Sequence record: NZ_CP024426.1
Source: a plasmid
Direction: 5' to 3' (one strand)
Length of the DNA: 64,000 nt
Part shown: positions 1 through 64,000 of the stretch, piece after piece
Layout of the letters: each line of letters begins with the position of its first letter
How positions within the stretch are numbered: the first letter of the stretch is position 1
Notes under the pieces: generated by a model
Seen by the model: only the letters and a program-made list of their open reading frames with translations
Told to the model about the DNA's origin: nothing
The model's database searches: none
Position numbers and translations under genes: made by a program

Positions 1-4
1 GGCG

Positions 5-952
5 ATGATTTCCGCTGCGGACCCCGGCAGAGATCCGGCTGGAACGGAGGACGCGGGTTTCGTCGCCCTGCTCGAGGCACGGATCGCGCGGCATCTGGCC
101 GATCTTTCCCCCGCCCCCCAGCGCCTGGTCGCCGCCGCCCGCGGGGCCATGGCGCATGGCAAGCGGCTGCGGCCCTGTCTGCTGAACCACGTCGCGGGCA
201 AGGACGCCGACCCCGATGCTGTGCTCGACATGGCCGTGGCCTTCGAGATGGTCCATTCCGCCTCGCTGATCCTGGACGACCTGCCGGCGATGGACAATGC
301 GCTGCTGCGCCGGGGCCGGCCCACCACCCATGTCCTGCATGGCGAGGCGACGGCGATCCTGGCCGCCATCGGCCTGCTGAACCAGGCCATCGCCATCGCG
401 AACGCGCTGCCCGGGGTGGATGCCGCGGACCACCAGCGGCTGGTCGCCATCCTGACCGGGGTGATGGGCTGGAACGGGCTGGTCGCGGGACAGGAACTGG
501 ACCTGAACGGCTTCTCGCCCGGCGACGCGGGGGCCTGCGACCCGCAGGAGCGCATCTGCCGCGTCAACCGGCTCAAGACCGGCATCCTGCTGTGCGCCGC
601 GGTCGAGGCGGGGGCGCTGCTTGGCCGGCGCCCCGGGGCGGCCTGCGCCCAGCTGTTGCGCTTTGCCGGGGCGCTGGGGCAGGCATTCCAGATCGCCGAC
701 GATCTGGGTGACGCGCATCGGCGCAGCGACCAGACCGGCAAGGACTGCGGCAAGGACGCCGGCAAGGAAACCTTCCTGGCCGTCTTCGGCACGGCAGAGG
801 CGCTGAACCGCTGCCATGCCCTGCTGGCCGAGGCGGACGGCGCCCTGCACGCCAGCGGCATCGACGCCCGCCCGTTGCGCCGCATGGTGGGGGCGATCTT
901 CGGGCCGATGCTGTCCCTGCCGCCCGACGACATCCTGCAGGCGGCGGAATGA
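5..952 (+). CDS. crtE: Geranylgeranyl diphosphate synthase (polyprenyl synthetase); may extend 5' beyond the window
   Basis: Two Asp-rich motifs (ILDDLPAMD, IADDLGD) typical of trans-prenyltransferases; it sits at the head of the crt cluster; its stop overlaps the crtZ start (ATGA). Confidence 0.8.
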   Translation: MISAADPGRDPAGTEDAGFVALLEARIARHLADLSPAPQRLVAAARGAMAHGKRLRPCLLNHVAGKDADPDAVLDMAVAFEMVHSASLILDDLPAMDNALLRRGRPTTHVLHGEATAILAAIGLLNQAIAIANALPGVDAADHQRLVAILTGVMGWNGLVAGQELDLNGFSPGDAGACDPQERICRVNRLKTGILLCAAVEAGALLGRRPGAACAQLLRFAGALGQAFQIADDLGDAHRRSDQTGKDCGKDAGKETFLAVFGTAEALNRCHALLAEADGALHASGIDARPLRRMVGAIFGPMLSLPPDDILQAAE

Positions 953-1476
953 CCTGGGTGGGGCCCCTGCTGATCGTGATCGGCACCGTCGCCGCAATGG
1001 AGGCGGTAGCCTGGGCGGTCCACAAATACATCATGCACGGCTGGGGCTGGGGCTGGCACAAGTCGCACCACGAACCCCATGACGGCGGGTTCGAGTTGAA
1101 CGACCTTTACGCGCTGGTCTTTGCCGCGGGCTCGGTCGGCCTGTTCTGGTGGGGCCGGGACTGGTGGCCCGCGACCTGGCTGGGGTCCGGGATGGCGGTC
1201 TATGGGCTGCTTTACTTCATTGCCCACGACGGGCTGGTCCACAAGCGATGGCCCTTCAGCTATATCCCCCGGCGCGGCTATCTCAAGCGGCTGTATCAGG
1301 CCCACCGGCTGCATCACGCGGTCGAGGGGCGGGACGGCTGCGTCAGCTTCGGCTTTCTTTATGCCCCGCCCATCGCCCGGCTCAAGGCGCGGCTGGCGCG
1401 GGGCCGGGGATCAGCCCGGCCGCCGGAACAGGGCCGAGCGATCGAACCGGGGAACGGGCCGGCGCAGGGCCAGTAA
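949..1476 (+). CDS. crtZ: Beta-carotene 3-hydroxylase
   Basis: His-box motifs of CrtZ-type di-iron hydroxylases (HKSHHEPH, HDGLVH, HRLHHA); about 175 aa with 4 TM segments; the start ATG overlaps the crtE stop. Confidence 0.85.
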   Translation: MTWVGPLLIVIGTVAAMEAVAWAVHKYIMHGWGWGWHKSHHEPHDGGFELNDLYALVFAAGSVGLFWWGRDWWPATWLGSGMAVYGLLYFIAHDGLVHKRWPFSYIPRRGYLKRLYQAHRLHHAVEGRDGCVSFGFLYAPPIARLKARLARGRGSARPPEQGRAIEPGNGPAQGQ

Positions 1477-2337
1477 CGTGCCGGGCGCCGCCCCGGCGAT
1501 CAGCCGCAGCTTTCCGGCGGTCGTGGTCGAGATCCGGCCGTCCCAGGCGTCCGGGCCCCGCCGCCGCAGGATCACGCCGATTTCACGATAGATGGCCTGC
1601 GCCGCCGCGATGGCAAAGGCGGGACGGCGATCCAGCGCCGCGACGCCCACGGCGGCGCTGCGGTAATAATCCTCGGCCAGGTCCAGCAGGTGCAGCGCGC
1701 AGCGGTGCAAGGCGGCGCGGTCGGCCCGGTTGTCGGGATCGACGCCCTCCAGCCCCTGGGTCCGCAGCAGCGCCCGGGGCAGATAGACCCGGCCGATGCG
1801 CGCGTCGTCGATCACGTCGCGGGCGATGTTGGTCAGCTGAAAGGCGATCCCCAGGTCGCTGGCGCGGTCCAGCGTGCCCGGATCGGTGGCTCCCATGATG
1901 CGGGCCATCATCACCCCCACCACCCCCGCGACGTGATAGCAGTAGTCCAGCAGGTCCGAGATCGTTTCATAGCGCCGCCCGGCGACATCCATGCCGAACC
2001 CGTCCAGCATCTCGTCCACATGCCGGTGCGGAATGGCATGGCGCGAAACCACCCGGGCGAGCCCGGCAAAGACCTCGGGGGCAGACCCGCCGGCCAGGGC
2101 GCAGTGGGTTTCGTCCCGCAGCGCCTGCAGCCGCTCTGCCGGTGGCGTGGCATCGGTGCCGGCGCCGGCAAAGCCCGCATCCTGCCCGTCGATCACGTCG
2201 TCGGCGTGGCGGCACCAGGCGTAAAGCATCACGCAATCCTGCGACATGGCGGGCGGCAGCAGCCGCGCCGCCAGACCGAAGCTTTTCGACCCCGCCTTGA
2301 TGGAGCGGCGGGCATTGGCCACGGTGCTGTCCGTCAT
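1411..2337 (-). CDS. crtB: Phytoene synthase
   Basis: Squalene/phytoene synthase family signature (YxxxRxxDDxxD-like: YAWCRHADDVIDG; second Asp-rich motif IARDVIDDA); 308 aa. Confidence 0.9.
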   Translation of the reverse strand: MTDSTVANARRSIKAGSKSFGLAARLLPPAMSQDCVMLYAWCRHADDVIDGQDAGFAGAGTDATPPAERLQALRDETHCALAGGSAPEVFAGLARVVSRHAIPHRHVDEMLDGFGMDVAGRRYETISDLLDYCYHVAGVVGVMMARIMGATDPGTLDRASDLGIAFQLTNIARDVIDDARIGRVYLPRALLRTQGLEGVDPDNRADRAALHRCALHLLDLAEDYYRSAAVGVAALDRRPAFAIAAAQAIYREIGVILRRRGPDAWDGRISTTTAGKLRLIAGAAPGTLLALRRPVPRFDRSALFRRPG

Positions 2338-3815
2338 GGCCCCTCCGGCGTCAGGATCAGCGAGGCCGTCGCCTCGGCCGAGCCGATGACGCCCGGCAGG
2401 CCTGCGCCGGGATGGGTGCCGGCGCCGACCAGGAACAGGTTGTCCAGCCGGTCGTCGCGGTTGTGGGGACGGAACCAGGCGCTTTGGGTCAGGATGGGCT
2501 CGATGGAAAAGGCCGAGCCGAGATGCGCGTTCAGCTGCGTCTTGAAGTCCAGCGGCGTGAAATGGCGCAGCGTCACCAGATCGCGCCGCAGGTTCGGGAT
2601 ATGGCGCGCCTCGAGATAGTCGAGGATGCGGTCGCGATAGGCGGGTGCGGCGCTTTCCCAGTCCGGGTCGGCCGTGCCCAGATGCGGCACCGGCGCCAGG
2701 ACGTAATAGGCGCTGTGACCCGGCGGGGCCAGGCTGTCGTCCGTGACCGAAGGCGCGTGCAGGTAAAGCGAGAAATCCTGCGCCAGGCCGTTGCCGTGAA
2801 AGATCTGGTCGACCAGCCCGCGATAGCGCGGGCCGAACAGCACCATGTGGTGGCGCAGGTGCGGGCGCAGGCCGCGCAGGCCGAAATAGACGACGAACAG
2901 CGACATCGAATGGCGCCGCGCCGCCAGCCGGTCGCCCCGGGCGGCATCGCCCAGCAGGGCGCGATAGGTATGGACCACATCGGCATTGCTGGCGATCACG
3001 TCGAAGGCGTGGCGCCCGCCGCCCGCATGGATCGCGGTGGCGCGGCGGCCCTCGGTCTCGATCCGCTCGACGGGGCTGTTCAGGCGCAGCGTGCCGCCCA
3101 GCCGCTGGAAATGGCGCACCATGCCCGCGACCAGCGCGCCGGTGCCACCCTTGGCGAACCAGACTCCGCCCTTGCGTTCCAGCGCATGGATCAGCGCATA
3201 GATGGCCGAGGTCGAGAACGGGTTCCCGCCCACCAGCAGCGTGTGAAAGCTGAAAGCCTGGCGCAGCCGTTCGTCACGGATGTGGCGCGCGACCATGGCA
3301 TGGACCGAGCGCCACGCCTGCAGCCGCGCCAGTTGCGGCGCCGCGCGGATCATGTCGCTGAAATGCAGGAACGGCACCGCGCCCAGCTTTTCGTAGCCTT
3401 CGCGATAGACCGCGCGGGAATAGGCCAGGAACCGGCGATAGCCCGCCACGTCGCCCGGGCTGATCGCGGCGATCTGGCGCTCGATGGCGTCCTGGTCGTC
3501 GGCATAGTCAAAGACGGTGCCGTCCTCCCAGCACAGGCGATAGAAGGGATCGACCGGCAGCAGCGTCACGTCGCGGTCGATGTCGTGGCCGGTCAGGCGC
3601 CACAGCCTGCGCAGGCAGTCGGGGTCGGTGATGACCGTGGGGCCCGCGTCGAAGGTAAAGCCCGCGTCATGATAGACATAGGCCCGCCCGCCGGGCTTGT
3701 CGCGCGCTTCGAACAGCGTGGTGGCGACGCCCGCCGCCTGCAGCCGGATCGCCAGCGCAAGCCCGCCGAAGCCCGCCCCGATGACGCCCGCGCTGCGGGT
3801 CCCGCCCGCGGTCAC
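2334..3815 (-). CDS. crtI: Phytoene desaturase
   Basis: N-terminal FAD dinucleotide-binding motif VIGAGFGGLALAIRL and strong CrtI-like sequence throughout. The start is proposed at the GTG at 3813-3815, which overlaps the crtY stop (GTGA). The six-frame ORF extends further upstream as a high-GC artefact. Confidence 0.85.
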   Translation of the reverse strand: MTAGGTRSAGVIGAGFGGLALAIRLQAAGVATTLFEARDKPGGRAYVYHDAGFTFDAGPTVITDPDCLRRLWRLTGHDIDRDVTLLPVDPFYRLCWEDGTVFDYADDQDAIERQIAAISPGDVAGYRRFLAYSRAVYREGYEKLGAVPFLHFSDMIRAAPQLARLQAWRSVHAMVARHIRDERLRQAFSFHTLLVGGNPFSTSAIYALIHALERKGGVWFAKGGTGALVAGMVRHFQRLGGTLRLNSPVERIETEGRRATAIHAGGGRHAFDVIASNADVVHTYRALLGDAARGDRLAARRHSMSLFVVYFGLRGLRPHLRHHMVLFGPRYRGLVDQIFHGNGLAQDFSLYLHAPSVTDDSLAPPGHSAYYVLAPVPHLGTADPDWESAAPAYRDRILDYLEARHIPNLRRDLVTLRHFTPLDFKTQLNAHLGSAFSIEPILTQSAWFRPHNRDDRLDNLFLVGAGTHPGAGLPGVIGSAEATASLILTPEGP

Positions 3816-4957
3816 AGCGACGCCCCCAGCCGCTCGGGCAGGCACGGCAGCGCGCGGCGGATCGGCACCGGAGGCTTGCCCATCAGGATGCGGGCCTTGT
3901 CGGGCAGCGTGCTGCGCCCGGCATAGAACCGCTCGATCAACCCCTCGGGCAGGCGGTAGAACCGCGCCATGACCGCGCGGCGCCCCTCGGGCTCGGCCGC
4001 CAGAAACAGCATCCGGGCCAGCATCCGGTAGAACCCCTGCGCCCGGGCCAGGTCCAGCGAGTCGCGGCGCAGCGCTTGGGCCAGGGCGCGCGGGCCTTGC
4101 CGCCAGCGGTCGTGGACGATTTCGGCGCTGCGCACGGCGCAAGGCAGGCTATAGCCAGTCAGCGGGTGAAAGCGCCCCGCCCGCAGCCCGATCACGGGCA
4201 GATCCGGGTCACGGTCCCGCCAGAAGGCGGGGGCGTCGAACCGCAATGCAATGGGCAGAACGCCGGTTTCCTCGCGCAGCACCTGCGCGACGGTCCAGCC
4301 CTGCACCGCCACATAGGCCGCGATGCCCTGGCGCAGGGTCTCGGCGGGCAGGGCGGCGGCGTCGGCGTAATGCGTCGCCTCGACCAGCAGGCGGTCGGGG
4401 GCAAAGGGCAGCAGATAGAAAAAGCGATAGCCGTCCTGCTGCGGCACGGTCGCGTCCATGATGACGGGCCGCGCCAGGCCGTGCGGGGCGGCCAGCCGCA
4501 ACTCCTGGCCCAGGAACTTCTGGAACCGGATCTCCAGCGCGGGATGGGGCGCAAAGCCGCGCGCGTCGAGGGCGACCCGCGCCGCGATCCGCCGCCCGCA
4601 GGCCAGGGTGACGCCCTCGGGGTCGATCCGGGCGACTTCGCCCCGGACATGGGGCACGTCCGCCACCGCCTGCCCAAGGCTGTGGCTGTCAAGGCTGGCA
4701 TAGCCCGCGCGCAGGCGGCGCCCGTAGCCGGGAAAGCGCACCTCCTGCCCCGGCCAGCGGCAGCGCAGGGCCGGAGCCAGCCAGGCCTGCGCATCGGCCG
4801 GGATGTCGCCCGCGTGAAAGGACCAGGTGTGCGCCGCGCGGGGGTCGGGCTTGCGGTCCACCAGCACCACCCGCGCCGTGCGCCCCAGCCGCAGCGCCGT
4901 CAGGGCGGCGGACAGGCCTGCCCCGGCGATGACGATATCGGCCTGATGATCCGGCAT
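3812..4957 (-). CDS. crtY: Lycopene beta-cyclase
   Basis: Start MPDHQADIVIAGAGLSAALTALRL (FAD-binding motif) at the ATG whose complement lies at 4955-4957; 381 aa, matching the CrtY family. Confidence 0.85.
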   Translation of the reverse strand: MPDHQADIVIAGAGLSAALTALRLGRTARVVLVDRKPDPRAAHTWSFHAGDIPADAQAWLAPALRCRWPGQEVRFPGYGRRLRAGYASLDSHSLGQAVADVPHVRGEVARIDPEGVTLACGRRIAARVALDARGFAPHPALEIRFQKFLGQELRLAAPHGLARPVIMDATVPQQDGYRFFYLLPFAPDRLLVEATHYADAAALPAETLRQGIAAYVAVQGWTVAQVLREETGVLPIALRFDAPAFWRDRDPDLPVIGLRAGRFHPLTGYSLPCAVRSAEIVHDRWRQGPRALAQALRRDSLDLARAQGFYRMLARMLFLAAEPEGRRAVMARFYRLPEGLIERFYAGRSTLPDKARILMGKPPVPIRRALPCLPERLGASL

Positions 4958-5076
4958 GTCCCTCCGCGCCCTCGGGCCCTTGTCGCGCCTGCGCGCGTCC
5001 TTGCCATGCCCAACGATGGCCGGCCTTTCCTGTTCCCGGCCCTGCGCCAATTCCTTTGCTGCCGGCCGGCAAAGGG

Positions 5077-6279
5077 TCAGCGGGATCCCGCAACCAGCGC
5101 CTCGACCAGGGGCACCGCGCCGGCGGCGCCGGGCGCCGTGGCTGCACGGGCGGCAAAGGGGCGCAGCCGCGCCCGCGGGCCGGGGTCGGCCAGCAGGGCC
5201 GCGACCGCCTGCGCGACAGGGCGGCGGCCGCGCTGCAACGGGCCCAGCACCGACCCGAGCCCGTGGTGGCGGATGCGCGCCGCGACCCCGGGCTGGTCGT
5301 AGGCCAGCGGCAGCGCCAGCATCGGGACGCCGGCGCCCAGGCATTCCAGCACCGTGTTCAGCCCGGCATGGGTCACGCACAGGTCGGCGCGTGCCAGGAC
5401 GGCCCGCTGCGGCACGAAATCGCGCACCCAGTCGGCCGGGATCGCCGCCGCCTGTGCGCCGTCCAGGCAGCCGCCATGCGACACCAGCACCTGCGCCCCG
5501 CACTCCCGGCAGGCTGCGGCGATCCGCGCCAGCACCCCCGCGCGCCGCCCCATGATCGTCCCCAGCGAGACATAGACCAGAGGCCGGCCCGGGTCGGGGC
5601 GGATGTCGGGCGGAAAACCCTGCGCCGGGTCCGGCGGGGCGAAGGGGCCAAGCTCGGCGATGCGCCAGCCCACCGCGGGGCGGGGATAGTCAAAGCCCGG
5701 GATCATCTGCGCCAGCGTCAGGTGGGGCGACAGGCAGTCGGCCAAGCTGCGCAGGTCGCCCAGGCCCCATTCCCGGCTGATCCGGGCAACGACGCGATCC
5801 TGCGGGGCCATCAGCAGGCCCGCCACCGCCCCGGCCGCGCGCTGGCGTTTCAGCCCGCGCGCCGAAGGATCGTACGGCCAGGACAGGAAGGGCAGCGGCA
5901 CGCCGGGCTCGGGGTCCATCGGCACCGCGCAGGCGACCGAGGCCAGCGGCACCCCCAGCGCCCGTGCGATCAGGCCCGAGGCGGGCTCCATCTGGTCGCC
6001 CAGCACCACGTCGACGCCCAGGGATCGCGCCATCGGCAGGCCGTCGCGGCACAGCCGTTCGGTCTGGCGCGCGCCGTGCCGGGCCAGCGCCAGCACGTTC
6101 CCCGGCGGCGGCGCCACCGAAGGGCCGGGCAGGGTCAACGCATCCAACCCCGGCATGGGCGGGCCTCCGGGCAGGACCAGAAAACTGGCCCGGTGCCCCC
6201 GGTCCGTCCAGGCACGGGCCAGCGCCTGAAAGCCGCGCAGATGGCTGTAAAGCGGCAGGGTGACGAACAGCGCGTGCAT
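5077..6279 (-). CDS. crtX: Zeaxanthin glucosyltransferase (GT1 family UDP-glycosyltransferase)
   Basis: C-terminal UDP-sugar binding signature CVTHAGLNTVLECLGAGVPMLALPLAYDQPGVAARI; start MHALFVTLPLYSHLRGF at the complement of 6277-6279; 400 aa; it lies immediately adjacent to crtY. Confidence 0.8.
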   Translation of the reverse strand: MHALFVTLPLYSHLRGFQALARAWTDRGHRASFLVLPGGPPMPGLDALTLPGPSVAPPPGNVLALARHGARQTERLCRDGLPMARSLGVDVVLGDQMEPASGLIARALGVPLASVACAVPMDPEPGVPLPFLSWPYDPSARGLKRQRAAGAVAGLLMAPQDRVVARISREWGLGDLRSLADCLSPHLTLAQMIPGFDYPRPAVGWRIAELGPFAPPDPAQGFPPDIRPDPGRPLVYVSLGTIMGRRAGVLARIAAACRECGAQVLVSHGGCLDGAQAAAIPADWVRDFVPQRAVLARADLCVTHAGLNTVLECLGAGVPMLALPLAYDQPGVAARIRHHGLGSVLGPLQRGRRPVAQAVAALLADPGPRARLRPFAARAATAPGAAGAVPLVEALVAGSR

Positions 6280-6411
6280 CCGCCCCAACCCGCGCTGCGG
6301 CACAAGGGTTGCAGCCCGGCCGATGCGGCGCGGCGCCTGTCTAAATCGGCAGGTCCGGAACCGGCGCCGCGCGCTCGGGGTTCTCTCGCCAGTTTGGAAT
6401 GGAGACAAGCC

Positions 6412-6888
6412 ATGCAGAACGCCTTCCTGTTTTCGGCCACGGCCGTCCTTCTGTCGGTGGGCGCGGCGACCGCGCAGACCACCACGGTCGTGACCCCGGG
6501 CCAGCCGGTCGTCGTCACCCAGCCCCAGGTCACCCATGTCGAAACGACCGATCCCGCCACGACGGGCGGCGGCGCCATGGGCGGTGCGACCACGGGCGCC
6601 GTGGCTGGCGCCGTTGTCGGCGGCCCGGTTGGTGCGGCGGTGGGCGGCATCGCGGGCGCCATCGTCGGCGACGCGACCGAGGATGCCGTGACCCCCGAAA
6701 CCCGCACCTATGTCCTGGAAAACAAGGTGCAATCCGTTACGCTGAGCGATGTCGCGGTGGGCAGTGCCCTGCCCGAGACGGTGCCGGTCCAGCCGATCCC
6801 GAATTCGCAGTACCAGTACGTCTATGTCGACGACCAGCCGGTGATCGTCGAGCCGCAGACCCGCAAGGTGCTGTACATCGTGAAATAG
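6412..6888 (+). CDS. Secreted Gly/Thr/Val-rich hypothetical protein with signal peptide (DUF1236-like C-terminus)
   Basis: RBS GGAGA 7 nt upstream of the ATG at 6412; signal peptide MQNAFLFSATAVLLSVGAATAQT; low-complexity G/A/V/T core; conserved-looking C-terminus YQYVYVDDQPVIVEPQTRKVLYIV. Confidence 0.6.
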   Translation: MQNAFLFSATAVLLSVGAATAQTTTVVTPGQPVVVTQPQVTHVETTDPATTGGGAMGGATTGAVAGAVVGGPVGAAVGGIAGAIVGDATEDAVTPETRTYVLENKVQSVTLSDVAVGSALPETVPVQPIPNSQYQYVYVDDQPVIVEPQTRKVLYIVK

Positions 6889-6912
6889 GCCGACGCAGGT
6901 TTCCTGCGACAC

Positions 6913-6950
6913 GGGGCAGGTCGGGCGCAATGCCGGCCTGCCCTTTTTCC
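6913..6950 (+). terminator. Rho-independent terminator (GGGCAGG...CCTGCCC stem followed by TTTTT)
   Basis: Sequence gggcaggtcgggcgcaatgccggcctgccctttttcc lies directly after the stop of the 6412..6888 gene. Confidence 0.55.
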
Positions 6951-7185
6951 TGGCGCCGCGTCGTCACGGAATTGAGAAAGATTAGTCATAATAGTCCCTT
7001 GCCGGCCGAATCCTCCTGCCCGATAATTGCGCGGAACCCCTTGCAGGTGTGCACCGCCTTGACCTTTCGCCTTGTCCATAAGGCCGCCCGTCACAGGGCG
7101 GCCGCTTTTGCGTCCGCCGGCGGCTTCCGCGACGGCGCCATGTCGCTGGGCCGGCCCTCTGCCTTTACGTCCGAAAGACCCGACC

Positions 7186-10100
7186 ATGCTGGATGAAGAC
7201 GCCCCCGTCACTCCGCCTGACGCCGTGGGGGTGCTGACCCTGCATGCGGTCCTGGCAGCCAAGGTGAACTTCGCCAGCGCCCAGAACGGCGTCGCCATCG
7301 TCAAGCAGCTCGGCATCGAAAATCCAGGGCCCGACCCGATCCGGGATGTGCGGCTGACGCTCTCGGCCAGTCCCGGCCTGCTGCGCGACAAGACCTGGGC
7401 CATCGACCGCATCGCCCCCGGCACCACGGTGCAGCTGGCCGATCTGGACACGCCCCTGGACACCGCCCTGCTGGGGGGCCTGGACGAGGCCGAATTCGGC
7501 CAGCTGGAATTCCGCCTGACCGCGCAGGACCTGCCCGAGACCACCTCGGCCCACCGGGTCGAGATGCTGGCCCGCGACGAATGGGGGGGTCTGGCCGAAA
7601 TGGACAACATCCTGGCGGCCTTCGTGTCGCCCAACCATCCCGCCGTCGCCCAGATCCTGAAAGAGGCGTCGCGCCTGCTTGAAGCCGGGGGCTATTCCGG
7701 CGCGCTGGACGGCTATCAGTCGGGCGATCCGCTGCGTGCGTGGATGCTGGCGGGCGCCATCTGGTCGGCGGCGACGGGCTTGGGTCTGTCCTATGCGGTG
7801 CCCCCCGCCTCGTTCGAGCAGGCAGGCCAGAAGATCCGCGACCCCGGCCGCGTCCTGGCCGAGGGGCTGGCGACCTGCCTGGACAGCACGCTGCTGCTGG
7901 CCGCCGCCTTCGAGGCCGCGGGGCTGAACACCGCCGTCCTGTTTTCCCAGGGCCATGCCTGGGCCGGGGTCTGGCTGCAGCGCAAGGACTTTGGCCGCCT
8001 GGTCGAACCCGACGTGGTGGCCGTGCGCAAGGCCGTGGCGGCGCGCGAATTCGTGCCGATGGAAACCACGCTGCTGACGCGCCGCCCCGCCGTGGGCTTC
8101 GAGGAGGCCGTCGATGCCGGCCGCGACCGCCTGTCCGAGGCGCGCGAGGCCGAGTTCATCCAGGCCGTGGACATCAACCGCGCCCGCGCCGCCCGCATCC
8201 GTCCCCTGGCCAGCCACCGCCCGCAGGACGAGGGGCCGGACGAGCCGGGCACCGCCACCCCCGCCGCCCTGCCCCGCCCGCTGGACCTGGGCCTCCTGCC
8301 GGGCGAGCTGGTGGACGAGACGCCCACCACCGCCATCGGCCGGATCGAGCGCTGGCAGCGCAAGCTGCTGGACCTGTCGCTGGCCAACCGGCTGCTGAAC
8401 TTTCGCGAAACCCGCGGCGCGGTGCCGCTGATCTGCCCCGACATTTCGGGGACCGAGGACCGGCTGGCCCATGGCGAGGTCTTTCGCCTGCTCGCGCTCA
8501 AGGACGAACAGGCCGTAGGGGGGCGCGACTTGGCCCCCGAGGACGCGCGGCGGATCGAACTGGACCTGGCCCGCGACGCCCTGTCGCGCGGCCAGATCGC
8601 GGTGCCGCTGACCGCGCGGGACATGGTCGACCGGCTGACCGAGCTTTACCGCAAGGCCCGCAGCGACCTGGCCGAGGGCGGCACCAACACGCTCTTCCTG
8701 GCCGTGGGTTTCCTGCGCTGGAAACGCCCCGGAGACGACAGCCGGACGCATCGCGCGCCCCTGCTGCTGCTGCCCGCCCGGCTGGACCGGCGCTCGGCCC
8801 AGTCCGAGTTCCGGCTGAGCCAGCTCGAGGACGAGGTGCGCATCAACGCCACCCTGCTGGAGATGCTCAAGCGCGACTTCGAACTGCGCATCCCTGAACT
8901 CGAGGGAGAGCTGCCGCGCGACGACAGCGGGCTCGACATCGCGCGCCTGCTGGACATCCTGCGCCATCGGGTGCGCGACGTGCCCGGCTTCGAGGTGGTC
9001 GAGGACTGCGCGCTGTCCACCTTTTCCTTTGCCAAATACCTGATGTGGAAAGACCTGGTGGACCGCACCGACAGCCTGCGCGAAAGCCGGCTGGTGGCCC
9101 ATCTGGTCGACAGCCCGACCGAGGTCTTCGCGGGCGCGGCCGTGCCGATGCCGCACCCCCGCGACATCGACCGCAAGCATGCGCCGGGCGACCTGCTGGC
9201 GCCGCTGCCGGCCGACAGCTCGCAGCTTGCGGCGGTGCTGGCCGCGGCCGAGGGGCGCGACTTCGTACTGATCGGCCCGCCGGGCACCGGCAAAAGCCAG
9301 ACCATCACCAACATCATCGCCGACCAGCTTGGCCGCGGCCGCACCGTGCTGTTCGTGGCCGAGAAATCGGCGGCGCTGGACGTGGTCCACCGTCGGCTGG
9401 AGCGCCACGGCCTGGGCCATGCGGTGCTGGAACTGCATTCCAGCAAGGCCGACCGCAAAAGCGTCCTGGCCCAGCTTGGCCGGTCCTGGGACCGCGCCAG
9501 CGCGGCCAATGCGCAGGACTGGGTCCGTGTGGCCGAGGATCTGCGCCTGACCCGAGACCAGCTGAACGCCTATGTCGATGCGCTGCACCGTCCCAGCACC
9601 CAGGGCTTCAGCGTCTATCAGGCGATCGGCCGGGTCGCGGGCGGCACGCCGGGCTTTGCGCTGCGCTTCGACAACAAGGACTGCCACGATCAGGCCGGAT
9701 TCCAGCGCCTGCGAACCCTGGCGGCCGATCTGGGCGCGCGCCACCGCATCGTGGCGGGACTTGACCCGCAGGGGCCGCTGTCGCTGCTGGACCGGGGCGA
9801 ATGGTCCTTTGGCTGGCAGGACCGTTACCTGGACAGCGCCCGCGCCCTGCGGCGGGCCCGCGCCGCCGCGTCCGAGGCGGGGCAGGCGCTGGCCGCCCGC
9901 CTTGGCCTGACCGGGGCGGACGCCGCCCATCCCGACATTGCCGCGGCCCTGGTCTGGCTTGCCGCCCAGCGGCTGGACCAGCCCGCCGTCGCGCCCGAGG
10001 CGCTGGCCCTGGCCGAGGCCGGCACCGGCACCGACGCCGCCTTGGCAGCGCTGACCGAGGCGCTGTCGCGCGCGGCCCAGGCTCGGGCGGCGCTGGCCGC

Positions 10101-13092
10101 CGACTACCCCGACGAAGGGCTGGCCGACATGCCGCTCGACGCGCTGGACCTGCAATGGCGCGAGGCGCAGGGCAAGTCCTGGCCCTTTGCGGGCATGGCG
10201 CAGAAAAAGCTGCGCCGGATCCTGCAAAGCTACGCCCGCTCGGGCGAGGCGGACCCGGCGCGCGACCTGCCCGCGCTGCGCCAGCTTCAGCGCGCCAGAC
10301 GCGACATCGACGGGTCGGACCTGCGCGGGGTGCCGGGCTTTGCGCAGGAACGCTCGGACCCGGCCCGCATCCGGCAAGAGCTTGAGGCCGCGCAAGGCTT
10401 TCTGGGTCTGGAACGCCACCTGCGGGCGGCCGGACTGCCGGCGTCGGTCCTGGGCGCGCAGCGGGCGGAACTGGCCCGCGCCTCGGGCGGAGAGATGGCG
10501 GGCCTGCTGCGGGCGCTGCGCGACGCCGACCGCGCGACCGAAACGGCGCGCGCGGATTTCGCCGAGCTGGGCGGCGCCCTGCCCCCGCAGGCCGAGGCGC
10601 TGCTGGCCGATCTGGAACCCCTGCAGCACCATTTCAGCGACTGGCTGAAATGGCGCGCGTGTCGCGCCGAGGCCATCGCCGCCGGGCTGGAGCCGCTGGT
10701 CCGCGCCATCGAGGACGGCGCCGCGCTTGCCGACACCGCCTGCGCCTTCGAACAGGCCTACATGGCCTGGTGGCTGCGCCTGGCGATGGACGCCGAGCCC
10801 TGCCTGCGCGGCTTTGCCCATTGGGAGCACGACGCCCTGATCCGCCGGTTCCGCGACCTGGACGACACCTTGGCCAACCTCGCCTCGGCCGAGGTGATGC
10901 GCCGCTTGGGCAACGACCTGCCCGCGCGTGACAGCGTCCCGCGCAATTCGGAACTGGGCATCCTGCGCCAGCAACTGGGGCTGCAGCGCCCCTCGCGCGC
11001 GATCCGCAGCCTGATCGCCGACATGCCGACGACCTTTGCCCGGCTTGCGCCCTGCGTGCTGATGTCGCCCCTGTCGGTCGCGCAATACCTGCCCGCGGGC
11101 CAGGCGCAGTTCGACCTGGTCATCTTTGACGAGGCCTCGCAGATCTCGACCTGGGATGCCATCGGCGCCATCGCCCGCGGCCGGCAGGCGATCATCGTGG
11201 GCGACCCCAGGCAGTTGCCGCCCACGAACTTCTTCGGGCGCAGCGACGAGGGCGTCGAGGAGGGTGCGGCCCTGGCCGACCATGAAAGGGACATGCCCTC
11301 GATCCTGGACGAGGCGGCGGCGGCGGGCATCCCGACCCACCGCCTGAACTGGCACTATCGCAGCCGGGACGAGGCGCTGATCGCCTTTTCCAACCACTTC
11401 TACTATGACGGGGGGCTTGTCACCTTCCCCTCGCCCGGCGGCGCGGGCGACGCGGTGCGGCTGCACAGGATCGCCGGCACCTATCAGCGCAGCAAGGGTG
11501 CGACCAACCCTGACGAGGCCCGCGCCATCGCGGCCTTCATCCGCAACCGCCTGACGGGCTGGCTGGCCCTGCCCGAAGCGGCGCGCCCGACGCTGGGGGT
11601 CATCACCTTCAACGCCCAGCAGCAGGGGCTGATCCTTGACCTGCTGGACGCCGAGCGCAAGGCCGACCCGGCCCTGGAATGGTTCTTCGCCGACGAGCGC
11701 GAGGAGCCCGTGATCGTCAAGAACCTGGAAAACATCCAGGGCGACGAACGCGACGTGATGCTGTTTTCCGTCACCTTCGGCCCCGACCAGGCCGGCAAGT
11801 TCACCATGAACTTCGGTGCGATGAACAAGGACGGGGGCGAGCGGCGGCTGAACGTGGCGGTGACGCGCGCCCGGGCGGAACTGCATGTCTTCGCCTCCTT
11901 CGGCGCTGACCAGATCGACCTGGGCCGCACCCGCGCGCGGGGCGTGGCCGATCTCAAGGCCTTCCTGGACTTTGCCGAACGCGGGCCGGTGGCGCTGGCC
12001 GCACAGGACAGCGGCTCGGTCGGTCCCGCCGAGTCCCCGTTCGAGGAGGCGGTCCGCGATGCCCTGGCCGCGAAGGGCTGGCAGGTGCAGACCCAGATCG
12101 GCGTCTCGGGCTTTCGCATCGACCTGGGCGTGCGCCATCCCGACCATGCCGGCGTCTGGCTGGCCGGGGTGGAATGCGACGGGGCACGCTATCATTCATC
12201 GGCCACGGCGCGCGACCGCGACCGCATCCGTCAGGCCGTGCTGGAGGGATTGGGCTGGTCCATCCTGCGCGTCTGGTCCACCGACTGGTTCCGCACCCCG
12301 CAGGCCACGGCAGACCGCATCGACACCCGGCTGCGCGAGATCCTGGAGGCCGACCGCGCCCGCCGGGCCGAGGCGGCGCCCGAGGTCGCGGTCGACCTGC
12401 CCGCCCAGCCCGACCTGCCCGCCCAGCCCGACCTGCCAGACCTGCCCGACCTGCCAGACCTTCCCGGCACGGATGAGGGCCCGGCCGACAGCGTGCCCGG
12501 ACCGGACGCAGGCCACCCCGCGCCGCCCGCCGACGACGCGTTGCCCGCGACCGATGTCCCCCCTTTGTCCACGCCCCGGCCCGACCCCGAGCGGTTCTTC
12601 GACGCGGATTACACGGCGGACCTGCGGGCGATGATGCGGGACATCGTCGCGGCCGACGGACCCATGCCCGACGCAGCCCTGGCCCGCAGGATCGCCCAGG
12701 CGCATGGCTGGCAGCGGACGGGCGCGCGCATCCAGTCCCGCATCGCGGCGCTGCACGGCGACTTCGACCGGACCGAGGAAGCCGGGGTCCGCTTTCTGTG
12801 GACCCGCGGCGCCGTTCGCGACCGGCTGCCGTTTCGCGGTCTTGGCGAACGGGCGCTGCGCGAGGTGTCGCGGGCCGAGATCGCCGAGGTGGTGGACCGG
12901 AATGCCGACCGGATCGCCGCCGCCCCGGATCCCGACCTGGAGCTGGCGCGGCTGTTGGGCATCGCCCGGCTCAGCAAGGACGCGCGGGACTATCTGCGGG
13001 ACTGCCGCGCCTGGCGCGACGAAACCACCCTGCCCCGGCCGGGCGGCACGTCAAAGGCCGGGATCAGCCCTGATAGCCTCGGCGGCGCTTGA
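7186..13092 (+). CDS. Giant multidomain protein: transglutaminase-like cysteine-protease fold, DUF4011, Upf1/DNA2-like SF1 helicase, DUF559/Vsr-like restriction-endonuclease fold, DUF3320
   Basis: TGc-like core GLATCLDSTLLLAAAFEAAGLNTAVLFSQGHAWAGVWL; DUF4011-like RWQRKLLDLSLANRLLNF; Walker A LIGPPGTGKSQTITN; helicase motifs DLVIFDEASQ, IVGDPRQLPPT, WHYRSRDEALIAFSN, RLNVAVTRARAELHVFAS; REase-like GFRIDLGV...ECDGARYHSS...RDRIRQAVLEGLGWSILRVWSTDW; DUF3320-like C-terminus. ATG at 7186 is preferred over the TTG at 7072. Confidence 0.85.
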   Translation: MLDEDAPVTPPDAVGVLTLHAVLAAKVNFASAQNGVAIVKQLGIENPGPDPIRDVRLTLSASPGLLRDKTWAIDRIAPGTTVQLADLDTPLDTALLGGLDEAEFGQLEFRLTAQDLPETTSAHRVEMLARDEWGGLAEMDNILAAFVSPNHPAVAQILKEASRLLEAGGYSGALDGYQSGDPLRAWMLAGAIWSAATGLGLSYAVPPASFEQAGQKIRDPGRVLAEGLATCLDSTLLLAAAFEAAGLNTAVLFSQGHAWAGVWLQRKDFGRLVEPDVVAVRKAVAAREFVPMETTLLTRRPAVGFEEAVDAGRDRLSEAREAEFIQAVDINRARAARIRPLASHRPQDEGPDEPGTATPAALPRPLDLGLLPGELVDETPTTAIGRIERWQRKLLDLSLANRLLNFRETRGAVPLICPDISGTEDRLAHGEVFRLLALKDEQAVGGRDLAPEDARRIELDLARDALSRGQIAVPLTARDMVDRLTELYRKARSDLAEGGTNTLFLAVGFLRWKRPGDDSRTHRAPLLLLPARLDRRSAQSEFRLSQLEDEVRINATLLEMLKRDFELRIPELEGELPRDDSGLDIARLLDILRHRVRDVPGFEVVEDCALSTFSFAKYLMWKDLVDRTDSLRESRLVAHLVDSPTEVFAGAAVPMPHPRDIDRKHAPGDLLAPLPADSSQLAAVLAAAEGRDFVLIGPPGTGKSQTITNIIADQLGRGRTVLFVAEKSAALDVVHRRLERHGLGHAVLELHSSKADRKSVLAQLGRSWDRASAANAQDWVRVAEDLRLTRDQLNAYVDALHRPSTQGFSVYQAIGRVAGGTPGFALRFDNKDCHDQAGFQRLRTLAADLGARHRIVAGLDPQGPLSLLDRGEWSFGWQDRYLDSARALRRARAAASEAGQALAARLGLTGADAAHPDIAAALVWLAAQRLDQPAVAPEALALAEAGTGTDAALAALTEALSRAAQARAALAADYPDEGLADMPLDALDLQWREAQGKSWPFAGMAQKKLRRILQSYARSGEADPARDLPALRQLQRARRDIDGSDLRGVPGFAQERSDPARIRQELEAAQGFLGLERHLRAAGLPASVLGAQRAELARASGGEMAGLLRALRDADRATETARADFAELGGALPPQAEALLADLEPLQHHFSDWLKWRACRAEAIAAGLEPLVRAIEDGAALADTACAFEQAYMAWWLRLAMDAEPCLRGFAHWEHDALIRRFRDLDDTLANLASAEVMRRLGNDLPARDSVPRNSELGILRQQLGLQRPSRAIRSLIADMPTTFARLAPCVLMSPLSVAQYLPAGQAQFDLVIFDEASQISTWDAIGAIARGRQAIIVGDPRQLPPTNFFGRSDEGVEEGAALADHERDMPSILDEAAAAGIPTHRLNWHYRSRDEALIAFSNHFYYDGGLVTFPSPGGAGDAVRLHRIAGTYQRSKGATNPDEARAIAAFIRNRLTGWLALPEAARPTLGVITFNAQQQGLILDLLDAERKADPALEWFFADEREEPVIVKNLENIQGDERDVMLFSVTFGPDQAGKFTMNFGAMNKDGGERRLNVAVTRARAELHVFASFGADQIDLGRTRARGVADLKAFLDFAERGPVALAAQDSGSVGPAESPFEEAVRDALAAKGWQVQTQIGVSGFRIDLGVRHPDHAGVWLAGVECDGARYHSSATARDRDRIRQAVLEGLGWSILRVWSTDWFRTPQATADRIDTRLREILEADRARRAEAAPEVAVDLPAQPDLPAQPDLPDLPDLPDLPGTDEGPADSVPGPDAGHPAPPADDALPATDVPPLSTPRPDPERFFDADYTADLRAMMRDIVAADGPMPDAALARRIAQAHGWQRTGARIQSRIAALHGDFDRTEEAGVRFLWTRGAVRDRLPFRGLGERALREVSRAEIAEVVDRNADRIAAAPDPDLELARLLGIARLSKDARDYLRDCRAWRDETTLPRPGGTSKAGISPDSLGGA
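12398..12470 (+). repeat. In-frame tandem hexapeptide/dipeptide repeat (PDLPAQ x2 followed by PDLPDL...) in the helicase linker
   Basis: DNA cccgcccagcccgacctg cccgcccagcccgacctg ccagacctgcccgacctgccagacctt encodes AQPDLPAQPDLPDLPDLPDLPG. Confidence 0.7.
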
Positions 13093-13354
13093 CGCGGGCC
13101 AGGCGCATCAGGGCGGTGATCGCCTCGCCCTCGTCGCGGTGGGGTTCGATCAGCATGTGGCCCCGGGTGCCGATGCGGCCCCATTCGCGGATCAGGCTGG
13201 TGCCGCCGAACAGGTCGCGCTCGACCCTCATGCGGTAATAGCGGTTCATGTTGCGTTCCGCGTCGCAGCGGCGCAACCGAAGCTGGCGGGGAAAGACCTC
13301 GGCCTGGGGATCGTCGCAGTCTGACATGAGGATGCTGCCTGTTCCGCCGGCCAT
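13064..13354 (-). CDS. WGR-domain protein (small nucleic-acid-binding domain protein)
   Basis: Motif RYYRMRVERDLFGGTSLIREWGRIGTRG matches the WGR signature (Y..Q/R..LFG..L...WGRIG). Its 3' end overlaps the helicase gene by about 29 nt (convergent). Confidence 0.7.
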   Translation of the reverse strand: MAGGTGSILMSDCDDPQAEVFPRQLRLRRCDAERNMNRYYRMRVERDLFGGTSLIREWGRIGTRGHMLIEPHRDEGEAITALMRLARVKRRRGYQG

Positions 13355-13393
13355 CCTAGCAGCGAACCGCCCGGGACCAAGCGAAAACCGCGC

Positions 13394-14146
13394 TCAGGGC
13401 GCCTCGATCCGGTCCAGAAGCTGCACGGACAGGCCGTGCGGCCCATCGGCCACCTGCGCCGTCACGCCAAAGCAGCGCGCCAGGTTTGCGGACGTCAGAA
13501 CCTGGCGGGGCAGGCCGTCCGCCATGATCCGGCCCCGGTCCAGCAGCACCAGCCGCGTGCAGTGCCGCCCCGCCAGCCCCAGGTCGTGAAGCGAGGCAAG
13601 GACCGTCCTGCCCGCGTCCGCCAGGCCCCGGAACAGGCGCATGACGCCGATCTGCGCGGCAGGGTCCAGCCCGGCGGTGGGCTCGTCCGCGATCAGCAGG
13701 GGCGTTTCCTGCGCCAGCGCTCGGGCCAGCAGCACGCGCGTCTGTTCGCCCCCCGACAGCGCGGTGGCCGGGCGATGGCGCAGCGCGCCGATCGACAGCG
13801 CCTCCAGCGCACGGTCGACCGCCGCCCGATCCGCCGCCCCGGCGCTGCCCGGATGGGCGATGCGGCCCAGCGAGACCAGCGCCTCGACCGTCATCGGCCA
13901 GGCGATGTCACGCGACTGCGGCATGAAGGCGGCGGCGCGGGCCCGGTCGCGGGGCGGCAGCGTCGCCAGCGAACTGTGCCCGGTCGCCGGCAAAAGCCCC
14001 AGCGCGGCGCGCAGAAGCGTCGTCTTGCCCGCCCCGTTCGGGCCCAGCAGGCCGACGAATTCGCCCGGCCGCAGCACCAGCCCGATGTCCTCGATCACCG
14101 CGCGGGGGCCGCGCCGGCAGGTCAGTCCCGACAGCACCAGCGTCAT
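13394..14146 (-). CDS. btuD: ABC transporter ATP-binding protein, FecE/BtuD/HmuV type
   Basis: Walker A GPNGAGKTTLL, ABC signature LSGGEQ, Walker B LLIADEP; follows the FecCD permease gene in the riboswitch-controlled operon. Confidence 0.8.
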   Translation of the reverse strand: MTLVLSGLTCRRGPRAVIEDIGLVLRPGEFVGLLGPNGAGKTTLLRAALGLLPATGHSSLATLPPRDRARAAAFMPQSRDIAWPMTVEALVSLGRIAHPGSAGAADRAAVDRALEALSIGALRHRPATALSGGEQTRVLLARALAQETPLLIADEPTAGLDPAAQIGVMRLFRGLADAGRTVLASLHDLGLAGRHCTRLVLLDRGRIMADGLPRQVLTSANLARCFGVTAQVADGPHGLSVQLLDRIEAP

Positions 14147-15135
14147 GGCGCCCGCCCCCGGGTGGCCAGCACCAGATGCAGGAAAAAGGGTGCCCCCACC
14201 AGCGCCGTCAGCACCCCAAGCTTGAGGTCGCGCCCCGGCAGGACCAGCCGCACCGCGATATCGGCGGCCAGCACCATGGCCGCGCCCCCCAGGGCCGAGG
14301 CCGCCAGCAGCCGCCCCGGCCGCGCGCCGACGGCGCGGCGCAGCACATGCGGGACGACCAGGCCGACAAAGCCGATGGCTCCCGCCACCGCCGTCGCGCC
14401 CCCGACCAGCGCAGCGCTGCCCAGGACCAGGCGCAGCCGCAGCCGGCGCATGTCGATCCCCAGCGCGGCGGCCCCGTCCTCGCCCAGGGTCAGCGCGTCC
14501 AGGCCCCGGCCGCAGGGCAGGACCAGCGCCGCGCCCAGCCCGATCAGCGGCGCCGCGATCCAGACATGCAGCATCGAACGGTCCGCCAGCGAGCCCATCA
14601 TCCAGAACAGGATCTCGCTGACGGCAAAGGGATTCGGCGACAGGTTCAGCACCAGCGAGGTCGCGGCCCCCGCCAGCGCCGCAATGGCGATCCCCGCCAG
14701 GATCAGCGCCAGCGTGCCGCCGCGCGGCCCGGCCAGCACCAGCACCAGCCCGACCGACAGCATCGCGCCCGCCAGCGCCATCAGCGGCAGCGCCAGCGGA
14801 AAGGCGGCGGCGATCCCCAGGTGGATCGCCAGCACCGCCCCCAGCGCCGCCGAGGCCGAGGTGCCGATCAGCCCGGGCTCGGCCAGGGGGTTGCGCAACA
14901 GCCCCTGCATCGCCGCCCCCGACAGCCCCAGCGCCGCCCCGACCATCAGGCCAAGGGCGGCGCGGGGCAGCCGGATCTCGCGCAGGACCAGCCCCAGCAT
15001 CGCGTCGCCCCGCCCGGTCAGGGCGGCGAACGAGGGGCCGATCCCCAGGGGACCGATCAGCAGCGAGGCCAGAAACAGCGCCGCAACCAGCCCGCCCAGG
15101 CCCGCCAGAAGCAGGGGATAGCCGCGCCCCGTCAT
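14143..15135 (-). CDS. btuC: FecCD-family ABC permease (cobalamin/siderophore type)
   Basis: About 330 aa, roughly 9 TM segments, FecCD family; start MTGRGYPLLLAG at the complement of 15133-15135; 4-nt overlap with the ATPase gene. Confidence 0.8.
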   Translation of the reverse strand: MTGRGYPLLLAGLGGLVAALFLASLLIGPLGIGPSFAALTGRGDAMLGLVLREIRLPRAALGLMVGAALGLSGAAMQGLLRNPLAEPGLIGTSASAALGAVLAIHLGIAAAFPLALPLMALAGAMLSVGLVLVLAGPRGGTLALILAGIAIAALAGAATSLVLNLSPNPFAVSEILFWMMGSLADRSMLHVWIAAPLIGLGAALVLPCGRGLDALTLGEDGAAALGIDMRRLRLRLVLGSAALVGGATAVAGAIGFVGLVVPHVLRRAVGARPGRLLAASALGGAAMVLAADIAVRLVLPGRDLKLGVLTALVGAPFFLHLVLATRGRAP

Positions 15136-15193
15136 GACCGGGCGGCGCGGCGACGGCAGCCCAGGCCGCGGGCGGGCGTGCAGGGCCCCCCGC

Positions 15194-17122
15194 CTACCAT
15201 CGGGCCTGCAATCCGGCATAGGCGGTGCGGCCCTGCGTGGCATAGCCCCAGACCTCGGAGTAATCGCGGTCGAACAGGTTCACCACCCGGCCCGTCAGGC
15301 GGATGTTGTCGGTCAGGTCATAGCCGGCGGCAAGGTTCACCACGGTAAAGGACGGCATCTCGCGCGTCTGGTCGTTCCAGAACTGCGTGTCGAAATTGCC
15401 CGAGACATGGCGCAGGTCGGCGGTCAGCGATCCGCGCCCGTCCAGCACGGCCAGCGTGGCCGACAGGCCCAGTTCGTGCCGGGGCCGACGGATCTCGACC
15501 GCGCCATCGGGGTCCTTGGCGTCGAGGTAGGTATAGTTCAGCGCCAGGTCCAGGTTCCGGGTGGCATTGACGCGGGCGGCCAGTTCGACGCCTTCGCGCG
15601 GGCTTTCGCCGGGCTGGTTGACATAGGTGCCGCGCCAGTCCGGCGCCGTGCCGCCGACATAGGTGATCTCGTCCTCGAGCGTTTCGCGGAAATAGGTCAG
15701 ATCGACGCTGCCGCGCCCGTCCGGCAGGGACAGTTCGACCCCCAGGTCGAAGCCGCGGTTCTTTTCGGGCCGCAGATAGGGATTGCCCCGCGTATAGCCG
15801 TCATCGGCGTAAAGCTCGTAATAGGACGGGTTGACCAGCCCGGTCCCGGCCGAGGCGTGCAGCCGGAAGGGCCGGTCCGGCACCTGCCAGGACAGCGCCA
15901 GGGTCCAGCTGGTGAAATCGTCGAAGACGCGGTTGTCGTCGTGGCGAACGCCGGCCTGCAGGTTCAGTCCGTTGTCCAGGAAGCCGCGATATTCCAGCGC
16001 CAGCGAGGTCATCTCACGGCGATAATCCGGCGCGGCGGTGGAGCTGTCCTCCTGCCGCTCGGCCAGCAGGCCCAGGATATGGGCCGCATCCTCGACCGGC
16101 CGGCCATCCAGTCCCAGGCTGCCCCGGTACTTCAGCTTGCGCGTCTTGCCGGTGGTCCAGCCGCCGCCTTCGTTGTTCTGCTTGAAGACCGAGTCCTGAT
16201 AGTCCAGCCGATGGGTCAGCCGGCCGTCCAGGCTGGCGAATTCGGCCCATAGCGCGCCCTGGCGCTCGTCGCGCTTGCCAAACAGCGCGGGGTCGTCGTT
16301 CACATAGCCTTCGGGGCCGGTGACGGGGTTGCCCCCGGCATCGACATAGCCGCCGGTCAGAAAGTCGTAGGTGGCCAGCGCGTCGCTGTCGTACCGCTCC
16401 CACGACCGACGCAGGGTGGCGCCCAGGCGCAGCGCGTCGGTCGCCTGGACCCAACCCGAAAGGCCCAGCGTCTTGCGATGGATGCCGTCCTTTTCGCCGC
16501 CGTCGCCCGACAGGTCGAAACCGTGGTCGTCGCGCGCCGACAGGTTCAGCGCCAGGCCGCCCCGCTCGCCGTTGCGGCTGACATGGGCCGAGGCGGCCGC
16601 GCCGTTGCCAAGCTCGACCCCGCCGCCGTAATGCAGGCCCGGCTCGCCCCCGCGGGTGATGATGTTGATGACCCCGGCCGAGGCGTTCGAGCCGTAATAG
16701 ACCGACTGCGGGCCGCGCAGCACCTCGATGCGGTCGATGTTGGCGGTTTCCAGCCCGGTCAGGACGTATTCGTCGCCGCCGCCCGCCACTTCGATCCCGT
16801 CGATCAGGATCAGGCTGTGGCTGGCCTCGGCCCCGCGGATGCGGACCTGGGTGAAGCTTGTCCCCGCGCTCGAGACCGAGACGCCGGGCACGGCGCGCAG
16901 CGCGTCCTGGACGGTCGCGATGCCGCGGGCCTCGATCTCGGCGGCGGTCAGCACGGTCGCCGCGCGGCCATAGGCGTCGGCGGCCTGGGGCGCAAAGCCG
17001 GCCGACAGGATCACGGGGTCCAGCGTCACCGCGTCCTGCGCGGAACCGGCGGCGGGCAGCAGGGCGGCGGCCGACAGGGTGGCCAGCGCGATCAGCGGGG
17101 TTCGTTTGGGGTGCATGTCCAA
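15194..17122 (-). CDS. btuB: TonB-dependent outer-membrane receptor, BtuB-like
   Basis: Signal peptide; TonB box region DPVILSA; plug domain IEVLRGPQSVYYGSNASAGVINIITR; C-terminal ...YAGLQARW aromatic end; a cobalamin riboswitch lies immediately upstream. Confidence 0.85.
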   Translation of the reverse strand: MDMHPKRTPLIALATLSAAALLPAAGSAQDAVTLDPVILSAGFAPQAADAYGRAATVLTAAEIEARGIATVQDALRAVPGVSVSSAGTSFTQVRIRGAEASHSLILIDGIEVAGGGDEYVLTGLETANIDRIEVLRGPQSVYYGSNASAGVINIITRGGEPGLHYGGGVELGNGAAASAHVSRNGERGGLALNLSARDDHGFDLSGDGGEKDGIHRKTLGLSGWVQATDALRLGATLRRSWERYDSDALATYDFLTGGYVDAGGNPVTGPEGYVNDDPALFGKRDERQGALWAEFASLDGRLTHRLDYQDSVFKQNNEGGGWTTGKTRKLKYRGSLGLDGRPVEDAAHILGLLAERQEDSSTAAPDYRREMTSLALEYRGFLDNGLNLQAGVRHDDNRVFDDFTSWTLALSWQVPDRPFRLHASAGTGLVNPSYYELYADDGYTRGNPYLRPEKNRGFDLGVELSLPDGRGSVDLTYFRETLEDEITYVGGTAPDWRGTYVNQPGESPREGVELAARVNATRNLDLALNYTYLDAKDPDGAVEIRRPRHELGLSATLAVLDGRGSLTADLRHVSGNFDTQFWNDQTREMPSFTVVNLAAGYDLTDNIRLTGRVVNLFDRDYSEVWGYATQGRTAYAGLQARW

Positions 17123-17249
17123 GGGCCTTCCGGGTGGCAGGCAGGGCCTGCCGGTTGCAGAAATGTCCTGGAACCGGGGACAGGCGGGCCCCCGCAGGAC
17201 GGCTCCTCACCTCTGCGGATAGGCCGCTATCCGGGCGCGCCCCGCGGCC

Positions 17250-17400
17250 CGAAATGGGTGATCGCCTTGGCAGGTCTCCTGGCTTGCGGATCATCGCTCG
17301 GGCCGGCCTTCCCGGGACGGATCCCAGTGGCGTCGTCGGCCGTCGCTCTCCGCCCACAGTTGCGGGGGCAGCCCCGGATTGGCCGCAGGCGGCCCGCCGG
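17250..17400 (-). promoter_or_regulatory. Cobalamin (B12) riboswitch in the btuB leader
   Basis: Minus strand reads ...GGCCAATCCGGGGCTGCCCCCGCAACTGTGGGCGGAGAGCGACGGCCGACGACGCCACTGGGATCCGTCCCGGGAAGGCCGGCCCGAGCGATGATCCGCAAGCCAGGAGACCTGCCAAGG. It contains the conserved AATCCGG, GCTGCCCCCGCAACTGT, GCCACTG and B12-box GCCAGGAGACCTGCC elements, about 130 nt upstream of the btuB start. Confidence 0.75.
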
Positions 17401-17533
17401 GTTCCCTTTTCATCCGGCCTTGCGGGCCGGAACCAAAGCGCGCACCTGTTCGCGCAACTGCCCCCGGCCTGTCAAGCGCCAAGCGCAAGCCCGGGGCGGG
17501 CGGTTGCGGGACCGGGGCGAAAAGGCCCCGGTG

Positions 17534-17800
17534 TCAGGGCTGGCGGGACAGCCGCTCGACCGCCTCGGCGGTGCGGCGGGTGTTGTTGTAGATGCCCAGG
17601 CCCAGATAGACCATGCCGCCCATCAGCAGCAGATAGATCGCGCCCATGATCCAGGCCAGAAGCCCCTGCAGGACGCCCCCCGTCGGGGACAGCATCACCG
17701 CGATGCCCCCGGCGAAGACGCCGATCGCGCCCAGGACGATCACCACATTGATGATCCGTTCCATCCACAAAATGAAGAAGTCGCGCATGATCGCCCCCAT
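17534..17800 (-). CDS. Small integral membrane protein (DUF4282-like)
   Basis: Two hydrophobic helices (IINVVIVLGAIGVFAGGIAVML; LLAWIMGAIYLLLMGGMVYLGLGIY); alternative start MRDFF at 17788. Confidence 0.5.
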   Translation of the reverse strand: MGAIMRDFFILWMERIINVVIVLGAIGVFAGGIAVMLSPTGGVLQGLLAWIMGAIYLLLMGGMVYLGLGIYNNTRRTAEAVERLSRQP

Positions 17801-17976
17801 GCCGTTGCCGGCCGATGCTGGCACGACCTTCGGCGGCGCGCAACCGCAGGATGCAGCCCCGGGCCGCCGTGCCCTGTCCCTTCACCGTTATGATGCATGG
17901 CATTCCTGGTCGAACTCCTGAATGGTGTGGTTCGGCGGCCAGGATGGCGCCGGACGCAAAGAAGGGGGAAACGGCC

Positions 17977-18747
17977 ATGTGGGAACAGATCAGGATCGGC
18001 GATCTCGACGGCAAGCGGGTGCTGGTGACGGGCGGCTCGACCGGGATCGGGGCGGCGGTGGCGGCGGCGCTGGCTGCGCAGGGCGCCCGCGTCGCGGTCC
18101 ATTACAACGAAAGCGGCACGGCCGCGCAGGCGGTTCAGGCCCAGGCGCCCGGGCGCATCGTGCTGGTGCAGGGCGACATGGGCAGCGGCGGCACCGCGCA
18201 GCGCGTGGTCGATGAGGCGGCGGAGGCCCTGGGCGGGCTGGACGGGCTGATCAACAACGCGGGCGGCATGTTGGGCCGGGTGCCCACCACCGAAGCCACG
18301 CCCGAGCATTTCGACCGCGTGCTGGACCTGAACGCCAAGTCCGTCTGGCAGGCGACCGCGGCCGCCCACCCGCATCTGAAGGCGGCGGGTGGCGGCTTCG
18401 TCATCAACACGACCTCGGTCGCGGCGCGCAACGGCGGCGGAGGCGGCGCGGTGCTTTACGCCGCTGCCAAGGGCTTCGTCAGCACGCTGACGCGCGGCCA
18501 GGCCAAGGAATTCGTGGCCGACGGCATCCGGGTCAACGCCGTGGCGCCCGGCCTGATCCAGACCCCGTTCCACGACCGCTATACCTCGCCGCAGGCGATG
18601 GCCGCGCAGCGCGCCACCATCCCGATGGGCCGCGAAGGCACGGCCGAGGAATGCGTCGGCGCCTTCCTGTTCCTCGCCTCGGGGATCCTGTCGGGCTATG
18701 TCACCGGCCAGGTGATCGAGGTGAACGGCGGCCAATTGATGCCGTAA
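17977..18747 (+). CDS. SDR-family oxidoreductase
   Basis: TGGSTGIGAAVA NAD(P)-binding motif, NNAG, catalytic Y..AAK (YAAAKGFV); RBS GAAGGGGGA upstream of the ATG at 17977. Confidence 0.85.
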   Translation: MWEQIRIGDLDGKRVLVTGGSTGIGAAVAAALAAQGARVAVHYNESGTAAQAVQAQAPGRIVLVQGDMGSGGTAQRVVDEAAEALGGLDGLINNAGGMLGRVPTTEATPEHFDRVLDLNAKSVWQATAAAHPHLKAAGGGFVINTTSVAARNGGGGGAVLYAAAKGFVSTLTRGQAKEFVADGIRVNAVAPGLIQTPFHDRYTSPQAMAAQRATIPMGREGTAEECVGAFLFLASGILSGYVTGQVIEVNGGQLMP

Positions 18748-18814
18748 GCCCACGGCGGCGCGCGCGTTTCATCCTGCCGCGTCGCGCCGCATGCGGGGAA
18801 ACCGCCGTCCGCCT

Positions 18815-19855
18815 TCACGCCCCCGCCGCTGCCGCTGCCGGGGCGTGGCCGCGCCGGTATTCGGCGGGGCTTTGTCCCGACCAGCGGCGAAAGGCGCGGC
18901 TGAAGCTCGTTTCGTCGCGATAGCCCGCCAGATGGGCGATGCGCTTGATGGGCAGCGTCCCACGCACCAGCAGGCCCGCCGCCCGTTCAAGCCGGGCCCG
19001 GGTTTTCAGCGCGGCAAGCGACGTGCCTTCGTCGCGCAGGTGCCGCTGCAGGCTGCGCAGCGATATGCCCAGGGACGCCGCGATGGTCTCGGCGTCGGGC
19101 TGGGCGGCAGGGGGTGCCGACGCCAGCAGCGCCGTGATCCGGTGCGACAGCAGCCGGTCCTGGCGATAGACGCGCGCCATCAGCGGGATCGGCTGGCGCA
19201 GCAGCGTGCGCAGGTCGCGGTCGTCGCGCACGACGGGCAGCTCCAGATAGGCCGCATCCATGACCAGCCCCGCCGTATCCGCGCCAAAGCGCACAGGCCC
19301 GGGAAACATCCGGCGCAGCGCCTCGGCCCAGGGCGGTGCGTCGAAGGGGAAATGCGCCTCGCGCAGGGGAATGCGGCTGTCGGCCAGCCAGCAGCCAACG
19401 CCGTGCAGGTTGCGCAGCAGGCTGACCAGGCAGAACCGTCGCAGGGGTCCCGGCGCGCGCGCCTCGGCCACGCGGACCCGGGCGGCATCGCTGTCGCGGG
19501 CAAGGGTCAGGCGGACGTCCTCGGTCAGCAGGTTGTGGTGCCGGCACCAGCGCCCCAGCGCCACCCCCAGATCGGGCGACGGCAGCGACGCGCGCAGCAC
19601 CATCCCGTAGCTGCCCCAAGGCAGGCGGCGCGAAAACCAGCCGAGCGCCTCGTCGTCGAGTTCGCGCATGGCGTGGGCGGACAGCGCCTCGAACCGCTCG
19701 AGCGCGACCAGCCCCTGCGGATCGGCCAGATCGACCGGGCCCAGCCCCGCCGCCGCCAGCGCAGGTCCCGCGTCCATGCCCCGGTCCGCATAGGCGCGCA
19801 GGATCGCCTGGACAAAGGCGACCGGGGTCTGGCGGCGCGACAGCGACTTGCGCAT
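18815..19855 (-). CDS. AraC-family transcriptional regulator (divergent to the liu operon)
   Basis: C-terminal AraC HTH (IAASLGISLRSLQRHL... IKRIAHLAGYRDETSFSRAFRRWSGQSPAEYR); N-terminal ligand-binding domain; start MRKSLSRRQ at the complement of 19853-19855. The upstream part of the 917-aa ORF is antisense to ivd and is rejected. Confidence 0.85.
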   Translation of the reverse strand: MRKSLSRRQTPVAFVQAILRAYADRGMDAGPALAAAGLGPVDLADPQGLVALERFEALSAHAMRELDDEALGWFSRRLPWGSYGMVLRASLPSPDLGVALGRWCRHHNLLTEDVRLTLARDSDAARVRVAEARAPGPLRRFCLVSLLRNLHGVGCWLADSRIPLREAHFPFDAPPWAEALRRMFPGPVRFGADTAGLVMDAAYLELPVVRDDRDLRTLLRQPIPLMARVYRQDRLLSHRITALLASAPPAAQPDAETIAASLGISLRSLQRHLRDEGTSLAALKTRARLERAAGLLVRGTLPIKRIAHLAGYRDETSFSRAFRRWSGQSPAEYRRGHAPAAAAAGA

Positions 19856-20026
19856 GAACGGGTCCTTTCGTGGCGCATCCTGCACAGGATCTGGCGCCGA
19901 ATGCAATCCGGCCGCCGCTAAGCTGCCCGTGGGGAGAGAGAGGGACAGCACGGCCGCCTTTGGCGGTCTGCCGGCCCATCCCCGCAAGGCACAGGCAGGA
20001 CCCGCCCGGCGGATGGAGGAAAGAAC

Positions 20027-21190
20027 ATGTTCAACGCGGTGATGAATTTCGGTCTGGGCGCGGACATCGAGGCGCTGCGCGACACGGTGCGCCGCTTTGC
20101 CGCGGCCGAGATCGCGCCCCGCGCCGCCCGGATCGACGCCGAGAACGAGTTCCCGCAGGACCTGTGGCGCAAGCTGGGCGACCTGGGCCTGCTGGGCATC
20201 ACCGTGCCCGAGGAGGACGGCGGCGCCGGCATGGGCTATCTCGCGCATTGCATCGCGATCGAGGAGATCAGCCGCGCCTCGGCCTCGGTGGGGCTGTCCT
20301 ATGGCGCGCATTCGAACCTGTGCGTGAACCAGATGCGGCGCTGGGGCACGGCGGACCAGAAGGCGCGCTACCTGCCCGGGCTGATCTCGGGTGCGCAGGT
20401 CGGCGCGCTGGCCATGTCCGAGCCCGGCGCGGGGTCCGACGTGGTCGGCATGAAGCTGCGCGCGACCCGCGACGGCGACACCTATGTGCTGAACGGCAAC
20501 AAGATGTGGATCACCAACGGCCCCGACGCCAGCACCCTGATCGTCTATGCCAAGACCGACCCCGAGGCCGGGCCGCGCGGCATCACCGCCTTCATCGTCG
20601 AACGCGGGATGGCAGGCTTTTCGACGGCGCAAAAGCTGGACAAGCTGGGGATGCGGGGCTCGAACACCTGCGAGCTGGTGTTCCAGGACTGCCGCGTCCC
20701 GGCGGAAAACGTGCTGGGTCAGGTCGGCCAGGGCGTCAAGGTGCTGATGTCGGGGCTGGATTACGAACGCGTCGTGCTGGCCGCCGGCCCGCTGGGCATC
20801 ATGGCGGCCGCGCTGGATATCGTCGTGCCCTATGTCCACCAGCGCGAACAGTTTGGCCAGCCCATCGGCAGCTTCCAGTTGATGCAGGGCAAGATCGCGG
20901 ACATGTATACCACGATGAACGCCTGCCGGGCCTATGTCTATGCCGTGGCCGCCGCCTGCGACCGGGGCGAGACCACGCGCCAGGACAGCGCCGGCTGCAT
21001 CCTCTATGCCGCCGAAAAGGCGACGCAGGTGGCGCTGGAGGCGATCCAGTGCCTGGGCGGCAACGGCTATATCAACGAGTTCGCCACCGGCCGGCTGCTG
21101 CGCGACGCCAAGCTTTACGAGATCGGCGCCGGCACCTCGGAAATCCGGCGGATGCTGATCGGCCGCGAAATCTTTGCGCAGACGGCCTGA
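20027..21190 (+). CDS. ivd: Isovaleryl-CoA dehydrogenase
   Basis: Acyl-CoA dehydrogenase fold, 387 aa, strong IVD-like sequence ([32 protein letters not shown]..., GGNGYINEF); RBS GGAGGAAAG. Confidence 0.9.
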
Positions 21191-21193
21191 GCC

Positions 21194-22801
21194 ATGGCCC
21201 GCATCGCCAGCCAGATCGCCCCCGGATCGCCCGAATTCGCCGCCAATGCGGCCCGGATGCAGGCGCTGATCGCCGAAACCGCGGCGCTTGCCGAACAGAC
21301 CATGCGGGGCGGCGACGCAAAGTCGCGCGACCGCCATGTCGCGCGCGGCAAGCTGCTGCCCCGGGACCGGGTGGCGCGGCTGCTGGACCCGGGCAGCCCC
21401 TTTCTGGAAATCGGCCTGTTCGCCGCGCATGGTGTCTATGACAGCGCCATTCCGGCTGCGGGCGTGGTCGCGGGCATCGGAAGGGTGTCGGGGCGGGACT
21501 GCATGATCCTGTCGAACGACGCCACCGTCAAGGGCGGCACCTATTACCCGCTGACGGTCAAGAAGCACCTGCGCGCGCAGGAGATCGCCCAGGAAAACCG
21601 CCTGCCCTGCATCTATCTGGTGGATTCGGGCGGCGCCAACCTACCCAACCAGGACGAGGTCTTTCCCGACCGCGACCATTTCGGCCGCATCTTCTACAAC
21701 CAGGCCAGGATGAGCGCGCAGGGCATCGCCCAGATCGCCGTCGTCATGGGCTCCTGCACCGCCGGCGGCGCCTATGTCCCGGCGATGAGCGACCAGACCA
21801 TCATCGTGCGCGATCAGGGCACGATCTTTCTGGCCGGCCCGCCGCTGGTCAAGGCCGCCACCGGCGAGGTGGTCGATGCCGAGACGCTGGGCGGCGGCGA
21901 CACCCACACCCGGCTGTCCGGCGTCGCCGACTACCTGGCCGAGGACGACGCCCATGCCATCGCCCTGGCCCGGCAGGCGGTGGCGAACCTCGGCCCCGCG
22001 CCCACGCCGTCCATCCCGCTGCGGGCGTCCGTCGCCCCGGTGCTGGACCCCGCCCAGATCCCCGGCGTCATCCCCGTCGACGCCAAGACCCCCTATGACA
22101 TCCGCGAGATCATCGGCCGCATCGTCGACGGCTCGGATTTCGAGGAGTTCAAGGAGCGTTTCGGCACCACGCTGGTCTGCGGCTTTGCCCATGTCGACGG
22201 CATCCCCATAGGCATCATCGCCAACAACGGCGTGCTGTTTTCCGAAAGCGCCCAAAAGGGCGCGCATTTCATCGAACTTTGCTGCCAGCGGAAAATCCCG
22301 CTGCTGTTCTTGCAAAACATCACCGGCTTCATGGTCGGCCAGAAATACGAGGCCGGCGGGATCGCCCGCGACGGCGCGAAGCTGGTGCAGGCGGTCTCTA
22401 CCGCAGCGGTGCCCAAGGTGACGGTGATCGTCGGCGGCTCGTTCGGGGCCGGGAACTATGGCATGTGCGGGCGCGCCTTCGGCCCGCGCTTTCTGTGGAT
22501 GTGGCCCAACGCCCGCATCGCCGTCATGGGGGGCGAGCAGGCCGCCGGGGTGCTGGCCACCGTGCGCCGCGCCGCCGTCGAGGCACGCGGCGGCAGCGTC
22601 TCGGACGCCGAGGAAGCGGCGCTGAAGCAGCCCGTCCTGGACCAGTTCGAAACGCAGTCGCATCCGCTTTATGCCTCGGCCCGGCTGTGGGACGACGGCA
22701 TCATCGACCCGCGCACGACCCGCGACGTGGTGGCGCTGTCCCTGCGCGCCTGCCTGAACGCGCCGGTCGAGGACACGCGCTTTGGCGTCTTTCGCATGTA
22801 A
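21194..22801 (+). CDS. mccB: Methylcrotonyl-CoA carboxylase carboxyltransferase (beta) subunit
   Basis: 535 aa carboxyltransferase with two crotonase-like halves; immediately follows ivd. Confidence 0.9.
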
Positions 22802-22811
22802 GGGGGCAGGC

Positions 22812-24764
22812 ATGTTCACGAAAATCCTGATCGCCAACCGGGGCGAAATCGCCTGCCGCGTCATCGACACCGCCCGCCGCATGGGCATCGCCACGGTCGC
22901 GGTCTATTCCGATGCCGACGCCGATGCCCGCCACCGCGACCTGGCGGACGAGGCGGTCTACATCGGCCCCGCCCCCGCCGCCGACAGCTATCTGCGCGGC
23001 GATCGCATCATCGCGGCGGCCCTGGAAACCGGGGCGCAGGCGATCCATCCGGGCTATGGCTTCCTGTCGGAAAATCCGGGCTTCGTGCAGGCCGTGCAGG
23101 ACGCGGGGCTGGTCTTCATCGGCCCTTCGGCCGCCTCGATCCGGGCCATGGGGCTCAAGGACGCGGCCAAGGCGCTGATGGAGGCCGCCGGCGTCCCGGT
23201 CGTGCCGGGCTATCACGGCGAAAACCAGGACGCGGCCTTCCTGGCCGAGCAGGCGGCGCGCATCGGCTATCCGGTCCTCATCAAGGCCCGCGCCGGCGGC
23301 GGTGGCAAGGGGATGCGGCGGGTCGCCGACCCCGCCGATTTCGCCGCCGCCCTGGAAGGCGCGCAGCGCGAGGGACAGTCCAGTTTCGGCGACCCCGCCG
23401 TGCTGATCGAGAAATACATCACCACCCCCCGCCACATCGAAGTGCAGGTCTTTGGCGACAGCCACGGCACCATCGTCCACCTCTATGAACGCGACTGTTC
23501 GCTGCAGCGCCGCCATCAGAAGGTGATCGAGGAGGCCCCCGCCCCCGACATGCCGCCCGAGGTCCGCACCGCGATGACCCAGGCCGCCGTCCAGGCCGCC
23601 CGTGCGGTGGATTACCGGAACGCCGGCACCGTCGAGTTCATCGCCGACGGCTCGGGCCCGCTGCGCGCCGACGGGTTCTGGTTCATGGAGATGAACACCC
23701 GGCTTCAGGTCGAACATCCCGTGACCGAGGCGATCACCGGCCTCGACCTGGTCGAATGGCAGCTGCGCGTGGCCGCGGGCGAACCTCTGCCCCTGACGCA
23801 GGACCGGATCGGGCTGACCGGCCACGCCTTCGAGGCCCGGATCTATGCCGAAGACCCCGCCCGCGACTTCCTGCCCGCGCCGGGGCCGCTGGTGCACGTG
23901 GCCTTCCCCGAAGGCGCGCGCATCGACACCGGCGTGCGCGGCGGCGACCGGATCAGCCCGCATTACGACCCGATGATCGCCAAGCTGACCACCCATGCCG
24001 CGACGCGGCAGCAGGCGCTGTCGGCGCTGCACCGCGCGCTTGGGCAGACCCATATCGCGGGCACGGCGACGAACCTGGGCTTTCTGCAGGCGCTGTGCCG
24101 CGACCCCGATTTCGCCGCAGGGCGCATGGACACCGGGCTGATCGGCCGCAAGCAGGAGGCGCTGACCCATGTGCCGGACCCCGACGACGCGGCCTTCCTG
24201 TTCGCGGCGCTGGCGGCGCTGAATCTGGACCCCGCGGCACCGCAGGCCGGGCTCCGGCTGTGGGGGCCGGCCAGCCTGCATGTCGACCTTGCCCACGGCA
24301 AGGAGCGGATCGCCCGCGATCTGCACCTGCTGGGCCCGGGCCATGTCGCGGTGGGCGACAGCGCCTTCACCGCCGTTGCCCTGGGCGCGGACGGCACCGC
24401 CCGCGCGCGCCGGAACGGGCGCAACCTGACGGCGCGCGTGGCGCGGCGGGGCGACGCCGTCTCGGTCCTGCTGGACGGGCGGATCACCGATTTCGCGCGG
24501 ATCGACCCGCTGGCCGTGGAACGCGCGAGCGGCGCGGGCGACGGCCGGATCGCCGCGCCGATGACCGGGCTCGTGCGCGCGGTTCCCGCCATGGCCGGCG
24601 CCCGGGTCGCGCCGGGCGACATCCTGGTGGTGATCGAGGCGATGAAGATGGAACACAGCCTGCGCGCCGCGGGCGCCGGCACCGTCCAGGCCATCCATTG
24701 CGCGGTCGGCGACACCGTGGCCGACGGTGCGCTGCTGGTGGAGCTGGAGCCCGCCGATGCCTGA
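22812..24764 (+). CDS. mccA: Methylcrotonyl-CoA carboxylase biotin-carboxylase/BCCP (alpha) subunit
   Basis: Biotin carboxylase N-terminus MFTKILIANRGEIACRV; ATP-grasp domain; C-terminal biotinyl motif EAMKMEH. Confidence 0.9.
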   Translation: MFTKILIANRGEIACRVIDTARRMGIATVAVYSDADADARHRDLADEAVYIGPAPAADSYLRGDRIIAAALETGAQAIHPGYGFLSENPGFVQAVQDAGLVFIGPSAASIRAMGLKDAAKALMEAAGVPVVPGYHGENQDAAFLAEQAARIGYPVLIKARAGGGGKGMRRVADPADFAAALEGAQREGQSSFGDPAVLIEKYITTPRHIEVQVFGDSHGTIVHLYERDCSLQRRHQKVIEEAPAPDMPPEVRTAMTQAAVQAARAVDYRNAGTVEFIADGSGPLRADGFWFMEMNTRLQVEHPVTEAITGLDLVEWQLRVAAGEPLPLTQDRIGLTGHAFEARIYAEDPARDFLPAPGPLVHVAFPEGARIDTGVRGGDRISPHYDPMIAKLTTHAATRQQALSALHRALGQTHIAGTATNLGFLQALCRDPDFAAGRMDTGLIGRKQEALTHVPDPDDAAFLFAALAALNLDPAAPQAGLRLWGPASLHVDLAHGKERIARDLHLLGPGHVAVGDSAFTAVALGADGTARARRNGRNLTARVARRGDAVSVLLDGRITDFARIDPLAVERASGAGDGRIAAPMTGLVRAVPAMAGARVAPGDILVVIEAMKMEHSLRAAGAGTVQAIHCAVGDTVADGALLVELEPADA

Positions 24765-25617
24765 GCCGGTCACGATATACGAGGTCGGCCCCCGCGACGG
24801 CCTGCAGAACGAACCGGGTTTCGTTGCCACCGAAACCAAGGTCGCGCTGATCGACCTGCTTTCGGACACCGGGCTGACCCGGATCGAGGCCGCCAGCTTC
24901 GTGTCCCCGAGATGGGTGCCGCAGATGGCCGACGCGGCCGAGGTGATGGCCGCCATCCACCGCCGCCCCGGCATCCGCTATGCCGCCCTGACCCCGAACA
25001 TGCAGGGGTTTCAGGCGGCGCAGGCGGCCCGCGCGGACGAGGTCGCGATCTTCGCCTCGGCCTCGGAAGGGTTCAGCCGGCGCAACATCAACTGCTCGAT
25101 CGCCGAAAGCCTTGCGCGCTTCGAGCCCGTGGCGCAGGCGGCGCGAGCGGCGGGCATTCCCCTGCGCGGCTATGTGTCCTGCGTGGTGGAATGTCCCTAT
25201 GACGGCGCGGTCGCGCCCGAGGCGGTGCGCCGCGTGACCCAGGCGCTGCTGGACATGGGCTGCTATCAGGTTTCGCTGGGCGATACCATCGGGCGGGCCG
25301 GGCCCGACGACATCGACCGGCTGCTGGCCCACCTGGACGCGGCCATCGACCCGGTGCGGCTGGCCGGGCATTTCCACGACACCGGCGGCCGCGCGCTTGA
25401 AAACGTCGCCGTGGCGCTGGACCACGGGCTGCGCACCTTCGACAGCGCCATCGGCGGGCTTGGCGGCTGCCCCTATGCACCGGGCGCGCGGGGCAATGTC
25501 TCGACCCTGCCCCTGGCGCGGATGCTGGCGGACGCCGGCTGGGACGCGGGGCTGGACCTTGGCCTGCTGGCGCGGGCCGAGGCGTTCATGGCCACCCTCA
25601 AGGCGGAAAGCGCATGA
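24757..25617 (+). CDS. hmgL: Hydroxymethylglutaryl-CoA lyase
   Basis: MPEPVTIYEVGPRDGLQNE (HMGL-like TIM barrel); start overlaps the mccA stop (ATGCCTGA). Confidence 0.9.
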   Translation: MPEPVTIYEVGPRDGLQNEPGFVATETKVALIDLLSDTGLTRIEAASFVSPRWVPQMADAAEVMAAIHRRPGIRYAALTPNMQGFQAAQAARADEVAIFASASEGFSRRNINCSIAESLARFEPVAQAARAAGIPLRGYVSCVVECPYDGAVAPEAVRRVTQALLDMGCYQVSLGDTIGRAGPDDIDRLLAHLDAAIDPVRLAGHFHDTGGRALENVAVALDHGLRTFDSAIGGLGGCPYAPGARGNVSTLPLARMLADAGWDAGLDLGLLARAEAFMATLKAESA

Positions 25618-26375
25618 TGCGGACCATCCTGATCCAGCGCGATGCACAGGGCATCGCCACCCTGACCCTGAACCGCCCGGACAAGCATCACGCGATGGAT
25701 GCCCGGATGATCGGCGAACTGACCGAGGCGGCGGCCCTGCTGGGCGAGGACGCCGATGTGCGCGCGGTGGTGCTGGCCTCGACCGGGCCGACGTTCTGCG
25801 CCGGGGGCGACCTGGAATGGATGCGAGCCCAGCAGGCGGCCGACCGCGCCGGCAAGATGGCCGAGGCGGGGCGGCTGTCGGCGATGCTGGCGGCGCTGAA
25901 CGCGCTGCCGAAACCGCTGATCGCGCGGGTCCAGGGCCATGCCTATGGCGGTGGGCTGGGGCTGATCGCGGTCAGCGACATCGCCATCGCGGCGACCGGC
26001 GTGCGGCTGGCGCTGACCGAGACGCGGCTGGGCCTGATCCCCGCGACCATCGGCCCCTTCGTCGTCGCCCGCATGGGCCAGGGCATGGCGCGGCAGGTGT
26101 TCTTTACCGGCCAGGCCTTCGGCACCGATTTCGCCCTGCGCGCAGGGCTGATCCACGACGCCTGCCTGCCGGAGGCGCTGGAGGAGCGCGTCGCGGCCAC
26201 GGCGGCGGCCGTGCTGAAGACGGCACCGGGGGCGGTGGCGCGGGCCAAGGCGCTGTGCCTGCGGCTGGGACGCGATCAGGCGGACGACATCGCTGCCTCG
26301 ATCACCGCGCTGGCCGATTGCTGGGAAAGCCCCGAGGCGCAGGACCGCATCCGCGCCTTTCTGGGGCAGCGATGA
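25614..26375 (+). CDS. liuC: Enoyl-CoA hydratase (methylglutaconyl-CoA hydratase type)
   Basis: Crotonase fold, 253 aa, with GGGLGLIAVSDIAIA oxyanion-hole region; start overlaps the hmgL stop (ATGATG). Confidence 0.8.
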   Translation: MMRTILIQRDAQGIATLTLNRPDKHHAMDARMIGELTEAAALLGEDADVRAVVLASTGPTFCAGGDLEWMRAQQAADRAGKMAEAGRLSAMLAALNALPKPLIARVQGHAYGGGLGLIAVSDIAIAATGVRLALTETRLGLIPATIGPFVVARMGQGMARQVFFTGQAFGTDFALRAGLIHDACLPEALEERVAATAAAVLKTAPGAVARAKALCLRLGRDQADDIAASITALADCWESPEAQDRIRAFLGQR

Positions 26376-26399
26376 CAGGAAAAGGGGAGGGAGGATTTC

Positions 26400-28088
26400 A
26401 TGGGGGAACCAAGCTATGTGTCCGGGGTCTCGGACCAGCCGCTGCTGGGCATGACCATCGGCCAGGCTCTGGACCGGGCGGCGCGGGAATGGCCGGGGCA
26501 GCAGGCGCTGGTCGCCCCCGCCCAGGGCATCCGCTGGACCTGGGCCGAACTGCGCGAACGCGCCGAGGCGCTGGCCGCCGGCCTGCTGGCGCTTGGCCTT
26601 CGGCGCGGCAACCGCATCGGGATCTGGTCGCTCAACCGCGCGGAATGGGCGCTGGTGCAATTCGCCGCCGCCCGCGCGGGACTGGTGCTGGTCACGATCA
26701 ACCCCGCCTACCGCCTGACCGAGCTGGAATACGCGCTGAACAAGGTCGGCTGCGCGGCGCTGGTCACGGCGACCGCGTTCAAGTCCAGCGACTACATGGG
26801 GATGCTGGAAACGCTGGCACCGGAACTGGCCGCGTCCGATCCCGGGCGGCTGTCCTGCGCCCGGCTGCCGAACCTGCGCACGGTGATCCAGATCGGCGGC
26901 CCGGCGCGGGATGGCTGCATCGGCTTTGACGCGGTGGCGGACCTGGGCGGCCCCGCCGAACAGGGCGAACTGGCCCGGCTGGCCGGCGCGTTGCAGTTCG
27001 ATGACCCGATCAACATCCAGTTCACCAGCGGCACCACGGGCTCGCCCAAGGGCGTGACGCTGACCCACCACAACATCCTGAACAACGGCTATTTCGTCGG
27101 CCGCGCGCTGAAGCTGTCGCCCGAGGACCGGATCTGTATCCCGGTGCCGCTGTATCACTGCTTCGGCATGGTCATGGGCAACCTGGCGGCCGTGACCCAT
27201 GGCGCGGCGATGGTCTATCCCGGCGAGGGCTTCGACCCGCTGGCCACGCTGGAAACGGTCCAGGCCGAACGCTGCACCGCGCTTTACGGCGTGCCGACGA
27301 TGTTCATTGCCGAACTCGAACATCCCGAATTCGACCGCTTCGACCTGTCGTCGCTGCGCACCGGGATCATGGCGGGATCGCCCTGCCCCATCGAGGTGAT
27401 GAAGAAGGTGGTTCAGCGCATGCACATGCGCGACGTGACGATCGCCTATGGCATGACCGAAACCAGCCCGGTCAGCTTTCAAAGCGCGACCGACGACCCG
27501 CTGGACCGGCGCGTTTCGACCGTGGGCCGCATCCATCCGCATCTTGAGGTCAAGGTGGTGGACGCCGATGGCCGCATCGTGCCGCGCGGCGAGCCGGGCG
27601 AATTGTGCACCCGCGGCTATTCGGTGATGCTGGGCTATTGGGACGACCCCGAAAAGACCGCCGAGGTCATCGACGCGGGCGGGTGGATGCACACGGGCGA
27701 CCTGGCCCGGATCGACGATCAGGGCTATTGCAACATCGTCGGCCGCATCAAGGACATGGTGATCCGGGGCGGCGAGAACCTGTATCCGACCGAGATCGAG
27801 GAATTCCTGTTCACCCATCCCAAGATCCGCTCGGTCCAGGTCTTCGGCGTCGCCGACCACCGCTTCGGCGAAGAGCTTTGCGCCTGGATCGTGCTGCGCG
27901 ACGGCGCGGCGATGACCGATGACGAGGTCCGCGATTTCTGCCGCGGCCAGATCGCGCACCAGAAGATCCCGCGCTATGTCGAATTCGTCGAAAGCTTCCC
28001 GATGACCGTGACCGGCAAGGTGCAGAAGTTCATCATGCGCCGCGAGGTCGAGGCGCGGCTGGGCCTGGTGGCCGAGGAGACGGCATAG
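26400..28088 (+). CDS. AMP-dependent acyl-CoA synthetase/ligase
   Basis: AMP-binding motif [25 protein letters not shown], and a final K in TGKVQK; 562 aa. Confidence 0.85.
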
Positions 28089-28923
28089 GCTCGGCCGCGA
28101 CCTCGGCCCAAAGCGCGCGCAGCATCTTGGCCAGCGCCTGCGATTCCGCCCAGCGGTCGGACAGGTCGTTGCCGTCGGGCCCGGCAATGGCATAGGGCTG
28201 CGGGCCCAGTTCGCAGGTGCAGACCAGCGTGGCACCCGGCGCCGCCCGCGCGCGCCAGTCGCGAAAGCCCTGGCCCCACCAGCCCATGAACAGGTCAAGC
28301 AAGGGGCGATGGTGGGGAAAGGAAATCTCGACCTGGACCTGTTCGCGCGAGGCGACACGGGCGTGAAAGGCCCAGGCGTTTTGCAAGATACGACCGATCA
28401 TGGCGTGGTTTTCGGCATCGACCGGCATGGCGAATTCGCGCCCGACCAGGACATGCGACAGGTCGGCCAGCAGCGGCAGGTCGGGACGCGCCTCCAGCAG
28501 GTCAAGGGTAAAGAACAGGTCGGTGGTCATGCGGTCGCGATGCGTCTCAATCAACACGGGGACGCCGGCTGCCTCGGCCAGCGCCACCCAGCCGTCGAGC
28601 AGCGGCAGGCAGTCCGCGACCCGGCGCGGGCGCACGTCGGGTTGCAGGGTGATGTGACGCACCGGATAGTCCCGCGCCAGTTCCAGCGGCAGGCGCAGGT
28701 CGTCGACCGTCCTGGGAAAGCAGACGCCCTCGATCCCAAGGCCGGTGCCCGCCAGCGCCCGGTCCAGCGCCGCAACCTGCGCGGGGTCGGTGTAATGGGC
28801 GCTGACACCGTCGAACCCCGCGCCCGCGATCAGGGCAATGTTCTCGGGCAGCGCGCGCTCAATCCCGTCGGTCTGGCGCCGCTCCATCGCCCAAAGCGAC
28901 TGGAACACCTGAAAGCCGTGCAT
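28033..28923 (-). CDS. Sugar phosphate isomerase/epimerase (xylose-isomerase-like TIM barrel)
   Basis: Start [18 protein letters not shown] at the complement of 28921-28923; AP-endonuclease-2/XylA-like TIM-barrel pattern; 1-nt start/stop overlap with the upstream reductase gene. Confidence 0.7.
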
Positions 28924-30119
28924 CACGCCGCCCGCGCGGTTTTCAGCAGCGACTTCAGCGCGACGGCGGGGTCCGCCAAGGCGTCGGGGTCGGGGGACAG
29001 GCCGGCGGCGATCAGCATCTCGGCCAGCTTGATGTCGCGCGCGATGCTGGCGCCGGGACCCAGGCCCGCCGCAGCGACCAGCCGTCCGCCGTCGAGAGAG
29101 AAGGCGATTTCCGCGTCCCCCTGCCGGCGCAGGATCGTGGCGTGATCCGGCCGGGGCAGACCCGCGACCTGCAAGCCCAGATCGTATTGATCCGACCAGA
29201 ACCATGGCAGGCCGGCGAACGCCTGCCCCTGGCCCAGCATGGTGCGCGCCGCCGCCTCGGCCTGGGCGCGGGCATTGCGCCAGCTTTCCTGGCGCAGGTG
29301 GCCGCCGCCCGGCAGCGCCACGGCGGCGCAATCCCCCGCCGCCAGGATATGCGGGTCCGAGGTGACAAGCCGCCCGTCCGTCAGGATGCCGTCGCCGGTC
29401 GCAAGCCCTGCCGCCCGCGCCAGCACGATGTCGGGCGCGACGCCGATGGCGCTGACGACCAGACCCGCCGGAACCCGCCCGCCCGAGGCGAGCAGCACCC
29501 CGTCCGCGTTGATCCCGGCCACGGTCTCGCCCAGGCGAAAGCAGACGCCTTCGGCCAGGTGCCGCTGGTAAAGCGCGGCGGCAAAGCGGGGCGGCACGGC
29601 GCGCGCCAAGGGGGCGGGGCCGGCCTCGATCACCGTCACCGGCAGGCCCATGCCGCGCAGGACGGCGGCAAGCTCCATCCCGATCAGCCCGGCGCCGATG
29701 ATGGCGACGGGCCCGCGCGCGGCGGCAAAGACCGCCTCGGCATCGGCATGGCTGCGGAAGTCCCGCGCCAGATCCGCGCCCGGACAGGACAGCCGCCGGG
29801 GCCGTGCGCCGGTCGCCAGCAGCAGCCGGTCATAGCCAAGGCTGCCCCCCGCCAGCATCACCCGGCGCGCGGCGGGGTCGATCCCCTGCACCACGGTGCC
29901 GGGGCGATAGTCGATACCGGCCCCCGCCAGCGCCGCCGCGTCGCAGATCGGCTTGCGGCGGACGCCAGCCTCGCCAGGTTTGGACAGCGGCGGGCGTTCA
30001 TAGGGCAGGCCGGGTTCCGCCCCGATCAGGGTGACGGGACCGGCCCAGCCCGCCTCGCGCAGCGCAAAGGCCGCGCGGGTGCCGCATTCGCCGGCGCCGC
30101 TGATGACCATGCCGTCCAT
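28923..30119 (-). CDS. FAD-dependent ferredoxin--NAD(P)+ reductase (pyridine nucleotide-disulfide oxidoreductase)
   Basis: Two dinucleotide-binding motifs (VISGAGECGTRAAFAL; VAIIGAGLIGMELAAVL); about 399 aa, typical of Rieske-ferredoxin/rubredoxin reductases. Confidence 0.85.
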   Translation of the reverse strand: MDGMVISGAGECGTRAAFALREAGWAGPVTLIGAEPGLPYERPPLSKPGEAGVRRKPICDAAALAGAGIDYRPGTVVQGIDPAARRVMLAGGSLGYDRLLLATGARPRRLSCPGADLARDFRSHADAEAVFAAARGPVAIIGAGLIGMELAAVLRGMGLPVTVIEAGPAPLARAVPPRFAAALYQRHLAEGVCFRLGETVAGINADGVLLASGGRVPAGLVVSAIGVAPDIVLARAAGLATGDGILTDGRLVTSDPHILAAGDCAAVALPGGGHLRQESWRNARAQAEAAARTMLGQGQAFAGLPWFWSDQYDLGLQVAGLPRPDHATILRRQGDAEIAFSLDGGRLVAAAGLGPGASIARDIKLAEMLIAAGLSPDPDALADPAVALKSLLKTARAA

Positions 30120-30135
30120 GGCGTTCCCCTTGCGA

Positions 30136-31083
30136 TCAGTTCCGGCCGGCATAGGCGGCCATGGTCTGCGGGCTGACCAGTTCGAACGGCACCATCATCT
30201 GGCGTTCCACCGTTTGCCCGCGCGCCAGGGCCAGGGCCGCGTCCATGGCGCTGGCGGCCTGGCCGGCGGCATTCTGGAACACGGTCACGTCCAGATCGCC
30301 CGCCCCCATCGCGGCAAGCCCGTCGGCGGTGGCGTCGATGCCCACGACCACCACATCCTGCATGGGCGTGCCCGCCGCCTTCAGCGCCTGGATCGCGCCG
30401 ATGGCCATTTCGTCGTTGTTGGCCAGGATCGCGTCGATCGGCCGGCCCGAGGTGATCCAGTTCGTCGTCAGGTCCAGCGCATTGGTGCGCTGCCAGGCGG
30501 CGGGCTGTTCGTCGGCGATGGTCGCGCCCTTGCAATCGCCCGCCGCCAGCGTGTCCTTGGCCGACTGGGTTCGTTCGCGCGTCGCCTCATGCGCCAGATC
30601 GCCCATCAGGATATAGACCTGCGCGCTGTCGGCCTTGCCCTGCGCCTTGAGCAGATCGCAGGCGGCCTTCGCCCCCAGCGCGCCCGATTCCGCCTCGCGC
30701 GAGCCGACATAGGCCTGGGTTTCGGGCAGGCTGTCGATATTGGCCGGCTGCAGGTTCAGATAGACCAGTGGGATGCCCGCCGATTCCGCCGCGGCCGAGA
30801 TGCCGGGCGCGGCCGAGGTGTCGGCCAGCGTCAGAATGATCGCATCGACCCCCAGCGCGATGAAGTTGTTCACCTGGTTCAGCTGCTTGGCCACGTCGGT
30901 CTGGGCGTCCTCGATCTGCAGCGCGACGCCGCCGACCTCGTCCGCGCGCTTTTGCAGGGCCTGGCGCAGCAATGTCTGGAAATTGTTGTCGAAGCTTTGC
31001 ATCGAGACGGCGATGGTTTCCGCCCGCGCTGCGCCAGCCGCCATCAGTGCCGCGACCGAGGCCGCTGCCAGTATCGTTTTCAT
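30136..31083 (-). CDS. Periplasmic sugar-binding protein (ribose/galactose-binding family); orphan with no adjacent permease or ATPase
   Basis: Signal peptide MKTILAAASVAALMAAGAARA; Peripla_BP_1-like sequence; RBS GGAGAAT before the ATG (complement of 31081-31083). Confidence 0.75.
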   Translation of the reverse strand: MKTILAAASVAALMAAGAARAETIAVSMQSFDNNFQTLLRQALQKRADEVGGVALQIEDAQTDVAKQLNQVNNFIALGVDAIILTLADTSAAPGISAAAESAGIPLVYLNLQPANIDSLPETQAYVGSREAESGALGAKAACDLLKAQGKADSAQVYILMGDLAHEATRERTQSAKDTLAAGDCKGATIADEQPAAWQRTNALDLTTNWITSGRPIDAILANNDEMAIGAIQALKAAGTPMQDVVVVGIDATADGLAAMGAGDLDVTVFQNAAGQAASAMDAALALARGQTVERQMMVPFELVSPQTMAAYAGRN

Positions 31084-31182
31084 GCTATTCTCCCTGTCGG
31101 GGTGCCGGTTCACCCCTGTGCGTGCCGGGGCCCGTGACAGTGCTTGGTTCGTGCCGGGCCTTGGTTCGTGGCGCGGCCCGCC

Positions 31183-31503
31183 TTAAAGGGCCACGCGGAT
31201 CTCGCCATTCACGACCTGGACCGGATAGGTCTTGAGGTTCGCGCAGGCCGGCAGGCGCAGCGCCTCGCCCGTGCGATAGTCGAAGGCGCCCGAGTGCTTG
31301 GGGCATTCGACCTCGTAATCCATCACCAGCCCGTCGGCGAGGTGGATCGCCTCGTGCGTGCACAGGCCCGCGGTGCAGTAAACGCTGTCGTCGGGCGCGC
31401 GAAAGATCGCGTAGGTGCGGCCGGCGTGGTCGAAACGGATGGCGCCTTCCTGTTCGATGTCGTCCAGGGTGGCGGCGGTGATCCAGGTCATTGTGTCGGT
31501 CAT
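31183..31503 (-). CDS. Rieske [2Fe-2S] ferredoxin
   Basis: CxH...CxxH cluster ligands (CTHEAIH ... CPKHSGAF); 106 aa; start overlaps the stop of the upstream hydroxylase gene. Confidence 0.85.
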   Translation of the reverse strand: MTDTMTWITAATLDDIEQEGAIRFDHAGRTYAIFRAPDDSVYCTAGLCTHEAIHLADGLVMDYEVECPKHSGAFDYRTGEALRLPACANLKTYPVQVVNGEIRVAL

Positions 31504-32534
31504 TCGGTGGCTCCTTTCGCTTCCGTGCGGGCCTGGCGGGCCGCGATCCGTTCCTTGCGCTTGCGATAGCGCGCCTGCATCCGGGCCTCGCCCTCGGCCG
31601 ATCCGTCGTGCCAGGTGCCGAACCATTTATCCAAGGGGATCAGCGCGTCGCCGTAGTTCACCTCGAAATACTTGTGGTGCAGGTAATGGGCATAGGCGTG
31701 GCTATCGACCAGCTTGTCCTCGCCCACCTCGATCTTGTCGAAGCCGACATGGCCCGGGATGGCGCCGAAGCCCGCGAAGTTCATCTGATAGATCATGATG
31801 ATCGGGTTCGAGGGCAGGATCAGGTGCCAGAAGGCCGTGCCGAAATACAGCAGGTGTTCGACCGGATGCATCGCCAGCGACGACCAGGGCGAGGGGTTGA
31901 CCGAATTGTGGTGGACCGAGTGCACCCATTTATAAAGCCAGGGCGTGTGGATCAGCCGGTGCACGCAGAAGAAATGCACCTCGTGGATCAGCGGTACGGC
32001 CAAGGCCACCAGCGCCAGCGTCCAGGGCCGTTCGGCGAACGACAGCCAGGGGGCGTAGCCGTTGGCATAGGCCCACAGCATCACCGCCTCGACCGCCGTC
32101 CAGATGGTGACGCCCGAAAGGAACGTGCGCAGCATGCTGTCGATCACCTGGCTTTCGAACCAGAACGCCTTGCTTTTCTGCTCGGACGGGAACTTGGCGT
32201 TGTATTTGAAGCGGTTGCCCTGGCGGCGCAGAACGTAAAGGTGCAGTTCGAACGCGCCATAGAACAGGAACACGCAGACCGCGTTCACCGCGTAAAGCCA
32301 AAGCACCCAGCCGAAGCCGATGGTTCGCAGCGTTTCGACCGGCGGGATCACCCAAGCCCAATAGGCCACGGCCGAAAGCGCGAACAGGATGTTCCAGGGA
32401 AAGAAGTAATGCGGCAGCCAATGCAGAATGGCCTTCAGGTCAAAGGGCAGGCGCCAGATCGGGGCAGGCTGGACGGTATCGTTCGGTGTCCAGTCGCCGC
32501 GCTTGTTTCGCTTGCCGAATTGCAGATCGTCCAT
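31500..32534 (-). CDS. Integral-membrane di-iron hydroxylase/desaturase, fatty-acid hydroxylase (sterol desaturase) superfamily
   Basis: Histidine boxes HEVHFFCVHRLIH, HSVHHNS, HAYAHYLHHKYF; multiple TM helices. Confidence 0.8.
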   Translation of the reverse strand: MDDLQFGKRNKRGDWTPNDTVQPAPIWRLPFDLKAILHWLPHYFFPWNILFALSAVAYWAWVIPPVETLRTIGFGWVLWLYAVNAVCVFLFYGAFELHLYVLRRQGNRFKYNAKFPSEQKSKAFWFESQVIDSMLRTFLSGVTIWTAVEAVMLWAYANGYAPWLSFAERPWTLALVALAVPLIHEVHFFCVHRLIHTPWLYKWVHSVHHNSVNPSPWSSLAMHPVEHLLYFGTAFWHLILPSNPIIMIYQMNFAGFGAIPGHVGFDKIEVGEDKLVDSHAYAHYLHHKYFEVNYGDALIPLDKWFGTWHDGSAEGEARMQARYRKRKERIAARQARTEAKGATE

Positions 32535-32635
32535 GACGCGCTCCGAAAGGGGGTGGCGGGACGGGGGCCGTCCTTCTGCGGCAAGATGTAGCAGCGGCGA
32601 AGGGACGCGGCGAAAGGTTCGTTGATCAGATCAGA

Positions 32636-33637
32636 TCAAAGACTTTCGGCGGTGACGGTGACGAACCGGATCGGGCTTTGGTCGGGTTCGATCTGCGTCA
32701 GCCCGGCGCGGCGCAGGACCAGGTCCAGCGCGCGGCGGGCCTGCGCCTCGGGCGCCTGGTCCAGCACCACGTCCATGATCCCGTCCGACAGCGCGGCGCG
32801 GGTATAGTCGGTCAGTTCGTGGCCCACGAAGAACAGCTCGCGCCCGCGCGGGTGGCGGCGCAGCACGTCGATCAGCGCGGCATTGGCGCCGCCGGCGTTA
32901 TAGAGCCCCGCCAGGTCCGGCATTCGCTGCAGGGCGCGATACAGGATGTCGGCGGACAGATCCTCGCGATCCTCGCCAAAGCCGATCAGGTCCAGCGTCA
33001 GCCCCGAGGGATGGGCCTGCATATAGTCCGACAGCCCCCGGATGCGGTCGCGATGGACGCCATAGATCGGATGGCAGATCGCCAGGACCGAGCCCCGGCG
33101 CGGCGCCATGCGCGACAGGAACAGCCCCGCCGTGCGTCCCGCCGCCTGGTTGTCGATGCCCACGAATTCGCCCACCCGATCCGAGGCGCGCGTCACCACA
33201 TGCACGATGGGCAGGCCTTGGCCCGCGACCTGTTCGACCGCCGCGCGCACCACCGGATGGTCAGGCACGGCCAGGATCAGCCCCGCCCGCCGCATCTCGG
33301 CCGACAGGATGCGGTCGGCCACCTCGCGCGGGTTCATCTCGGGGGCAAAGCTGCGGTGGACGACGATCAGCGGGTCAAGCGTCGCCGCGATCCGCTCGAA
33401 GGCGCGCGAGAGCCTGCGATAGAAGGTCGTCTCGGGGCGCACCATCAGGACCTCGATCCGCATCAGGCCGCGATGCGCCTCGGGCAGGATGCGGGCATAG
33501 CCCAGGGCGCGGGCGGCCAGCACGACCTTTTCCATCGTCTCGGGGCGCACCCCGCCGCGCCCGTTCAGCACGCGCTCGACCGTCGCCGTGCCGACGCCGG
33601 CCTTGCGGGCGATGTCGCCGAAGGTGGGCCTTGCCAT
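32636..33637 (-). CDS. LacI-family transcriptional regulator
   Basis: N-terminal HTH MARPTFGDIARKAGVGTATVERVLNGRG followed by a periplasmic-binding-protein-like effector domain; 333 aa. Confidence 0.85.
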   Translation of the reverse strand: MARPTFGDIARKAGVGTATVERVLNGRGGVRPETMEKVVLAARALGYARILPEAHRGLMRIEVLMVRPETTFYRRLSRAFERIAATLDPLIVVHRSFAPEMNPREVADRILSAEMRRAGLILAVPDHPVVRAAVEQVAGQGLPIVHVVTRASDRVGEFVGIDNQAAGRTAGLFLSRMAPRRGSVLAICHPIYGVHRDRIRGLSDYMQAHPSGLTLDLIGFGEDREDLSADILYRALQRMPDLAGLYNAGGANAALIDVLRRHPRGRELFFVGHELTDYTRAALSDGIMDVVLDQAPEAQARRALDLVLRRAGLTQIEPDQSPIRFVTVTAESL

Positions 33638-33760
33638 CTGTTTCCCCCCGCTGTCCCGGCCTGTTCTAGCGCCTTTCGCAGGCGCTGCCAGCGCCATGAA
33701 GCGATTGGCCCGCCCCGCCCTGACGCGGCCACGGAACCCGCCCCCCGCCTTGGCCGTTCG

Positions 33761-34810
33761 ATGCGACAGCAGATGCGGCACATGATGGGCAAACCCGAAA
33801 AAGACGATCCTGCGGCGGGTGCCCTGGTTTATGTCTCGGACAGCGAGCCGGGCATCACGCGGCGCCGCGCGGGCAAGGGCTTCAGCTATCGCGGGCCGGA
33901 CGGCCGGCCCCTGGATCGCGCCGAACTGGCGCGGGTGCGCAGCCTGGGGATCCCGCCCGCCTATACCGACGTCTGGATCTGCCCGCTGCCGAACGGCCAT
34001 CTGCAGGCAACCGGCCGCGATGCGCGCGGGCGCAAGCAATACCGCTATCACCCTGACTGGCAGGCATCGCAGTCGCAGACGAAATATACCCAGCTTGCCG
34101 CCTTCGGCCAGGCGCTGCCCGGACTGCGCCGCCGCCTGCGGCGCGACCTGCAGGGCGAGGTCGGCGACCGCGCCTTCAGCCTGGCGGCGCTGGTCCTGCT
34201 GCTGGACCGCACCTGCCTGCGCGTCGGCAACGAAACCTATACGGCGCAGAACCGGACCTTCGGCGCCTCGACCCTGCAGACGCGGCACCTGCGGCTTAGC
34301 GAGGATGGCTTCCTGCAACTGCGGTTCCGGGCCAAGGGCGGCAAGCTGTGCCGCCAGACGCTGCGGGACAAGCGGCTGAACCGGATCCTTCAGGACATTG
34401 GCGACCTGCCGGGGCGCAACATCTTCACCTATATCGACGACAGCGGTGCGGTTCGACGCCTTCATTCGCAGGATGTGAACGACTATGTCGCCGATGTGGT
34501 CGGCCAGGGGTTCACCGCCAAGACCTTCCGCACCTGGGGGGGAACGCTTGCGGCCTTCGAACTGGCCAGCGGCCTTGCGCCCGACCAGAAGCTGACGATC
34601 CGCATGATGGCCGATGCAGCGGCCGAGCGGCTGTTCAACACGCCGCTGATCTGCCGCAAATCCTATATCCACCCCGCCGTTCTGGGTCTTGCCGAACTGG
34701 CGCCCGAGGCGCGCGTGGACTTGCTTGGCAGCCTTCCCCGCCCCGATCTGGCCGAGCTGCGCAGTTCCGAACGCAGCCTGCTCGGGTTCCTCACCAATCA
34801 GATGGGCTGA
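33761..34810 (+). CDS. DNA topoisomerase IB (poxvirus-type, bacterial TopIB)
   Basis: About 340 aa; TopIB-like sequence (YRGPDGRPL...IPPAYTDVWICP... RKQYRYHPDW ... catalytic region ICRKSYIHP with active-site Tyr). Alternative ATG starts lie at 33773 and 33782. Confidence 0.8.
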   Translation: MRQQMRHMMGKPEKDDPAAGALVYVSDSEPGITRRRAGKGFSYRGPDGRPLDRAELARVRSLGIPPAYTDVWICPLPNGHLQATGRDARGRKQYRYHPDWQASQSQTKYTQLAAFGQALPGLRRRLRRDLQGEVGDRAFSLAALVLLLDRTCLRVGNETYTAQNRTFGASTLQTRHLRLSEDGFLQLRFRAKGGKLCRQTLRDKRLNRILQDIGDLPGRNIFTYIDDSGAVRRLHSQDVNDYVADVVGQGFTAKTFRTWGGTLAAFELASGLAPDQKLTIRMMADAAAERLFNTPLICRKSYIHPAVLGLAELAPEARVDLLGSLPRPDLAELRSSERSLLGFLTNQMG

Positions 34811-34813
34811 GGA

Positions 34814-35080
34814 TCAAGGCGCGCGGCCTTCAAGCCGCTCGGCAATCTGGCGAAAGGTTTCGGCGATGCGCAATTCGGTCGCAAGCCCGTCATCCATGAC
34901 GGCGCCGGGGTCCTCTTGCCCGTCGGAAAAGACCTTGCGGTCCTCCAGCCAGTCCAGGACGGCGCGCAGGCTTTGCTCATCCAGCAGGTCCGGCAGGGCG
35001 GCGACCAGCTTGCCATAGGCGATCAGCTGGCCCTCGGTTGCATGCGGGGGAAGGGGCGGGGTCGCGGGGGGCTTGTCCAT
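34814..35080 (-). CDS. Hypothetical small protein
   Basis: 88 aa from ATG (MDKPPATPP...); an upstream TTG start is possible; no recognisable domain. Confidence 0.35.
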   Translation of the reverse strand: MDKPPATPPLPPHATEGQLIAYGKLVAALPDLLDEQSLRAVLDWLEDRKVFSDGQEDPGAVMDDGLATELRIAETFRQIAERLEGRAP

Positions 35081-35152
35081 GATCCTCTCGAACGGTTGGC
35101 GTCGTGTCTGCAAAACCCGGCCTACCGGGGTGGCGTTCCCGCGACAGCAGGC

Positions 35153-36244
35153 TCAGGGCCGTTCCGGCGGACCGGGGCGGCGCAGGCGCCCGACCAGCAG
35201 CAGTGCCAGCGCGCCGACCAGCACCAGCCCGTGACCGGGCGCGGCCGGCTGGGCAGCCTGGGCAGGGGCAGGCGCGGCGGGCATCGGCGCGGGGTCCTTC
35301 GGCGGCGTGGAGGCGGGGGCGGCCTGATCAAAGACCGAACTGTGCGCGTCTCCGGCGGCGCCGGAATCCTGCCGCTCGATTTCGGAATTCAGCTCTGCCC
35401 CCATCAGCATGGCATAGGCCGAAACCCACAGCCAGGTCAGCAGGATGACCACGCCGCCCAAGGCGCCATAGGTTTCCGTGTAGCTGCCGAAGTAGCGCGC
35501 ATAAAGCGAAAAGCCCACGGTGCCCGCGATCCACAGTGCCGTGCCCAGCACCGCCCCCGGGCTGATCCAGCGCCAGCCGGCCGAGCGCTTGGCCGGCCCG
35601 ATCCGATAGACCAGCGCAAATCCCAGCACCGCGATCCCGGCCAGGATCGGCCAGCGCAGCCACAGCAGACCCGAACCTGCCGCCTGCGTGTCGCCCAGTG
35701 CCGGCAGGACCGGCAGCAGCACGACCACGCCGATGGCCAGCGCCATGCCCACGATCAGCCCCAGCGTCAGGGCGAAGGCCGTCGCGTAAAGCCGGACGAT
35801 GCCACGGGTTTCCTGTTCGCCATAGGCGATGTTGAGCCCCTCGATCAGGGTCAGGATGCTTTTCATCGCGCCATAGACGGCGATGGCAAAGCCCGCCAGC
35901 GCGACGAACCCGGTCGCGGTGTTCTCGCCGCCCGCGACCTTCGTCACCTGGTCGCCGATGATCGCCCCGGCGCTTTCGGGCAGGACGGCGACCAGGTCCG
36001 ACACCTCGCCCGCGACCTCGGCCGGGTCCAGGATCAGCCCCGCGACCGAGATGAAGGCCGCGATCGCCGGAAAGATCGACAGCAGCGTATAGAAGGCGAT
36101 GCCCGCCGCCACGACCCCGATGTGATCCTGCGAGATCTGCTCGCGCAGGCGCGACAGGATCGCCTTCCACCCGGCCAGATCCCGGTGCCAGGCATTGCCG
36201 CCCCCGGCTTTCGATTGCGTTCCCGCCGTGCGTGTCGTTGCCAT
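35153..36244 (-). CDS. YihY/BrkB-family inner-membrane protein
   Basis: YihY signature (GIAFYTLLSIFPA), about 6 TM segments; start MATTRTAG at the complement of 36242-36244. Confidence 0.8.
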   Translation of the reverse strand: MATTRTAGTQSKAGGGNAWHRDLAGWKAILSRLREQISQDHIGVVAAGIAFYTLLSIFPAIAAFISVAGLILDPAEVAGEVSDLVAVLPESAGAIIGDQVTKVAGGENTATGFVALAGFAIAVYGAMKSILTLIEGLNIAYGEQETRGIVRLYATAFALTLGLIVGMALAIGVVVLLPVLPALGDTQAAGSGLLWLRWPILAGIAVLGFALVYRIGPAKRSAGWRWISPGAVLGTALWIAGTVGFSLYARYFGSYTETYGALGGVVILLTWLWVSAYAMLMGAELNSEIERQDSGAAGDAHSSVFDQAAPASTPPKDPAPMPAAPAPAQAAQPAAPGHGLVLVGALALLLVGRLRRPGPPERP

Positions 36245-36433
36245 CGCCTGTCCCCCGCTTCTGGTCCGCCCGGGCAAGGGGCGCGCGGAATTCAACGTCC
36301 ACGCCACCGCCGGAAGTTCCCCGGACCACGCAAGATCCGGTGGAGCCGGGGAAAACCGGCAACAGCCCCCCGTCATCGCTGTTTTCAGCAACGGTTTTTC
36401 GTGCTATGCTGGTGGGGTTGTTAGGAGGTGCGA

Positions 36434-36541
36434 ATGAAACCCCTGGTTCTTTTCCTGACGTTGACCTTTTCCCTGATTGGTGCCCTGGACAGCGGCCCGG
36501 CCCACGCCGGACCTTGCAATCCCAACGTCCAACGCTGCTGA
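36434..36541 (+). CDS. 35-codon secreted peptide precursor: Sec-type signal peptide plus a 10-aa mature peptide GPCNPNVQRC with two cysteines
   Basis: AGGAGG Shine-Dalgarno 5 nt before the ATG; MKPLVLFLTLTFSLIGALDSGPAHA|GPCNPNVQRC has an n/h/c signal-peptide layout with an AHA-G cleavage site; it is followed by a GC-rich hairpin and T-tract (36556-36597). Below the 60-aa ORF-track threshold. Confidence 0.45.
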   Translation: MKPLVLFLTLTFSLIGALDSGPAHAGPCNPNVQRC

Positions 36542-36612
36542 ACGACTCCGGCGCCGACCCCTGGGGCCGGCGCCCGGTTTTCCGTATTTGTTAATCGGTA
36601 TTCGGAGGCCCC

Positions 36613-39600
36613 ATGGCAGACCCATGGCCGGCCGAGGTGCCCGCGTCCCTGTGGACCTTCAACCAGCTTTCCGCCGAAGAGGTGGTGCAGGTCCCCATGA
36701 TGGGCGTCAAATTCGCCTCGGGCTTCTTGTACGCCTTTGCCTTTGGCTGCATTTTCATCGCGGTTTTCGCCTGGCAAAGATTTCGCATCAAGACGGTGGT
36801 GAAATCCCCGTCGCGCGCCCTGACCCAGCTTGGGCCCAATGACCTTGGCGGCCAGGCTGCCCTGATCCGGGCCTATTTCATCTATGCGGGCTCGATCCTG
36901 CTGCTTTATGTCTCGTTGACGTTCTTTGGCAAGCTGCTGGTGCAGATGGCCCGCCTGGTGCCTGCCATCGGCATCGACGCCTATGCAGACAAGCTGCGCT
37001 TCGACAGCCCGCAATGGCCGCTGATGCTGGCATTCGGCTTTGCAGGCCTGGCGCAGATGCTGCCCCCGGTCGCCGCGATCGAAGGCTGGCTGCGGCTGCG
37101 CGCCTATCGCGCGGTGGGCATCCCGGTGCGGCTGGAACAGACCATGCGCAACCTGATCGTGACCCTGGAGCGCGCGGGGCCGAAAGGCGACCTAGAGGAA
37201 TCCCCGCTGGGCAAGGCGCTGTCATGCTATCGCGCGCAATGGGACGGGATAATCAAAGGCCACGCCTGGGCGGGCGCCTGGGCGCGGCGGCGCGCGAGCC
37301 GCGCGCAGGACCTGGTTTCGCTGTTGTCGCAGCTTGAACTGCTGGTGTCCTGGTCCAAAAGCAAGCGCGGCAGCTGGCCGGGACACGAGGTGTCCCAGAC
37401 CGTGCGCGACCTTGAGGAAACCTATGTCCGCGAAAGCGGAGACCTGCTGAACGAATTCCAGCAGCGCATGAGCGAACCGCCCGAGATCGACGACAGGCGC
37501 CTGTCCGGCACCCGCGAGGCCCGGTTGGACGATTATCTTAACACGACGTTCAGCAAAGCCGAAGGCTTGCGCCATGACTTGGTGGGAATCCTTGCGATCT
37601 TTCTGGAACGCGACATCGACAGCCCCGACCGCACTGATGACTTCAAGGATCACAGCTATACGGACCCTGCCCTGCACGCGCTTCTGATCAAGACCGCGCG
37701 GGCGGACAGCGCGGGGACAGGCCCGGAATCGGGGCTGTTCGCCGCCCTGATCGCCGTCTTCGTCCTGTGCGCCGCCGCGGCTTGGCGGGGACTGCAGGAT
37801 CCGGTGGGGCAATATGTCGAGCGGACGAACCTTTACGGGATGCTGATCTCGGCGCTGGTGGAAACGCTGCGCCTGGCTTCCCTGACCTGGCTGCCGCTTC
37901 TTGCCGCATTTTCGCTGCGCCAATACCTGTGGGACAACGGCGACTGGGCCCGCGCGCGCTACAGCACCAAGCCCGATCACTATGCCGGGCAGATCCTAGT
38001 CTGCACGTCGCTTGGCGTTGCGACAGGTGTGCTGGGACTGGTTCTGGTGGCTGCGCTGAAGGCGTTCTTCATTGCCACAAACCGCGAGTATTTTGCCGAA
38101 TTGCTGGCGGGGGGCCCCGCGCCGTTCCTGCTTTACTATCCGACGCAGGCGATCATCCTGCCCGCGCTGATCCCCCTGGCCATCTATTCCGCCGATCTAA
38201 GCAAGACCCCGCACCGCCGGCTGATCTGGGGTGTCGTGGCGGCCCTGGTGATCGGGACGCTATGGCTTGCCCATGCAACCTACTGGAACGGGACCGTCCT
38301 GATCCGCGACTGCGTGTCCGCGACCGCAATTCTGACCGAGGCCTGCGTCCGCCGGATGGACCTGATAAGCCATCTGGCCCTGATGACACTGACCTTTCTG
38401 GCGGTCGGCATCTTTGGCGACCTGCCCGAGCGGCGCCGCGCGAATGTCCGTGAACGCGAGCGGACCGGGACAGGCGTCGAAAGCGCCGCCGGTCTGGCAT
38501 TGCTGGCGATGCTGTTCCCGATGCTGGTCTTGGCGCCAACGTCAGCCCGCGCCGAGCCCGAGCCGGTTCGCATCGGGTTTCGCTTCGACATCGCGCCATT
38601 TTCCTATCGGAATGAAGCAAGCGGCCCGCGCCAGTTCCACGGCTATCTGGCCGATATGTGCTTTGACATCTTCGACGGCTATCCCGCCTACAAGGTCGAG
38701 GCCGTGCCCGTCGGGGCGAAAGACCGCTTCGACATGTTCAACGCGGGTAACGTGGATCTCTTGTGCGACGCCGTTACCATGCGGTTTTCCGAACGCGACC
38801 GATCCGAAAAGGGGATCTATTCACCCATCGTCTTCGTATCGGGCGTGTCCTATCTGGAAACGGGCAACCGCAATGTCGGGGCGGTCGCTCTGGGCTTCGT
38901 GCTGAACGCGACGGCGCGGGACGTTGCGCTCAAGACCTGCCATGTGGACCAGTTTCGGGTCTTCATGCCGGATACGCGGGCGCTGCTGGTGGAACGCTGC
39001 AACCTGCGCTGGCAGGCGGCATTGCTGGCCCAGCGTTTGCTGAACGAACCAAGCATCGTGCAAAGCCCCGCAAGCCAGATCGCGGTCACGCAGGTCGATC
39101 CACGCCGGCGCGCATCCCTTGATGCTGTCATGGAGTCTTGGCGTCGCCTGCACGAGGACTGGGAAACGCTTCACCAAAGGGCCGAAAATCTGAACACGAT
39201 GGTCCAGGACCAGAACATCACGCGGTTGAGCACCGCCACCACGGCACTGATCAAAACCGTGCTGAGTGACGGGAACGGTATCCAGACCTGCCTGGACAGC
39301 CTAGGGAGGAACGCTGCGGTCTGCGCCGAGGCCAGCAAAGCCCTGTCCGACCCGCGTTGCGGCGGGATCGCCGACAAGAACGCCTCTGCCAAGGCACCGG
39401 CCGATGCGAACATCCCCTTTGAGCAGCGCATATGGGACGATTACAGTTTTTGCCCCATGTCCGACCACGGCGCGCTGATCAAGTGGTTCTGCACATCCGG
39501 CAAGGACCTGCGCCGAGTCTATCTGGGCGACCGCGAGCTGATCGTCGCCAAGCGCGACGCCTGGGCGCGCGACATCGGTTCATGCCCGGTGCAGCGGGCC

Positions 39601-39897
39601 GAGGGGGCCGAGTTCCTGTCCTATGAGCCTTATGCATTTCTGGTTCAAAGGAAAAAGCCCGCCCTGGCGGCCTTCGTCCAGCAGCGGGTCTATGAGCTGT
39701 TTTCGAACCGCGCCCAGATGATCGCGCGCTTCAACGCCAGCTTTTCCAGGAAGGATGCTTCCGGCAGCGGCCAGCCGGATGTTCGCATGTCCGTGCCTCT
39801 GGCCTATCTGTTCCTGCTGAACGCCGTCGAGAACGACACGCTGTTCCTGCCGAACGCCGATCTGTCGCCGGAAGCGGCGGCGGGGAACCGCCCTTAG
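36613..39897 (+). CDS. Large polytopic membrane protein with a periplasmic-type solute-binding (SBP_bac_3-like) domain and a C-terminal Cys-rich domain
   Basis: About 10 predicted TM helices in two clusters (aa 30-140 and 370-620); then a signal-anchor-like segment LALLAMLFPMLVLAPTSARA; then a family-3 SBP-like domain (RIGFRFDIAPFSYRN...GYLADMCFDIF...DLLCDAVTM); C-terminal 200 aa with at least 7 Cys. Local GC is visibly lower than in the flanks. Confidence 0.8.
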   Translation: MADPWPAEVPASLWTFNQLSAEEVVQVPMMGVKFASGFLYAFAFGCIFIAVFAWQRFRIKTVVKSPSRALTQLGPNDLGGQAALIRAYFIYAGSILLLYVSLTFFGKLLVQMARLVPAIGIDAYADKLRFDSPQWPLMLAFGFAGLAQMLPPVAAIEGWLRLRAYRAVGIPVRLEQTMRNLIVTLERAGPKGDLEESPLGKALSCYRAQWDGIIKGHAWAGAWARRRASRAQDLVSLLSQLELLVSWSKSKRGSWPGHEVSQTVRDLEETYVRESGDLLNEFQQRMSEPPEIDDRRLSGTREARLDDYLNTTFSKAEGLRHDLVGILAIFLERDIDSPDRTDDFKDHSYTDPALHALLIKTARADSAGTGPESGLFAALIAVFVLCAAAAWRGLQDPVGQYVERTNLYGMLISALVETLRLASLTWLPLLAAFSLRQYLWDNGDWARARYSTKPDHYAGQILVCTSLGVATGVLGLVLVAALKAFFIATNREYFAELLAGGPAPFLLYYPTQAIILPALIPLAIYSADLSKTPHRRLIWGVVAALVIGTLWLAHATYWNGTVLIRDCVSATAILTEACVRRMDLISHLALMTLTFLAVGIFGDLPERRRANVRERERTGTGVESAAGLALLAMLFPMLVLAPTSARAEPEPVRIGFRFDIAPFSYRNEASGPRQFHGYLADMCFDIFDGYPAYKVEAVPVGAKDRFDMFNAGNVDLLCDAVTMRFSERDRSEKGIYSPIVFVSGVSYLETGNRNVGAVALGFVLNATARDVALKTCHVDQFRVFMPDTRALLVERCNLRWQAALLAQRLLNEPSIVQSPASQIAVTQVDPRRRASLDAVMESWRRLHEDWETLHQRAENLNTMVQDQNITRLSTATTALIKTVLSDGNGIQTCLDSLGRNAAVCAEASKALSDPRCGGIADKNASAKAPADANIPFEQRIWDDYSFCPMSDHGALIKWFCTSGKDLRRVYLGDRELIVAKRDAWARDIGSCPVQRAEGAEFLSYEPYAFLVQRKKPALAAFVQQRVYELFSNRAQMIARFNASFSRKDASGSGQPDVRMSVPLAYLFLLNAVENDTLFLPNADLSPEAAAGNRP

Positions 39898-39934
39898 CCG
39901 ACCCATCCGCAACCCTTGCAGGCAGGAGCCGCCC

Positions 39935-42900
39935 ATGAAGCTGCAGATCCACGGCCAAAAGCAGGTCCCGGTCGACGAGACGCCGGCAGCAAACGGGGCC
40001 GTTACCGTCGAGGTCAAGGACAGGGTCACCGTGACCGGCCTCCGCGGCGATGCCCTGCCGGTGCAGATCGACCTGCCGCCGGACCATGTGCTGGAACTGC
40101 AGATGGAGGGCGAGGGCGCCCCCCGCCTGCTGCTGCGCGGGGACGAGGCGCAGGCCCTGCTGGCGGGCGGCGCGGCGATGACCCGCGACGGCGCGGGCGA
40201 CGATCTGCTGGTGCTGCCGACCCATCTGCAGCTTGACCCGCCCGCGCGCGGTCGCCGCGGTCTGGACCGGGGACTGCTGGCCTGGGCGGTTAAGACCGTC
40301 CAGGTGCTCAAGGTCGATGGCAAGCCCGCCGAGGCAGCCCGCCAGCTTGAGGATCAGAACCCCGCGCTGGGGCTGAACCGCTGGCTGCCCGACGGCACGC
40401 TGGAGCCCCTTGCCCCCGGCACCGCAGCCGAGGGCAAGACCTGGCTTTTGTTCCTGCACGGCACGGCCTCTTCGACGCTGGAGGGCTTTGGCAAGCTGAT
40501 CGGGGCGCAGCCGGCGATCTGGCGCCAGCTGCATGCGACCTACCCCGGACGGGTGCTGGCCTTCGACCACCGCACCCTGACCGAGGATCCGATCCAGAAC
40601 GCCACGACGCTGCTGGCGGCGCTGCCTCCGGACATCACTCTGCACCTTGTCAGCCACAGCCGCGGCGGGCTGGTGGGCGAATTGCTGGCCCGGCCGCAAC
40701 TGGTCGCGCCGGGCACCGACACGGTGTTCGACCCGGCCGAGGTGCAGGAACTGGCCGAACGGGACCGCCCTGCGGCCGAGGAACTGGGCCAGGCGCTGGT
40801 CGCTAGCGGGGTGCGGGTCACGCGCTTTGTCCGGGTGGCCTGCCCGGCGCGCGGCACCGACCTTGCCGGTGGCCGGCTGGACCGCTGGCTGAACCTGCTG
40901 TTCAACCTGGTGCAGCAAACGATCGACCCCCTGGCCATCGACGATGCTGTGAAGCGCAAGGTCGAGGGGCTGCGGCGGCTGGCCTTGGCGGCCTCGGCCG
41001 GGAAAGACAACCCCGACGCCCTGCCCGGCATCGCGGCCATGGCGCCGGATTCGTCCCCGCTGCTGGCCATCCTGAACCGCCGCCCCGCCAACCCCGCCCC
41101 GCCCCAGGACGAAGCCCCCGCACAGGACGGGCTGGTCGTCATCGGCGGCGACGCCGAGCCGGCGGGCGTCGTCAAGCGCCTGCTGGTCTGGCTGGCCGAC
41201 GCGCTGCTCCAGGGAGAGAACGACCTGGTGGTGGAAACCGGCTCGGTCGGGGGCGGGACGCCCCGCGCCGTGGCCCCGCCCCTGGTGCTGGATCGCGGGC
41301 CGCAGGTCGATCATTCGCGCTTCTTCGCCAACGACCGGACCGCGCAGGCGATGCTGCTGGGATTGCGCGACCCCGCCCTGCTGAGAGAGGGCTCGGTCCC
41401 CTCGCTGCCCGAGCAGATGCGCGAGGCCGAGGCCAGGCTGCGCAGCACGATCCGCTCGGCCGATGCCGCGCCTTTTCTGTCGCGGGGCCGGGGCACGCCA
41501 CTGGCCGTTATACTGCCTGGGATCACCGGCAGCCACCTTGCCGTGGGGAAGAATCGCGTCTGGGTCAGCCCTTTCGGCATCTGCACGCGGGGCGTGAAGT
41601 CCCTGGCGCTCGGCAAGACGCAGATCACGGAAGACGGGGTGGTCGGGCTTTACTACGGCGCGCTTTGCGATCATCTGGCGCGCAGCCACGAGGTCGTGGC
41701 CATGCCTTATGACTGGCGCCTGTCCCTGCAGGACCTGGGCGCCCGCCTGGCGGCAAGGCTGACGGCCCTGCTGGCCCAGGACGACAGCCGCCCGCTTCAC
41801 ATCGTCGGCCATTCGATGGGCGGGCTGGTCGCGCGCATGGCGCTGGCCCAGTCGCCCGAGCTGATGCGCGGCTTTCTGGCCCATCCCGAATCGCGCTTGC
41901 TGATGCTGGGGACGCCGAACGGCGGGTCCTGGCAGATGGGGCTGGCGCTGTTGGGACGGACCCGGACGGTCAAGGCGCTGGCCCTGCTCAGCCCGCATGA
42001 CGACATCGGCGACATCACCGCCATCCTGCGCGAATGGCCCGGCGCGGTGCAGCTTTTGCCGCCCGAGCTGCTGGTCCCGGAACCCTGGGCGGGATTTGAC
42101 GCCGAAGCGCCCTCGGCCCAGGCTTTGGCCTTGGCGGCGCAGGCCCAGGTCCTGCTGCGGGACAAGGCGGGCATTCCGAAAGGCCGCAGCCTTTACGTCG
42201 CCGGGATGGGCGATACCTGCGCCGAGCTTCTTGTCGTCGATGGCGCGTTGAGCATGCGGGTTTCGCCCGAGGGCGACGGCACCGTCTTGTGGCGCACCGG
42301 CATCCCCGACGGGGTCCCGGTCTGGTATGCGCCGTCGGAACACGGCGACCTGTGCAAGGACGCCTATCTGCATCCGGCAATCGCCGACCTGCTGCTGCGG
42401 GGAACGACCACCCTGCTGTCGGACCGGCCGGGCCGGCGCGGGGCGACTGCCGCAGTGGCGGCCACCCAGGTCGTCCCGGCCACGGAGGTTCTGCCCCTGA
42501 TCCCTTCGGGCCCGCAGCTGCTGGCGATGGCCATGGGGGCCAGCCCGCCCGCGCTGCTGGACCGCTCGGCCCCCAGCCCCGAGGTCCGCGTGACCGTGGT
42601 CCACGGCAACCTGGAGTTCGCGCGCCACCCGATTCTGGTCGGCCACAACCTGGGCGATCCGATCATGGGGGCCGAGGCGGCGCTGGACCGCAGCCTGAAC
42701 GGCAGGCTCAGCCGGCGCAATGCGCGCGGCCTGCACCCCGGCATCATCGAAAGCTGGGATGTGCATGTGGAACCCGTCACCACGACCGATGCGGGCGGCG
42801 CGGCGGGCACGGGCCTGCGGGGCGGCATCGTGGTGGGGCTGGGCGTCGCCTCGGCACTGACCACGGGCAGCCTGATGCGGACCATCCGCTGCGGTCTGCT

Positions 42901-45304
42901 GGCCTATGCCGACGCCGTCCAGCAGACCGACACGGACCGGCGCGCCCTGGCCGTTTCGGTGGTGTTGCTGGGCAGCGGCAGCGGCATGATCGCGGTCGCC
43001 GACAGCGTCAACGCCATCCTGAACGCGGTCGACCAGGCCAACCGCCTGCTGGAAACCGAGCCTGCCGGCGCGGTCCCGGGCGACGAGCCCCTGCGCTTTA
43101 CCGAGATCGAGATCATCGAGTCGGTCGAACAGATCGCCGTCACCGCCTGGCACTCGGCGCGCGGCCGCATCACCCGCCTGCCCGGCCGCTTCGCCCTGGC
43201 CGGCCGGCTGGAGCAGGGGCGTGGCGGCTGGCGCCGGACCGGCCCCGAAACCGCGCCCGACTGGTGGATGGAGGTGTCGATCACCTCGGACCCGCCCGAG
43301 CCGGCCGCGCCCGGCCAGCCCGGCCGCGAAGGCCCGCTGCGCTATCTGCTGGTGGACGGGCGCGCCCGGGTCGAGGCCAAGGTGGTCGCCACCAGCCGCC
43401 GGCTGGTCGGGCACTATGTCTCGATGATCCCGGACAGCGTGGGCATGGCGGACCCGCGGGGCCTGTCGCCGGGGCGGACGCTGTTTGAACTGCTGTGGCC
43501 CGCAGAGCTGAAGCAGCACAGCATCGAGGACCGCAACCTGCGCTTGGTTCTGGACCGCGAGACGGCTGCGATCCCGTGGGAGATGCTGGACGACCGCCGC
43601 CCCGCGCGCGACGGCTTCGGCGAAGAGGTCCTGATGGCGACCAAGCCCCCGTCCGTGCGCTACGGGGTGCTGCGCCAGCTGTTGGCGCAACGCGAGCGTC
43701 CGCTTCGGCCTCTGGGCGGCGGCAACCGGCAGGCGCTGGTCATCGGCGATCCGCGCGGGGGCGGCAGCACGCTGCCCACCCTGCCCGGCGCCCGGGCCGA
43801 GGCCGAAGCGGTCGCAGGTCTGCTGGAGGCGGCAGGCTATGGCGTGACGCGCATGATCGGCGACACCGCCACCCCGGACCAGGTGATCGCCGCGCTGTTC
43901 TCGCGCGTGTGGGACGTGATCCATGTGGCCAGCCACGGCGTCCTTGACTGGCAACCCACCCCCGACCAGCCGCCGCGCACCGGGATCGTGCTGGGCGCGC
44001 CGCCGCTGGACGTGATCGAATCCGGCATCCTGGCGCAACTGCCCGAGCCGCCGGCGCTGGCCTTTCTGAACTGTTGCCACCTGGGCAGCATCCCCGAAAG
44101 CGACCGTCACCTGCGCCGCGACCGGCCGGCCCTGGCCGCAAGCCTGGCGGTCGAACTGATCGAGGCGGGCTGCCCCGCCGTGGTCGCCTGCGGCTGGGCC
44201 GTCGACGACGGCTCCGCCATGCGCTTTGCCCGCACGCTTTACACCGATCTTTGCGGCGGCCAGAACTTTGGCGCCGCCGTGCGCCATGCGCGCGAGGTGG
44301 CCCATGACGGCGCCACCACCGACAACACCTGGGGCGCCTATCAGTGCTATGGGCATCCGGGCTTTGCGCTGTCGCTTGCGCCCAGGGGCTGGACCGAGGC
44401 CACGCCGGACGCCGCCTCTCCGTCCGAGGCGGTGGCGGTTCTGCAGCGCCTGAGCACCTGCGCCACCGCCCCGCCTGCGCCGCTGTCCGGCGATCCCGCC
44501 GGGACCCAGCGCCTGCGCCAGGACTTCTTGGCCACGCGCGAGGCCGATTTGATCCGCCTGGGCAAGTTCGAGGAGGACATCCGCAGGAACGGCTGGGCCG
44601 ACCGCTCGGATGTGGCAAGCGCGCTTGGCGATGCCTATGCCGCCTGCGGCGACATCACCAGCGCCGTCGATGCCTATCGCCGCGCGGCCATGGCCGAGAC
44701 GCTGACCCTGCCGGTGCGCGCGCTGCAGGACCGATTTGCGCTGCCTTTGCGCCTGCCGAAGGATGACGCCAACGAACTGCGCGCCGCGGTCCAGGCGATG
44801 GGCCTGCTGAACACCGCCTGCGGCCCCAGCCCGCAGCGGCTGGAACTGATCGCGGGCCTGCACCTGCGCCTGGCCGCCCTGGAAAGCCAGGCCAAGCCCC
44901 GGAACGCCGCGCTGGACCAGGCCCTGGACGCGCTGAACGAGGCGCATGATCTGGCCACCCAAGGCGGCAGCGTTGCCGCGGCCGGGCGTATCGCGCTGCG
45001 GCGGCTGCTGGCGGCCATCCTGCGCGGCAAGAATGCGGCCGACACGGCAACGGCCGCCGGGGCGGCGCTGGCGGCCTTGCCACGGGACGACCCGCAGCGC
45101 CCGCTGGCGCTGTTCCTGCAGGCGCTGGCGCAGGGCGACACGAATGCAATCGCCGCCCTGCCCCGGGACGACGCCCTTCAAGCCCTGGACTCCGACACGC
45201 TGTGGACCCTGGCCGAGGCGGCGCGGCTGGCCGGGGACTGCCTGACCGGATCCTTGGGCGATGCGGCCAAGGCCTGCGCCCGCGACCTGTCGATGCTGAT
45301 CTAG
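39935..45304 (+). CDS. 1789-aa multidomain protein: N-terminal domain, two lipase-like alpha/beta-hydrolase modules, CHAT (caspase-like) protease domain, C-terminal helical (TPR-like) repeats
   Basis: GxSxG nucleophile elbows LHLVSHSRGGLVGELL and LHIVGHSMGGLVARMAL (Lipase_2/PGAP1-like); CHAT hallmarks VIHVASHGVLDW (His) and ALAFLNCCHLGS (Cys), about 160 aa apart; Ala/Leu-rich helical repeat tail; no signal peptide; RBS AGGAG before the ATG at 39935; 37-nt gap from the upstream gene. Confidence 0.85.
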   Translation: MKLQIHGQKQVPVDETPAANGAVTVEVKDRVTVTGLRGDALPVQIDLPPDHVLELQMEGEGAPRLLLRGDEAQALLAGGAAMTRDGAGDDLLVLPTHLQLDPPARGRRGLDRGLLAWAVKTVQVLKVDGKPAEAARQLEDQNPALGLNRWLPDGTLEPLAPGTAAEGKTWLLFLHGTASSTLEGFGKLIGAQPAIWRQLHATYPGRVLAFDHRTLTEDPIQNATTLLAALPPDITLHLVSHSRGGLVGELLARPQLVAPGTDTVFDPAEVQELAERDRPAAEELGQALVASGVRVTRFVRVACPARGTDLAGGRLDRWLNLLFNLVQQTIDPLAIDDAVKRKVEGLRRLALAASAGKDNPDALPGIAAMAPDSSPLLAILNRRPANPAPPQDEAPAQDGLVVIGGDAEPAGVVKRLLVWLADALLQGENDLVVETGSVGGGTPRAVAPPLVLDRGPQVDHSRFFANDRTAQAMLLGLRDPALLREGSVPSLPEQMREAEARLRSTIRSADAAPFLSRGRGTPLAVILPGITGSHLAVGKNRVWVSPFGICTRGVKSLALGKTQITEDGVVGLYYGALCDHLARSHEVVAMPYDWRLSLQDLGARLAARLTALLAQDDSRPLHIVGHSMGGLVARMALAQSPELMRGFLAHPESRLLMLGTPNGGSWQMGLALLGRTRTVKALALLSPHDDIGDITAILREWPGAVQLLPPELLVPEPWAGFDAEAPSAQALALAAQAQVLLRDKAGIPKGRSLYVAGMGDTCAELLVVDGALSMRVSPEGDGTVLWRTGIPDGVPVWYAPSEHGDLCKDAYLHPAIADLLLRGTTTLLSDRPGRRGATAAVAATQVVPATEVLPLIPSGPQLLAMAMGASPPALLDRSAPSPEVRVTVVHGNLEFARHPILVGHNLGDPIMGAEAALDRSLNGRLSRRNARGLHPGIIESWDVHVEPVTTTDAGGAAGTGLRGGIVVGLGVASALTTGSLMRTIRCGLLAYADAVQQTDTDRRALAVSVVLLGSGSGMIAVADSVNAILNAVDQANRLLETEPAGAVPGDEPLRFTEIEIIESVEQIAVTAWHSARGRITRLPGRFALAGRLEQGRGGWRRTGPETAPDWWMEVSITSDPPEPAAPGQPGREGPLRYLLVDGRARVEAKVVATSRRLVGHYVSMIPDSVGMADPRGLSPGRTLFELLWPAELKQHSIEDRNLRLVLDRETAAIPWEMLDDRRPARDGFGEEVLMATKPPSVRYGVLRQLLAQRERPLRPLGGGNRQALVIGDPRGGGSTLPTLPGARAEAEAVAGLLEAAGYGVTRMIGDTATPDQVIAALFSRVWDVIHVASHGVLDWQPTPDQPPRTGIVLGAPPLDVIESGILAQLPEPPALAFLNCCHLGSIPESDRHLRRDRPALAASLAVELIEAGCPAVVACGWAVDDGSAMRFARTLYTDLCGGQNFGAAVRHAREVAHDGATTDNTWGAYQCYGHPGFALSLAPRGWTEATPDAASPSEAVAVLQRLSTCATAPPAPLSGDPAGTQRLRQDFLATREADLIRLGKFEEDIRRNGWADRSDVASALGDAYAACGDITSAVDAYRRAAMAETLTLPVRALQDRFALPLRLPKDDANELRAAVQAMGLLNTACGPSPQRLELIAGLHLRLAALESQAKPRNAALDQALDALNEAHDLATQGGSVAAAGRIALRRLLAAILRGKNAADTATAAGAALAALPRDDPQRPLALFLQALAQGDTNAIAALPRDDALQALDSDTLWTLAEAARLAGDCLTGSLGDAAKACARDLSMLI

Positions 45305-46671
45305 GAGGGCGCGCTGTCGCCCAGGCGATCGTACCAGCGCCGGGCATGAAGGCGCAGCGCGTCGGCCTGCGCGGGCACCGGCCAGGTCCGGGTGGCGGGT
45401 GCGGTGCGGGGCGGCAGGCACAGCAGCGCCGCCCCGACCGAGGTCCCCGTGGCCGAGGTCGCGGTTTCCACCCCCTCGCCGCGCAGCGCGGCCAGCATGT
45501 CGAGAAAATCGCCATTGCGGGCGAAGGGCCCCTCGACGATGACCGGGCCCTGCGCGCCGACCAGGCGTAGGCAACTGTCGGTCATCAGCGCCAGATACCA
45601 GGACAGGGCGGCCATGCGCTGGCAGTCGCCCGCAGGCGGTCGGGTCCACGCCATTGTGCGGCCACGGAATGGGCCGGAACCCGGCTCGACCGCCGGCAGG
45701 ATCATCAGCCCGGCGTCCAGCGCGGCCGCGCGGTCGCGGTCGGACGGCTCGGCGGCGCTGCCGGCGCGAATGATCTCGAACTCGCGCCCGCCCATGAACC
45801 GGGCCGAGGGCGTGGGCGCCCCCAGCGCATTCACATTGACCAGCACGTCGCGGCCTGGGTCCAGCGCGCCGGGCCGGCCGCCCACCGCCATCGCCACCAC
45901 CCAGGTGCCGGTCGAGACCACCGAGAACGCCCCCTGCCGCCCCAGCACATGCGCGAAAAGCGAGGCGTTGCTGTCATGGATGCCGACCGCGACCGGCGTG
46001 CCGGCCGGGATGCCGGTGGCCTGCGCGACATCGGGCAGCAGGCCGCCCAGCACCTCGTTCGCGCGGCGCGCCGGGGCGATGCGGCCGGTCAGGTCCAGCC
46101 GTTCGACCAGATCCGAGAACCGTCCCGACCAGGGGTTCCAAAGATCGGTGTGGCAGCCCAGCGAGGTCACGTCGCTGGCGCGTTCCCCCGTCAGCCGCCA
46201 GCCCCAGTATTGCGGATAGGTCACGACATCGGCGACGTGCCCCGCAACATCGGGGTCCGACAGCAGCCAATGCAGTTGCGCGCCCAGGTTCAGCCCCATG
46301 GGCAGCCGGGGCGAGCCGGTCTGCGCGAAATCGGGCCGGATCGCGTCATAGGCAGCGGCCAGAGTGTCGGGGCCGGGGTGTTCGTAGTCCAGCATCGGCA
46401 GCGCCCGCCCCTGCCCCTCCAGCAGCACGGCCGAGGCGCCATGCGTCGTCACCGAGATCGCATCGACGCCGTGCCGGGCATGGAAATCGGCCAGGTGGTG
46501 CAGAAAGAACTGCCAATGCCCCTCAAGGTCGAAATGCGGCCAGGGGGGGCCGGGCAGGACGCGGTTCGGGCGGGTGACGACGGCGATCTCGGCCAGGGTC
46601 TCGGCCTCGACCAGCGCCAGCTTGGCATTGGTCTTGCCGATGTCGATGACGGCGATGCGGGCGGGGGTCAT
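45301..46671 (-). CDS. rhaK: FGGY-family carbohydrate kinase (rhamnulokinase-like)
   Basis: FGGY N-terminus [15 protein letters not shown]; last gene of the rhaRSTPQUK-like operon; start at the complement of 46669-46671. Confidence 0.8.
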
Positions 46672-46982
46672 GGCAGGTGGAACATCGGGACCAGGGGGAC
46701 GGCGACCGGGGCGCCGTCCGGCTGGGTCGCCATGATGTCGGCCATATGCGCCCACCAGCGCCGCATCACCAGATGGGCAGGCAGGTCGTCCATGCGGTGG
46801 TCGTCGGTCCGCCACAGCACGGCGAACAGGGCGTCGGTTTCCGGGTCCAGGTGGATCGAATAGTCCCGCACGCCCGCGTCCCGCAGCAGCGCGACCAGTT
46901 CCGGCCAGATCGCGTCGTGGCGGCGGCGGTATTCATCGGCCATGCCGGGGTTCAGCCGCATGCGAAAGGCGTGTTTCTGCAT
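46668..46982 (-). CDS. rhaM: L-rhamnose mutarotase
   Basis: About 104 aa RhaM/RhaU family ([13 protein letters not shown]...YSIHLDPE...); overlaps neighbouring genes by 4 nt on each side. Confidence 0.8.
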
Positions 46983-47980
46983 CATGCCCTCCGCCGCATG
47001 GACCACAGGCGCGGGAGCGCGATCACCGCGATCAGCAGGGCGCCGACGACGATGGACATGACGATGCCCGGCACGTTCAGAAGCCCCAGCCCGAAGGTCA
47101 CCAGCCCCATGACCACGGCCGCCAGCACCACGCCCAGGATGCTGCCCGAGCCGCCCAGGATGCTGACGCCGCCCAGGACGACGATGGTCACGACCTCAAG
47201 CTCGAACCCCGAGGCGATCGAGGGGCGGGTGGATCCCAGGCGCGAGGTCAGGCAGACGGCGGCGATCCCGCTCATCAGCCCGGTCAGCAGGAACAGGATG
47301 AAGCGCACACGCTCGACCCGGATGCCGGAAAACCGTGCGGCGGTGGCGTTGTTGCCGATGGCCTGGACCATGCGGCCAAAGCTGGTGCGGTGCAGAAGCA
47401 CGCCAAAGACCAGGGCGGCCAGCGCAAAGATCACCGGTTCGACCGTGATGACCCAGAAGACATAGCCCTGCCCGAACCAGGCAAAGCTGTCGGGATAGCC
47501 GGTGAAGGCGCCGTCGCCCAGCACGATGTAACTGATGCCGCGAAACAGGCTCATGGTGCCGATGGTCACGACGATGGAGGGCAGGCCGAAGCGCGCGACC
47601 AGAAGCCCGTTGAACGCGCCGCAGAGAACCCCCGTGCCCAGGCCCAGGGCCACCAGCACCGGGGTCGAGGCTCCCGCCGCCATCGCCAGCCCTATGACCG
47701 TCGAGGCCAGCGCGATGATCGCGCCGACAGACAGGTCGATCTCGCCCGCGACGATCAGCATGGCCATGGCGAAGGCGATCATCGCCTTTTCGGTGAAGTT
47801 GAAGCTGGCGTCCGACAGGTTCCACGGGTCCAGGAAATAGGGCGAGGCCCAGGCGTTCAGGGCAAAGATCGCGACCGCGACCAGGGCCAGCAGGGCCTCC
47901 CAGCTTTTCAGGGCGCGGGACGCGGGGCTGGTCAGGCGGTCGGGGATGTGACGGGCAGCGTTGTTTGGGACGGCGGTCAT
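46982..47980 (-). CDS. rhaQ: Sugar ABC transporter permease (RbsC/AraH type)
   Basis: Polytopic branched-chain/ribose-type permease; start MTAVPNN at the complement of 47978-47980. Confidence 0.8.
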
Positions 47981-48948
47981 GACGCGACCTCGGCTTTCTT
48001 CAGGATGATGCGGCCCGGCTCGCGCCGGCTCATGGCGTTGAAGGCGATGGCCAGCAGGATCGCGCTGCCCGAAATCGCCATCTGCCAAAAGGGCGAGATG
48101 CCGACCACCGGCAGGGCGTTCTTGATGATGCCCAGAAACAGCGCCCCCATGACCGCGCCCGCGACGGTGCCCGACCCGCCCGCGATGGCGATGCCGCCGA
48201 TCACGCAGGCGGCGACCACGTCCAGTTCAAAACCCCCGGCGATATCCACATAGGCCACGGCATAGCGCGCCACCCAGAGGTATCCGGTCAGCCCGGCCAG
48301 CGCGCCCGACAGCACGAAGGCCGCGAACTGCGTGCGCCCAACCGAAATGCCGGTATAGACCGCCGCGTGGGGGTTGCCGCCGACCGCGTAAAGCGCGCGG
48401 CCAAGCGCGGTGCGGGTCAGCAGGATGGCGACGGCGGCAATCGCGGCCAGCGCGATCCAGGCCATGACCGGCAGGCCCAGCACGACATGGCGCGGCAGGG
48501 CCTTGAACCCCTCGCTCATCTGGTGGGCGTTGATCCAGGCGCCGCCGGTCATCAGGAAGATGCTGCCGCGATAGATCGTCATGGTGCCCAGCGTCACCAC
48601 GATGGACGGGATGCCCAGCTTCCAGACCAGCAACCCGTTCACCGCCCCAAGCGCCGCGCCAAGCGCCACCACCGCCAGCAGGATCAGCGGCAGGGGCACA
48701 CCCGCGCCGTTCATCAGCGCCGCGACCATGCCGCAGAGCGCCAGGTTCGCGGCCACCGACAGGTCGATGCATTTCGTCAGGATGACCGCCATCTGCCCCA
48801 GAGCCAGCAGGATCAGGGGCGCGGTGTCGGTGAAGACGCGAGCCAGGTTCGCCGGCGCGACAAAGCCCGGGAAGCGGCTGGCGATCAGCGCCAGCAGCGC
48901 CAGGATCGCAAGGCCAAGGATGGTTTCGCGCGATTTCAGCAGGCTCAT
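47977..48948 (-). CDS. rhaP: Sugar ABC transporter permease (RbsC/AraH type)
   Basis: Start MSLLKSRETILGLAILALL at the complement of 48946-48948; 323 aa polytopic. Confidence 0.8.
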   Translation of the reverse strand: MSLLKSRETILGLAILALLALIASRFPGFVAPANLARVFTDTAPLILLALGQMAVILTKCIDLSVAANLALCGMVAALMNGAGVPLPLILLAVVALGAALGAVNGLLVWKLGIPSIVVTLGTMTIYRGSIFLMTGGAWINAHQMSEGFKALPRHVVLGLPVMAWIALAAIAAVAILLTRTALGRALYAVGGNPHAAVYTGISVGRTQFAAFVLSGALAGLTGYLWVARYAVAYVDIAGGFELDVVAACVIGGIAIAGGSGTVAGAVMGALFLGIIKNALPVVGISPFWQMAISGSAILLAIAFNAMSRREPGRIILKKAEVAS

Positions 48949-50483
48949 GCGGCTTTCCCCTGCGGTTGACCGATGCCCGCTGCGGCGCGGACCAGGTTTT
49001 CGGGTGTCATCGCCTCGCCCGCGAATTCGCCGGCAATGCGGCCTTCGCGCATGACGATGACGCGGTCGGACATGCCCAGCACCTCGGGGATCTCGCTGCT
49101 GACCATGATGACCGCCAGCCCCTCGGCGGCCAGTTCGGACATGAAGTCGTGGACGGCGGCCTTGGACCCGATGTCGATGCCCTTGGTCGGCTCGTCCAGG
49201 ATGATGACGCGGGGCCTGGTCGCCAGCCATTTGGCGATGACCACCTTCTGCTGGTTGCCGCCCGACAGCAGCCCCACGTCCTGATCGAGGCTTGCCGCGC
49301 GCAGGTCCAGCCGGCGGGTGTATTCGCGGGCCAGCGCGAATTCCTGCGCCAGCCGCAGGAAGCCGTCGCGGCTGGTGCGGGAAAGCGACGGCAGCGTGAC
49401 GTTCTGATAGATCGGCAGGCCCTTGATCGCGCCCTGCCGGCCCCGATCCTCGGGGACATAGACGATGCCCGCCTGAACCGCCTGCGCGGTCGAGCGGATG
49501 ACCCGCACCTGATCGTCGATGCGGCAGGCCCCGCGCGACGGCCGGGTGATGCCGAACAGCGCCTGCATCAGTTCCGACCGGCCGGCGCCGACCAGGCCGT
49601 AAAAGCCCAGGATCTCGCCCCGGTGCAGGGTAAAGTCGATGCCCTCGAATTCGGTCGGATGGGCATAGCCCGCGACGGTCAGGACCGGCCGGCCGATCCG
49701 GGCCGGGCGCTTGGGATAGATCTGGTCGACCGAGCGGCCGACCATCATTCGCACCAGGTCGCCCTCGGTCACGTCGGCCATCAGACCCTGGCCCACGAAT
49801 TGCCCGTCGCGGAACACGGTCCAGCGGTCGGCGATGCGAAAGATCTCGTCGAACTTGTGGCTGATGAACAGGATCGCCTTGCCCTGGCGCTTGAGCGTGT
49901 CGACCAGGTCGTAAAGCTCGGCGATTTCCTTGTGGGAGAGCGCGGCGGTCGGTTCGTCCATGATGACCACGCGCGCGTCGATGGATAGCGCCCGGGCGAT
50001 GGCGACCAGGTGCTTGCTGGCTATCCCCAGGTCGCGCAGGCGCGTGCCGGGATCAAGCTCGGCGCCGATGCCGCGCAGGATGGCGCGGGCTCGCTCGCGC
50101 ATGGCGGCGCGGTCGATCAGGCCCAGGCGGGTGCGGGGCGCGTGGCCGATGAAGATGTTCTCGGCCACCGTCAGTTCGTCGAACAGCACCGTTTCCTGGT
50201 GGATCGCCGTCACCCCCGCCTGCCCCGCCGCCTGGGCGGTAGGGAAATGCGCGGGGCGGCCATCGACCAGGATCTGCCCCTCGTCCGGCTGGTAGATGCC
50301 GGTCAGGACCTTGACGATGGTGGACTTGCCGGCGCCGTTCTCGCCCACCAGCGCCGTGACCTGGCCGGGGTAAAGGTCCAGTTCGACCCCGCCAAGGGCG
50401 CGGACACCGGGGAATGTCTTGACGATGCCGCGCAGCGACAGCACCGGCGCGGTGCCGTCCAGCGGCCGGGGTTCAGCCTGCAT
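48945..50483 (-). CDS. rhaT: Sugar ABC transporter ATP-binding protein with duplicated NBDs
   Basis: Two Walker A/signature sets (GENGAGKST...; second NBD LSGGNQQK); 512 aa; start MQAEPRPL at the complement of 50481-50483. Confidence 0.85.
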   Translation of the reverse strand: MQAEPRPLDGTAPVLSLRGIVKTFPGVRALGGVELDLYPGQVTALVGENGAGKSTIVKVLTGIYQPDEGQILVDGRPAHFPTAQAAGQAGVTAIHQETVLFDELTVAENIFIGHAPRTRLGLIDRAAMRERARAILRGIGAELDPGTRLRDLGIASKHLVAIARALSIDARVVIMDEPTAALSHKEIAELYDLVDTLKRQGKAILFISHKFDEIFRIADRWTVFRDGQFVGQGLMADVTEGDLVRMMVGRSVDQIYPKRPARIGRPVLTVAGYAHPTEFEGIDFTLHRGEILGFYGLVGAGRSELMQALFGITRPSRGACRIDDQVRVIRSTAQAVQAGIVYVPEDRGRQGAIKGLPIYQNVTLPSLSRTSRDGFLRLAQEFALAREYTRRLDLRAASLDQDVGLLSGGNQQKVVIAKWLATRPRVIILDEPTKGIDIGSKAAVHDFMSELAAEGLAVIMVSSEIPEVLGMSDRVIVMREGRIAGEFAGEAMTPENLVRAAAGIGQPQGKAA

Positions 50484-50550
50484 GATCCGGTTCCTTGATA
50501 TGTCCCGGCACGGGCAGCAGCCCATGCCGGAGGCCGACGGTCGCGACGGA

Positions 50551-51543
50551 TCAGAAGATCGCGGCGAACTGGTCGATGTTGGAGGCGTCATAGACGAAGG
50601 GATCGGCCATCGCCGCCTCGGTCTTGTCGTCCAGCGTGATCTGGCCCATGCGGCCGATCGGGATGGTCGCGCCGGGCTCGGCCTTCACCTCGCCCTTGGC
50701 CAGGTGATAGGCGGCCATGGTCGCCGAATAGCCCAGGTCAATGGGGTTCCAGATCGCGAAAGACTTCGAGGCGCCCGATTTCACATGCCCCGCCATTTCC
50801 GACGGCAGCCCCAGCCCGGTCACGTTCACCTGGCCGATCTTGCCCGCGTCCGTCACCGCCTGGGCGGCCGCGACGATGCCCACGCTGGTCGGCGCGATGA
50901 TGGCCTTGAGGTTCGGATAGGTCTGCATCAGGCCCTGCGCCTCGCGATAGGACTTGTCGGCCAGGTCGTCGCCATAGACCGTACCCACGACCTTCACGTT
51001 CGGATAGTTGCCCGCGACCTTGTTCATCTCTTCGATCCAGGTGTTCTGGTTGGTCGAGGTGGTGGTGGCCGACAGGACCGCGACCTCGCCGCCCTCGGGC
51101 AGATGGTCGGCGGCCAGCTTGATGATCGTGTTGCCGATCAGCGCGGGCGAGGACGGGTTCAGCTGCATCTGCCGCCCTTCGGGCGCGACGCCGCTGTCCC
51201 AGCTGATGACGGTGATGCCGCGCTGCATGGCCTTTTTCAGCGTCGGCACCAGCGCGTCGGTGTCATTGGCGCTGATCGCGATGGCGTCGACCTTTTGCGC
51301 GATCAGGCTGTTGATGACCTCGATCTGGCCCTCGGCGGTGGTGTCGGTCGGGCCGGTATAGATGATCTCGACGTCGCCCAGCTCCTTGGCGGCTTCCTGC
51401 GCGCCCTTGTTCGCGGCCTCGAAAAAGCCGATGCCAAGCGCCTTGGCGACCAGCGCGATACGCACGGGCTCGGCCTGCGCCGCCCCGGCCATCAAAGCGC
51501 TGGCGACGGCGGCCGTGGTCAGTGCCTTTCGGATGATGCTCAT
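50551..51543 (-). CDS. rhaS: Rhamnose-type ABC transporter periplasmic substrate-binding protein
   Basis: Signal peptide MSIIRKALTTAAVASALMAGAAQA; Peripla_BP-like. Confidence 0.8.
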   Translation of the reverse strand: MSIIRKALTTAAVASALMAGAAQAEPVRIALVAKALGIGFFEAANKGAQEAAKELGDVEIIYTGPTDTTAEGQIEVINSLIAQKVDAIAISANDTDALVPTLKKAMQRGITVISWDSGVAPEGRQMQLNPSSPALIGNTIIKLAADHLPEGGEVAVLSATTTSTNQNTWIEEMNKVAGNYPNVKVVGTVYGDDLADKSYREAQGLMQTYPNLKAIIAPTSVGIVAAAQAVTDAGKIGQVNVTGLGLPSEMAGHVKSGASKSFAIWNPIDLGYSATMAAYHLAKGEVKAEPGATIPIGRMGQITLDDKTEAAMADPFVYDASNIDQFAAIF

Positions 51544-51577
51544 GTGTCTTCCCCTCCCATTGAGCGTTTCGCGCCGC

Positions 51578-52381
51578 CTACTCTTCGGCGCGTTTTCGGT
51601 TGTCCGGCGCGGCCTCGGCCACGATCAGACGGATCTCCGCCGCTTCCAGCATGCGGGCGGCGCGGTCGTCGATGCCTTCGTCGGTGATGACGGTGTGGAT
51701 GCGCGCCAGCGGGCAGAGCAGCAGGCTGGAGCGCTGGTCGAATTTCGAGCTGTCGGCCAGCACGATCAGTTCGTCCGCCTGGCCGATCAGCTTCTGTTCG
51801 GCCTGGATCAGCAGCGGGTCGCCCTCCATCAGCCCCAGCGGCCCGAGGCCCCGGCAGCCGATGAACATGCGCCGGGCATAGAAATGGCTGCTGCCGTCCT
51901 CGTCGAAGGGCGACAGGATGATGTTCTGTTCGCGATAGATCGCGCCCGCCGGCAAAAGCACCGTGTTCTTGCTGTGCTTGAGCAGATGTTCGGCGATCGG
52001 AAAGCTGTTGGTGAACACCTGCATCCGCCGCGCGCTCAGCGGGTGGACCATCTGGAAGGTGGTGGTGCCGCCGTTGATGATGATGGCGTCGCCGTCCTGG
52101 CACAGGTCCACCGCCGCTTGGGCGATGGCGCGCTTTTCGGCCATGCGGATGGTCTGGTTCACGGCAAAGGGGCGGGCGTTGATGCCGACGAACTGCGGCG
52201 GCGCGATGGCCTCGGCCCCGCCCCGAACGCGGCGCAGCTTCTTGGCGACGTGCAACTGGGCGATGTCGCGCCGTACCGTGGCCTCGGACACGCCGGTCAG
52301 GGCGCAAAGGTCCGCGACCGTGACCACGGGCCGGTCCTGCACGGCCGACAGGATGATGCGATGGCGTTCCGTTTCCAGCAT
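51578..52381 (-). CDS. rhaR: DeoR-family transcriptional regulator
   Basis: N-terminal HTH (VTVADLCALTGVSEATVRRDIAQL) followed by a DeoR C-terminal sugar-phosphate-binding domain; start MLETERHRI at the complement of 52379-52381. Confidence 0.8.
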   Translation of the reverse strand: MLETERHRIILSAVQDRPVVTVADLCALTGVSEATVRRDIAQLHVAKKLRRVRGGAEAIAPPQFVGINARPFAVNQTIRMAEKRAIAQAAVDLCQDGDAIIINGGTTTFQMVHPLSARRMQVFTNSFPIAEHLLKHSKNTVLLPAGAIYREQNIILSPFDEDGSSHFYARRMFIGCRGLGPLGLMEGDPLLIQAEQKLIGQADELIVLADSSKFDQRSSLLLCPLARIHTVITDEGIDDRAARMLEAAEIRLIVAEAAPDNRKRAEE

Positions 52382-52404
52382 GGATTCCCCTTCCCTGTTT
52401 GCCA

Positions 52405-52500
52405 CTCTCTCGCATCTTCGATCAATGTCAATCATTTTCACGCGCAGAATGGCTTTCTGCATCCGCATAATGATCGGTTATGATCGAAAATGATTGACAA
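52405..52500. promoter_or_regulatory. AT-rich divergent rha promoter region with three direct ATGATYGR repeats and one inverted copy; candidate DeoR (RhaR) operator
   Basis: Sequence atcaatgtcaatcatttt ... taATGATCGGttATGATCGAaaATGATTGAcaa; repeats are spaced about 11 bp apart; the strongest AT-rich island in the window. Confidence 0.45.
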
Positions 52501-52568
52501 CCGGGTGCGTGCACCCCCTATTTGCCGCAGGGAAAGGCGGCCGGGCCGCCGCATCAGGGGGGAAATCC

Positions 52569-54671
52569 ATGACGCAGACCATGACCGCCAACCGGCTGGA
52601 AAACCTGTGGGACGATGCCCGCGCCGCCGGGATGAGCGAATCGGAAAAGCTGCTTTACCGCTCGAACCTGCTGGGCTCGGACAAGCGGGTGACGAACTAT
52701 GGCGGCGGCAACACCAGCGCCAAGGTGCTTGAGACCGACCCCCTGACCGGCGAACAGGTCGAGGTGCTGTGGGTCAAGGGATCGGGCGGCGACATCGGGT
52801 CCATGGGCATGGACGGCTTCGCCACGCTTTACATGGACAAGCTGCGCGCGCTGAAGGGCAAGTATCGCGGCGTCGCGCATGAGGACGAGATGGTGGGCTA
52901 TCTGCCCCATTGCACCTTTGCGCTGAACCCCCGGGCGGCCAGCATCGACACGCCGCTGCACGCCTATGTGCCGAAAAGACACGTCGATCACGTCCATTCC
53001 GACGCGATCATCGCCATCGCGGCCTCGGTCAATTCGCGCGAGCTGACGGCCGAGATCTTTGGCGACGAAATCGGCTGGCTGCCCTGGAAGAAGCCCGGCT
53101 ATGAACTGGGCCTGTGGCTGGAAAAGCTTGCGACCGAAAACCCGCAGATGCGCGGCGCGGTGCTGGAAAGCCACGGCCTGTTCACCTGGGCGGACGACGC
53201 CAAGGACTGCTACCTGACCACGTTGGAGATCATCAACAAGGCCGCCGCCTGGCTTGAGGCGCGTAGCGCAGGCAAGCCGGCATTCGGCGGCCAGACCCGC
53301 CCGACGCTGGAGCCGGCCGAACGCCGCGCCATCGCGGCCCGACTGATGCCGGTGATCCGGGGACTGATTTCCCGGGACCGCCACAAGGTGGGGCATTTCG
53401 ACGACCAGCCGGCGGTGCTGGATTTCGTGGGCTCGGCCATGCTGGAGACGCTGGCGCCGCTCGGCACCTCGTGCCCGGACCATTTCCTGCGCACCAAGAT
53501 CCGGCCGCTGGTGGTGGATTTCGACCCCGCGAACCCCGACCTGGATGCGACCATCGCCGGGCTGGAACAGGCCGTCGCCGATTACCGCGACGATTACGCG
53601 GCCTATTACGACCGCTGCAAGCATCCCGACAGCCCCGCCCTGCGCGACCCGAACGCGGTCGTCTATCTGGTGCCCGGCGTGGGGATGCTGACATTCGCGC
53701 TGGACAAGGTGACGGCGCGCATCTCGGGCGAATTCTATGTGAACGCGATCAACGTGATGCGCGGCGCAAGCGCCGTCAGCACCTATCAGGGCCTGCCGGA
53801 ACAGGAGGCCTTCGACATCGAATACTGGCTGCTTGAGGAAGCCAAGCTGCAACGCATGCCGAAACCCAAATCGCTGGCCGGGCGGGTGGCGCTGGTCACC
53901 GGCGGCGCCGGCGGCATCGGCGCGGCCACCGCCGAACGCTTCCTGCGCGAAGGCGCCTGCGTCATGCTGGCCGACATCGACGCCGACGCGCTGAAGATCG
54001 CGCAGGATGGGCTGGCCGGGCAGTTCGGGCGCGACATGGTGCGATCGGTGCAGATGAACGTCACCGACGAGGTCCAGGTGGTGCGCGCCTATGCCGAAAT
54101 GGCGGTCGAGTTCGGCGGCATCGACATTCTGGTGTCGAACGCGGGCATCGCCTCGTCCGCGCCGATCGAGGGCACCTCGCTGGCGCTGTGGAACCGCAAC
54201 ATGGACATCCTGTCCACCGGTTACTTCCTGGTCTCGCGCGAGGGATTCCGAATGCTGCGCACGCAGGGGATCGGCGGCGCGGTGGTGTTCGTCGCCTCGA
54301 AGAACGGGTTGGCGGCCAGCCCCAATGCCTCGGCCTATTGCACCGCCAAGGCGGCCGAGATCCATCTGGCGCGCTGCCTGGCGCTGGAAGGGGCCGAGGC
54401 CGGCATCCGCGTCAACGTCATCAATCCCGACGCCGTGCTGCGCGGATCCCGCATCTGGGAAGGCGAATGGCTGGACCAGCGCGCATCCACCTATGGCACC
54501 GACAAGGAGGGGCTTGAGGAGATGTATCGCAAGCGGTCGCTGCTGAAACGCTCGGTCCTGCCCGAGGATATTGCCGAGGGGGTCTATTTCCTGGCCAGCG
54601 ATCTGTCGGCCAAGTCGACCGGAAACATCCTGAACGTGGACGCGGGCAACGTCCAGTCTTTTACCCGGTAA
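52569..54671 (+). CDS. rhaD: Bifunctional rhamnulose-1-phosphate aldolase / short-chain dehydrogenase
   Basis: N-terminal class II aldolase/adducin-like domain and C-terminal SDR (VTGGAGGIGAATA ... YCTAKAAEIHL); 700 aa; characteristic of the alphaproteobacterial rhamnose pathway. Confidence 0.85.
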   Translation: MTQTMTANRLENLWDDARAAGMSESEKLLYRSNLLGSDKRVTNYGGGNTSAKVLETDPLTGEQVEVLWVKGSGGDIGSMGMDGFATLYMDKLRALKGKYRGVAHEDEMVGYLPHCTFALNPRAASIDTPLHAYVPKRHVDHVHSDAIIAIAASVNSRELTAEIFGDEIGWLPWKKPGYELGLWLEKLATENPQMRGAVLESHGLFTWADDAKDCYLTTLEIINKAAAWLEARSAGKPAFGGQTRPTLEPAERRAIAARLMPVIRGLISRDRHKVGHFDDQPAVLDFVGSAMLETLAPLGTSCPDHFLRTKIRPLVVDFDPANPDLDATIAGLEQAVADYRDDYAAYYDRCKHPDSPALRDPNAVVYLVPGVGMLTFALDKVTARISGEFYVNAINVMRGASAVSTYQGLPEQEAFDIEYWLLEEAKLQRMPKPKSLAGRVALVTGGAGGIGAATAERFLREGACVMLADIDADALKIAQDGLAGQFGRDMVRSVQMNVTDEVQVVRAYAEMAVEFGGIDILVSNAGIASSAPIEGTSLALWNRNMDILSTGYFLVSREGFRMLRTQGIGGAVVFVASKNGLAASPNASAYCTAKAAEIHLARCLALEGAEAGIRVNVINPDAVLRGSRIWEGEWLDQRASTYGTDKEGLEEMYRKRSLLKRSVLPEDIAEGVYFLASDLSAKSTGNILNVDAGNVQSFTR

Positions 54672-54676
54672 GCGCC

Positions 54677-55945
54677 ATGAAGGATGTGATCGAACAGGAC
54701 AATGCCGCGCGCAAAGCCGACCTGCGCGCCGACTATGACGCGCTTGGCGCAAAGCTGGCCCGGCGCGGCGTCGATATCGAGGCGCTGACCGACCGCGCCA
54801 TGGGTTTTGGCGTCGCGGTGCCCAGCTGGGGCACCGGCACCGGCGGCACCCGCTTTGCCCGCTTCCCGGGCGAGGGCGAGCCGCGCGGGATCATGGACAA
54901 GCTGGACGATTGCGGCGTGATCCACGCCCTGACCGGGGCCACGCCGCGCGTCAGCCTGCACATTCCCTGGGACAAGGAAGACCCGGCGCTGTTGCGCGAA
55001 AAGGCCGAGACGGTCGGGCTGGGGTTCGACGCCATGAACTCGAACACCTTCCAGGACCAGGCGGGACAGCGGCTCAGCTACAAGTTCGGCTCGCTGTCCC
55101 ACACCGACGCGGCGGTGCGGGCGCAGGCGGTCGAGCACAACCTGGAATGCATCGAGATCGGCCGCGCCATCGGCTCGCGCGCACTGACGGTCTGGATTGG
55201 GGATGGCTCGAACTTTCCCGGCCAGACCAGCCTCTCGCGCCAGTTCGAGCGGTATCTGGACGCGATGAAGCAGGTCTATGCCGGCCTGCCCGAGGACTGG
55301 CGGATCTTTTCCGAACACAAGATCTATGAACCGGCGTTCTATTCGACGGTGGTGCAGGACTGGGGCACCAGCCTGATGACCGCGCAGGAGTTGGGCCCCA
55401 AGGCGCAATGCCTGGTGGACCTGGGCCATCACGCGCCCAACGTGAACATCGAGATGATCGTCTCGCGCCTGATCCGCGCGGGCAAGCTGGGCGGTTTCCA
55501 CTTCAACGACAGCAAATACGGCGACGACGACCTGGACAGCGGCACCATCGACCCGTTCCGTCTGTTCCTGGTCTGGAACGAGCTGGTCGAGCTTGAGGAT
55601 ACGCCCGGCCTGGACCTGGCGCATATGATCGACCAAAGCCACAATGTCACCGACCCCATCGAAAGCCTGATCGTCAGCGCGGTGGAAATCCAGCGCGCCT
55701 ATGTCCAGGCATCGCTGGTCGACCTTAGGGCGCTGGACGGATACCGGCAGGACAACGACGCGCTGATGGCGGCAGCGACCCTGCGTGCGGCGTTCCGCAC
55801 CGATGTCGAGCCGATCCTGCAGATGGCGCGGCTGCGCAAGGGCGCGGCCGTCGAGCCGGTGGCGGCCTTCCGCGCCAGCGGCTACCGCGCGCGGGTCGCG
55901 GCGAGCCGGCCGAAATCGGCCGCGGGCGGCGGCGGGATCGTCTAG
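54677..55945 (+). CDS. rhaI: L-rhamnose isomerase (alphaproteobacterial RhaI, xylose-isomerase-like TIM barrel)
   Basis: 422 aa; follows rhaD with a 5-nt gap. Confidence 0.8.
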   Translation: MKDVIEQDNAARKADLRADYDALGAKLARRGVDIEALTDRAMGFGVAVPSWGTGTGGTRFARFPGEGEPRGIMDKLDDCGVIHALTGATPRVSLHIPWDKEDPALLREKAETVGLGFDAMNSNTFQDQAGQRLSYKFGSLSHTDAAVRAQAVEHNLECIEIGRAIGSRALTVWIGDGSNFPGQTSLSRQFERYLDAMKQVYAGLPEDWRIFSEHKIYEPAFYSTVVQDWGTSLMTAQELGPKAQCLVDLGHHAPNVNIEMIVSRLIRAGKLGGFHFNDSKYGDDDLDSGTIDPFRLFLVWNELVELEDTPGLDLAHMIDQSHNVTDPIESLIVSAVEIQRAYVQASLVDLRALDGYRQDNDALMAAATLRAAFRTDVEPILQMARLRKGAAVEPVAAFRASGYRARVAASRPKSAAGGGGIV

Positions 55946-56910
55946 GGCTGATCCAGCAGCAGGCGGGCGGTCACGTCATCCGTGACCAGGACCGTGGCCA
56001 GCCCCGCCTGCAGCACGGCGCGCAGAATCGCCACCTTGTGCGGACCCGCAGCCGCCAGCACGCGTTCTGGAGCCTGGCGCAGCACCTCGAGTTCGATCCC
56101 GATGGTGCTGTCGTTCAGGCGGGTCGCGACCACCTGCCCCGACGCGTCCAGGAACCGCCCCACCACGTCGCCCACGGCACCGGCCCGTGTCAGGTCCTGC
56201 GCCGAGATGCCGGCGGGCAGGCCGGTGCGGATCAGGTAGCTGGCCTGGGAAATGTCGCTGGCCGTCATGATCGCGGCGTCCAGCCGGCCCATCTTGTCGT
56301 AATGTTCCGCAAAGATGTCCTGGGACAGGAACACGCTGCGGTCGACCTGCGGGGCCAGGAACACCGGCGCGGCCAGCAGCGAATAGCGCGCGCCCAACCG
56401 GCCCGCCAGGGTCGATGCAATGCCGAAGGCATTGAAGGACTCGCCCCGGCTGGTGCCGCCGATCATCGAGATGATTTCCAGGTCGGGATGACTTTCCTGG
56501 ACCAACCGGTCGATGGCCGATTGCAGGGTCATGCCCCAGGACACGCCCAGCCGGTGCCAGGCCCCGGTGCGCAGCCGCTCGGCCATGAAGGCCGCCAAGG
56601 CCGCGCCGACGGGCCCGTGATAGTCGTAATGGTCGGGGTCGGCGGGTGCCACGCAGGCACGCTTCAGGCCGAACCGCTGCATCAGCCCGTCCTGCAAGGC
56701 CAGGCGCGGCACGAAGGGCGAGTCGATCTCGATCTTGACCATGCCTTGGCTGCGGGCGCGCTGGATGGCCTGGTTGACGCGCAGGCGGGTCACGCCCAGG
56801 TGCCGGGCAATTTCGGCCTGGGTCATCTCGTTGACGAAATAGTGCCAGCACACTTCGGCAACGAAGGGCTCGGCCTCGGGCAAGGGGTCGACGGGCATGG
56901 CGGTTCTCAT
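55942..56910 (-). CDS. SorC-family sugar-binding transcriptional regulator
   Basis: Sigma-70-r4-like HTH ([25 protein letters not shown]) followed by a SorC/DeoR-type sugar-binding domain; an alternative start lies at 56898. Confidence 0.8.
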
Positions 56911-57121
56911 CCACGGCGGGGCGGGGGACGTCAAGATGCCGGCTGCCCCGTCAGACACATCTTTCTCTTTCGGGCGCGCGCATTACAACTGTATTCATTG
57001 CGATACATTTGAAATTTTTCTTGCCAAGCCGCCAGGGCATTTGCCAAGATCATCCCAAGGCGACAGGCCGCGCGCGAGGGAGGATCACCGCGCCAGGCAA
57101 CGCCGGTTAGGGGAGGAAGCA

Positions 57122-58558
<1,437 letters not shown>

Positions 58559-58631
58559 CGAACCCCGGGCCGCCGCTCTGCCCTGCGGCGGCGGCCCGTC
58601 CCGATCCGCACCGCCCGACGGGAGCAAACCG

Positions 58632-59507
58632 ATGCAATCCAGATACCTTGGATGGGTCCTGCTGGCCCCCACGCTGCTGATCCTGTTCCTGTTCGGCGTG
58701 GTTCCGTTCCTTTACGTCGTCTTCGTGTCCTTTCACCAATGGAACCCGTTCGGCGCCAGTCCCGACATGGTGTTCAACTGGGCCGCGAACTATCGGCGCG
58801 TGGTCTTTGACGCGCAGTTCATCGCCTCGCTGGGGGTGACGGCGGCCTTCGTCTTCTTCGCCGTCCTGTCCGAGCTGATCCTGGGCTATGTGCTGGCCCA
58901 GGCCTTCATGAAGGAGTTTCCCGGCAAGGCGTTCTTTCGCACCATCCACACCCTGCCGCTGATCATGGCGCCGATCATCGTGGGTTCGGTCTGGAAGCTG
59001 ATGACCACGCCCTCGATCGGGATCATCCCGGACTTCCTGGCGAACTGGCTGGGATACGATCTGAACATCGGCCAGAACGCCATCCAGGCCTTCGTGACCA
59101 CGGTTGTCATGGACGTGTGGCACTGGACGCCCTTGGTCACGCTGACCTTGATCGCGGCGCTGGTGTCGCTGCCCGCCGACCCGTTCGAGCAGGCCCAGAT
59201 CGACGGCGCGAACCGGCGCCAGATCTTTTGGCACATCACCTTGCCGATGATCCGGCCGGCGATCCTGGCCACCGTCTTCATCCGCATGATGGACGCCATG
59301 CGGACCGTGGACGAGGTCCTGATGCTGACCGGGGGCGGGCCGGGATCGGCCACGCGCTATGTCGGCGTCCATATCTTCAAGGAAGTCTTTCCGCGCACGA
59401 ACTACGGCTATGGCTCGGCCATCTCGGTCGTGGTGCTGTACCTGACCATCGTGGTCTGCTGGCTGATGTATGTGGGCCTGATCGCGCCCCGCAACAAGAA
59501 GGGCTGA
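58632..59507 (+). CDS. Sugar ABC transporter permease (MalF/UgpA type)
   Basis: 6 TM segments; EAA-loop region DGANRRQIFWHITLPMIRPAI. Confidence 0.85.
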   Translation: MQSRYLGWVLLAPTLLILFLFGVVPFLYVVFVSFHQWNPFGASPDMVFNWAANYRRVVFDAQFIASLGVTAAFVFFAVLSELILGYVLAQAFMKEFPGKAFFRTIHTLPLIMAPIIVGSVWKLMTTPSIGIIPDFLANWLGYDLNIGQNAIQAFVTTVVMDVWHWTPLVTLTLIAALVSLPADPFEQAQIDGANRRQIFWHITLPMIRPAILATVFIRMMDAMRTVDEVLMLTGGGPGSATRYVGVHIFKEVFPRTNYGYGSAISVVVLYLTIVVCWLMYVGLIAPRNKKG

Positions 59508-59512
59508 GACCG

Positions 59513-60352
59513 ATGCGCCGCAAGGGAAACCCCTGGCTTGCCGTTCTGTTCTGGACGCTGCTGAGCTTTCTGACGCTGTTCCCGATCTACTGGCTGTTCG
59601 TCATTTCGGTGAAACCCGCGGTCGAGCTGTTCTCGACCCCCTCGCTCTGGCTGACGGACCTGTACTGGAAGAATTATGCGGATGTGCTGAACAACAGCAC
59701 GCTGCGCGGCTATATGCTGAACTCGCTGATCATCTCGTCCGGCAATGCTGTGCTGTGCACGACGCTGGGGTTCCTGGCCTGCTATGCGCTGACGCGGTTC
59801 GAGCTGGGCGGCAAGGAAAGCATCTTCTTCTGGACCATCACCAACCGGATGGCGCCGCCCGCGGTGTTCCTGCTGCCGCTGTTCCTGCTGATGACCCAGG
59901 TCTATCGGATCGGCGATTTCAGCCTGGCGGATACGCGGATCGGGATGATCCTGGTCTATTGCACCTTCAACCTGCCCTTCGCGATCTGGACCCTGCGCCC
60001 CACGCTGGACGGCATCCCGAAGGAACTGGACGAGGCCGCCTATGTCGACGGCGCCAGCCCCTGGCGCGTCATCGGTGAGGTGGTGTTTCCGCTGGCGCGT
60101 CCGGGCCTGGCCGTCACGCTGATCCTGACCTGGGTGTTCGCCTGGAACGAATATCTGCTGGCGGCCACGCTGACCAACTTCAACGCGCGCACCCTGACCA
60201 CGGGCCTGTCGGAATATGTCACCACGACCGGCACCAACTGGGGGATCATGGCCGCCATCTCGGTCTTTACGCTGATCCCGGCGCTGATCGTCTTTGCCCT
60301 GGTCCAGCGCCATATCGTGGCCGGCCTGACCTTTGGCGCGGTGAAAGGATAG
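59513..60352 (+). CDS. Sugar ABC transporter permease (MalG/UgpE type)
   Basis: Start MRRKGNPWLAVLFW; EAA motif ELDEAAYVDGASPWRVIGEVVFPLARPGL. Confidence 0.85.
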   Translation: MRRKGNPWLAVLFWTLLSFLTLFPIYWLFVISVKPAVELFSTPSLWLTDLYWKNYADVLNNSTLRGYMLNSLIISSGNAVLCTTLGFLACYALTRFELGGKESIFFWTITNRMAPPAVFLLPLFLLMTQVYRIGDFSLADTRIGMILVYCTFNLPFAIWTLRPTLDGIPKELDEAAYVDGASPWRVIGEVVFPLARPGLAVTLILTWVFAWNEYLLAATLTNFNARTLTTGLSEYVTTTGTNWGIMAAISVFTLIPALIVFALVQRHIVAGLTFGAVKG

Positions 60353-60355
60353 ATC

Positions 60356-60544
60356 ATGGCCGACAAGCGTCCGGGCTTTCTGCCCATCGAAACGAACTGG
60401 TTCGACCGGCTGTTCATCAGCGTGGTGCTGTGGGTCGCGCTGTCGCTGCTGTGGCTGCGCTTTCTGGAACCGCTGGGCCTGTCCATCTGGATCTGCGTCG
60501 CGATCTCGGTGGTGCTGGCCGTCGTCATCATCCGCAGGGGGTAG
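60356..60544 (+). CDS. Small two-helix membrane protein (DUF2160-like) inserted in the ABC transporter operon
   Basis: 62 aa; MADKRPGFLPIETNWFDRLFISVVLWVALSLLWLRF...; 3-nt gap from the permease gene and from the ADH gene. Confidence 0.6.
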   Translation: MADKRPGFLPIETNWFDRLFISVVLWVALSLLWLRFLEPLGLSIWICVAISVVLAVVIIRRG

Positions 60545-60547
60545 CCG

Positions 60548-61606
60548 ATGGAAGCCCTGGTCCTGGAACGCAAGGACGAACTTTCGCTGCGCGATTTCCC
60601 CGCCATCGACCAGGCCGAGGAGCGCCTGGGCCCCCGCGACGTGCGCATCCGCTTGCATACGGTGGGGATCTGCGGGTCGGATGTGCATTACTATACCCAC
60701 GGCCGGATCGGACCCTTCGTGGTCAAGGCACCGATGATCCTGGGCCACGAGGCGTCCGGCACGGTGATCGAGACCGGGCCCGAAGTCACCACGCTGAAGC
60801 CCGGGGACCGCGTCTGCATGGAGCCGGGCATCCCCGACCCGAACAGCCGGGCGACGCGCATGGGGATGTACAACATCGACCCTGCCGTGCGCTTCTGGGC
60901 GACGCCGCCGGTCCACGGTATCCTGCGCCCGACCTGCGTGCACCCCGAGGCCTTTACCTTCAAGCTGCCCGACACCGTGTCATTTGCCGAGGCCGCGATG
61001 GTCGAGCCCCTGGCCGTGGGCATCCATGCGGCGACCAAGGCGCGCATTCGTCCGGGCGATACGGCGGTCGTCCTGGGCGCCGGGCCCATCGGCCTTGTCA
61101 CGGCGCTCTCTGCCTTGGCCGGGGGCTGCGCACGGGTCTTTGTCAGCGATATCGCCCAACCCAAGCTTGAGATCGCGGCGGCCCTGTCGCCCGCCATCAT
61201 CCCGATCAACGCCGAGGTCGAGGACCTGCCCCGCCGCGTCCTGGCCGAGACGGACGGCTGGGGCGCCGAGATCGTCTTCGAGGCGACCGGCTCGCCCCGC
61301 GCGGCGGCGGGGGTCTTCGCGCCGCTGGCGCCCGGCGGCTGCGTGGTGATGATCGGCGGCCAGCCCGATCCCATCGCCTATGACGCGGGCGCGGCCATGG
61401 TGCGCGAGGCGCGGGTGGAAAACATCTTTCGCTATGCCCACGCCTTCCCGCGCTGCGTCGCCATGATCGCCTCCGGCGCCATCGACGTGAAGCCGCTGAT
61501 TACCCGCACCTTCGACTTCAAGGACAGCGTGCAGGCGTTCCGCATCGCCGCCTCGGCGCCGCCGGGGGATGTCAAGATGCAGATCGTCCTGCCGCAGCAA
61601 GGATAA
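60548..61606 (+). CDS. Zinc-dependent alcohol/polyol dehydrogenase (sorbitol/L-iditol dehydrogenase-like MDR)
   Basis: GHEASGTV zinc-binding signature; [10 protein letters not shown]; Rossmann motif LGAGPIGL. Confidence 0.85.
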
Positions 61607-61610
61607 CACT

Positions 61611-62671
<1,061 letters not shown>

Positions 62672-62672
<1 letters not shown>

Positions 62673-63349
62673 TGATCCGGGCCGTCATTTTTGACCTCGA
62701 CGGGTGCCTGGTCGACAGCGAGCCGATGGCCCTGGAGGTCCTGGGCGAGGAAATGGCGGCCGAAGGCGCGCCGACCTCGGCCGAGGAGCTGCGCAAACGG
62801 TTCCTGGGCGTCTCGATCCAGTCGGTCGTCGACCACATCACACGCTTTACCCGCCGCGCCGTTCTGCCCGATTTTCCCCGGCGGTTCGAGGATCGGCTGC
62901 TGGCCCGCTATGATACCGAATTGCGGCTGATTCCGGGGGCGACGGCATTGCTGGACGCCTTGCAGACGCAAGGCATCGGCATGGCCATTGCCACGGGCGG
63001 ATCGCTGCGCCGGCTGGAGGTGACGCTGCGCGTGTCGGGGCTGGAGCGGTATTTCACCGGCCGTGCCTTCAGCGCCGATCAGGTGCGCCAGGGCAAGCCT
63101 GCGCCCGACCTGTTCCTGTTCGCGGCCCGGAACCTGGGTATCGATCCGTCCCGCTGCGCGGTGATGGAGGACAGCCCGCACGGCATCGCCGGCGCCCGCG
63201 CCGCAGGCATGCGCGCGGTGGGCTTTGTCGGCGGCAGCCATTTGGCCGGGATGCGGGACGACCATGCCGCCCGCCTGCGCAAGGCCGGCGCGGCGGAGGT
63301 GCTTAAGAACCTGACGGGGATGCGGGACGCGCTGCTCAGCGGATGCTGA
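62672..63349 (+). CDS. HAD-family hydrolase (beta-phosphoglucomutase-like phosphatase)
   Basis: Motif I IFDLDGCLVDSE; 225 aa. Confidence 0.75.
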
Positions 63350-64000
63350 ACCCGCCATCCGCCATCAGAACCGCGCCGTTCACGATTCCCGCCTGATCCG
63401 AGGCGAGGTATCGCGCAGCGGCCGCAATCTCGGCCGGCTGGGCGAAGCGGCCGACAGGGATCTCGGCCTTGGCCCTTTCGCCCTTTTCGCCGGCCCAGCC
63501 CACCAGCGCCATCGGGGTTTCCACCACGGTCGGCGCAATCGCGTTCACGGTGATGCCGAACCGCGCCCATTCCACCGCTAGGACCTTGGTCACCAGGTTC
63601 AGCCCCGCCTTGCTGGCACCATAGGCCAGATGTTCGTCGATCGCGATGACCCCGGCCTGGGACGAGATGTTGATTACCCTGCCCCGCCCCGATTGTTTCA
63701 ACCAGGGCAGCGCCGCCGCAGCCATCAGCCAAGGCGCGCGCAGGTTGAGGGCGATGGTTGCGTCGAAGTCCTGGATGCGCGTCTGCTCGGCCGGAAAGAC
63801 GATGCCCAGACCGGCGTTGTTCACCAGTACGTCGATGCCCATCGCCTCGCCGATCCGAGGGACGGTTTCGGCGATGGCCTCGGGATCGGCCAGGTCCAGT
63901 TGCCACGCACGATGGTCGGGACCAAGCGAGGCGGCGAAACTTGTATCGTCCTGCACGTCCACCAAGGCGAGCCGCGCACCTTCGGCCGCGAACGTCTCGC
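63336..64000 (-). CDS. SDR-family oxidoreductase (5' end lies beyond the window)
   Basis: NNAG motif, catalytic YGASKAG; the ORF runs off the window end. Confidence 0.75.
   Translation of the reverse strand, partial: ETFAAEGARLALVDVQDDTSFAASLGPDHRAWQLDLADPEAIAETVPRIGEAMGIDVLVNNAGLGIVFPAEQTRIQDFDATIALNLRAPWLMAAAALPWLKQSGRGRVINISSQAGVIAIDEHLAYGASKAGLNLVTKVLAVEWARFGITVNAIAPTVVETPMALVGWAGEKGERAKAEIPVGRFAQPAEIAAAARYLASDQAGIVNGAVLMADGGFSIR

What the first reader, a model, noticed from the sequence alone, without database searches (positions are those of the whole stretch)
36250..45304. Three-gene insertion: secreted cysteine peptide, membrane SBP-domain protein, giant lipase-CHAT protease; candidate novel signalling/conflict system
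Between a YihY membrane-protein gene and the rhamnose locus lies a unidirectional trio with no obvious metabolic logic. (i) A 35-codon ORF with a consensus AGGAGG RBS encodes a Sec signal peptide plus a 10-residue two-Cys peptide (GPCNPNVQRC), followed by a hairpin and T-tract. (ii) A 1094-aa protein has about 10 TM helices, an extracytoplasmic family-3 solute-binding domain and a Cys-rich tail; its GC content is lower than the flanks. (iii) After a 37-nt gap comes a 1789-aa cytoplasmic protein with two GxSxG lipase modules, a CHAT caspase-fold protease domain (His in VIHVASHG, Cys in FLNCCHLG) and helical repeats. CHAT proteases are typical effector or signal-processing components of bacterial conflict and programmed-cell-death systems. 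Coupling one to phospholipase-like domains and a putative peptide-sensing membrane receptor suggests a ligand-triggered membrane-damaging or proteolytic module. This is not a textbook arrangement and recalls no described system.
Basis: partly seen in the sequence, partly recalled or inferred. Interest (0 to 1): 0.88.

Follow-up and report, generated by a model that had tools for sequence, protein, structure and literature searches.

The report
Secreted cyclic peptide, orphan receptor, CHAT-lipase
An unannotated 35-codon gene for a secreted two-cysteine decapeptide is always paired with a large membrane protein of unknown fold in Alphaproteobacteria, and in some Paracoccus this pair is welded to a giant protease-lipase, which looks like an undescribed peptide-sensing conflict or signalling system.

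Summary
The window matches a Paracoccus yeei plasmid, and all three ORFs and their domains are real.

- **Conserved core.** The core is two genes, not three. A signal-peptide ORF ending in (G)PC[ND]Pxx[Q]xC lies 45-200 nt upstream of every one of about 40 homologues of the 1094-aa membrane protein. This holds down to 27% identity and across Rhodobacterales and Rhizobiales.
- **The peptide gene.** It shows coding-type selection. No source names it.
- **The membrane protein.** It has an N-terminal 10-helix domain with no fold relative and a periplasmic Venus-flytrap (SBP-3) domain.
- **The CHAT protein.** It has two alpha/beta-hydrolase modules, a CHAT protease and a TPR-like tail. It belongs to a large stand-alone family. 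It is joined to the pair only in one Paracoccus clade, where the two large genes co-diverge (r = 0.99) and usually overlap by 4 nt.
- **New here.** P. yeei carries two receptor alleles with dS 0.88, against 0.03 in the flanks.

Most likely this is a peptide ligand and receptor module that gates a lytic effector. That mechanism is inferred, not shown. I score it as interesting and apparently undescribed.

The parts
36423..36428 (+). AGGAGG ribosome-binding site of the peptide gene
   Evidence: Read directly from the sequence. A GGAG-type motif lies 5-10 nt before the start codon in most other loci.
36434..36508 (+). Signal peptide of the precursor, 25 codons (MKPLVLFLTLTFSLIGALDSGPAHA)
   Evidence: Of 40 distinct precursors, all 40 have K/R in residues 2-5 and a hydrophobic core. 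39 of 40 have a -3/-1 (AxA-type) site 1-4 residues before Cys1. The sequence is otherwise poorly conserved, as expected of a signal peptide.
36509..36541 (+). Predicted mature decapeptide GPCNPNVQRC plus the stop codon. There are two Cys with six residues between them, so a disulfide ring is presumed.
   Evidence: The motif is conserved in about 40 loci. Codon-position entropies are 0.67 / 0.38 / 1.40, which indicates selection on the amino-acid sequence. A degenerate DNA pattern hits each locus once, and only at this place.
36548..36581 (+). GC-rich hairpin plus T-tract after the peptide gene, a possible leaky terminator
   Evidence: MFE -23 kcal/mol, z = -1.6, not significant. Strong hairpins follow the stop codon in several other loci, but not in all.
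36613..38532 (+). Gene B membrane domain, aa 1-640. It has about 10 TM helices and a 216-aa cytoplasmic helical domain (aa 157-372, nt 37081-37728) with the invariant motifs YRAVGIPVR, RGSWPG, FLERD and GTGPE.
38533..39897 (+). Gene B periplasmic Venus-flytrap domain (SBP family 3 fold), aa 641-1094. It carries a helical insertion of about 155 aa (aa 786-940, nt 38968-39432) and 8 invariant Cys.
   Evidence: Pfam SBP_bac_3. PDB profile hit to DEBP 2ia4. Foldseek target TM-scores of 0.67-0.74 to amino-acid-binding proteins. In L031 the domain is a separate protein with its own signal peptide.
36770..39785 (+). Allelic (mosaic) block of gene B. It is replaced by a 64%-identical allele in other P. 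yeei strains, while the flanks, the peptide gene and gene C stay 98-100% identical.
   Evidence: dS is 0.88 inside the block against 0.02-0.035 outside. dN/dS is 0.33 overall and 0.56 in the helical insertion.
39935..40444 (+). Gene C N-terminal region, aa 1-170. It is conserved across the family and matches no known domain.
40445..41344 (+). Gene C alpha/beta-hydrolase module 1 (DUF7379). It has an HG oxyanion motif (H175-G176), Ser242 in HSRGG (nt 40658-40660) and an invariant His460.
   Evidence: Pfam DUF7379 at 126.5 bits. Invariant residues come; positions were checked.
41492..42364 (+). Gene C alpha/beta-hydrolase module 2 (LCAT/lipase-like). It has Ser627 in GHSMGG (nt 41813-41815), Asp781 and His803.
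   Evidence: Pfam LCAT at 31.1 bits against a cut-off of 21. Weak PDB hit to LCAT. Conservation.
42485..43468 (+). Gene C middle domain, aa 851-1178. It is conserved and matches no known family.
43469..44353 (+). Gene C CHAT caspase-fold protease domain. His1334 is at nt 43934-43936 and Cys1380/Cys1381 at nt 44072-44077.
   Evidence: Pfam CHAT at 108.7 bits. The dyad is invariant in 24 homologues. There is a weak PADLOC BovA hit over the catalytic region.
44372..45304 (+). Gene C C-terminal helical (TPR-like) region. It is homologous to the TPR-S region of stand-alone relatives but has diverged.
   Evidence: Only weak TPR hits. PF20308 (TPR-S) is recorded for relatives at 41% identity or less, and not for the Paracoccus clade.

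Best explanation
The locus holds a two-gene ligand and receptor module, with a lineage-specific effector attached.

Step 1 (sequence-based, strong). The 35-aa precursor is exported by Sec and cut by signal peptidase I after AHA. This releases GPCNPNVQRC into the periplasm, where its two Cys are expected to form an 8-residue disulfide ring.

Step 2 (inferred from invariant gene pairing and fold). The peptide is the cognate ligand of the Venus-flytrap domain of gene B.

Step 3 (inferred). Occupancy of that domain is relayed through the 10-helix bundle to the conserved, arginine-rich cytoplasmic helical domain. That domain is the output of an otherwise self-contained module.

Step 4 (inferred from operon structure and co-divergence). 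In the Paracoccus clade this output controls the translationally coupled gene C. Gene C is a cytoplasmic CHAT protease fused to two Ser-hydrolase (lipase-like) modules and a TPR-like tail. It is of the protease-plus-hydrolase type seen in death and defence effectors.

What the switch reports is open. It could be peptide concentration (kin or quorum), or loss of the periplasm-confined peptide on envelope breach.

Old, recombining receptor alleles within one species point to diversifying or frequency-dependent selection, as at conflict or self-recognition loci.
For: - Pairing: the peptide ORF lies upstream of gene B in 36 of 36 loci first surveyed, and again in the further loci L042, L043, L045-L047, L050, L051, L060 and L064.
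- Reverse test: every pattern hit with a true signal peptide was followed by gene B where the contig allowed it.
- Coding and secretion: coding selection and signal-peptide statistics support a translated, exported product.
- No other conserved neighbour exists.
- Gene B fold: the C-terminal domain has an SBP fold, and L031 shows a natural split of that domain. The N-terminal domain is an orphan fold that is modelled with confidence.
- B-C coupling: they overlap by 4 nt in 6 of 8 loci, identities correlate at r = 0.99, and the flanks differ between hosts.
- Gene C: its catalytic residues are invariant.
- Precedent: a caspase-like protease paired with an alpha/beta-hydrolase acts as a death effector (PMC12642450).
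- Receptor dimorphism: dS is 0.88 against 0.03. Two non-synonymous changes in the mature peptide accompany the allele swap.
- Neighbours: lytic enzymes recur next to the module in Rhizobiales.
Against: - There is no direct evidence of binding, signalling or toxicity.
- Gene B has no recognisable output domain.
- Identical mature peptides pair with receptors that are only 49-65% identical (W against L007, L001 against L042). Strict ligand and receptor co-variation is therefore not seen.
- A peptide of about 1.08 kDa with no outer-membrane exporter may never leave the periplasm, which weakens a quorum-sensing reading.
- Gene C is absent from most loci and works alone elsewhere.
- The terminator-like hairpin is not statistically distinctive.
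- The enrichment of lytic neighbours was not tested against a background.
Confidence: 0.42

Rival explanations
1. Gene B is an importer, working by RRNPP-like logic. It is a new kind of SBP-dependent secondary transporter. The secreted peptide is captured by the flytrap domain, re-imported, reduced, and read in the cytoplasm, in Paracoccus by the TPR-like tail of gene C.
For: - SBP domains, whether fused or separate, are the hallmark of uptake systems. L031 has a free SBP with its own signal peptide that is translationally coupled to the membrane part.
- The nearest stand-alone relatives are ordinary SBP_bac_3 proteins.
- Gene C ends in TPR-like repeats, and TPR domains bind peptides in RRNPP receptors (established knowledge).
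Against: - There is no ATPase or known permease nearby.
- Most loci have no cytoplasmic TPR partner.
- A 216-aa conserved cytoplasmic helical domain is not typical of a permease.
Confidence: 0.15
2. The module is an envelope-integrity guard, a variant of the main model with reversed sign. The peptide is confined to the periplasm and keeps the receptor occupied. Outer-membrane or cell-wall breach by phage, a T6SS or lysins dilutes the peptide, and the empty receptor then releases the lytic effector.
For: - The peptide has a Sec signal only and no outer-membrane export gene is present.
- Its mass is about 1.08 kDa, above the usual porin cut-off (established knowledge).
- Peptidoglycan hydrolases and lipases recur beside the module.
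- Gene C relatives lie next to TIR, Tle1-like and Fic genes.
Against: - It is entirely inferential.
- The Paracoccus loci sit among metabolic genes, not in defence islands.
- PADLOC gives only a weak BovA hit.
Confidence: 0.13
3. The small product is a structural subunit or chaperone. It is a constitutive partner of gene B, either as a cleaved peptide or as an uncleaved single-pass protein. Gene B senses or transports something else.
For: - The gene pairing is invariant and no further partner is conserved.
- Small proteins often act as subunits of large membrane complexes (established knowledge).
- Identical peptides tolerate receptors that are 49% identical.
Against: - The hydrophobic segment is conserved only in character, while the -3/-1 cleavage motif is kept in 39 of 40 precursors.
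- Conservation is concentrated in the 10 C-terminal residues.
Confidence: 0.13
4. The linkage is incidental. Gene C acts on its own, as its relatives do, and merely hitch-hikes next to the peptide and receptor pair in Paracoccus.
For: - Gene C homologues stand alone in Paenirhodobacter, Falsiroseomonas and Geobacter.
- The pair stands alone in about 30 loci.
- GC3 differs between the two genes (0.80 against 0.89).
- An allele swap of gene B left gene C untouched.
Against: - B and C overlap by 4 nt in 6 of 8 loci, and the order is kept through divergence to about 50% identity in at least four different genomic contexts, with r = 0.99.
- The clade's C-terminal region has lost the TPR-S signature that its stand-alone relatives keep.
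Confidence: 0.1
5. The peptide is a small toxin or bacteriocin, and gene B is its immunity protein or receptor.
For: - The peptide is secreted and carries a disulfide.
- The module is plasmid-borne and sporadically distributed.
- The partner gene is polymorphic.
Against: - A 10-residue hydrophilic peptide is unlike known bacteriocins.
- A 1100-aa protein with a flytrap domain is unlike known immunity proteins.
- There is no export or lysis gene.
- The peptide varies little, while the supposed immunity gene varies a great deal.
Confidence: 0.05

Closest known systems
Gram-positive peptide pheromone cassettes with allelic groups (agr AgrD/AgrC, ComC/ComD, ComX/ComP)
   Same: - A small ribosomal precursor gene lies next to its membrane receptor.
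- The peptide is cyclic or modified.
- A sharply bounded hypervariable block sits inside conserved flanks, with very old alleles in one species.
   Different: - The hosts here are Gram-negative.
- Export uses a plain Sec signal peptide, and cyclisation would be by disulfide. There is no AgrB- or ComQ-type maturation gene.
- The receptor has no histidine-kinase domain, and no response regulator is present.
- The variable block covers the receptor, not the peptide.
Venus-flytrap (SBP-3) sensor proteins: BvgS/EvgS-type kinases, LuxP-LuxQ, GluR0/iGluR channels, and SBD-fused ABC importers such as GlnPQ
   Same: A periplasmic type-II binding fold is joined to a membrane domain. A naturally split version exists.
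   Different: - There is no HisKA or HATPase domain, no Lig_chan pore and no ABC domain.
- The 620-aa membrane domain has no fold relative.
- The flytrap carries a 155-aa helical insertion and four presumed disulfides.
- The presumed ligand is a gene-encoded peptide.
Caspase-like protease plus alpha/beta-hydrolase zymogen defence modules (LcCaspase/LcHydrolase; Evans et al. 2025 preprint, PMC12642450)
   Same: A caspase-fold Cys protease is genetically tied to a lipase-like Ser hydrolase of unknown substrate, and is attached to variable sensors.
   Different: - Here two hydrolase modules, CHAT and TPR-like repeats form a single 1789-aa chain.
- No homology to LcHydrolase was tested.
- No cleavage sites are known.
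- The candidate sensor is a membrane receptor encoded upstream.
Borvo (BovA), a single-gene CHAT anti-phage system
   Same: The CHAT catalytic region matches weakly (PADLOC 22.9 bits, E = 9e-6). Borvo is described as a CHAT-protease defence gene.
   Different: - The match covers only 163 of 711 profile positions.
- BovA has no hydrolase modules.
- Gene C is 2.5 times longer.
DUF7379/CHAT/TPR-S giant proteins (Pfam PF24096 + PF12770 + PF20308), some with a fused TIR domain
   Same: Gene C is a full-length member at 32-57% identity with the same domain order.
   Different: The family has no described function (no papers found). The Paracoccus clade lacks the TPR-S signature, and it alone is operonic with the peptide and receptor pair.

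Membership tests
CHAT (PF12770) caspase-fold proteases - gene C | Profile match above the curated threshold | tested here: met
   108.7 bits against a cut-off of 24, covering profile positions 3-288 of 289.
CHAT (PF12770) caspase-fold proteases - gene C | Catalytic His-Cys dyad present and conserved | tested here: met
   H1334 and C1380/C1381 are invariant in 24 homologues at 32-58% identity.
DUF7379 (PF24096) - gene C | Profile match above the curated threshold, with the alpha/beta-hydrolase nucleophile motif | tested here: met
   126.5 bits against a cut-off of 33. H175-G176, S242 and H460 are invariant.
LCAT-like lipase / alpha/beta hydrolase - gene C module 2 | GxSxG nucleophile with conserved Asp and His | tested here: met
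   LCAT scores 31.1 bits against a cut-off of 21. In GHSMGG, S627 is conserved in at least 90% of sequences, and D781 and H803 are invariant. Assignment of the triad was not checked on a structure.
Borvo (BovA) | Full-length similarity to the BovA profile | tested here: not met
   Only 22.9 bits over profile positions 508-670 of 711.
Protease-activated alpha/beta-hydrolase zymogen modules (PMC12642450) | A separate hydrolase with two conserved R|G cleavage sites that are cut by the partner caspase | not tested
   Only the paper was read. No sequence of LcHydrolase was available for comparison, and the architecture here is a fusion.
SBP_bac_3 (PF00497) periplasmic binding fold - gene B C-terminal domain | Profile match and a two-lobe type-II fold | tested here: met
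   27.4 bits against a cut-off of 26.4, which is marginal. PDB profile hit to 2ia4 at E = 3e-4. Foldseek target TM-scores of 0.67-0.74.
SBP-dependent ABC importer | Adjacent ABC permease and ATPase genes | tested here: not met
   No neighbour other than the peptide ORF is conserved across 35 loci.
VFT-domain sensor histidine kinases (BvgS-type) | Cytoplasmic HisKA/HATPase_c domains | tested here: not met
   No Pfam or NCBIfam match anywhere in aa 1-640, nor in the cytoplasmic domain scanned on its own.
Ionotropic glutamate-receptor-type channels (GluR0) | Binding domain interrupted by an M1-P-M2 pore (Lig_chan) | tested here: not met
agr/Com-type peptide quorum sensing | A precursor peptide gene next to the receptor, with allelic specificity groups | tested here: inconclusive
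   Pairing and receptor dimorphism are present. However, identical peptides pair with very different receptors.
agr/Com-type peptide quorum sensing | A dedicated maturation or export protein, a histidine kinase and a response regulator | tested here: not met
   None is present in the loci.
RiPP natural products | A modifying enzyme encoded next to the precursor | tested here: not met
   No conserved neighbour exists apart from gene B, and gene B has no enzyme-family match.
Bacterial lipoproteins (for the small ORF) | A lipobox, [LVI][ASTVI][GAS]C | tested here: not met
   The residues before Cys1 are mostly A-G-P. 39 of 40 precursors fit a signal peptidase I -3/-1 site instead.

The most novel reading that the evidence does not exclude
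Alphaproteobacteria possess an undescribed class of peptide signalling.

- A Sec-exported, disulfide-cyclised decapeptide is read by an orphan-fold receptor with a Venus-flytrap domain.
- This sensor pair serves an interchangeable slot of envelope-lytic effectors. These are the CHAT protease with double lipase in Paracoccus, and peptidoglycan amidases, transglycosylases or GDSL lipases in Rhizobiales.
- Ancient receptor alleles are kept by balancing selection.

Together this would be a kin-recognition or programmed-lysis system with no homology to known quorum-sensing or defence systems.
Probability: 0.3. Interest if true: 0.92.

Novelty: categorically new. Interest (0 to 1): 0.8.

Why it matters
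Gene-encoded peptide signals with dedicated receptors are a hallmark of Gram-positive bacteria and are almost unknown in Gram-negatives.

- **A testable new pair.** A rigidly conserved pair of a secreted cyclic decapeptide and a receptor of unknown fold can be tested directly with a cheap synthetic 10-mer. The pair is found in plant symbionts (Rhizobium, Sinorhizobium, Mesorhizobium) and in an opportunistic human pathogen (P. yeei).
- **An entry point to a large orphan family.** The link to a giant CHAT-lipase protein gives an experimental handle on DUF7379/CHAT/TPR-S, a family of more than 1000 proteins with no known function or trigger.
- **A sign of ongoing selection.** The receptor dimorphism inside one species suggests selection of the kind seen at self-recognition or immunity loci.
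- **An annotation gap.** The 35-codon gene is missing from RefSeq annotation.

Tried and rejected
**Searches that gave nothing**
- NCBIfam and PHROGs gave nothing useful for any of the three proteins.
- PADLOC gave only a weak, partial BovA hit.
- Rfam found no RNA family in 36000-36800 at E <= 1, so a riboswitch or leader RNA is not supported.
- No sigma-70-like promoter was found in the intergenic region.
- PDB sequence search gave only flytrap-domain and weak LCAT hits.
- Literature searches for DUF7379, for TPR-S with CHAT, and for six peptide strings returned nothing relevant.

**Readings considered and rejected**
- A regulatory upstream ORF is rejected. The product has a signal-peptide architecture, its own RBS, and conservation confined to the C-terminal 10 residues.
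- A lipoprotein reading is rejected because there is no lipobox.
- A RiPP reading is rejected because there is no modifying enzyme.
- Phage origin is rejected. The three viral-contig pattern hits lack a signal peptide and gene B.
- Strict peptide and receptor co-variation is rejected as a general rule.
- L035 and L036 'split' gene B copies look like frameshifts in long-read MAGs. Only L031 is counted as a natural split.

**Not done**
- No peptide and receptor co-folding was run.
- No controlled test was made of the enrichment of lytic neighbours or of defence-island location.

Full report
**Origin and observation.** The window matches a Paracoccus yeei plasmid (NZ_CP038053.1 and NZ_CP020445.2, about 174 kb) at 98-99% identity. 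The RefSeq gene coordinates of NZ_CP020445.2 coincide exactly with the ORFs in the window.

All three ORFs are present as described:
- **Peptide gene.** 36434-36541, 35 aa, with AGGAGG at 36423-36428.
- **Gene B.** 36613-39897, 1094 aa.
- **Gene C.** 39935-45304, 1789 aa, after a 37-nt gap.

Pfam gives SBP_bac_3 for gene B. The score is marginal at 27.4 bits. For gene C it gives DUF7379 (1.6e-36), LCAT-like (1.9e-7) and CHAT (5e-31).

The peptide gene is absent from the annotation tables of the plasmid records, which by the tool's own description are incomplete. Where any source lists it, it is only 'hypothetical protein'.

**The small ORF is a real, conserved gene.** I collected gene B homologues (73 in the first search, all alphaproteobacterial). 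I then fetched 32 genomic loci with a profile scan, plus loci found by exact protein look-ups.

- **Position.** In all 36 loci first surveyed, a 33-45-codon ORF lies 45-200 nt upstream of gene B on the same strand. The same holds in L042, L043, L045-L047 and in four metagenome contigs.
- **Precursor features.** Among 40 distinct precursors, all have K/R in residues 2-5 and a hydrophobic core. 39 have a -3/-1 (A-x-A type) site 1-4 residues before the first Cys. Predicted mature peptides are 10-12 residues long, and 37 have exactly six residues between the two Cys. The consensus is (A)GPC[ND]P[NQ][VIL]Q[RNKQST]C.
- **Coding signature.** Across 28 distinct DNA versions of the mature part, the entropies at codon positions 1, 2 and 3 are 0.67, 0.38 and 1.40. 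This is the signature of selection on the peptide, not on an RNA.
- **Reverse test.** A degenerate DNA pattern for the motif hits 23 of the fetched loci, once each and only at the expected place, and nowhere else in them. The other 24 loci have no hit, because their motif variant falls outside the pattern or because they lack the module. In 241 million metagenome records it gives 17 hits. Five of these have a true signal peptide. Four of the five are followed by gene B, and the fifth sits at a contig end. The other twelve hits, and all three viral hits, lack a signal peptide.
- **Hairpin.** The hairpin and T-tract after the gene exist, but are not more stable than shuffled sequence.
- **Other checks.** No Rfam family and no lipobox are present.

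**Gene B.** Hydropathy and an AF2 model (pLDDT 82.5) give about ten TM helices. They also show a 216-residue cytoplasmic helical domain between TM3 and TM4, and a C-terminal periplasmic domain.

- **Periplasmic domain.** It has the type-II binding-protein fold of amino-acid-binding proteins (DEBP 2ia4 and others, target TM-scores 0.67-0.74). It carries a helical insertion of about 155 residues and eight invariant cysteines.
- **Family size.** An exhaustive profile search of 1.84 billion representatives finds a small family of about 45 full-length representatives. Beyond these there are only fragments and ordinary SBP_bac_3 proteins.
- **Natural split.** In a Thermohalobaculum genome (L031) the flytrap is a separate protein. 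It has its own signal peptide and overlaps the membrane gene by 4 nt.

**Gene C.** It belongs to a large family. More than 1000 hits share the order DUF7379 - LCAT-like - CHAT, with TPR-S in most more distant relatives, and some carry a fused TIR domain.

These residues are conserved in 24 homologues:
- H175-G176, S242 and H460 are invariant.
- S627 is conserved in at least 90% of sequences, and D781 and H803 are invariant.
- The CHAT residues H1334 and C1380/C1381 are invariant.

Elsewhere these proteins stand alone. They lie beside a Tle1-like lipase and Fic (Paenirhodobacter), beside TIR and DUF4062 genes (Falsiroseomonas), or carry TIR fused on (Geobacter).

The only named defence relative is Borvo/BovA, and that match is weak and partial. 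A 2025 preprint shows that caspase-like proteases paired with alpha/beta-hydrolase zymogens are protease-activated death effectors (PMC12642450).

**What is and is not linked.** Gene C follows gene B in these sources:
- P. yeei;
- Paracoccus sp. DMF and sp. TOH;
- P. siganidrum, P. simplex and P. binzhouensis;
- two Logan assemblies of public sequencing runs (L042, L043).

In that clade the flanks differ: rhamnose locus, Znu/PepSY genes, fimbrial and nap genes, or acyl-CoA dehydrogenase. B and C overlap by 4 nt in 6 of 8 loci, and their pairwise identities correlate at r = 0.99.

Gene C is absent from P. broussonetiae, P. ravus and all Rhizobiales loci. No other neighbour is conserved. The invariant unit is therefore peptide plus gene B, and gene C is a clade-specific addition.

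Other Paracoccus plasmids have the same rhamnose locus ending at the FGGY kinase, with unrelated neighbours. This fits an accessory cassette sitting at a synteny break.

**An unexpected polymorphism.** A second P. yeei lineage (L045, L046) has the same flanks and the same gene C at 98-100% DNA identity. Its gene B is only 64% identical. The breakpoints are sharp, at about 36770 and 39785.

- **Divergence.** Synonymous divergence inside the block is 0.88, against 0.02-0.035 in gene C, YihY and FGGY. dN/dS is 0.33 overall and highest (0.56) in the flytrap insertion.
- **Sister lineage.** A more divergent lineage with the same upstream YihY neighbour (L047, YihY about 85% identical at DNA level) carries a third allele, about equally distant from both.
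- **Reading.** The alleles are therefore old. They were either maintained or exchanged by recombination, and both are under purifying selection.
- **Peptide gene.** It differs at three bases. One is synonymous and lies in the signal peptide. Two are non-synonymous and lie in the mature peptide (GPCNPNVQRC against GPCDPNIQRC).
- **Caveat.** Identical mature peptides elsewhere accompany receptors that are only 49-65% identical. A strict pherotype model is not established.

**Interpretation.** The best-supported reading is a peptide ligand and receptor module. Its receptor state controls the CHAT/hydrolase protein in Paracoccus.

- **Sequence-based, not experimentally shown.** Export-type architecture of the precursor, selection on the peptide, invariant pairing with gene B, the flytrap fold, B-C operon coupling, and conservation of catalytic residues.
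- **Inferred.** Disulfide formation, binding, signal relay, and effector control.

Rivals, in order of confidence:
1. An SBP-dependent importer feeding a cytoplasmic TPR reader.
2. A periplasmic-integrity guard.
3. A constitutive small subunit.
4. Incidental linkage.
5. A toxin and immunity pair.

Lytic enzymes recur next to the module in Rhizobiales: Amidase_2, Amidase_3/M15/GDSL, SLT and PLD. Tle1-like lipases recur next to gene C relatives. These hint at a variable effector slot, but I ran no background control.

**Novelty and score.** Gene C alone is a new member of a known but functionally undescribed Pfam family. No paper was found for DUF7379.

I could match the peptide and receptor pair, and its fusion to a CHAT-lipase, to no described system. 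The searches covered profile libraries, solved structures and the literature.

I rate the whole as categorically new, with the caveat that function is inferred. Interest is 0.8.

Noticed in passing
L040 6413-9696 (NZ_CP031079.1, P. yeei CCUG 32053 pYEE1): Gene B is annotated as two overlapping CDSs (6413-7858 and 7846-9696). This is either a frameshift that inactivates the receptor in this strain or a sequencing error. Gene C is intact.
   Followed up: no
L004 3906-9752; L021 14323-16791; L023 8142-9734; L024 13110-15488; L027/L034 about 7025-8939; L033 442-3792; L010 7362-9164: Large envelope-degrading enzymes sit directly beside the peptide and receptor pair in several Rhizobiales and in P. 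aerius. They include Amidase_2 + PG_binding_1, GDSL-lipase/Amidase_3/Peptidase_M15, SLT + PG_binding_1, and PLD-like proteins. This may be a variable effector slot. I ran no background control.
   Followed up: partly
L037 5853-7574 and L042 11318-13483: T6SS_Tle1-like phospholipase genes lie next to gene C homologues in two unrelated contexts, one with the peptide and receptor pair and one without it.
   Followed up: no
L031 9986-13242 (Thermohalobaculum MAG): Gene B is naturally split. A 647-aa membrane protein is followed by a 438-aa flytrap protein with its own signal peptide, with a 4-nt overlap. N-only and C-only representatives also appear in the exhaustive search (P0264, P0265, P0257 and others).
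   Followed up: partly
L016 9819-9929 (R. leguminosarum bv. viciae L244): The peptide here is divergent (…VAAA|PNMCRQQTCPT), with only four residues between the Cys. It still lies upstream of a full-length gene B. It could be a decayed or a re-specified ligand.
   Followed up: no
window 45301-45304: The gene C stop codon overlaps, by 4 nt, the stop codon of the convergent FGGY-family kinase gene of the rhamnose locus. No terminator could fit between the two genes.
   Followed up: no
window 7233-13338: A 1956-aa DUF3320-domain protein is followed by a small WGR-domain gene on the opposite strand. This is another giant uncharacterised protein on the same plasmid, and it may be defence-related.
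   Followed up: no
window 36434-39897 against 39935-45304: GC3 is 0.69 in the peptide gene and 0.80 in gene B, against 0.89 in gene C and 0.86-0.91 in the flanking genes. Gene B has a lower GC3 than gene C in all eight Paracoccus loci compared. The gap ranges from 0.005 in L009 to 0.087 in the window.
   Followed up: partly
window 52-5004 and 20027-28088: The same plasmid carries a carotenoid (crt) cluster and a leucine/isovalerate catabolism cluster. These are ordinary metabolic cargo and are unrelated to the finding.
   Followed up: no

Follow-up and report, generated by a model that had tools for sequence, protein, structure and literature searches.

Within a Paracoccus yeei plasmid we have identified a 35-codon gene whose short, putatively secreted product most likely forms, with the large membrane protein encoded directly downstream, a previously undescribed peptide-receptor pair. 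The window, by which we mean the whole 64-kb stretch of DNA analysed, carries one such pair, and elsewhere a homologous ORF of 33-45 aa lies 45-200 nt 5' of every intact homologue of the 1094-aa membrane protein. With a probability of roughly 0.55 we favor the reading that the cyclised decapeptide released from this product would be the dedicated periplasmic ligand of the downstream protein's binding domain. The features on which the argument depends are these:

36402 to 36410, + strand: putative extended -10 element, TGCTATGCT, 24-32 nt before the ATG.
36423 to 36428, + strand: Shine-Dalgarno sequence AGGAGG, by direct reading, with a 5-nt spacer to the ATG.
36434 to 36541, + strand: peptide gene, 35 codons and a TGA stop, by translation and by in-frame homologues 5' of every intact receptor homologue.
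36434 to 36508, + strand: signal peptide, codons 1-25, MKPLVLFLTLTFSLIGALDSGPAHA, by its n/h/c layout, with cleavage predicted after AHA.
36509 to 36538, + strand: mature core GPCNPNVQRC, by the family motif, with a predicted Cys3-Cys10 disulfide.
36548 to 36581, + strand: GC-rich hairpin and TTTT, terminator-like, by terminator scan.
36613 to 39897, + strand: 1094-aa partner protein, directly 3' of the peptide gene.
39935 to 45304, + strand: 1789-aa DUF7379, LCAT-like alpha/beta-hydrolase and CHAT protein, by Pfam.

The first-pass annotation had proposed a two-cysteine ORF of 35 codons with AGGAGG 5 nt before its ATG, ahead of a large membrane-protein gene, and this proposal holds. The ATG at 36434 and the TGA at 36539-36541 delimit a frame translated as MKPLVLFLTLTFSLIGALDSGPAHAGPCNPNVQRC, which divides into MKPLVLFLTLTFSLIGALDSGPAHA and GPCNPNVQRC, and a peptide ORF precedes every intact homologue of the partner. 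The conservation expected 5' of such homologues was found across genera, the loci spanning Paracoccus, Rhizobium, Ensifer, Mesorhizobium and the roseobacters (Alphaproteobacteria), with receptor identities among peptide-bearing loci down to 25%. An in-frame peptide ORF is kept in 30/30 loci with a full-length neighbour homologue, as well as in further split or allelic loci, and 50 distinct precursors were collected. Substitutions in the 10 core codons are mostly synonymous (pS 0.70, pN 0.23). Given this in-frame conservation and the mostly synonymous core changes, we judge the ORF to be far beyond chance, and the comparison shows a real gene under purifying selection on its amino-acid sequence. 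Peptide gene and partner gene are strictly found together, in the same orientation. A single locus (L035) has no peptide; its receptor is 5'-truncated, with TM1-3 missing, and abuts another gene. We rejected this locus as a counter-example because the truncated receptor identifies it as a remnant.

The description of the gene as unannotated stands in part. RefSeq gene tables for three Paracoccus plasmids contain no CDS at this position; however, a large public collection of gene calls does include a gene for exactly this 35-aa product, and a few peptide homologues are deposited as 'hypothetical protein'. Neither NCBIfam (E up to 1) nor PADLOC yielded a match to the peptide, the database clusters that hold it carry no precomputed Pfam domain, and a full-text literature search with core motif strings such as GPCNPN returned no papers; in the searches made, the family is thus without a Pfam, NCBIfam, PADLOC or literature entry. 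No paralogous peptide gene was found elsewhere in the window by six-frame motif search. Phage origin was rejected, there being no relative among 2.9 million viral contigs, as was a known RNA element, an Rfam E-value scan of 35800-37200 having matched only the P4 sRNA, at chance level (E 0.22) and on the opposite strand.

An n/h/c signal-peptide layout ending in AHA had also been read from the window, and both this layout and the export of a peptide with two cysteines, invariant in the family, appear to be borne out by the sequences. Within the window peptide, K2 is followed by the hydrophobic stretch PLVLFLTLTFSLIGAL, and K, R or H falls within residues 2-5 of 50/50 precursors; a charged n-region is present in the window peptide and in the family, and the window peptide has the h-region of a Sec-type signal. 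Ala occupies -1 in 38/40 precursors, A, V, T, S or L occupies -3 in 35/40 and Gly occupies +1 in 35/40, the window peptide having AHA before Gly; this is the pattern of signal peptidase I (small residues at -3 and -1, no Pro at +1), and cleavage would fall after Ala25. A lipoprotein (SPase II) signal was rejected, since Pro precedes Cys1 in 45/50 precursors (AGP-C, GNP-C etc.) and the lipobox [LVI][ASTVI][GAS]-C is absent.

The core of the family follows the motif G-P-C-[ND]-P-x-[VIL]-Q-x-C-stop. Its cysteines are spaced C-X6-C in 47/50 precursors, the second being the last residue in 37/50, while Pro follows N/D in 46/47 and Gln stands at ring position 6 in 35/47. Only the two Cys and Met1 are invariant. 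We infer that maturation would involve signal-peptidase cleavage and disulfide formation only, the latter presumably joining Cys3 to Cys10, and the oxidised, unmodified decapeptide GPCNPNVQRC has a calculated mass of 1084.454 Da (1084.4542).

Signals for expression are conserved upstream of the frame. The promoter first suggested, TTCAGC-N15-TATGCT, survives in its -10 part. The window does contain TTCAGC (36384-36389) and, after a spacer of 15 nt, TATGCT (36405-36410), the latter as part of an extended -10 motif, TGnTAnnnT. This motif was found in 18/29 non-redundant homologous loci at -28 to -52, for the most part at -31 to -34, whereas 500 shuffles gave 2.0 such loci on average and 7 at most. 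From its position a 5' UTR of some 17 nt would be expected. As a -35 element, TTCAGC is without support: it matches the consensus at only 3/6 positions, and its spacer is 15 nt. A generic sigma-70 scan called neither the TTCAGC/TATGCT pair nor the extended -10 element. A GGAG-like motif falls in the 20 nt before the start codon in 27/33 homologous loci, mostly at -9 to -14.

The hairpin and T-run noted after the stop codon prove to be real in the window lineage but not conserved. The hairpin, ccggcgccgacccctggggccggcgcccgg at 36548-36577 (dG -20.8 kcal/mol), is followed by TTTTCCGTAT, in which TTTT occupies 36578-36581; this T-run holds only 4 consecutive T, and the terminator scan flags the element. 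Folding of the 80-nt hairpin region is no better than that of shuffles (z -0.22). Across 31 loci, a stable hairpin is found in 15/31, a T-rich tail in 6/31 and a comparable hairpin with T-rich tail in 6/31. Conservation of the hairpin without the ORF had been named as grounds for doubting the gene, and the opposite is seen, with the ORF conserved and the hairpin lineage-specific. Between the peptide and receptor genes, this hairpin/T-tract is probably a partial terminator or an mRNA stabiliser.

The partner protein combines two modules. Within residues 1-620 lie some 10 TM helices together with a cytoplasmic helical domain (residues ~157-372). A TM anchor follows at 622-642, and the periplasmic SBP-like (Venus-flytrap) domain, in which 8 Cys are invariant, takes up residues ~650-1075; the adjoining periplasmic loop holds one more Cys, C578. 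This C-terminal domain has the class-F / type-II amino-acid SBP fold and matches Pfam SBP_bac_3. The binding domain is periplasmic, being fused to the TM module in most species and made as a separate secreted protein in roseobacters; naturally soluble homologues of it occur in Sedimentitalea and Alloyangia. Pfam detects no known output domain (kinase, GGDEF or similar) in the partner, and the N-terminal 620 residues gave no match in BFVD or, as sub-domains at E up to 5, in Pfam. The membrane domain has no fold match in the PDB. Because it matches no known fold, the label 'receptor' is a functional guess for what is a rare, uncharacterised membrane protein.

In the reading that we favor, the 35-aa pre-peptide would leave the cytoplasm through Sec, signal peptidase I would cleave it after Ala25, and oxidation of GPCNPNVQRC in the periplasm would then close a rigid Asx-Pro-turn ring through Cys3 and Cys10. 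The cyclic decapeptide would bind the Venus-flytrap (amino-acid-SBP-like) domain encoded directly downstream, and occupancy of the flytrap would set the state of the attached 10-TM / cytoplasmic-helical module, which in Paracoccus may act with giant cytoplasmic CHAT or caspase/lipase proteins. Transcription of the peptide gene would start from its own extended -10 promoter, with a strong RBS, and in the window lineage the hairpin/T-run after the stop would probably let the peptide mRNA exceed that of the receptor. Cleavage, the disulfide, binding and both the nature of the output and its direction are steps that we infer.

A signalling peptide, as the first-pass annotation tentatively proposed, is the best-supported reading, short of proof, for a gene that is genuine and functionally tied to its partner. 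Several observations count against it. Identical cores, e.g. GPCDPNLQRC, pair with receptors that are only ~50% identical, and in mutual information between ring positions and receptor columns the top columns simply track phylogeny; there is thus no sign of ligand-receptor co-evolution. Furthermore, class-F SBPs usually bind amino acids rather than 1-kDa peptides, and the receptor has no recognisable output domain.

Among known systems, the SBP/Venus-flytrap-coupled sensors (LuxP-LuxQ, TorT-TorS, the VFT domains of BvgS/EvgS and prokaryotic GluR0) are close. Their ligands are metabolites, whereas the presumed ligand here comes from the adjacent gene, and the membrane/cytoplasmic part of the partner is neither a histidine kinase nor an ion-channel pore, its fold having no relative in the PDB. 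The Gram-positive pairs agr AIP-AgrC, ComX-ComP and cCF10-PrgZ resemble the proposed pair in a short secreted peptide encoded beside its sensor gene, in a Cys macrocycle and in divergent receptor alleles within a species; PrgZ and OppA are themselves pheromone-binding SBPs. If the partner is a receptor, its gene is adjacent to that of the peptide in every intact locus. In contrast to agr and Com, Sec, SPase I and Dsb alone would serve here, genes like those for AgrB, ComQ or ComAB being absent; instead of a thiolactone, a disulfide is predicted to close the ring, the setting is a Gram-negative periplasm, the receptor has no kinase, and the peptide hardly differs between receptor alleles. The loci showed neither genes nor domains of the HATPase/HisKA, TPR-regulator, AgrB, ComQ or peptidase-ABC kinds. 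Peptides of the STa/guanylin type resemble the product predicted here in Sec export, a Dsb-dependent disulfide and action as receptor ligands of 10-20 residues; STa, however, has a pro-region, three disulfides and a host receptor target, and the peptide, lacking any Pfam or NCBIfam match, shows no sequence relationship to it.

In Paracoccus the pairs are coupled to giant CHAT or caspase/lipase proteins; the CHAT/caspase-lipase-amidase giants to which the family is coupled in some lineages are typical of bacterial conflict systems. The 1789-aa CHAT protein of the window is cytoplasmic, with no signal peptide or TM segment found. Its gene follows the receptor only in loci L007, L009-L012, L043 and L051, and its presence is confined to the loci of Paracoccus yeei, siganidrum, litorisediminis, simplex, binzhouensis and TOH; in Paracoccus sp. 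TOH the receptor and CHAT genes overlap by 4 nt. Membership of the CHAT gene in the conserved unit was rejected on account of this restriction and of the wide occurrence of the family without the peptide module (>1000 clusters in many phyla), and the protein is an accessory partner in the Paracoccus lineage only. The receptor gene also varies sharply within P. yeei, where its dS is 0.76 as against 0.03 in the flanks, and its alleles are of ancient divergence; between them the peptide differs at only 2 residues, the core at allele 2 reading GPCDPNIQRC, and the partner proteins are 64% identical.

It is tempting to speculate, although we consider it unlikely, that the pair is a sensor of a new kind, with the peptide as an 'integrity token' of the envelope and a conflict or cell-death system as its output. 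The cell would steadily fill its periplasm with a 1.1-kDa cyclic peptide, perhaps too large to escape freely through porins, and only with Sec export, Dsb oxidation and the outer-membrane barrier all in working order would the flytrap stay liganded and the novel 10-TM module silent. Peptide levels would fall upon attack by phage, a breach of the envelope or a halt in translation. Left without its ligand, the receptor would itself become the membrane effector or, in Paracoccus, Mycoplana and Sinorhizobium, would release neighbouring CHAT/caspase, lipase and peptidoglycan-hydrolase giants, and the ancient balanced receptor alleles of P. yeei would reflect an arms race at a periplasm-exposed surface.

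Another possibility, which we consider unlikely, is that the peptide is cargo, alone or loaded with a metal through its two thiols and Asn/Asp/Gln: the SBP-like domain would bind it and the 10-TM domain would carry it over the inner membrane. The peptide would then be a periplasmic shuttle or metallophore of the cell's own making, served by an SBP-dependent secondary transporter dedicated to it. Transporters classically combine an SBP with a polytopic membrane protein, and here, as in known SBP-dependent transporters, the SBP is fused or separate. The two invariant Cys and the conserved N/D and Q could coordinate metal, and Sec-exported, Cys-rich metal-binding peptides are already known as bufferins (PMC11626156). 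Bufferins and other Sec-signal-peptide RiPPs are small, Cys-containing and periplasmic, with a Sec signal peptide in place of a RiPP leader; MNIO (DUF692) and DUF2063 partner genes, along with thiooxazole modification, are what defines a bufferin locus (PMC11626156). The present peptide is likewise small and Cys-containing with a Sec signal peptide, but the DUF692 and DUF2063 Pfams are absent from all called neighbours. Neither a cognate ABC/TRAP/TTT permease nor an ABC ATPase is conserved near the loci, and the partner, with a membrane domain lacking any Pfam or PDB fold match, falls outside the SBP-dependent ABC, TRAP and TTT transporters.

We think it quite unlikely that the peptide is an accessory subunit or redox reporter, bound to or exchanging disulfides with the Cys-rich periplasmic domain. 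It would in that case report the periplasmic redox/Dsb state, as the MgrB cysteines do on PhoQ, and would not be a reversible, diffusible ligand. The 8 invariant Cys of the SBP-like domain and C578 beside it would suit such exchange, as would the invariance, Met1 aside, of the peptide's two Cys alone and the strictness of the genetic linkage. MgrB, too, has fewer than 50 aa and conserved periplasmic cysteines, which are needed to modulate PhoQ; it retains its TM helix, and its gene does not accompany that for PhoQ. Here, however, gene linkage is absolute and the conserved AxA site, which predicts release of a soluble 10-mer, speaks against a membrane-anchored subunit of the MgrB type, while the conserved non-Cys positions (P, N/D-P, V/I/L and Q) suggest shape-specific recognition rather than thiol chemistry alone. 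The observations separate this reading only loosely from the ligand model.

An antimicrobial or RiPP-like product, be it a small bacteriocin, a microcin or a precursor for further modification, with immunity, export or modification provided by the membrane protein, is improbable. The short precursor, with its leader and Cys-containing core beside a large membrane protein, fits such a product, and the strong allelic divergence of that protein within a species recalls some toxin/immunity loci. Bacteriocin cores, however, usually diversify, whereas this core is strongly conserved across orders and changes by 2 residues only between alleles whose partners have diverged far more. The RiPP-like precursor envisaged at first finds no backing in the neighbourhood: the SBP-membrane protein is the sole conserved neighbour, the others vary and include no RiPP-enzyme family, and none of the genes conserved nearby is of the radical-SAM, MNIO/DUF692, YcaO, lanthipeptide, ATP-grasp or peptidase-ABC exporter type.

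Highly improbable is a purely regulatory leader, either a SecM/VemP-like arrest peptide or an attenuation leader, whose product has no function. A signal peptide with a conserved C-terminal motif at the stop does recall arrest peptides, the two genes are separated by a hairpin, and one minimum-free-energy fold pairs the receptor GGAGG with CUCC just after the peptide stop. That SD-masking fold is nevertheless a minor ensemble member (frequency 0.033; z -0.22), and intergenic structure is not conserved. The known secretion monitors SecM, MifM and VemP are 95-170 aa long, whereas a chain of 33-45 aa would still be wholly inside the ribosomal tunnel at termination, so that its signal peptide could not be pulled co-translationally. 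Nor does the downstream gene encode a protein-export or insertion factor, and arrest leaves the fixed-spacing invariant Cys pair and the conserved AxA site unexplained. A chance ORF in GC-rich intergenic DNA, suggested by its very short length, by the abundance of spurious ORFs in high-GC genomes and by its omission from the three RefSeq plasmid annotations, is effectively refuted by the comparative data, namely the in-frame presence of the ORF in every intact locus across two orders, the synonymous variation of its codons and the conservation of its start context, RBS and promoter element.

To our knowledge, dedicated gene-encoded peptide ligands, which are textbook biology in Gram-positive bacteria, are close to unknown in Proteobacteria. 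The locus is a compact and experimentally tractable candidate, for the predicted ligand is a 10-residue disulfide peptide that can be chemically synthesised, and the presumed receptor domain has a well-understood fold and a natural soluble form in roseobacters. Its hosts include plant symbionts (Rhizobium, Ensifer and Mesorhizobium), marine roseobacters and the opportunistic human pathogen P. yeei. Whatever its function, a conserved 35-codon gene has been systematically missed in the standard annotations checked. If the ligand model is true, the pair would constitute a new family of small bacterial peptides and a new input route into CHAT-type conflict systems.

Between a divergent YihY/BrkB-family gene and the gene for a 1094-aa membrane protein (the 'receptor', a functional guess), the Paracoccus yeei plasmid carries a short ORF that the first-pass annotation took for a secreted two-cysteine peptide gene. 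The AGGAGG, 5-nt spacer, ATG, 35 codons and downstream hairpin it described all read as stated in the window:

5' of the peptide gene, minus strand: YihY/BrkB-family gene, divergent (domain match and gene calls)
36402-36410, plus strand: extended -10 element TGCTATGCT
36423-36428, plus strand: Shine-Dalgarno AGGAGG, read from the sequence
36434-36541, plus strand: peptide gene (ATG 36434, TGA 36539-36541), 35 sense codons, translated product MKPLVLFLTLTFSLIGALDSGPAHAGPCNPNVQRC
36548-36577, plus strand: GC-rich hairpin (dG -20.8 kcal/mol), followed by TTTTCCGTAT
36613-39897, plus strand: receptor gene, 1094 aa, own GGAGG upstream, marginal SBP_bac_3 match
39935-45304, plus strand: 1789-aa protein with DUF7379, LCAT-like alpha/beta-hydrolase and CHAT domains (the CHAT giant), 37 nt after the receptor gene

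Its 99% identity with NZ_CP038053, NZ_CP020445.2 and related records identifies the window as P. yeei plasmid. Since the RefSeq gene tables of these plasmids hold no CDS between brkB/yihY and the receptor gene, the peptide ORF is unannotated on them; an identical 35-aa product is present in an automated gene-call collection. No second ORF of this type emerged from a six-frame motif search of the window. Inside the brkB coding region, a weak Rfam match to the Pseudomonas sRNA P4 (35903-35998, minus strand; 15.8 bits, gathering score 37, E 0.22) is almost certainly chance.

Homologues of the receptor were collected and 33 genome loci with relatives at 25-99% identity retrieved, from Paracoccus, Rhizobium, Mycoplana, Mesorhizobium, Ensifer, Phaeobacter, Heliomarina, Amaricoccus, Poseidonocella, Frigidibacter, Thermohalobaculum and several MAGs. 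Each of the 30 loci whose homologue is full-length has an ORF of 33-45 aa on the same strand, 45-200 nt upstream. These 30 precursors share a design: Lys/Arg after the initial Met, then a hydrophobic stretch and a small-x-Ala site, and a C-terminus of G-P-C-[ND]-P-x-[VIL]-Q-x-C directly before the stop codon. A Shine-Dalgarno-like motif precedes the start codon in 27/33 loci. The sole locus lacking the ORF, in a Paenirhodobacter MAG (L035, 5500-8116), holds a truncated receptor copy missing its first ~150 codons (TM1-3) and abutting a PG-binding-domain gene; this copy is likely to be a remnant, or else an artefact of assembly.

Across 50 distinct precursors (35 distinct cores), both cysteines are invariant, spaced C-X6-C in 47, and the second is the last residue in 37. 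Ring position 2 is Asn in 24 and Asp in 23; position 3 is Pro in 46/47, position 5 V/I/L in 43/47 and position 6 Gln in 35/47. A short-ring C-X4-C subfamily (CRQQTC, CQVQTC), which keeps Q-T-C and lacks the Asx-Pro element, occurs in two lineages:

L019, 6819-6929: R. leguminosarum L244 peptide, C-terminus ...APNMCRQQTCPT
L046, 2796-2903: S. meliloti peptide, C-terminus ...AHAGPCQVQTCG

Third codon positions vary freely under fixed amino acids (GGA/GGG/GGC/GGT, CCT/CCG/CCC/CCA, CGC/CGA/AGA). This synonymous variation, with pS 0.70 against pN 0.23 over the ten core codons (Nei-Gojobori counts), means that selection acts on the peptide sequence rather than on an RNA element. A spurious ORF is excluded, and the gene is real. 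A SecM-like leader is likewise considered excluded, because the precursors are only 33-45 aa long and because of what the downstream gene encodes. When 5.8 billion proteins were searched with a profile, about 30 further peptide clusters came up, all unnamed or 'hypothetical' and none with a Pfam domain; no curated family covers the peptide, and its motif strings matched no paper in a literature search. These ORFs make up a real small-gene family, not described before, that has a partner of its own.

The regulatory elements proposed around the gene fared less evenly. The suggested -10, TATGCT, lies within the extended -10, and TGnTAnnnT recurs about as far from the start codon in 18/29 non-redundant loci (500 shuffles lead one to expect 2.0 and reach 7 at most), so a dedicated promoter immediately before the peptide gene is likely; the accompanying -35, however, is weak, and a generic promoter scan calls nothing. 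The hairpin and T-run are plausible as a partial terminator in P. yeei, yet they are not conserved in the family: a hairpin at least as stable as -12 kcal/mol is found in only 15/31 loci, with a T-rich tail as well in 6/31, and the 80-nt intergenic region folds no better than shuffles. In a second P. yeei allele the tail TTTTCGTATT counts 7 T among 10 positions (6 in the window), the alignment placing an extra T at 36577 and a C-to-T change at 36582 that would lengthen the T-run. When 36536-36615 is folded for minimum free energy, the receptor Shine-Dalgarno GGAGG (36603-36608) pairs with CUCCG (36546-36550) just past the peptide stop, which could couple receptor to peptide translation; this fold is a minor one in the ensemble (frequency 0.033) and no better than shuffles. 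We take the hairpin and T-run for a local device that may raise the peptide:receptor transcript ratio, not for a defining part of the system.

Hydropathy and AlphaFold models (pLDDT 81 for the full receptor, 86 for residues 1-620) predict the following layout:

N-terminal part: three TM helices
about 157-372: cytoplasmic helical domain of about 215 residues, with invariant RAYRAVGIPVR at its start
middle part: six further TM helices, then an Arg-rich cytoplasmic loop
622-642: TM anchor with an AxA-like end
about 650-1075: C-terminal binding domain, SBP-like (flytrap)

The partner is not always one chain. Sedimentitalea, Sulfitobacter, Alloyangia and some MAGs encode it as a membrane protein of 677-693 aa and an SBP-like protein of 315-384 aa, the second start overlapping the first stop and the peptide gene still leading. 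Counted over the split loci of roseobacters and some MAGs (L040, 8001-11258; L042, 8001-11331; L038, 4778-7960; also L032, 6986-10242), the sizes are 650-690 aa and 315-440 aa. As the separate SBP-like protein bears its own Sec signal peptide in L038, L040 and L042, the binding domain is placed in the periplasm, the peptide's destination compartment. Invariant T722 and R724 fall in a stretch aligned with the carboxylate-binding stretch of Glu/Asp-binding protein; this is consistent with recognition of the peptide's free C-terminus, though only a lead drawn from alignment. In P. yeei CCUG 32053 (NZ_CP031079.1; L049, 2113-5396), the annotation breaks the receptor into two overlapping CDS, a 481-aa 'hypothetical' and a 616-aa 'transporter substrate-binding domain-containing protein', in a locus otherwise 98% identical, which suggests a frameshift or inactivation.

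The precursors carry the marks of Sec export. A basic residue stands at positions 2-5 in 50/50. If the conserved Ala that precedes the core is taken as the cleavage site (40 precursors), Ala occupies -1 in 38, A/V/T/S/L -3 in 35 and Gly +1 in 35, and the predicted mature length is 10-12 residues in 38. Because Pro precedes Cys1, there is no lipobox. The expected P. yeei product is GPCNPNVQRC, with a calculated mass of 1084.454 Da when its disulfide is closed; we infer cleavage and oxidation from established SPase I and Dsb-system rules.

Gene order in L043, a second locus of P. yeei type, matches that of the window, and the flanks on both sides are 97-100% identical, with only 38-91% nucleotide identity over the receptor gene body (window about 36700-39850; L043 10270-13340). 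Between the two loci dS reaches 0.76 in the receptor gene (dN/dS 0.35) but only 0.03 in the CHAT gene and 0.02 in brkB, which indicates an ancient or imported allele kept in an otherwise homogeneous plasmid rather than recent positive selection. The peptide signal sequence is identical, and the mature peptide differs at two variable ring positions (N4D, V7I; GPCDPNIQRC in L043). Such a pattern is that expected under balancing selection, for example at specificity or conflict loci.

We favour, at a probability of roughly 0.55, a model in which the exported, disulfide-closed decapeptide is the cognate ligand of the flytrap domain. The peptide would be closed in the periplasm and then bound by the receptor, and occupancy would set the state of the novel membrane/cytoplasmic module. 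The earlier suggestion of a signalling peptide thus gains ground: the peptide is probably a ligand, its linkage to the receptor being absolute over wide divergence and both partners sharing a compartment. The binding fold is one that sensors use, the peptide presents a rigid conserved epitope ending in a free carboxylate, and the loci contain no transporter or modification genes. Against this, the receptor has no recognisable output domain, no ligand-receptor co-variation is detectable in a test dominated by phylogeny, and receptors about 50% identical pair with identical cores.

Foremost among the alternatives, though unlikely, is a shuttle or metallophore that an SBP-dependent carrier takes up. 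Next, and also improbable, the peptide may be a tightly bound subunit that reports redox. A bacteriocin or RiPP is more doubtful still, and the idea of a RiPP-like precursor loses to the lack of modification genes at the loci.

As a putative ligand and sensor, the pair most resembles SBP-coupled sensors (LuxPQ, TorTS, BvgS, GluR0) and Gram-positive peptide pheromone pairs, but has neither the kinase or channel of the former nor the dedicated processing enzyme of the latter. It has no ABC or TRAP partner either. Bufferin loci are defined by MNIO genes (PMC11626156), whereas the loci here have none. On these differences the pair stands apart from each known system: it is best classed as a secreted peptide encoded next to its presumed cognate sensor, its new parts being a peptide family not described before and a membrane module that matches no known fold.

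The genes alongside this pair are less constant. Roughly a dozen of about 35 loci adjoin protease, lipase or peptidoglycan-hydrolase proteins, including a subtilase in P. broussonetiae; the rest have unrelated housekeeping neighbours such as FtsK, NAD synthase and DprA.

L033, 1215-6593 (minus), and L034, 442-3792 (minus): divergent GDSL-lipase, caspase (Peptidase_C14) and Peptidase_M15 giants, P. lichenicola and P. aerius
L022, 11323-16546 (plus): Mycoplana azooxidifex downstream genes, encoding a translationally coupled 354-aa unknown, an 823-aa GDSL, Amidase_3 and M15 protein (N-terminus read; signal peptide absent) and a 944-aa trypsin-like protein
L046, 1-1231 (minus): the same GDSL-amidase-M15 protein in S. 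meliloti, divergent
L024 and L048, upstream: Amidase_2/PG_binding and DUF900 hydrolase genes, Ensifer and Sinorhizobium
window 39935-45304; L051 12382-17685; L052; L053: the CHAT giant and members of its family

Only one Paracoccus group (P. yeei, siganidrum, litorisediminis, simplex, binzhouensis and TOH) has the CHAT giant behind the receptor, its start overlapping the receptor stop by 4 nt in Paracoccus sp. TOH; the window copy has no signal peptide or TM segment. The DUF7379-CHAT family comprises >1000 clusters in many phyla, some members with N-terminal TIR_2 fusions, and relatives outside these loci sit beside TIR, caspase and Amidase_2 genes without the peptide module, a conflict-system-like neighbourhood. 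Taken together, the conserved functional unit is the peptide, the membrane module and the binding domain, and conflict-type effectors are lineage-specific additions to it.

What the first reader, a model, noticed from the sequence alone, without database searches (positions are those of the whole stretch)
39935..45304. 1789-aa protein combining two lipase-type alpha/beta hydrolase modules with a CHAT caspase-like protease and TPR-like tail
Two independent GHSxGG-type nucleophile elbows (VSHSRGG at about aa 240; VGHSMGG at about aa 630) precede a CHAT domain with an intact His/Cys dyad. The dual-lipase plus CHAT combination is unusual. It suggests an effector that could both process proteins and attack lipids. 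CHAT domains are recurrent in anti-phage and abortive-infection contexts.
Basis: partly seen in the sequence, partly recalled or inferred. Interest (0 to 1): 0.8.

Follow-up and report, generated by a model that had tools for sequence, protein, structure and literature searches.

The report
Caspase-like protease fused to two lipases
This Paracoccus yeei plasmid gene does fuse two intact lipase-type enzymes to a caspase-like protease, but it belongs to a large, catalogued and untested bacterial family that looks like a self-cleaving suicide or defence enzyme, and here it sits behind a previously unannotated secreted mini-peptide and its rapidly diverging membrane receptor.

Summary
ORF 39935-45304 (+) is a real 1789-aa gene with two serine-hydrolase modules (S242, S627), a CHAT protease (H1334, C1380/C1381) and a TPR tail.

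The fusion is not unusual. It defines a widespread family (Pfam DUF7379 + CHAT; over 1000 protein clusters, at least 595 species genomes), and its catalytic residues are almost invariant. No experimental paper on it was found.

Relatives often sit next to stand-alone caspases, TIR genes and TPR-S genes, or carry a fused TIR. A "macro-CHAT-TPR" core also exists without the lipases.

Best reading, by analogy with published caspase-activated alpha/beta-hydrolase zymogens and TIR-caspase immunity: a protease-gated lipase death effector. This is inferred, not shown.

The window itself holds no recognisable defence neighbours. The gene is instead co-oriented with a 1094-aa membrane protein that has a periplasmic binding domain. 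That gene is preceded by a conserved 35-aa ORF encoding a secreted C-x6-C decapeptide.

Between two P. yeei strains the receptor is only 65% identical and the mature peptide differs at 2 of 10 residues, while the CHAT protein is 98.8% identical. This resembles pherotype divergence.

The parts
39935..45304 (+). Whole gene: 1789-aa DUF7379-CHAT protein. It is cytoplasmic, with no signal peptide and no convincing TM helix.
   Evidence: 98.6% identical to P. yeei WP_080623266.1 'CHAT domain-containing protein'
39935..40429 (+). N-terminal domain (aa 1-165), poorly conserved apart from G7, R37, R84, R112-G113 and G146. Candidate pro-region carrying candidate Arg cleavage sites (R84 at 40184-40186; R112-G113 at 40268-40273, in a loop with pLDDT below 50).
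40430..41449 (+). Alpha/beta-hydrolase module 1 (DUF7379, aa 166-505). Oxyanion H175-G176, nucleophile S242 (40658-40660), acid D406 or D430, H460 (41312-41314), helical lid insert at about aa 310-395.
41477..42439 (+). Alpha/beta-hydrolase module 2 (LCAT/PGAP1-like, aa 515-835). S627 (41813-41815), D781 (42275-42277), H803 (42341-42343). It ends at the conserved R835 (42437-42439) in the linker.
42548..43459 (+). Middle region (aa 872-1175): a macro-fold / leucine-aminopeptidase-N-like domain (about aa 880-1090) followed by a beta-rich connector. Invariant G903, H904 and E914; D908 in at least 90%.
43469..44359 (+). CHAT caspase-fold protease (aa 1179-1475). H1334-G1335 (43934-43939), C1380-C1381 (44072-44077).
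44402..45301 (+). All-helical TPR tail (aa 1490-1789), homologous by colinearity to the TPR-S (PF20308) region of relatives and structurally like the ASK1 regulatory TPR. It is the most divergent part of the protein.
36613..39897 (+). Upstream partner gene (37-nt gap): a 1094-aa inner-membrane protein with about 9 TM segments and a C-terminal periplasmic type-2 binding-protein domain carrying 10 conserved Cys. Conserved next to the CHAT gene in the Paracoccus clade.
36434..36541 (+). Small ORF absent from the plasmid gene tables consulted (35 aa): Sec signal peptide, AxA|G cleavage motif, mature peptide GPCNPNVQRC (C-x6-C). AGGAGG lies 5 nt upstream. Present before every homologue of the membrane gene examined.
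36550..36581 (+). GC-rich hairpin followed by TTTTCC, between the peptide ORF and the membrane gene. It looks like a terminator or attenuator, but the evidence is weak.
   Evidence: z-score only -1.28

Best explanation
The gene encodes a cytoplasmic, single-chain, protease-gated lipase effector.

The C-terminal half (macro-fold domain, CHAT caspase-like protease, ASK1-like TPR-S repeats) is an autonomous regulated protease core. The N-terminal half (a roughly 165-aa pro-region plus two catalytically intact lipase/LCAT-type alpha/beta-hydrolases) is its cargo.

The proposed sequence is as follows.

1. A trigger switches on the CHAT protease. In many relatives this is probably an ADP-ribose-derived nucleotide made by an adjacent or fused TIR domain and read by the macro and/or TPR-S domains. 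In this Paracoccus clade it is more likely an input from the co-transcribed membrane receptor.
2. The protease cuts its own chain, in cis or in trans within an oligomer, after conserved arginines in flexible segments (R84 and R112|G113 before hydrolase 1; R835 after hydrolase 2).
3. The released or unlocked lipases attack membrane lipids, causing growth arrest or death of the cell. This would be an abortive-infection-type or other conflict response.

Shown here: the domain architecture, conservation of all catalytic residues, modularity of the core, family-wide gene neighbourhoods, and the conserved partner genes. Inferred by analogy only: protease activation, self-cleavage at Arg, lipid substrates, and the lethal outcome.
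For: Architecture and intact active sites.

The core exists on its own. 24 of the 150 best representatives carry the core with at most about 75 residues before it; most are 874-1041 aa and 21 start with Met. A 936-aa R. leguminosarum plasmid protein is colinear with aa 877-1650 (34% identity) and is flanked by two giant TIR proteins. There are variants with only hydrolase 1 or only hydrolase 2 and variants with a C-terminal TIR (13 of the 120 best hits).

Neighbourhoods in 84 loci: a stand-alone Peptidase_C14/C11 gene on the same strand, usually immediately upstream (30 loci; median gap 53 nt), TIR_2 genes in about 13, TPR-S/MAP3K_TRAF_bd proteins in 9, Peptidase_M15_3 in 10. SLATT and DUF4062 lie near the Falsiroseomonas copy.

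Conserved arginines: R37, R84 and R112-G113 (95-98% Arg; 92% Gly at position 113) are islands in an otherwise 32-59% conserved N-domain. R112-G113 sits in a loop with pLDDT below 50, and R835 (97%) sits in the low-confidence linker.

Literature: caspase domains in conflict systems always come with a neighbouring alpha/beta-hydrolase (PMC7159879). LcCaspase cleaves the LcHydrolase zymogen at two R|G sites and the fragments kill cells (10.1101/2025.11.14.688446). TIR-made N7-cADPR activates an Arg-specific caspase-like protease (10.1101/2024.10.24.620036). A Macro domain senses His-ADPR in type II Thoeris, and the TPR-S type repeat was predicted to take part in TIR signalling (10.64898/2025.12.03.692087).
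Against: Nothing in this window marks a defence island. The flanks are BrkB, topoisomerase IB and rhamnose catabolism on a large metabolic plasmid.

No TIR, small caspase, TPR-S or M15 gene is found in the 64 kb. PADLOC gives only a partial CHAT-level hit. There is no match in phage genomes.

The Arg-site argument is statistical and modest. 6 of 21 conserved Arg lie in the 11.7% of residues with low pLDDT, and Gly follows R835 in only 53%.

The model coordinates could not be inspected, so occlusion of the active sites and the S1 pocket are unknown.

This copy's tail has no significant PF20308 hit.

The peptide-receptor pair also occurs without any CHAT gene, so its functional coupling to this gene is inferred from adjacency in one clade.
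Confidence: 0.5

Rival explanations
1. Peptide-controlled kin-recognition or quorum-type switch. The secreted C-x6-C decapeptide is the ligand of the periplasmic binding domain of the membrane protein. Presence or absence of the cognate peptide, rather than phage infection, decides whether the CHAT-lipase protein is unleashed or kept silent. This concerns the input and overlaps with the best explanation for the output.
For: The peptide ORF is present 61-114 nt upstream of the membrane gene in all 8 distinct loci read, plus 2 metagenome loci. It has a Shine-Dalgarno sequence, an AxA|G signal-peptidase motif and synonymous codon changes that preserve the peptide.

Ten conserved Cys in the C-terminal domain fit a periplasmic location.

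Two P. yeei strains share 98-100% identical flanks and a 98.8% identical CHAT protein. Their receptor is only 64.9% identical (37-43% over aa 781-960). The mature peptide carries the only two changes seen in the 13 terminal codons compared, both non-synonymous.

The gene order peptide, receptor, CHAT is kept in unrelated neighbourhoods.
Against: No binding or signalling evidence exists. The receptor has no recognisable cytoplasmic output domain. The pair occurs alone between housekeeping genes. Most of the DUF7379-CHAT family lacks it. The allelic divergence could reflect one recombination event rather than selection. In strain CCUG 32053 the receptor gene is annotated as two CDS, yet the CHAT gene is intact.
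Confidence: 0.2
2. Parallel dual effector. Once activated, the CHAT protease degrades cellular or phage proteins indiscriminately, as in type IV Thoeris or PCaspase. The lipases independently attack lipids, with no zymogen relationship between them.
For: Arg-specific promiscuous caspase-like effectors are established. All three active sites are conserved. The core-only proteins show the protease can be an effector on its own.
Against: The published hydrolase-caspase pair works by cleavage of the hydrolase. Conserved Arg islands lie in flexible loops that flank the hydrolase block. Constitutively active lipases in the cytoplasm would need some lock.
Confidence: 0.15
3. Physiological rather than conflict role: a regulated lipid-remodelling or envelope-signalling enzyme of a metabolic plasmid, for example responding to a periplasmic cue through the binding-protein receptor.
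For: The neighbourhood in this window is metabolic. LCAT-type enzymes are acyltransferases as well as lipases. The receptor resembles solute-binding proteins.
Against: The family-wide association with TIR, caspase, SLATT and TPR-S genes, the patchy accessory distribution, the plasmid location and the absence from related Paracoccus replicons that share the rhamnose operon all point to a conflict system.
Confidence: 0.1
4. Secreted or injected antibacterial lipase toxin, such as a T6SS Tle-type effector carrying a processing protease.
For: Lipase-type folds. In Paenirhodobacter the gene follows a T6SS_Tle1-like_cat protein.
Against: There is no signal peptide or TM helix. There are no PAAR, VgrG, Rhs or secretion genes and no immunity-like small gene in the annotated neighbourhood. 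The macro, CHAT and TPR-S domains and the TIR links are hallmarks of intracellular signalling systems.
Confidence: 0.04

Closest known systems
Pfam DUF7379 (PF24096) + CHAT (PF12770) proteins; RefSeq 'CHAT domain-containing protein' WP_080623266.1 of Paracoccus yeei
   Same: Full-length colinear homology and the same domain order. Hits are 98.6% identical on three P. yeei plasmids.
   Different: Nothing differs. This is the family the gene belongs to. The family has no described function, and no paper in the library mentions DUF7379.
Caspase-activated alpha/beta-hydrolase zymogen module (LcCaspase/LcHydrolase; Evans et al. 2025 preprint, 10.1101/2025.11.14.688446; pairing first noted by Kaur et al. 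2020, PMC7159879)
   Same: A caspase-fold cysteine protease genetically coupled to a lipase-like alpha/beta-hydrolase. There are conserved Arg(-Gly) motifs in flexible segments. Roughly a third of family loci also carry a small stand-alone caspase upstream.
   Different: Here the protease and hydrolases are one polypeptide, there are two hydrolase modules, and a macro domain and TPR-S repeats are added. Sequence homology to LcHydrolase was not tested, and cleavage is not shown.
Type IV Thoeris (TIR + caspase-like protease activated by N7-cADPR) and type II Thoeris (Macro-domain effector sensing His-ADPR)
   Same: Caspase-fold effector, a macro-fold domain and TPR-S repeats. Relatives are fused to, or flanked by, TIR domains.
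   Different: No TIR gene in this window. There is no PADLOC Thoeris hit. The protease is a CHAT-type domain with lipase cargo. The ligand is unknown.
SAVED-CHAT (type III CRISPR / CBASS-associated) and Craspase TPR-CHAT (Csx29)
   Different: The sensor position holds a macro fold, not SAVED. The TPR is C-terminal. No CRISPR or CBASS genes are adjacent. Those proteases cleave separate substrates (PCaspase, Csx30).
Borvo (BovA), the single-gene CHAT defence system in PADLOC
   Same: A CHAT domain. It is the only PADLOC model hit.
   Different: The hit covers only profile positions 508-670 of 711 at E 9e-6. The rest of the protein is unrelated.
Peptide pherotype systems (agr AgrD/AgrC, ComX/ComP): allelic peptide-receptor pairs (own knowledge, for comparison only)
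   Same: A small secreted, cyclised peptide gene lies next to a membrane receptor gene. Divergence is sharply localised to the mature peptide and the receptor between strains of one species.
   Different: The peptide here is Sec-exported and probably disulfide-looped. The receptor has a periplasmic binding-protein domain and no histidine kinase. The downstream gene is a protease-lipase, not a regulator. No homology.

Membership tests
DUF7379-CHAT family | PF24096 and PF12770 both above Pfam gathering scores, in that order | tested here: met
   126.5 bits against a cut-off of 33, and 108.7 against 24
DUF7379-CHAT family | Full-length colinear homology to family members | tested here: met
   Most of the 120 listed hits cover about 85-100% of the query, at 32-58% identity (98% for the near-identical P0001) and mostly 1750-1830 aa, with about 2130 aa for the TIR-fused subgroup. 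196-sequence alignment.
Lipase-type alpha/beta-hydrolase (both modules) | Nucleophile elbow Ser, acid and His conserved and in canonical strand-loop positions | tested here: met
   S242, D406/D430, H460 and S627, D781, H803. S627 is Gly in 2 of 30 homologues.
Lipase-type alpha/beta-hydrolase (both modules) | Fold similarity to solved lipases or acyltransferases | tested here: met
   LCAT 5txf E 1.2e-7; Burkholderia and Pseudomonas lipases; BlEst2; PlaB. The search used the two-module model, so the assignment of hits to each module is not resolved.
Lipase-type alpha/beta-hydrolase (both modules) | Hydrolysis of lipid esters | not testable with these tools
   Needs an enzyme assay.
CHAT / caspase-fold protease | His-Gly and Cys catalytic dyad at the ends of adjacent strands; caspase-hemoglobinase fold | tested here: met
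Caspase-activated alpha/beta-hydrolase zymogen module | Caspase-like protease genetically linked to an alpha/beta-hydrolase | tested here: met
   Fused in one ORF.
Caspase-activated alpha/beta-hydrolase zymogen module | Hydrolase homologous to the LcHydrolase / VMAP-associated hydrolase family | not tested
   The reference sequence was not obtainable with the tools.
Caspase-activated alpha/beta-hydrolase zymogen module | Two conserved R|G cleavage sites in the hydrolase | tested here: inconclusive
   R112-G113 are conserved (98% and 92%) in a disordered loop. R835 is 97% conserved, but Gly follows in only 53%. The sites flank the hydrolases rather than lying within one.
Caspase-activated alpha/beta-hydrolase zymogen module | Cleavage-dependent toxicity | not testable with these tools
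   Needs an experiment.
Thoeris (types II/IV) | TIR-domain gene in the same operon | tested here: not met
   No TIR homologue in any frame of the 64-kb window. TIR is present or fused in a minority of relatives.
Thoeris (types II/IV) | Effector matches Thoeris effector models | tested here: not met
   No Thoeris model among the PADLOC hits.
Borvo | Full-length match to the BovA model | tested here: not met
   Partial: profile positions 508-670 of 711, E 9.2e-6.
Macro domain | Macro fold | tested here: met
Macro domain | ADP-ribose-type ligand-binding pocket | not tested
Conserved G903, H904, D908, E914, G968 and G970 are noted only.
TPR-S (PF20308) | Significant match to PF20308 | tested here: inconclusive
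T6SS Tle-type lipase effector | Secretion-system genes, a delivery domain or an adjacent immunity gene | tested here: not met
   None among the annotated neighbours or in the Pfam scans.
Craspase / SAVED-CHAT | Adjacent type III CRISPR or CBASS genes; SAVED domain | tested here: not met
   No such genes in the annotated region. The sensor position holds a macro fold.

The most novel reading that the evidence does not exclude
A three-gene plasmid module forms a new kind of self/non-self or 'guard' switch.

A Sec-exported, disulfide-looped decapeptide (GPCNPNVQRC) is read in the periplasm by the binding-protein domain of a polytopic membrane receptor. The receptor in turn licenses or restrains a cytoplasmic macro-CHAT-TPR protease that self-cleaves to release two lipases.

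The peptide-receptor pair diversifies into pherotype-like alleles within a species, while the killing enzyme stays constant. Elsewhere (Rhizobiaceae) the same pair lies near, not adjacent to, other lipase/protease genes: GDSL lipase-caspase, trypsin, and patatin with subtilisin.
Probability: 0.2. Interest if true: 0.85.

Novelty: new variant of a known kind. Interest (0 to 1): 0.6.

Why it matters
If the model holds, one polypeptide contains a complete sensor, protease and executioner cascade. It would be a convenient system for studying how caspase-like proteases license lipid-degrading death effectors. The family is among the larger uncharacterised CHAT families: 1262 representative clusters at 50% identity match the core alone.

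The macro and TPR-S domains, together with the TIR links, make it a candidate for a new nucleotide-sensing branch of TIR immunity.

The peptide-receptor pair found beside it appears to be undescribed. No Pfam family matches it, it is absent from the plasmid gene tables consulted, and the solved-structure search found no relative of the receptor. Its strain-level divergence next to a conserved effector is the kind of pattern that has elsewhere revealed specificity systems.

The host, Paracoccus yeei, is an opportunistic human pathogen. All three matching plasmids come from clinical isolates.

Tried and rejected
- **Antisense ORF.** The 1972-aa ORF 39731-45649 was rejected as a high-GC artefact.
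- **PDB sequence searches.** The whole protein and the membrane partner gave no match. A profile of the middle domain gave only marginal hits (E 0.013-0.018), so the fold evidence rests on predicted structures.
- **Failed look-up.** The look-up of P0002 failed.
- **Small-peptide searches.** Pfam on the small peptides found nothing. The degenerate DNA pattern found only 2 metagenome loci.
- **Phage collection.** No match.
- **Defence partners in the window.** phmmer with TIR, caspase, TPR-S and M15 neighbours of relatives found nothing in the window. A Thoeris-like operon here is therefore rejected.
- **Recent tandem duplication of the two hydrolases.** Rejected. hhalign relates only their first roughly 90 residues (probability 95%).
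- **Terminator after the peptide ORF.** The pattern is present but not better than shuffles.
- **Intermediate-length relatives.** Many turned out to be truncated gene calls that start inside hydrolase 2. Only P0297 (hydrolase 1 only), a few LCAT-only forms and the forms with an unrecognised 220-290-aa N-terminus are taken as possible real variants.
- **Not done.** The N-terminal domain fold could not be identified, and triad geometry, lid occlusion and the S1 pocket could not be checked.
Full report
**1. The observation**

The ORF at 39935-45304 (+) exists, starts with ATG six bases after an AGGAG, and encodes 1789 residues. The window has about 70% G+C and many spurious long ORFs, including a 1972-aa antisense ORF across the same region. 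Codon-position G+C (0.75/0.53/0.89) and the translation identify the + frame as the gene.

Pfam finds DUF7379 (E 1.6e-36), an LCAT-type alpha/beta-hydrolase (aa 584-671, E 1.9e-7) and CHAT (aa 1179-1473, E 5e-31). TPR_2 is not significant.

**2. Where the window comes from**

The window is colinear, at 98.6% nucleotide identity, with plasmid 'unnamed5' of Paracoccus yeei FDAARGOS_252 (NZ_CP020445.2, about 47.8-111.8 kb) and with two other P. yeei plasmids from clinical isolates. RefSeq calls the gene 'CHAT domain-containing protein' and the upstream gene 'transporter substrate-binding domain-containing protein'.

The surroundings are carotenoid, leucine and rhamnose catabolism genes, BrkB and topoisomerase IB. 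Related Paracoccus plasmids share the rhamnose operon only up to the end of the CHAT gene, so the cassette is accessory.

**3. The family**

The full-length protein has 1017 homologous 90%-identity clusters at E <= 1e-10. Nearly all are 1750-1830 aa with the same domain order, across Alpha-, Beta-, Gamma- and Deltaproteobacteria, Acidobacteriota, Nitrospirota, Chloroflexota, Bacteroidota, Planctomycetota, Verrucomicrobiota and Mycobacterium.

The paper library holds no mention of DUF7379.

The catalytic residues of all three enzymes are invariant or nearly so at 29-59% overall identity. This rules out a pseudo-enzyme scaffold.

**4. Anatomy from predicted structures**

Two AlphaFold2 models built on 60-sequence alignments are confident (pLDDT 86.7 and 85.8). 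The domains are:

- **aa 1-165:** a mixed beta/alpha domain with a disordered loop at 103-114.
- **aa 166-505:** hydrolase 1, with a helical lid insert.
- **aa 515-835:** hydrolase 2.
- **aa ~880-1090:** a macro-fold domain.
- **to aa ~1175:** a beta-rich connector.
- **aa 1179-1475:** CHAT.
- **aa 1490-1789:** an all-helical repeat tail.

The N-terminal half matches LCAT, Burkholderia and Pseudomonas lipases, BlEst2 and PlaB.

The C-terminal half matches:

Sequence evidence agrees for the middle domain. 12 of 28 members hit Peptidase_M17_N, with a best E-value of 2e-5.

The two hydrolases are related only over the oxyanion-to-elbow segment, so they are not a recent duplication.

**5. Modularity**

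A phmmer scan of 1.84 billion representatives with the macro+CHAT core (aa 872-1475) gives 1262 representatives at E <= 1e-30. The best 150 divide as follows:

| Class | Count |
|---|---|
| Full-length architecture | 99 |
| 'Core-only' proteins (at most ~75 residues before the core; most 874-1041 aa, 21 starting with Met) | 24 |
| Intermediate length | 21 |
| N-truncated fragments | 6 |

Many of the intermediates are truncated gene calls, but they include forms with hydrolase 1 only or with an LCAT-like module only.

A 936-aa core-only protein on R. leguminosarum pRL31b3 aligns with aa 877-1650 (34% identity) and is flanked by two giant TIR-domain proteins. Thirteen of the best 120 full-length homologues carry a C-terminal TIR_2.

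The N-domain and the tail are the fastest-evolving parts.

**6. Neighbourhoods of relatives**

In 84 loci the recurrent neighbours are:

- a stand-alone Peptidase_C14 (or C11) gene on the same strand, usually immediately upstream: 30 loci, median gap 53 nt;
- TIR_2 genes: about 13 loci;
- MAP3K_TRAF_bd/TPR-S proteins: 9 loci;
- a Peptidase_M15_3 gene overlapping the 3' end: 10 loci.

SLATT, DUF4062 and two TIR genes surround the Falsiroseomonas copy. These are hallmarks of the conflict systems described by Kaur et al. (PMC7159879). None of these genes is detectable anywhere in this window. PADLOC returns only a partial BovA (Borvo) CHAT hit.

**7. Mechanism**

The closest experimentally supported logic comes from Evans et al. 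(10.1101/2025.11.14.688446). A caspase-like protease cleaves its neighbouring alpha/beta-hydrolase zymogen at two conserved R|G sites, and the fragments kill the cell. The hydrolase's substrate is still unknown.

Bacterial immune caspases studied so far are Arg-specific (10.1101/2024.10.24.620036).

In this family, R37, R84 and R112-G113 are islands of 95-98% conservation in an otherwise weakly conserved N-domain. R112-G113 lies in the pLDDT <50 loop. R835 (97%) lies in the low-confidence linker after hydrolase 2. Cuts there would free a roughly 78-kDa double-lipase fragment.

The enrichment of conserved Arg in low-confidence segments is modest: 6 of 21 in 11.7% of residues. This is a lead, not proof.

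The conserved acid loop of hydrolase 1 (aa 422-440) is also modelled with low confidence. That would fit an unlocked or locked transition, but it could equally be a modelling weakness.

For the input, macro domains sense His-ADPR in type II Thoeris, and the TPR-S type repeat has been proposed to read TIR products (10.64898/2025.12.03.692087). Together with the TIR fusions, this makes a nucleotide trigger plausible for much of the family.

I put the protease-gated lipase model at about 0.5.

**8. What is special about this copy**

The gene lies 37 nt downstream of a 1094-aa protein with about nine TM segments and a C-terminal SBP_bac_3-like domain that carries ten conserved cysteines, so that domain is periplasmic. 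The pair recurs in Paracoccus sp. DMF in an unrelated neighbourhood, with overlapping stop and start codons. Judging by shared contig lengths, it also recurs in most of the Paracoccus clade.

The membrane-protein family is small: 73 clusters, found only in Paracoccus and Rhizobiaceae among the named sources. In Rhizobiaceae it is not next to a DUF7379 gene. It lies near other lipase or protease genes: a GDSL lipase-caspase fusion, a 904-aa trypsin-like protein with a GDSL/amidase/M15 protein, a CHAT protein with patatin and subtilisin, and a dienelactone hydrolase. It can also stand alone.

**9. The small ORF**

Before the membrane gene in every locus read (8 distinct loci plus 2 metagenome contigs) there is a 34-38-codon ORF. 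In the window it lies at 36434-36541. It has a GGAG-type ribosome-binding site, a Sec signal peptide and an AxA|G cleavage motif.

The mature peptide is 10-12 residues with two invariant cysteines six residues apart. Examples are GPCNPNVQRC, GVCDPNLQRC, GSPCNPNIQNCP and GPCDRSVATC. Synonymous changes preserve the peptide between genera.

It has no Pfam match. It is absent from the plasmid gene tables consulted, although those tables are incomplete by construction. One metagenome assembly's gene caller did call it.

**10. Allelic divergence**

A second P. yeei assembly carries the same locus. The table compares it with the window.

| Element | Identity between the two P. yeei strains |
|---|---|
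| Flanks and CHAT gene (nucleotide) | 98-100% |
| CHAT protein | 98.8% (22 substitutions, 6 of them in the last 115 residues) |
| Receptor gene (nucleotide) | falls to 43-82% |
| Receptor protein | 64.9% overall, 37-43% over aa 781-960 |
| Mature peptide | N4D and V7I, the only two differences in the 13 terminal codons compared, both non-synonymous |

This localised divergence of a peptide-receptor pair beside a constant effector resembles pherotype or specificity-group polymorphism. Whether selection or a single recombination event produced it was not tested.

In strain CCUG 32053 the receptor gene is annotated as two CDS, which may be a frameshift.

**11. Verdict**

The finding is real and its description accurate, but the 'unusual' label is wrong. 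The gene is a typical member of a large, named yet functionally unknown family.

That family is best understood as a fused variant of the known caspase-hydrolase death module, with a macro/TPR-S sensor core that links it to TIR signalling.

These may provide a different input in this clade.

Novelty: a new variant of a known kind. Interest is moderate to high, mainly because it is testable.

Noticed in passing
window 36434-36541 (+); also L001 6578-6685, L087 8798-8911, L088 8782-8907, L089 7770-7886, L090 7813-7923, L095 6821-6928, L096 5892-5996, L097 ~2060-2162, L098 ~12009-12110 (-): Conserved 34-38-codon ORF absent from the plasmid gene tables consulted: signal peptide, AxA|G, then a 10-12-residue peptide with C-x6-C (consensus G-P-C-[ND]-P-N-[VIL]-Q-[RN]-C). 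It always lies 61-114 nt upstream of the 1094-aa membrane/binding-protein gene. No Pfam family matches it.
   Followed up: partly
window 36613-39897 compared with L095 7001-10213: Two P. yeei strains have near-identical flanks and CHAT gene, but a receptor only 64.9% identical (37-43% in part of the periplasmic domain) and two non-synonymous changes confined to the mature peptide. This looks like pherotype-type allelic divergence.
   Followed up: partly
L094 4614-7897 (P. yeei CCUG 32053 pYEE1): The membrane/binding-protein gene is annotated as two overlapping CDS (the matched stretch is 1 nt shorter), while the CHAT gene is intact. This could be a frameshift pseudogene or a sequencing error.
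   Followed up: no
window 45139-45301 (CHAT protein aa 1677-1789): 6 of the 22 substitutions between the two P. yeei CHAT alleles fall in the last 115 residues, including charge swaps D1776K and K1779E. This region is far from the diverged receptor gene. It may co-vary with the receptor allele or be chance.
   Followed up: no
window 7063-13092 (+) and 13075-13338 (-): A 2009-aa DUF4011 / AAA_11 / AAA_12 / MTES_1575 nuclease / DUF3320 helicase-nuclease protein with a small WGR-domain gene next to it. This is a possible defence-type gene about 24 kb from the cassette.
   Followed up: no
window 39731-45649 (-): A 1972-aa antisense ORF, longer than the real gene. It is an Arg/Gly/Ala-rich artefact of 70% G+C and could mislead gene callers.
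   Followed up: yes
L087, L088, L089, L090 (Rhizobiaceae loci of the membrane-protein family): The peptide-receptor pair lies near other lipase and protease genes: Lipase_GDSL_2+Peptidase_C14; a 904-aa Trypsin_2 protein with a GDSL/Amidase_3/M15 protein; a 1655-aa CHAT protein with patatin and S8; and DLH. It also lies near CBASS-like Cap15/JAB/ThiF genes and a DUF6361/PLD/helicase cluster.
   Followed up: partly
L092 1996-15886 (R. leguminosarum pRL31b3): A 936-aa 'core-only' macro-CHAT-TPR protein sits between two giant TIR-domain proteins (1322 and 1473 aa) on a conjugative plasmid.
   Followed up: partly
84 family loci (L003-L086): A Peptidase_M15_3 gene of about 200 aa overlaps the 3' end of the DUF7379-CHAT gene in 10 loci. 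A conserved roughly 520-aa multi-TM protein of unknown family lies downstream in 7 loci, within 1 kb in four of them (cluster 8).
   Followed up: no
window 41198-41254 (aa 422-440 of the CHAT protein): The highly conserved loop carrying D430, a candidate catalytic acid of hydrolase 1, is modelled with low confidence (block pLDDT 57-65), unlike the rest of the domain.
   Followed up: no
window 36550-36581 (+): A GC-rich hairpin followed by TTTTCC lies between the peptide ORF and the membrane gene. It looks like an attenuator but folds no better than shuffled sequence (z -1.28).
   Followed up: yes
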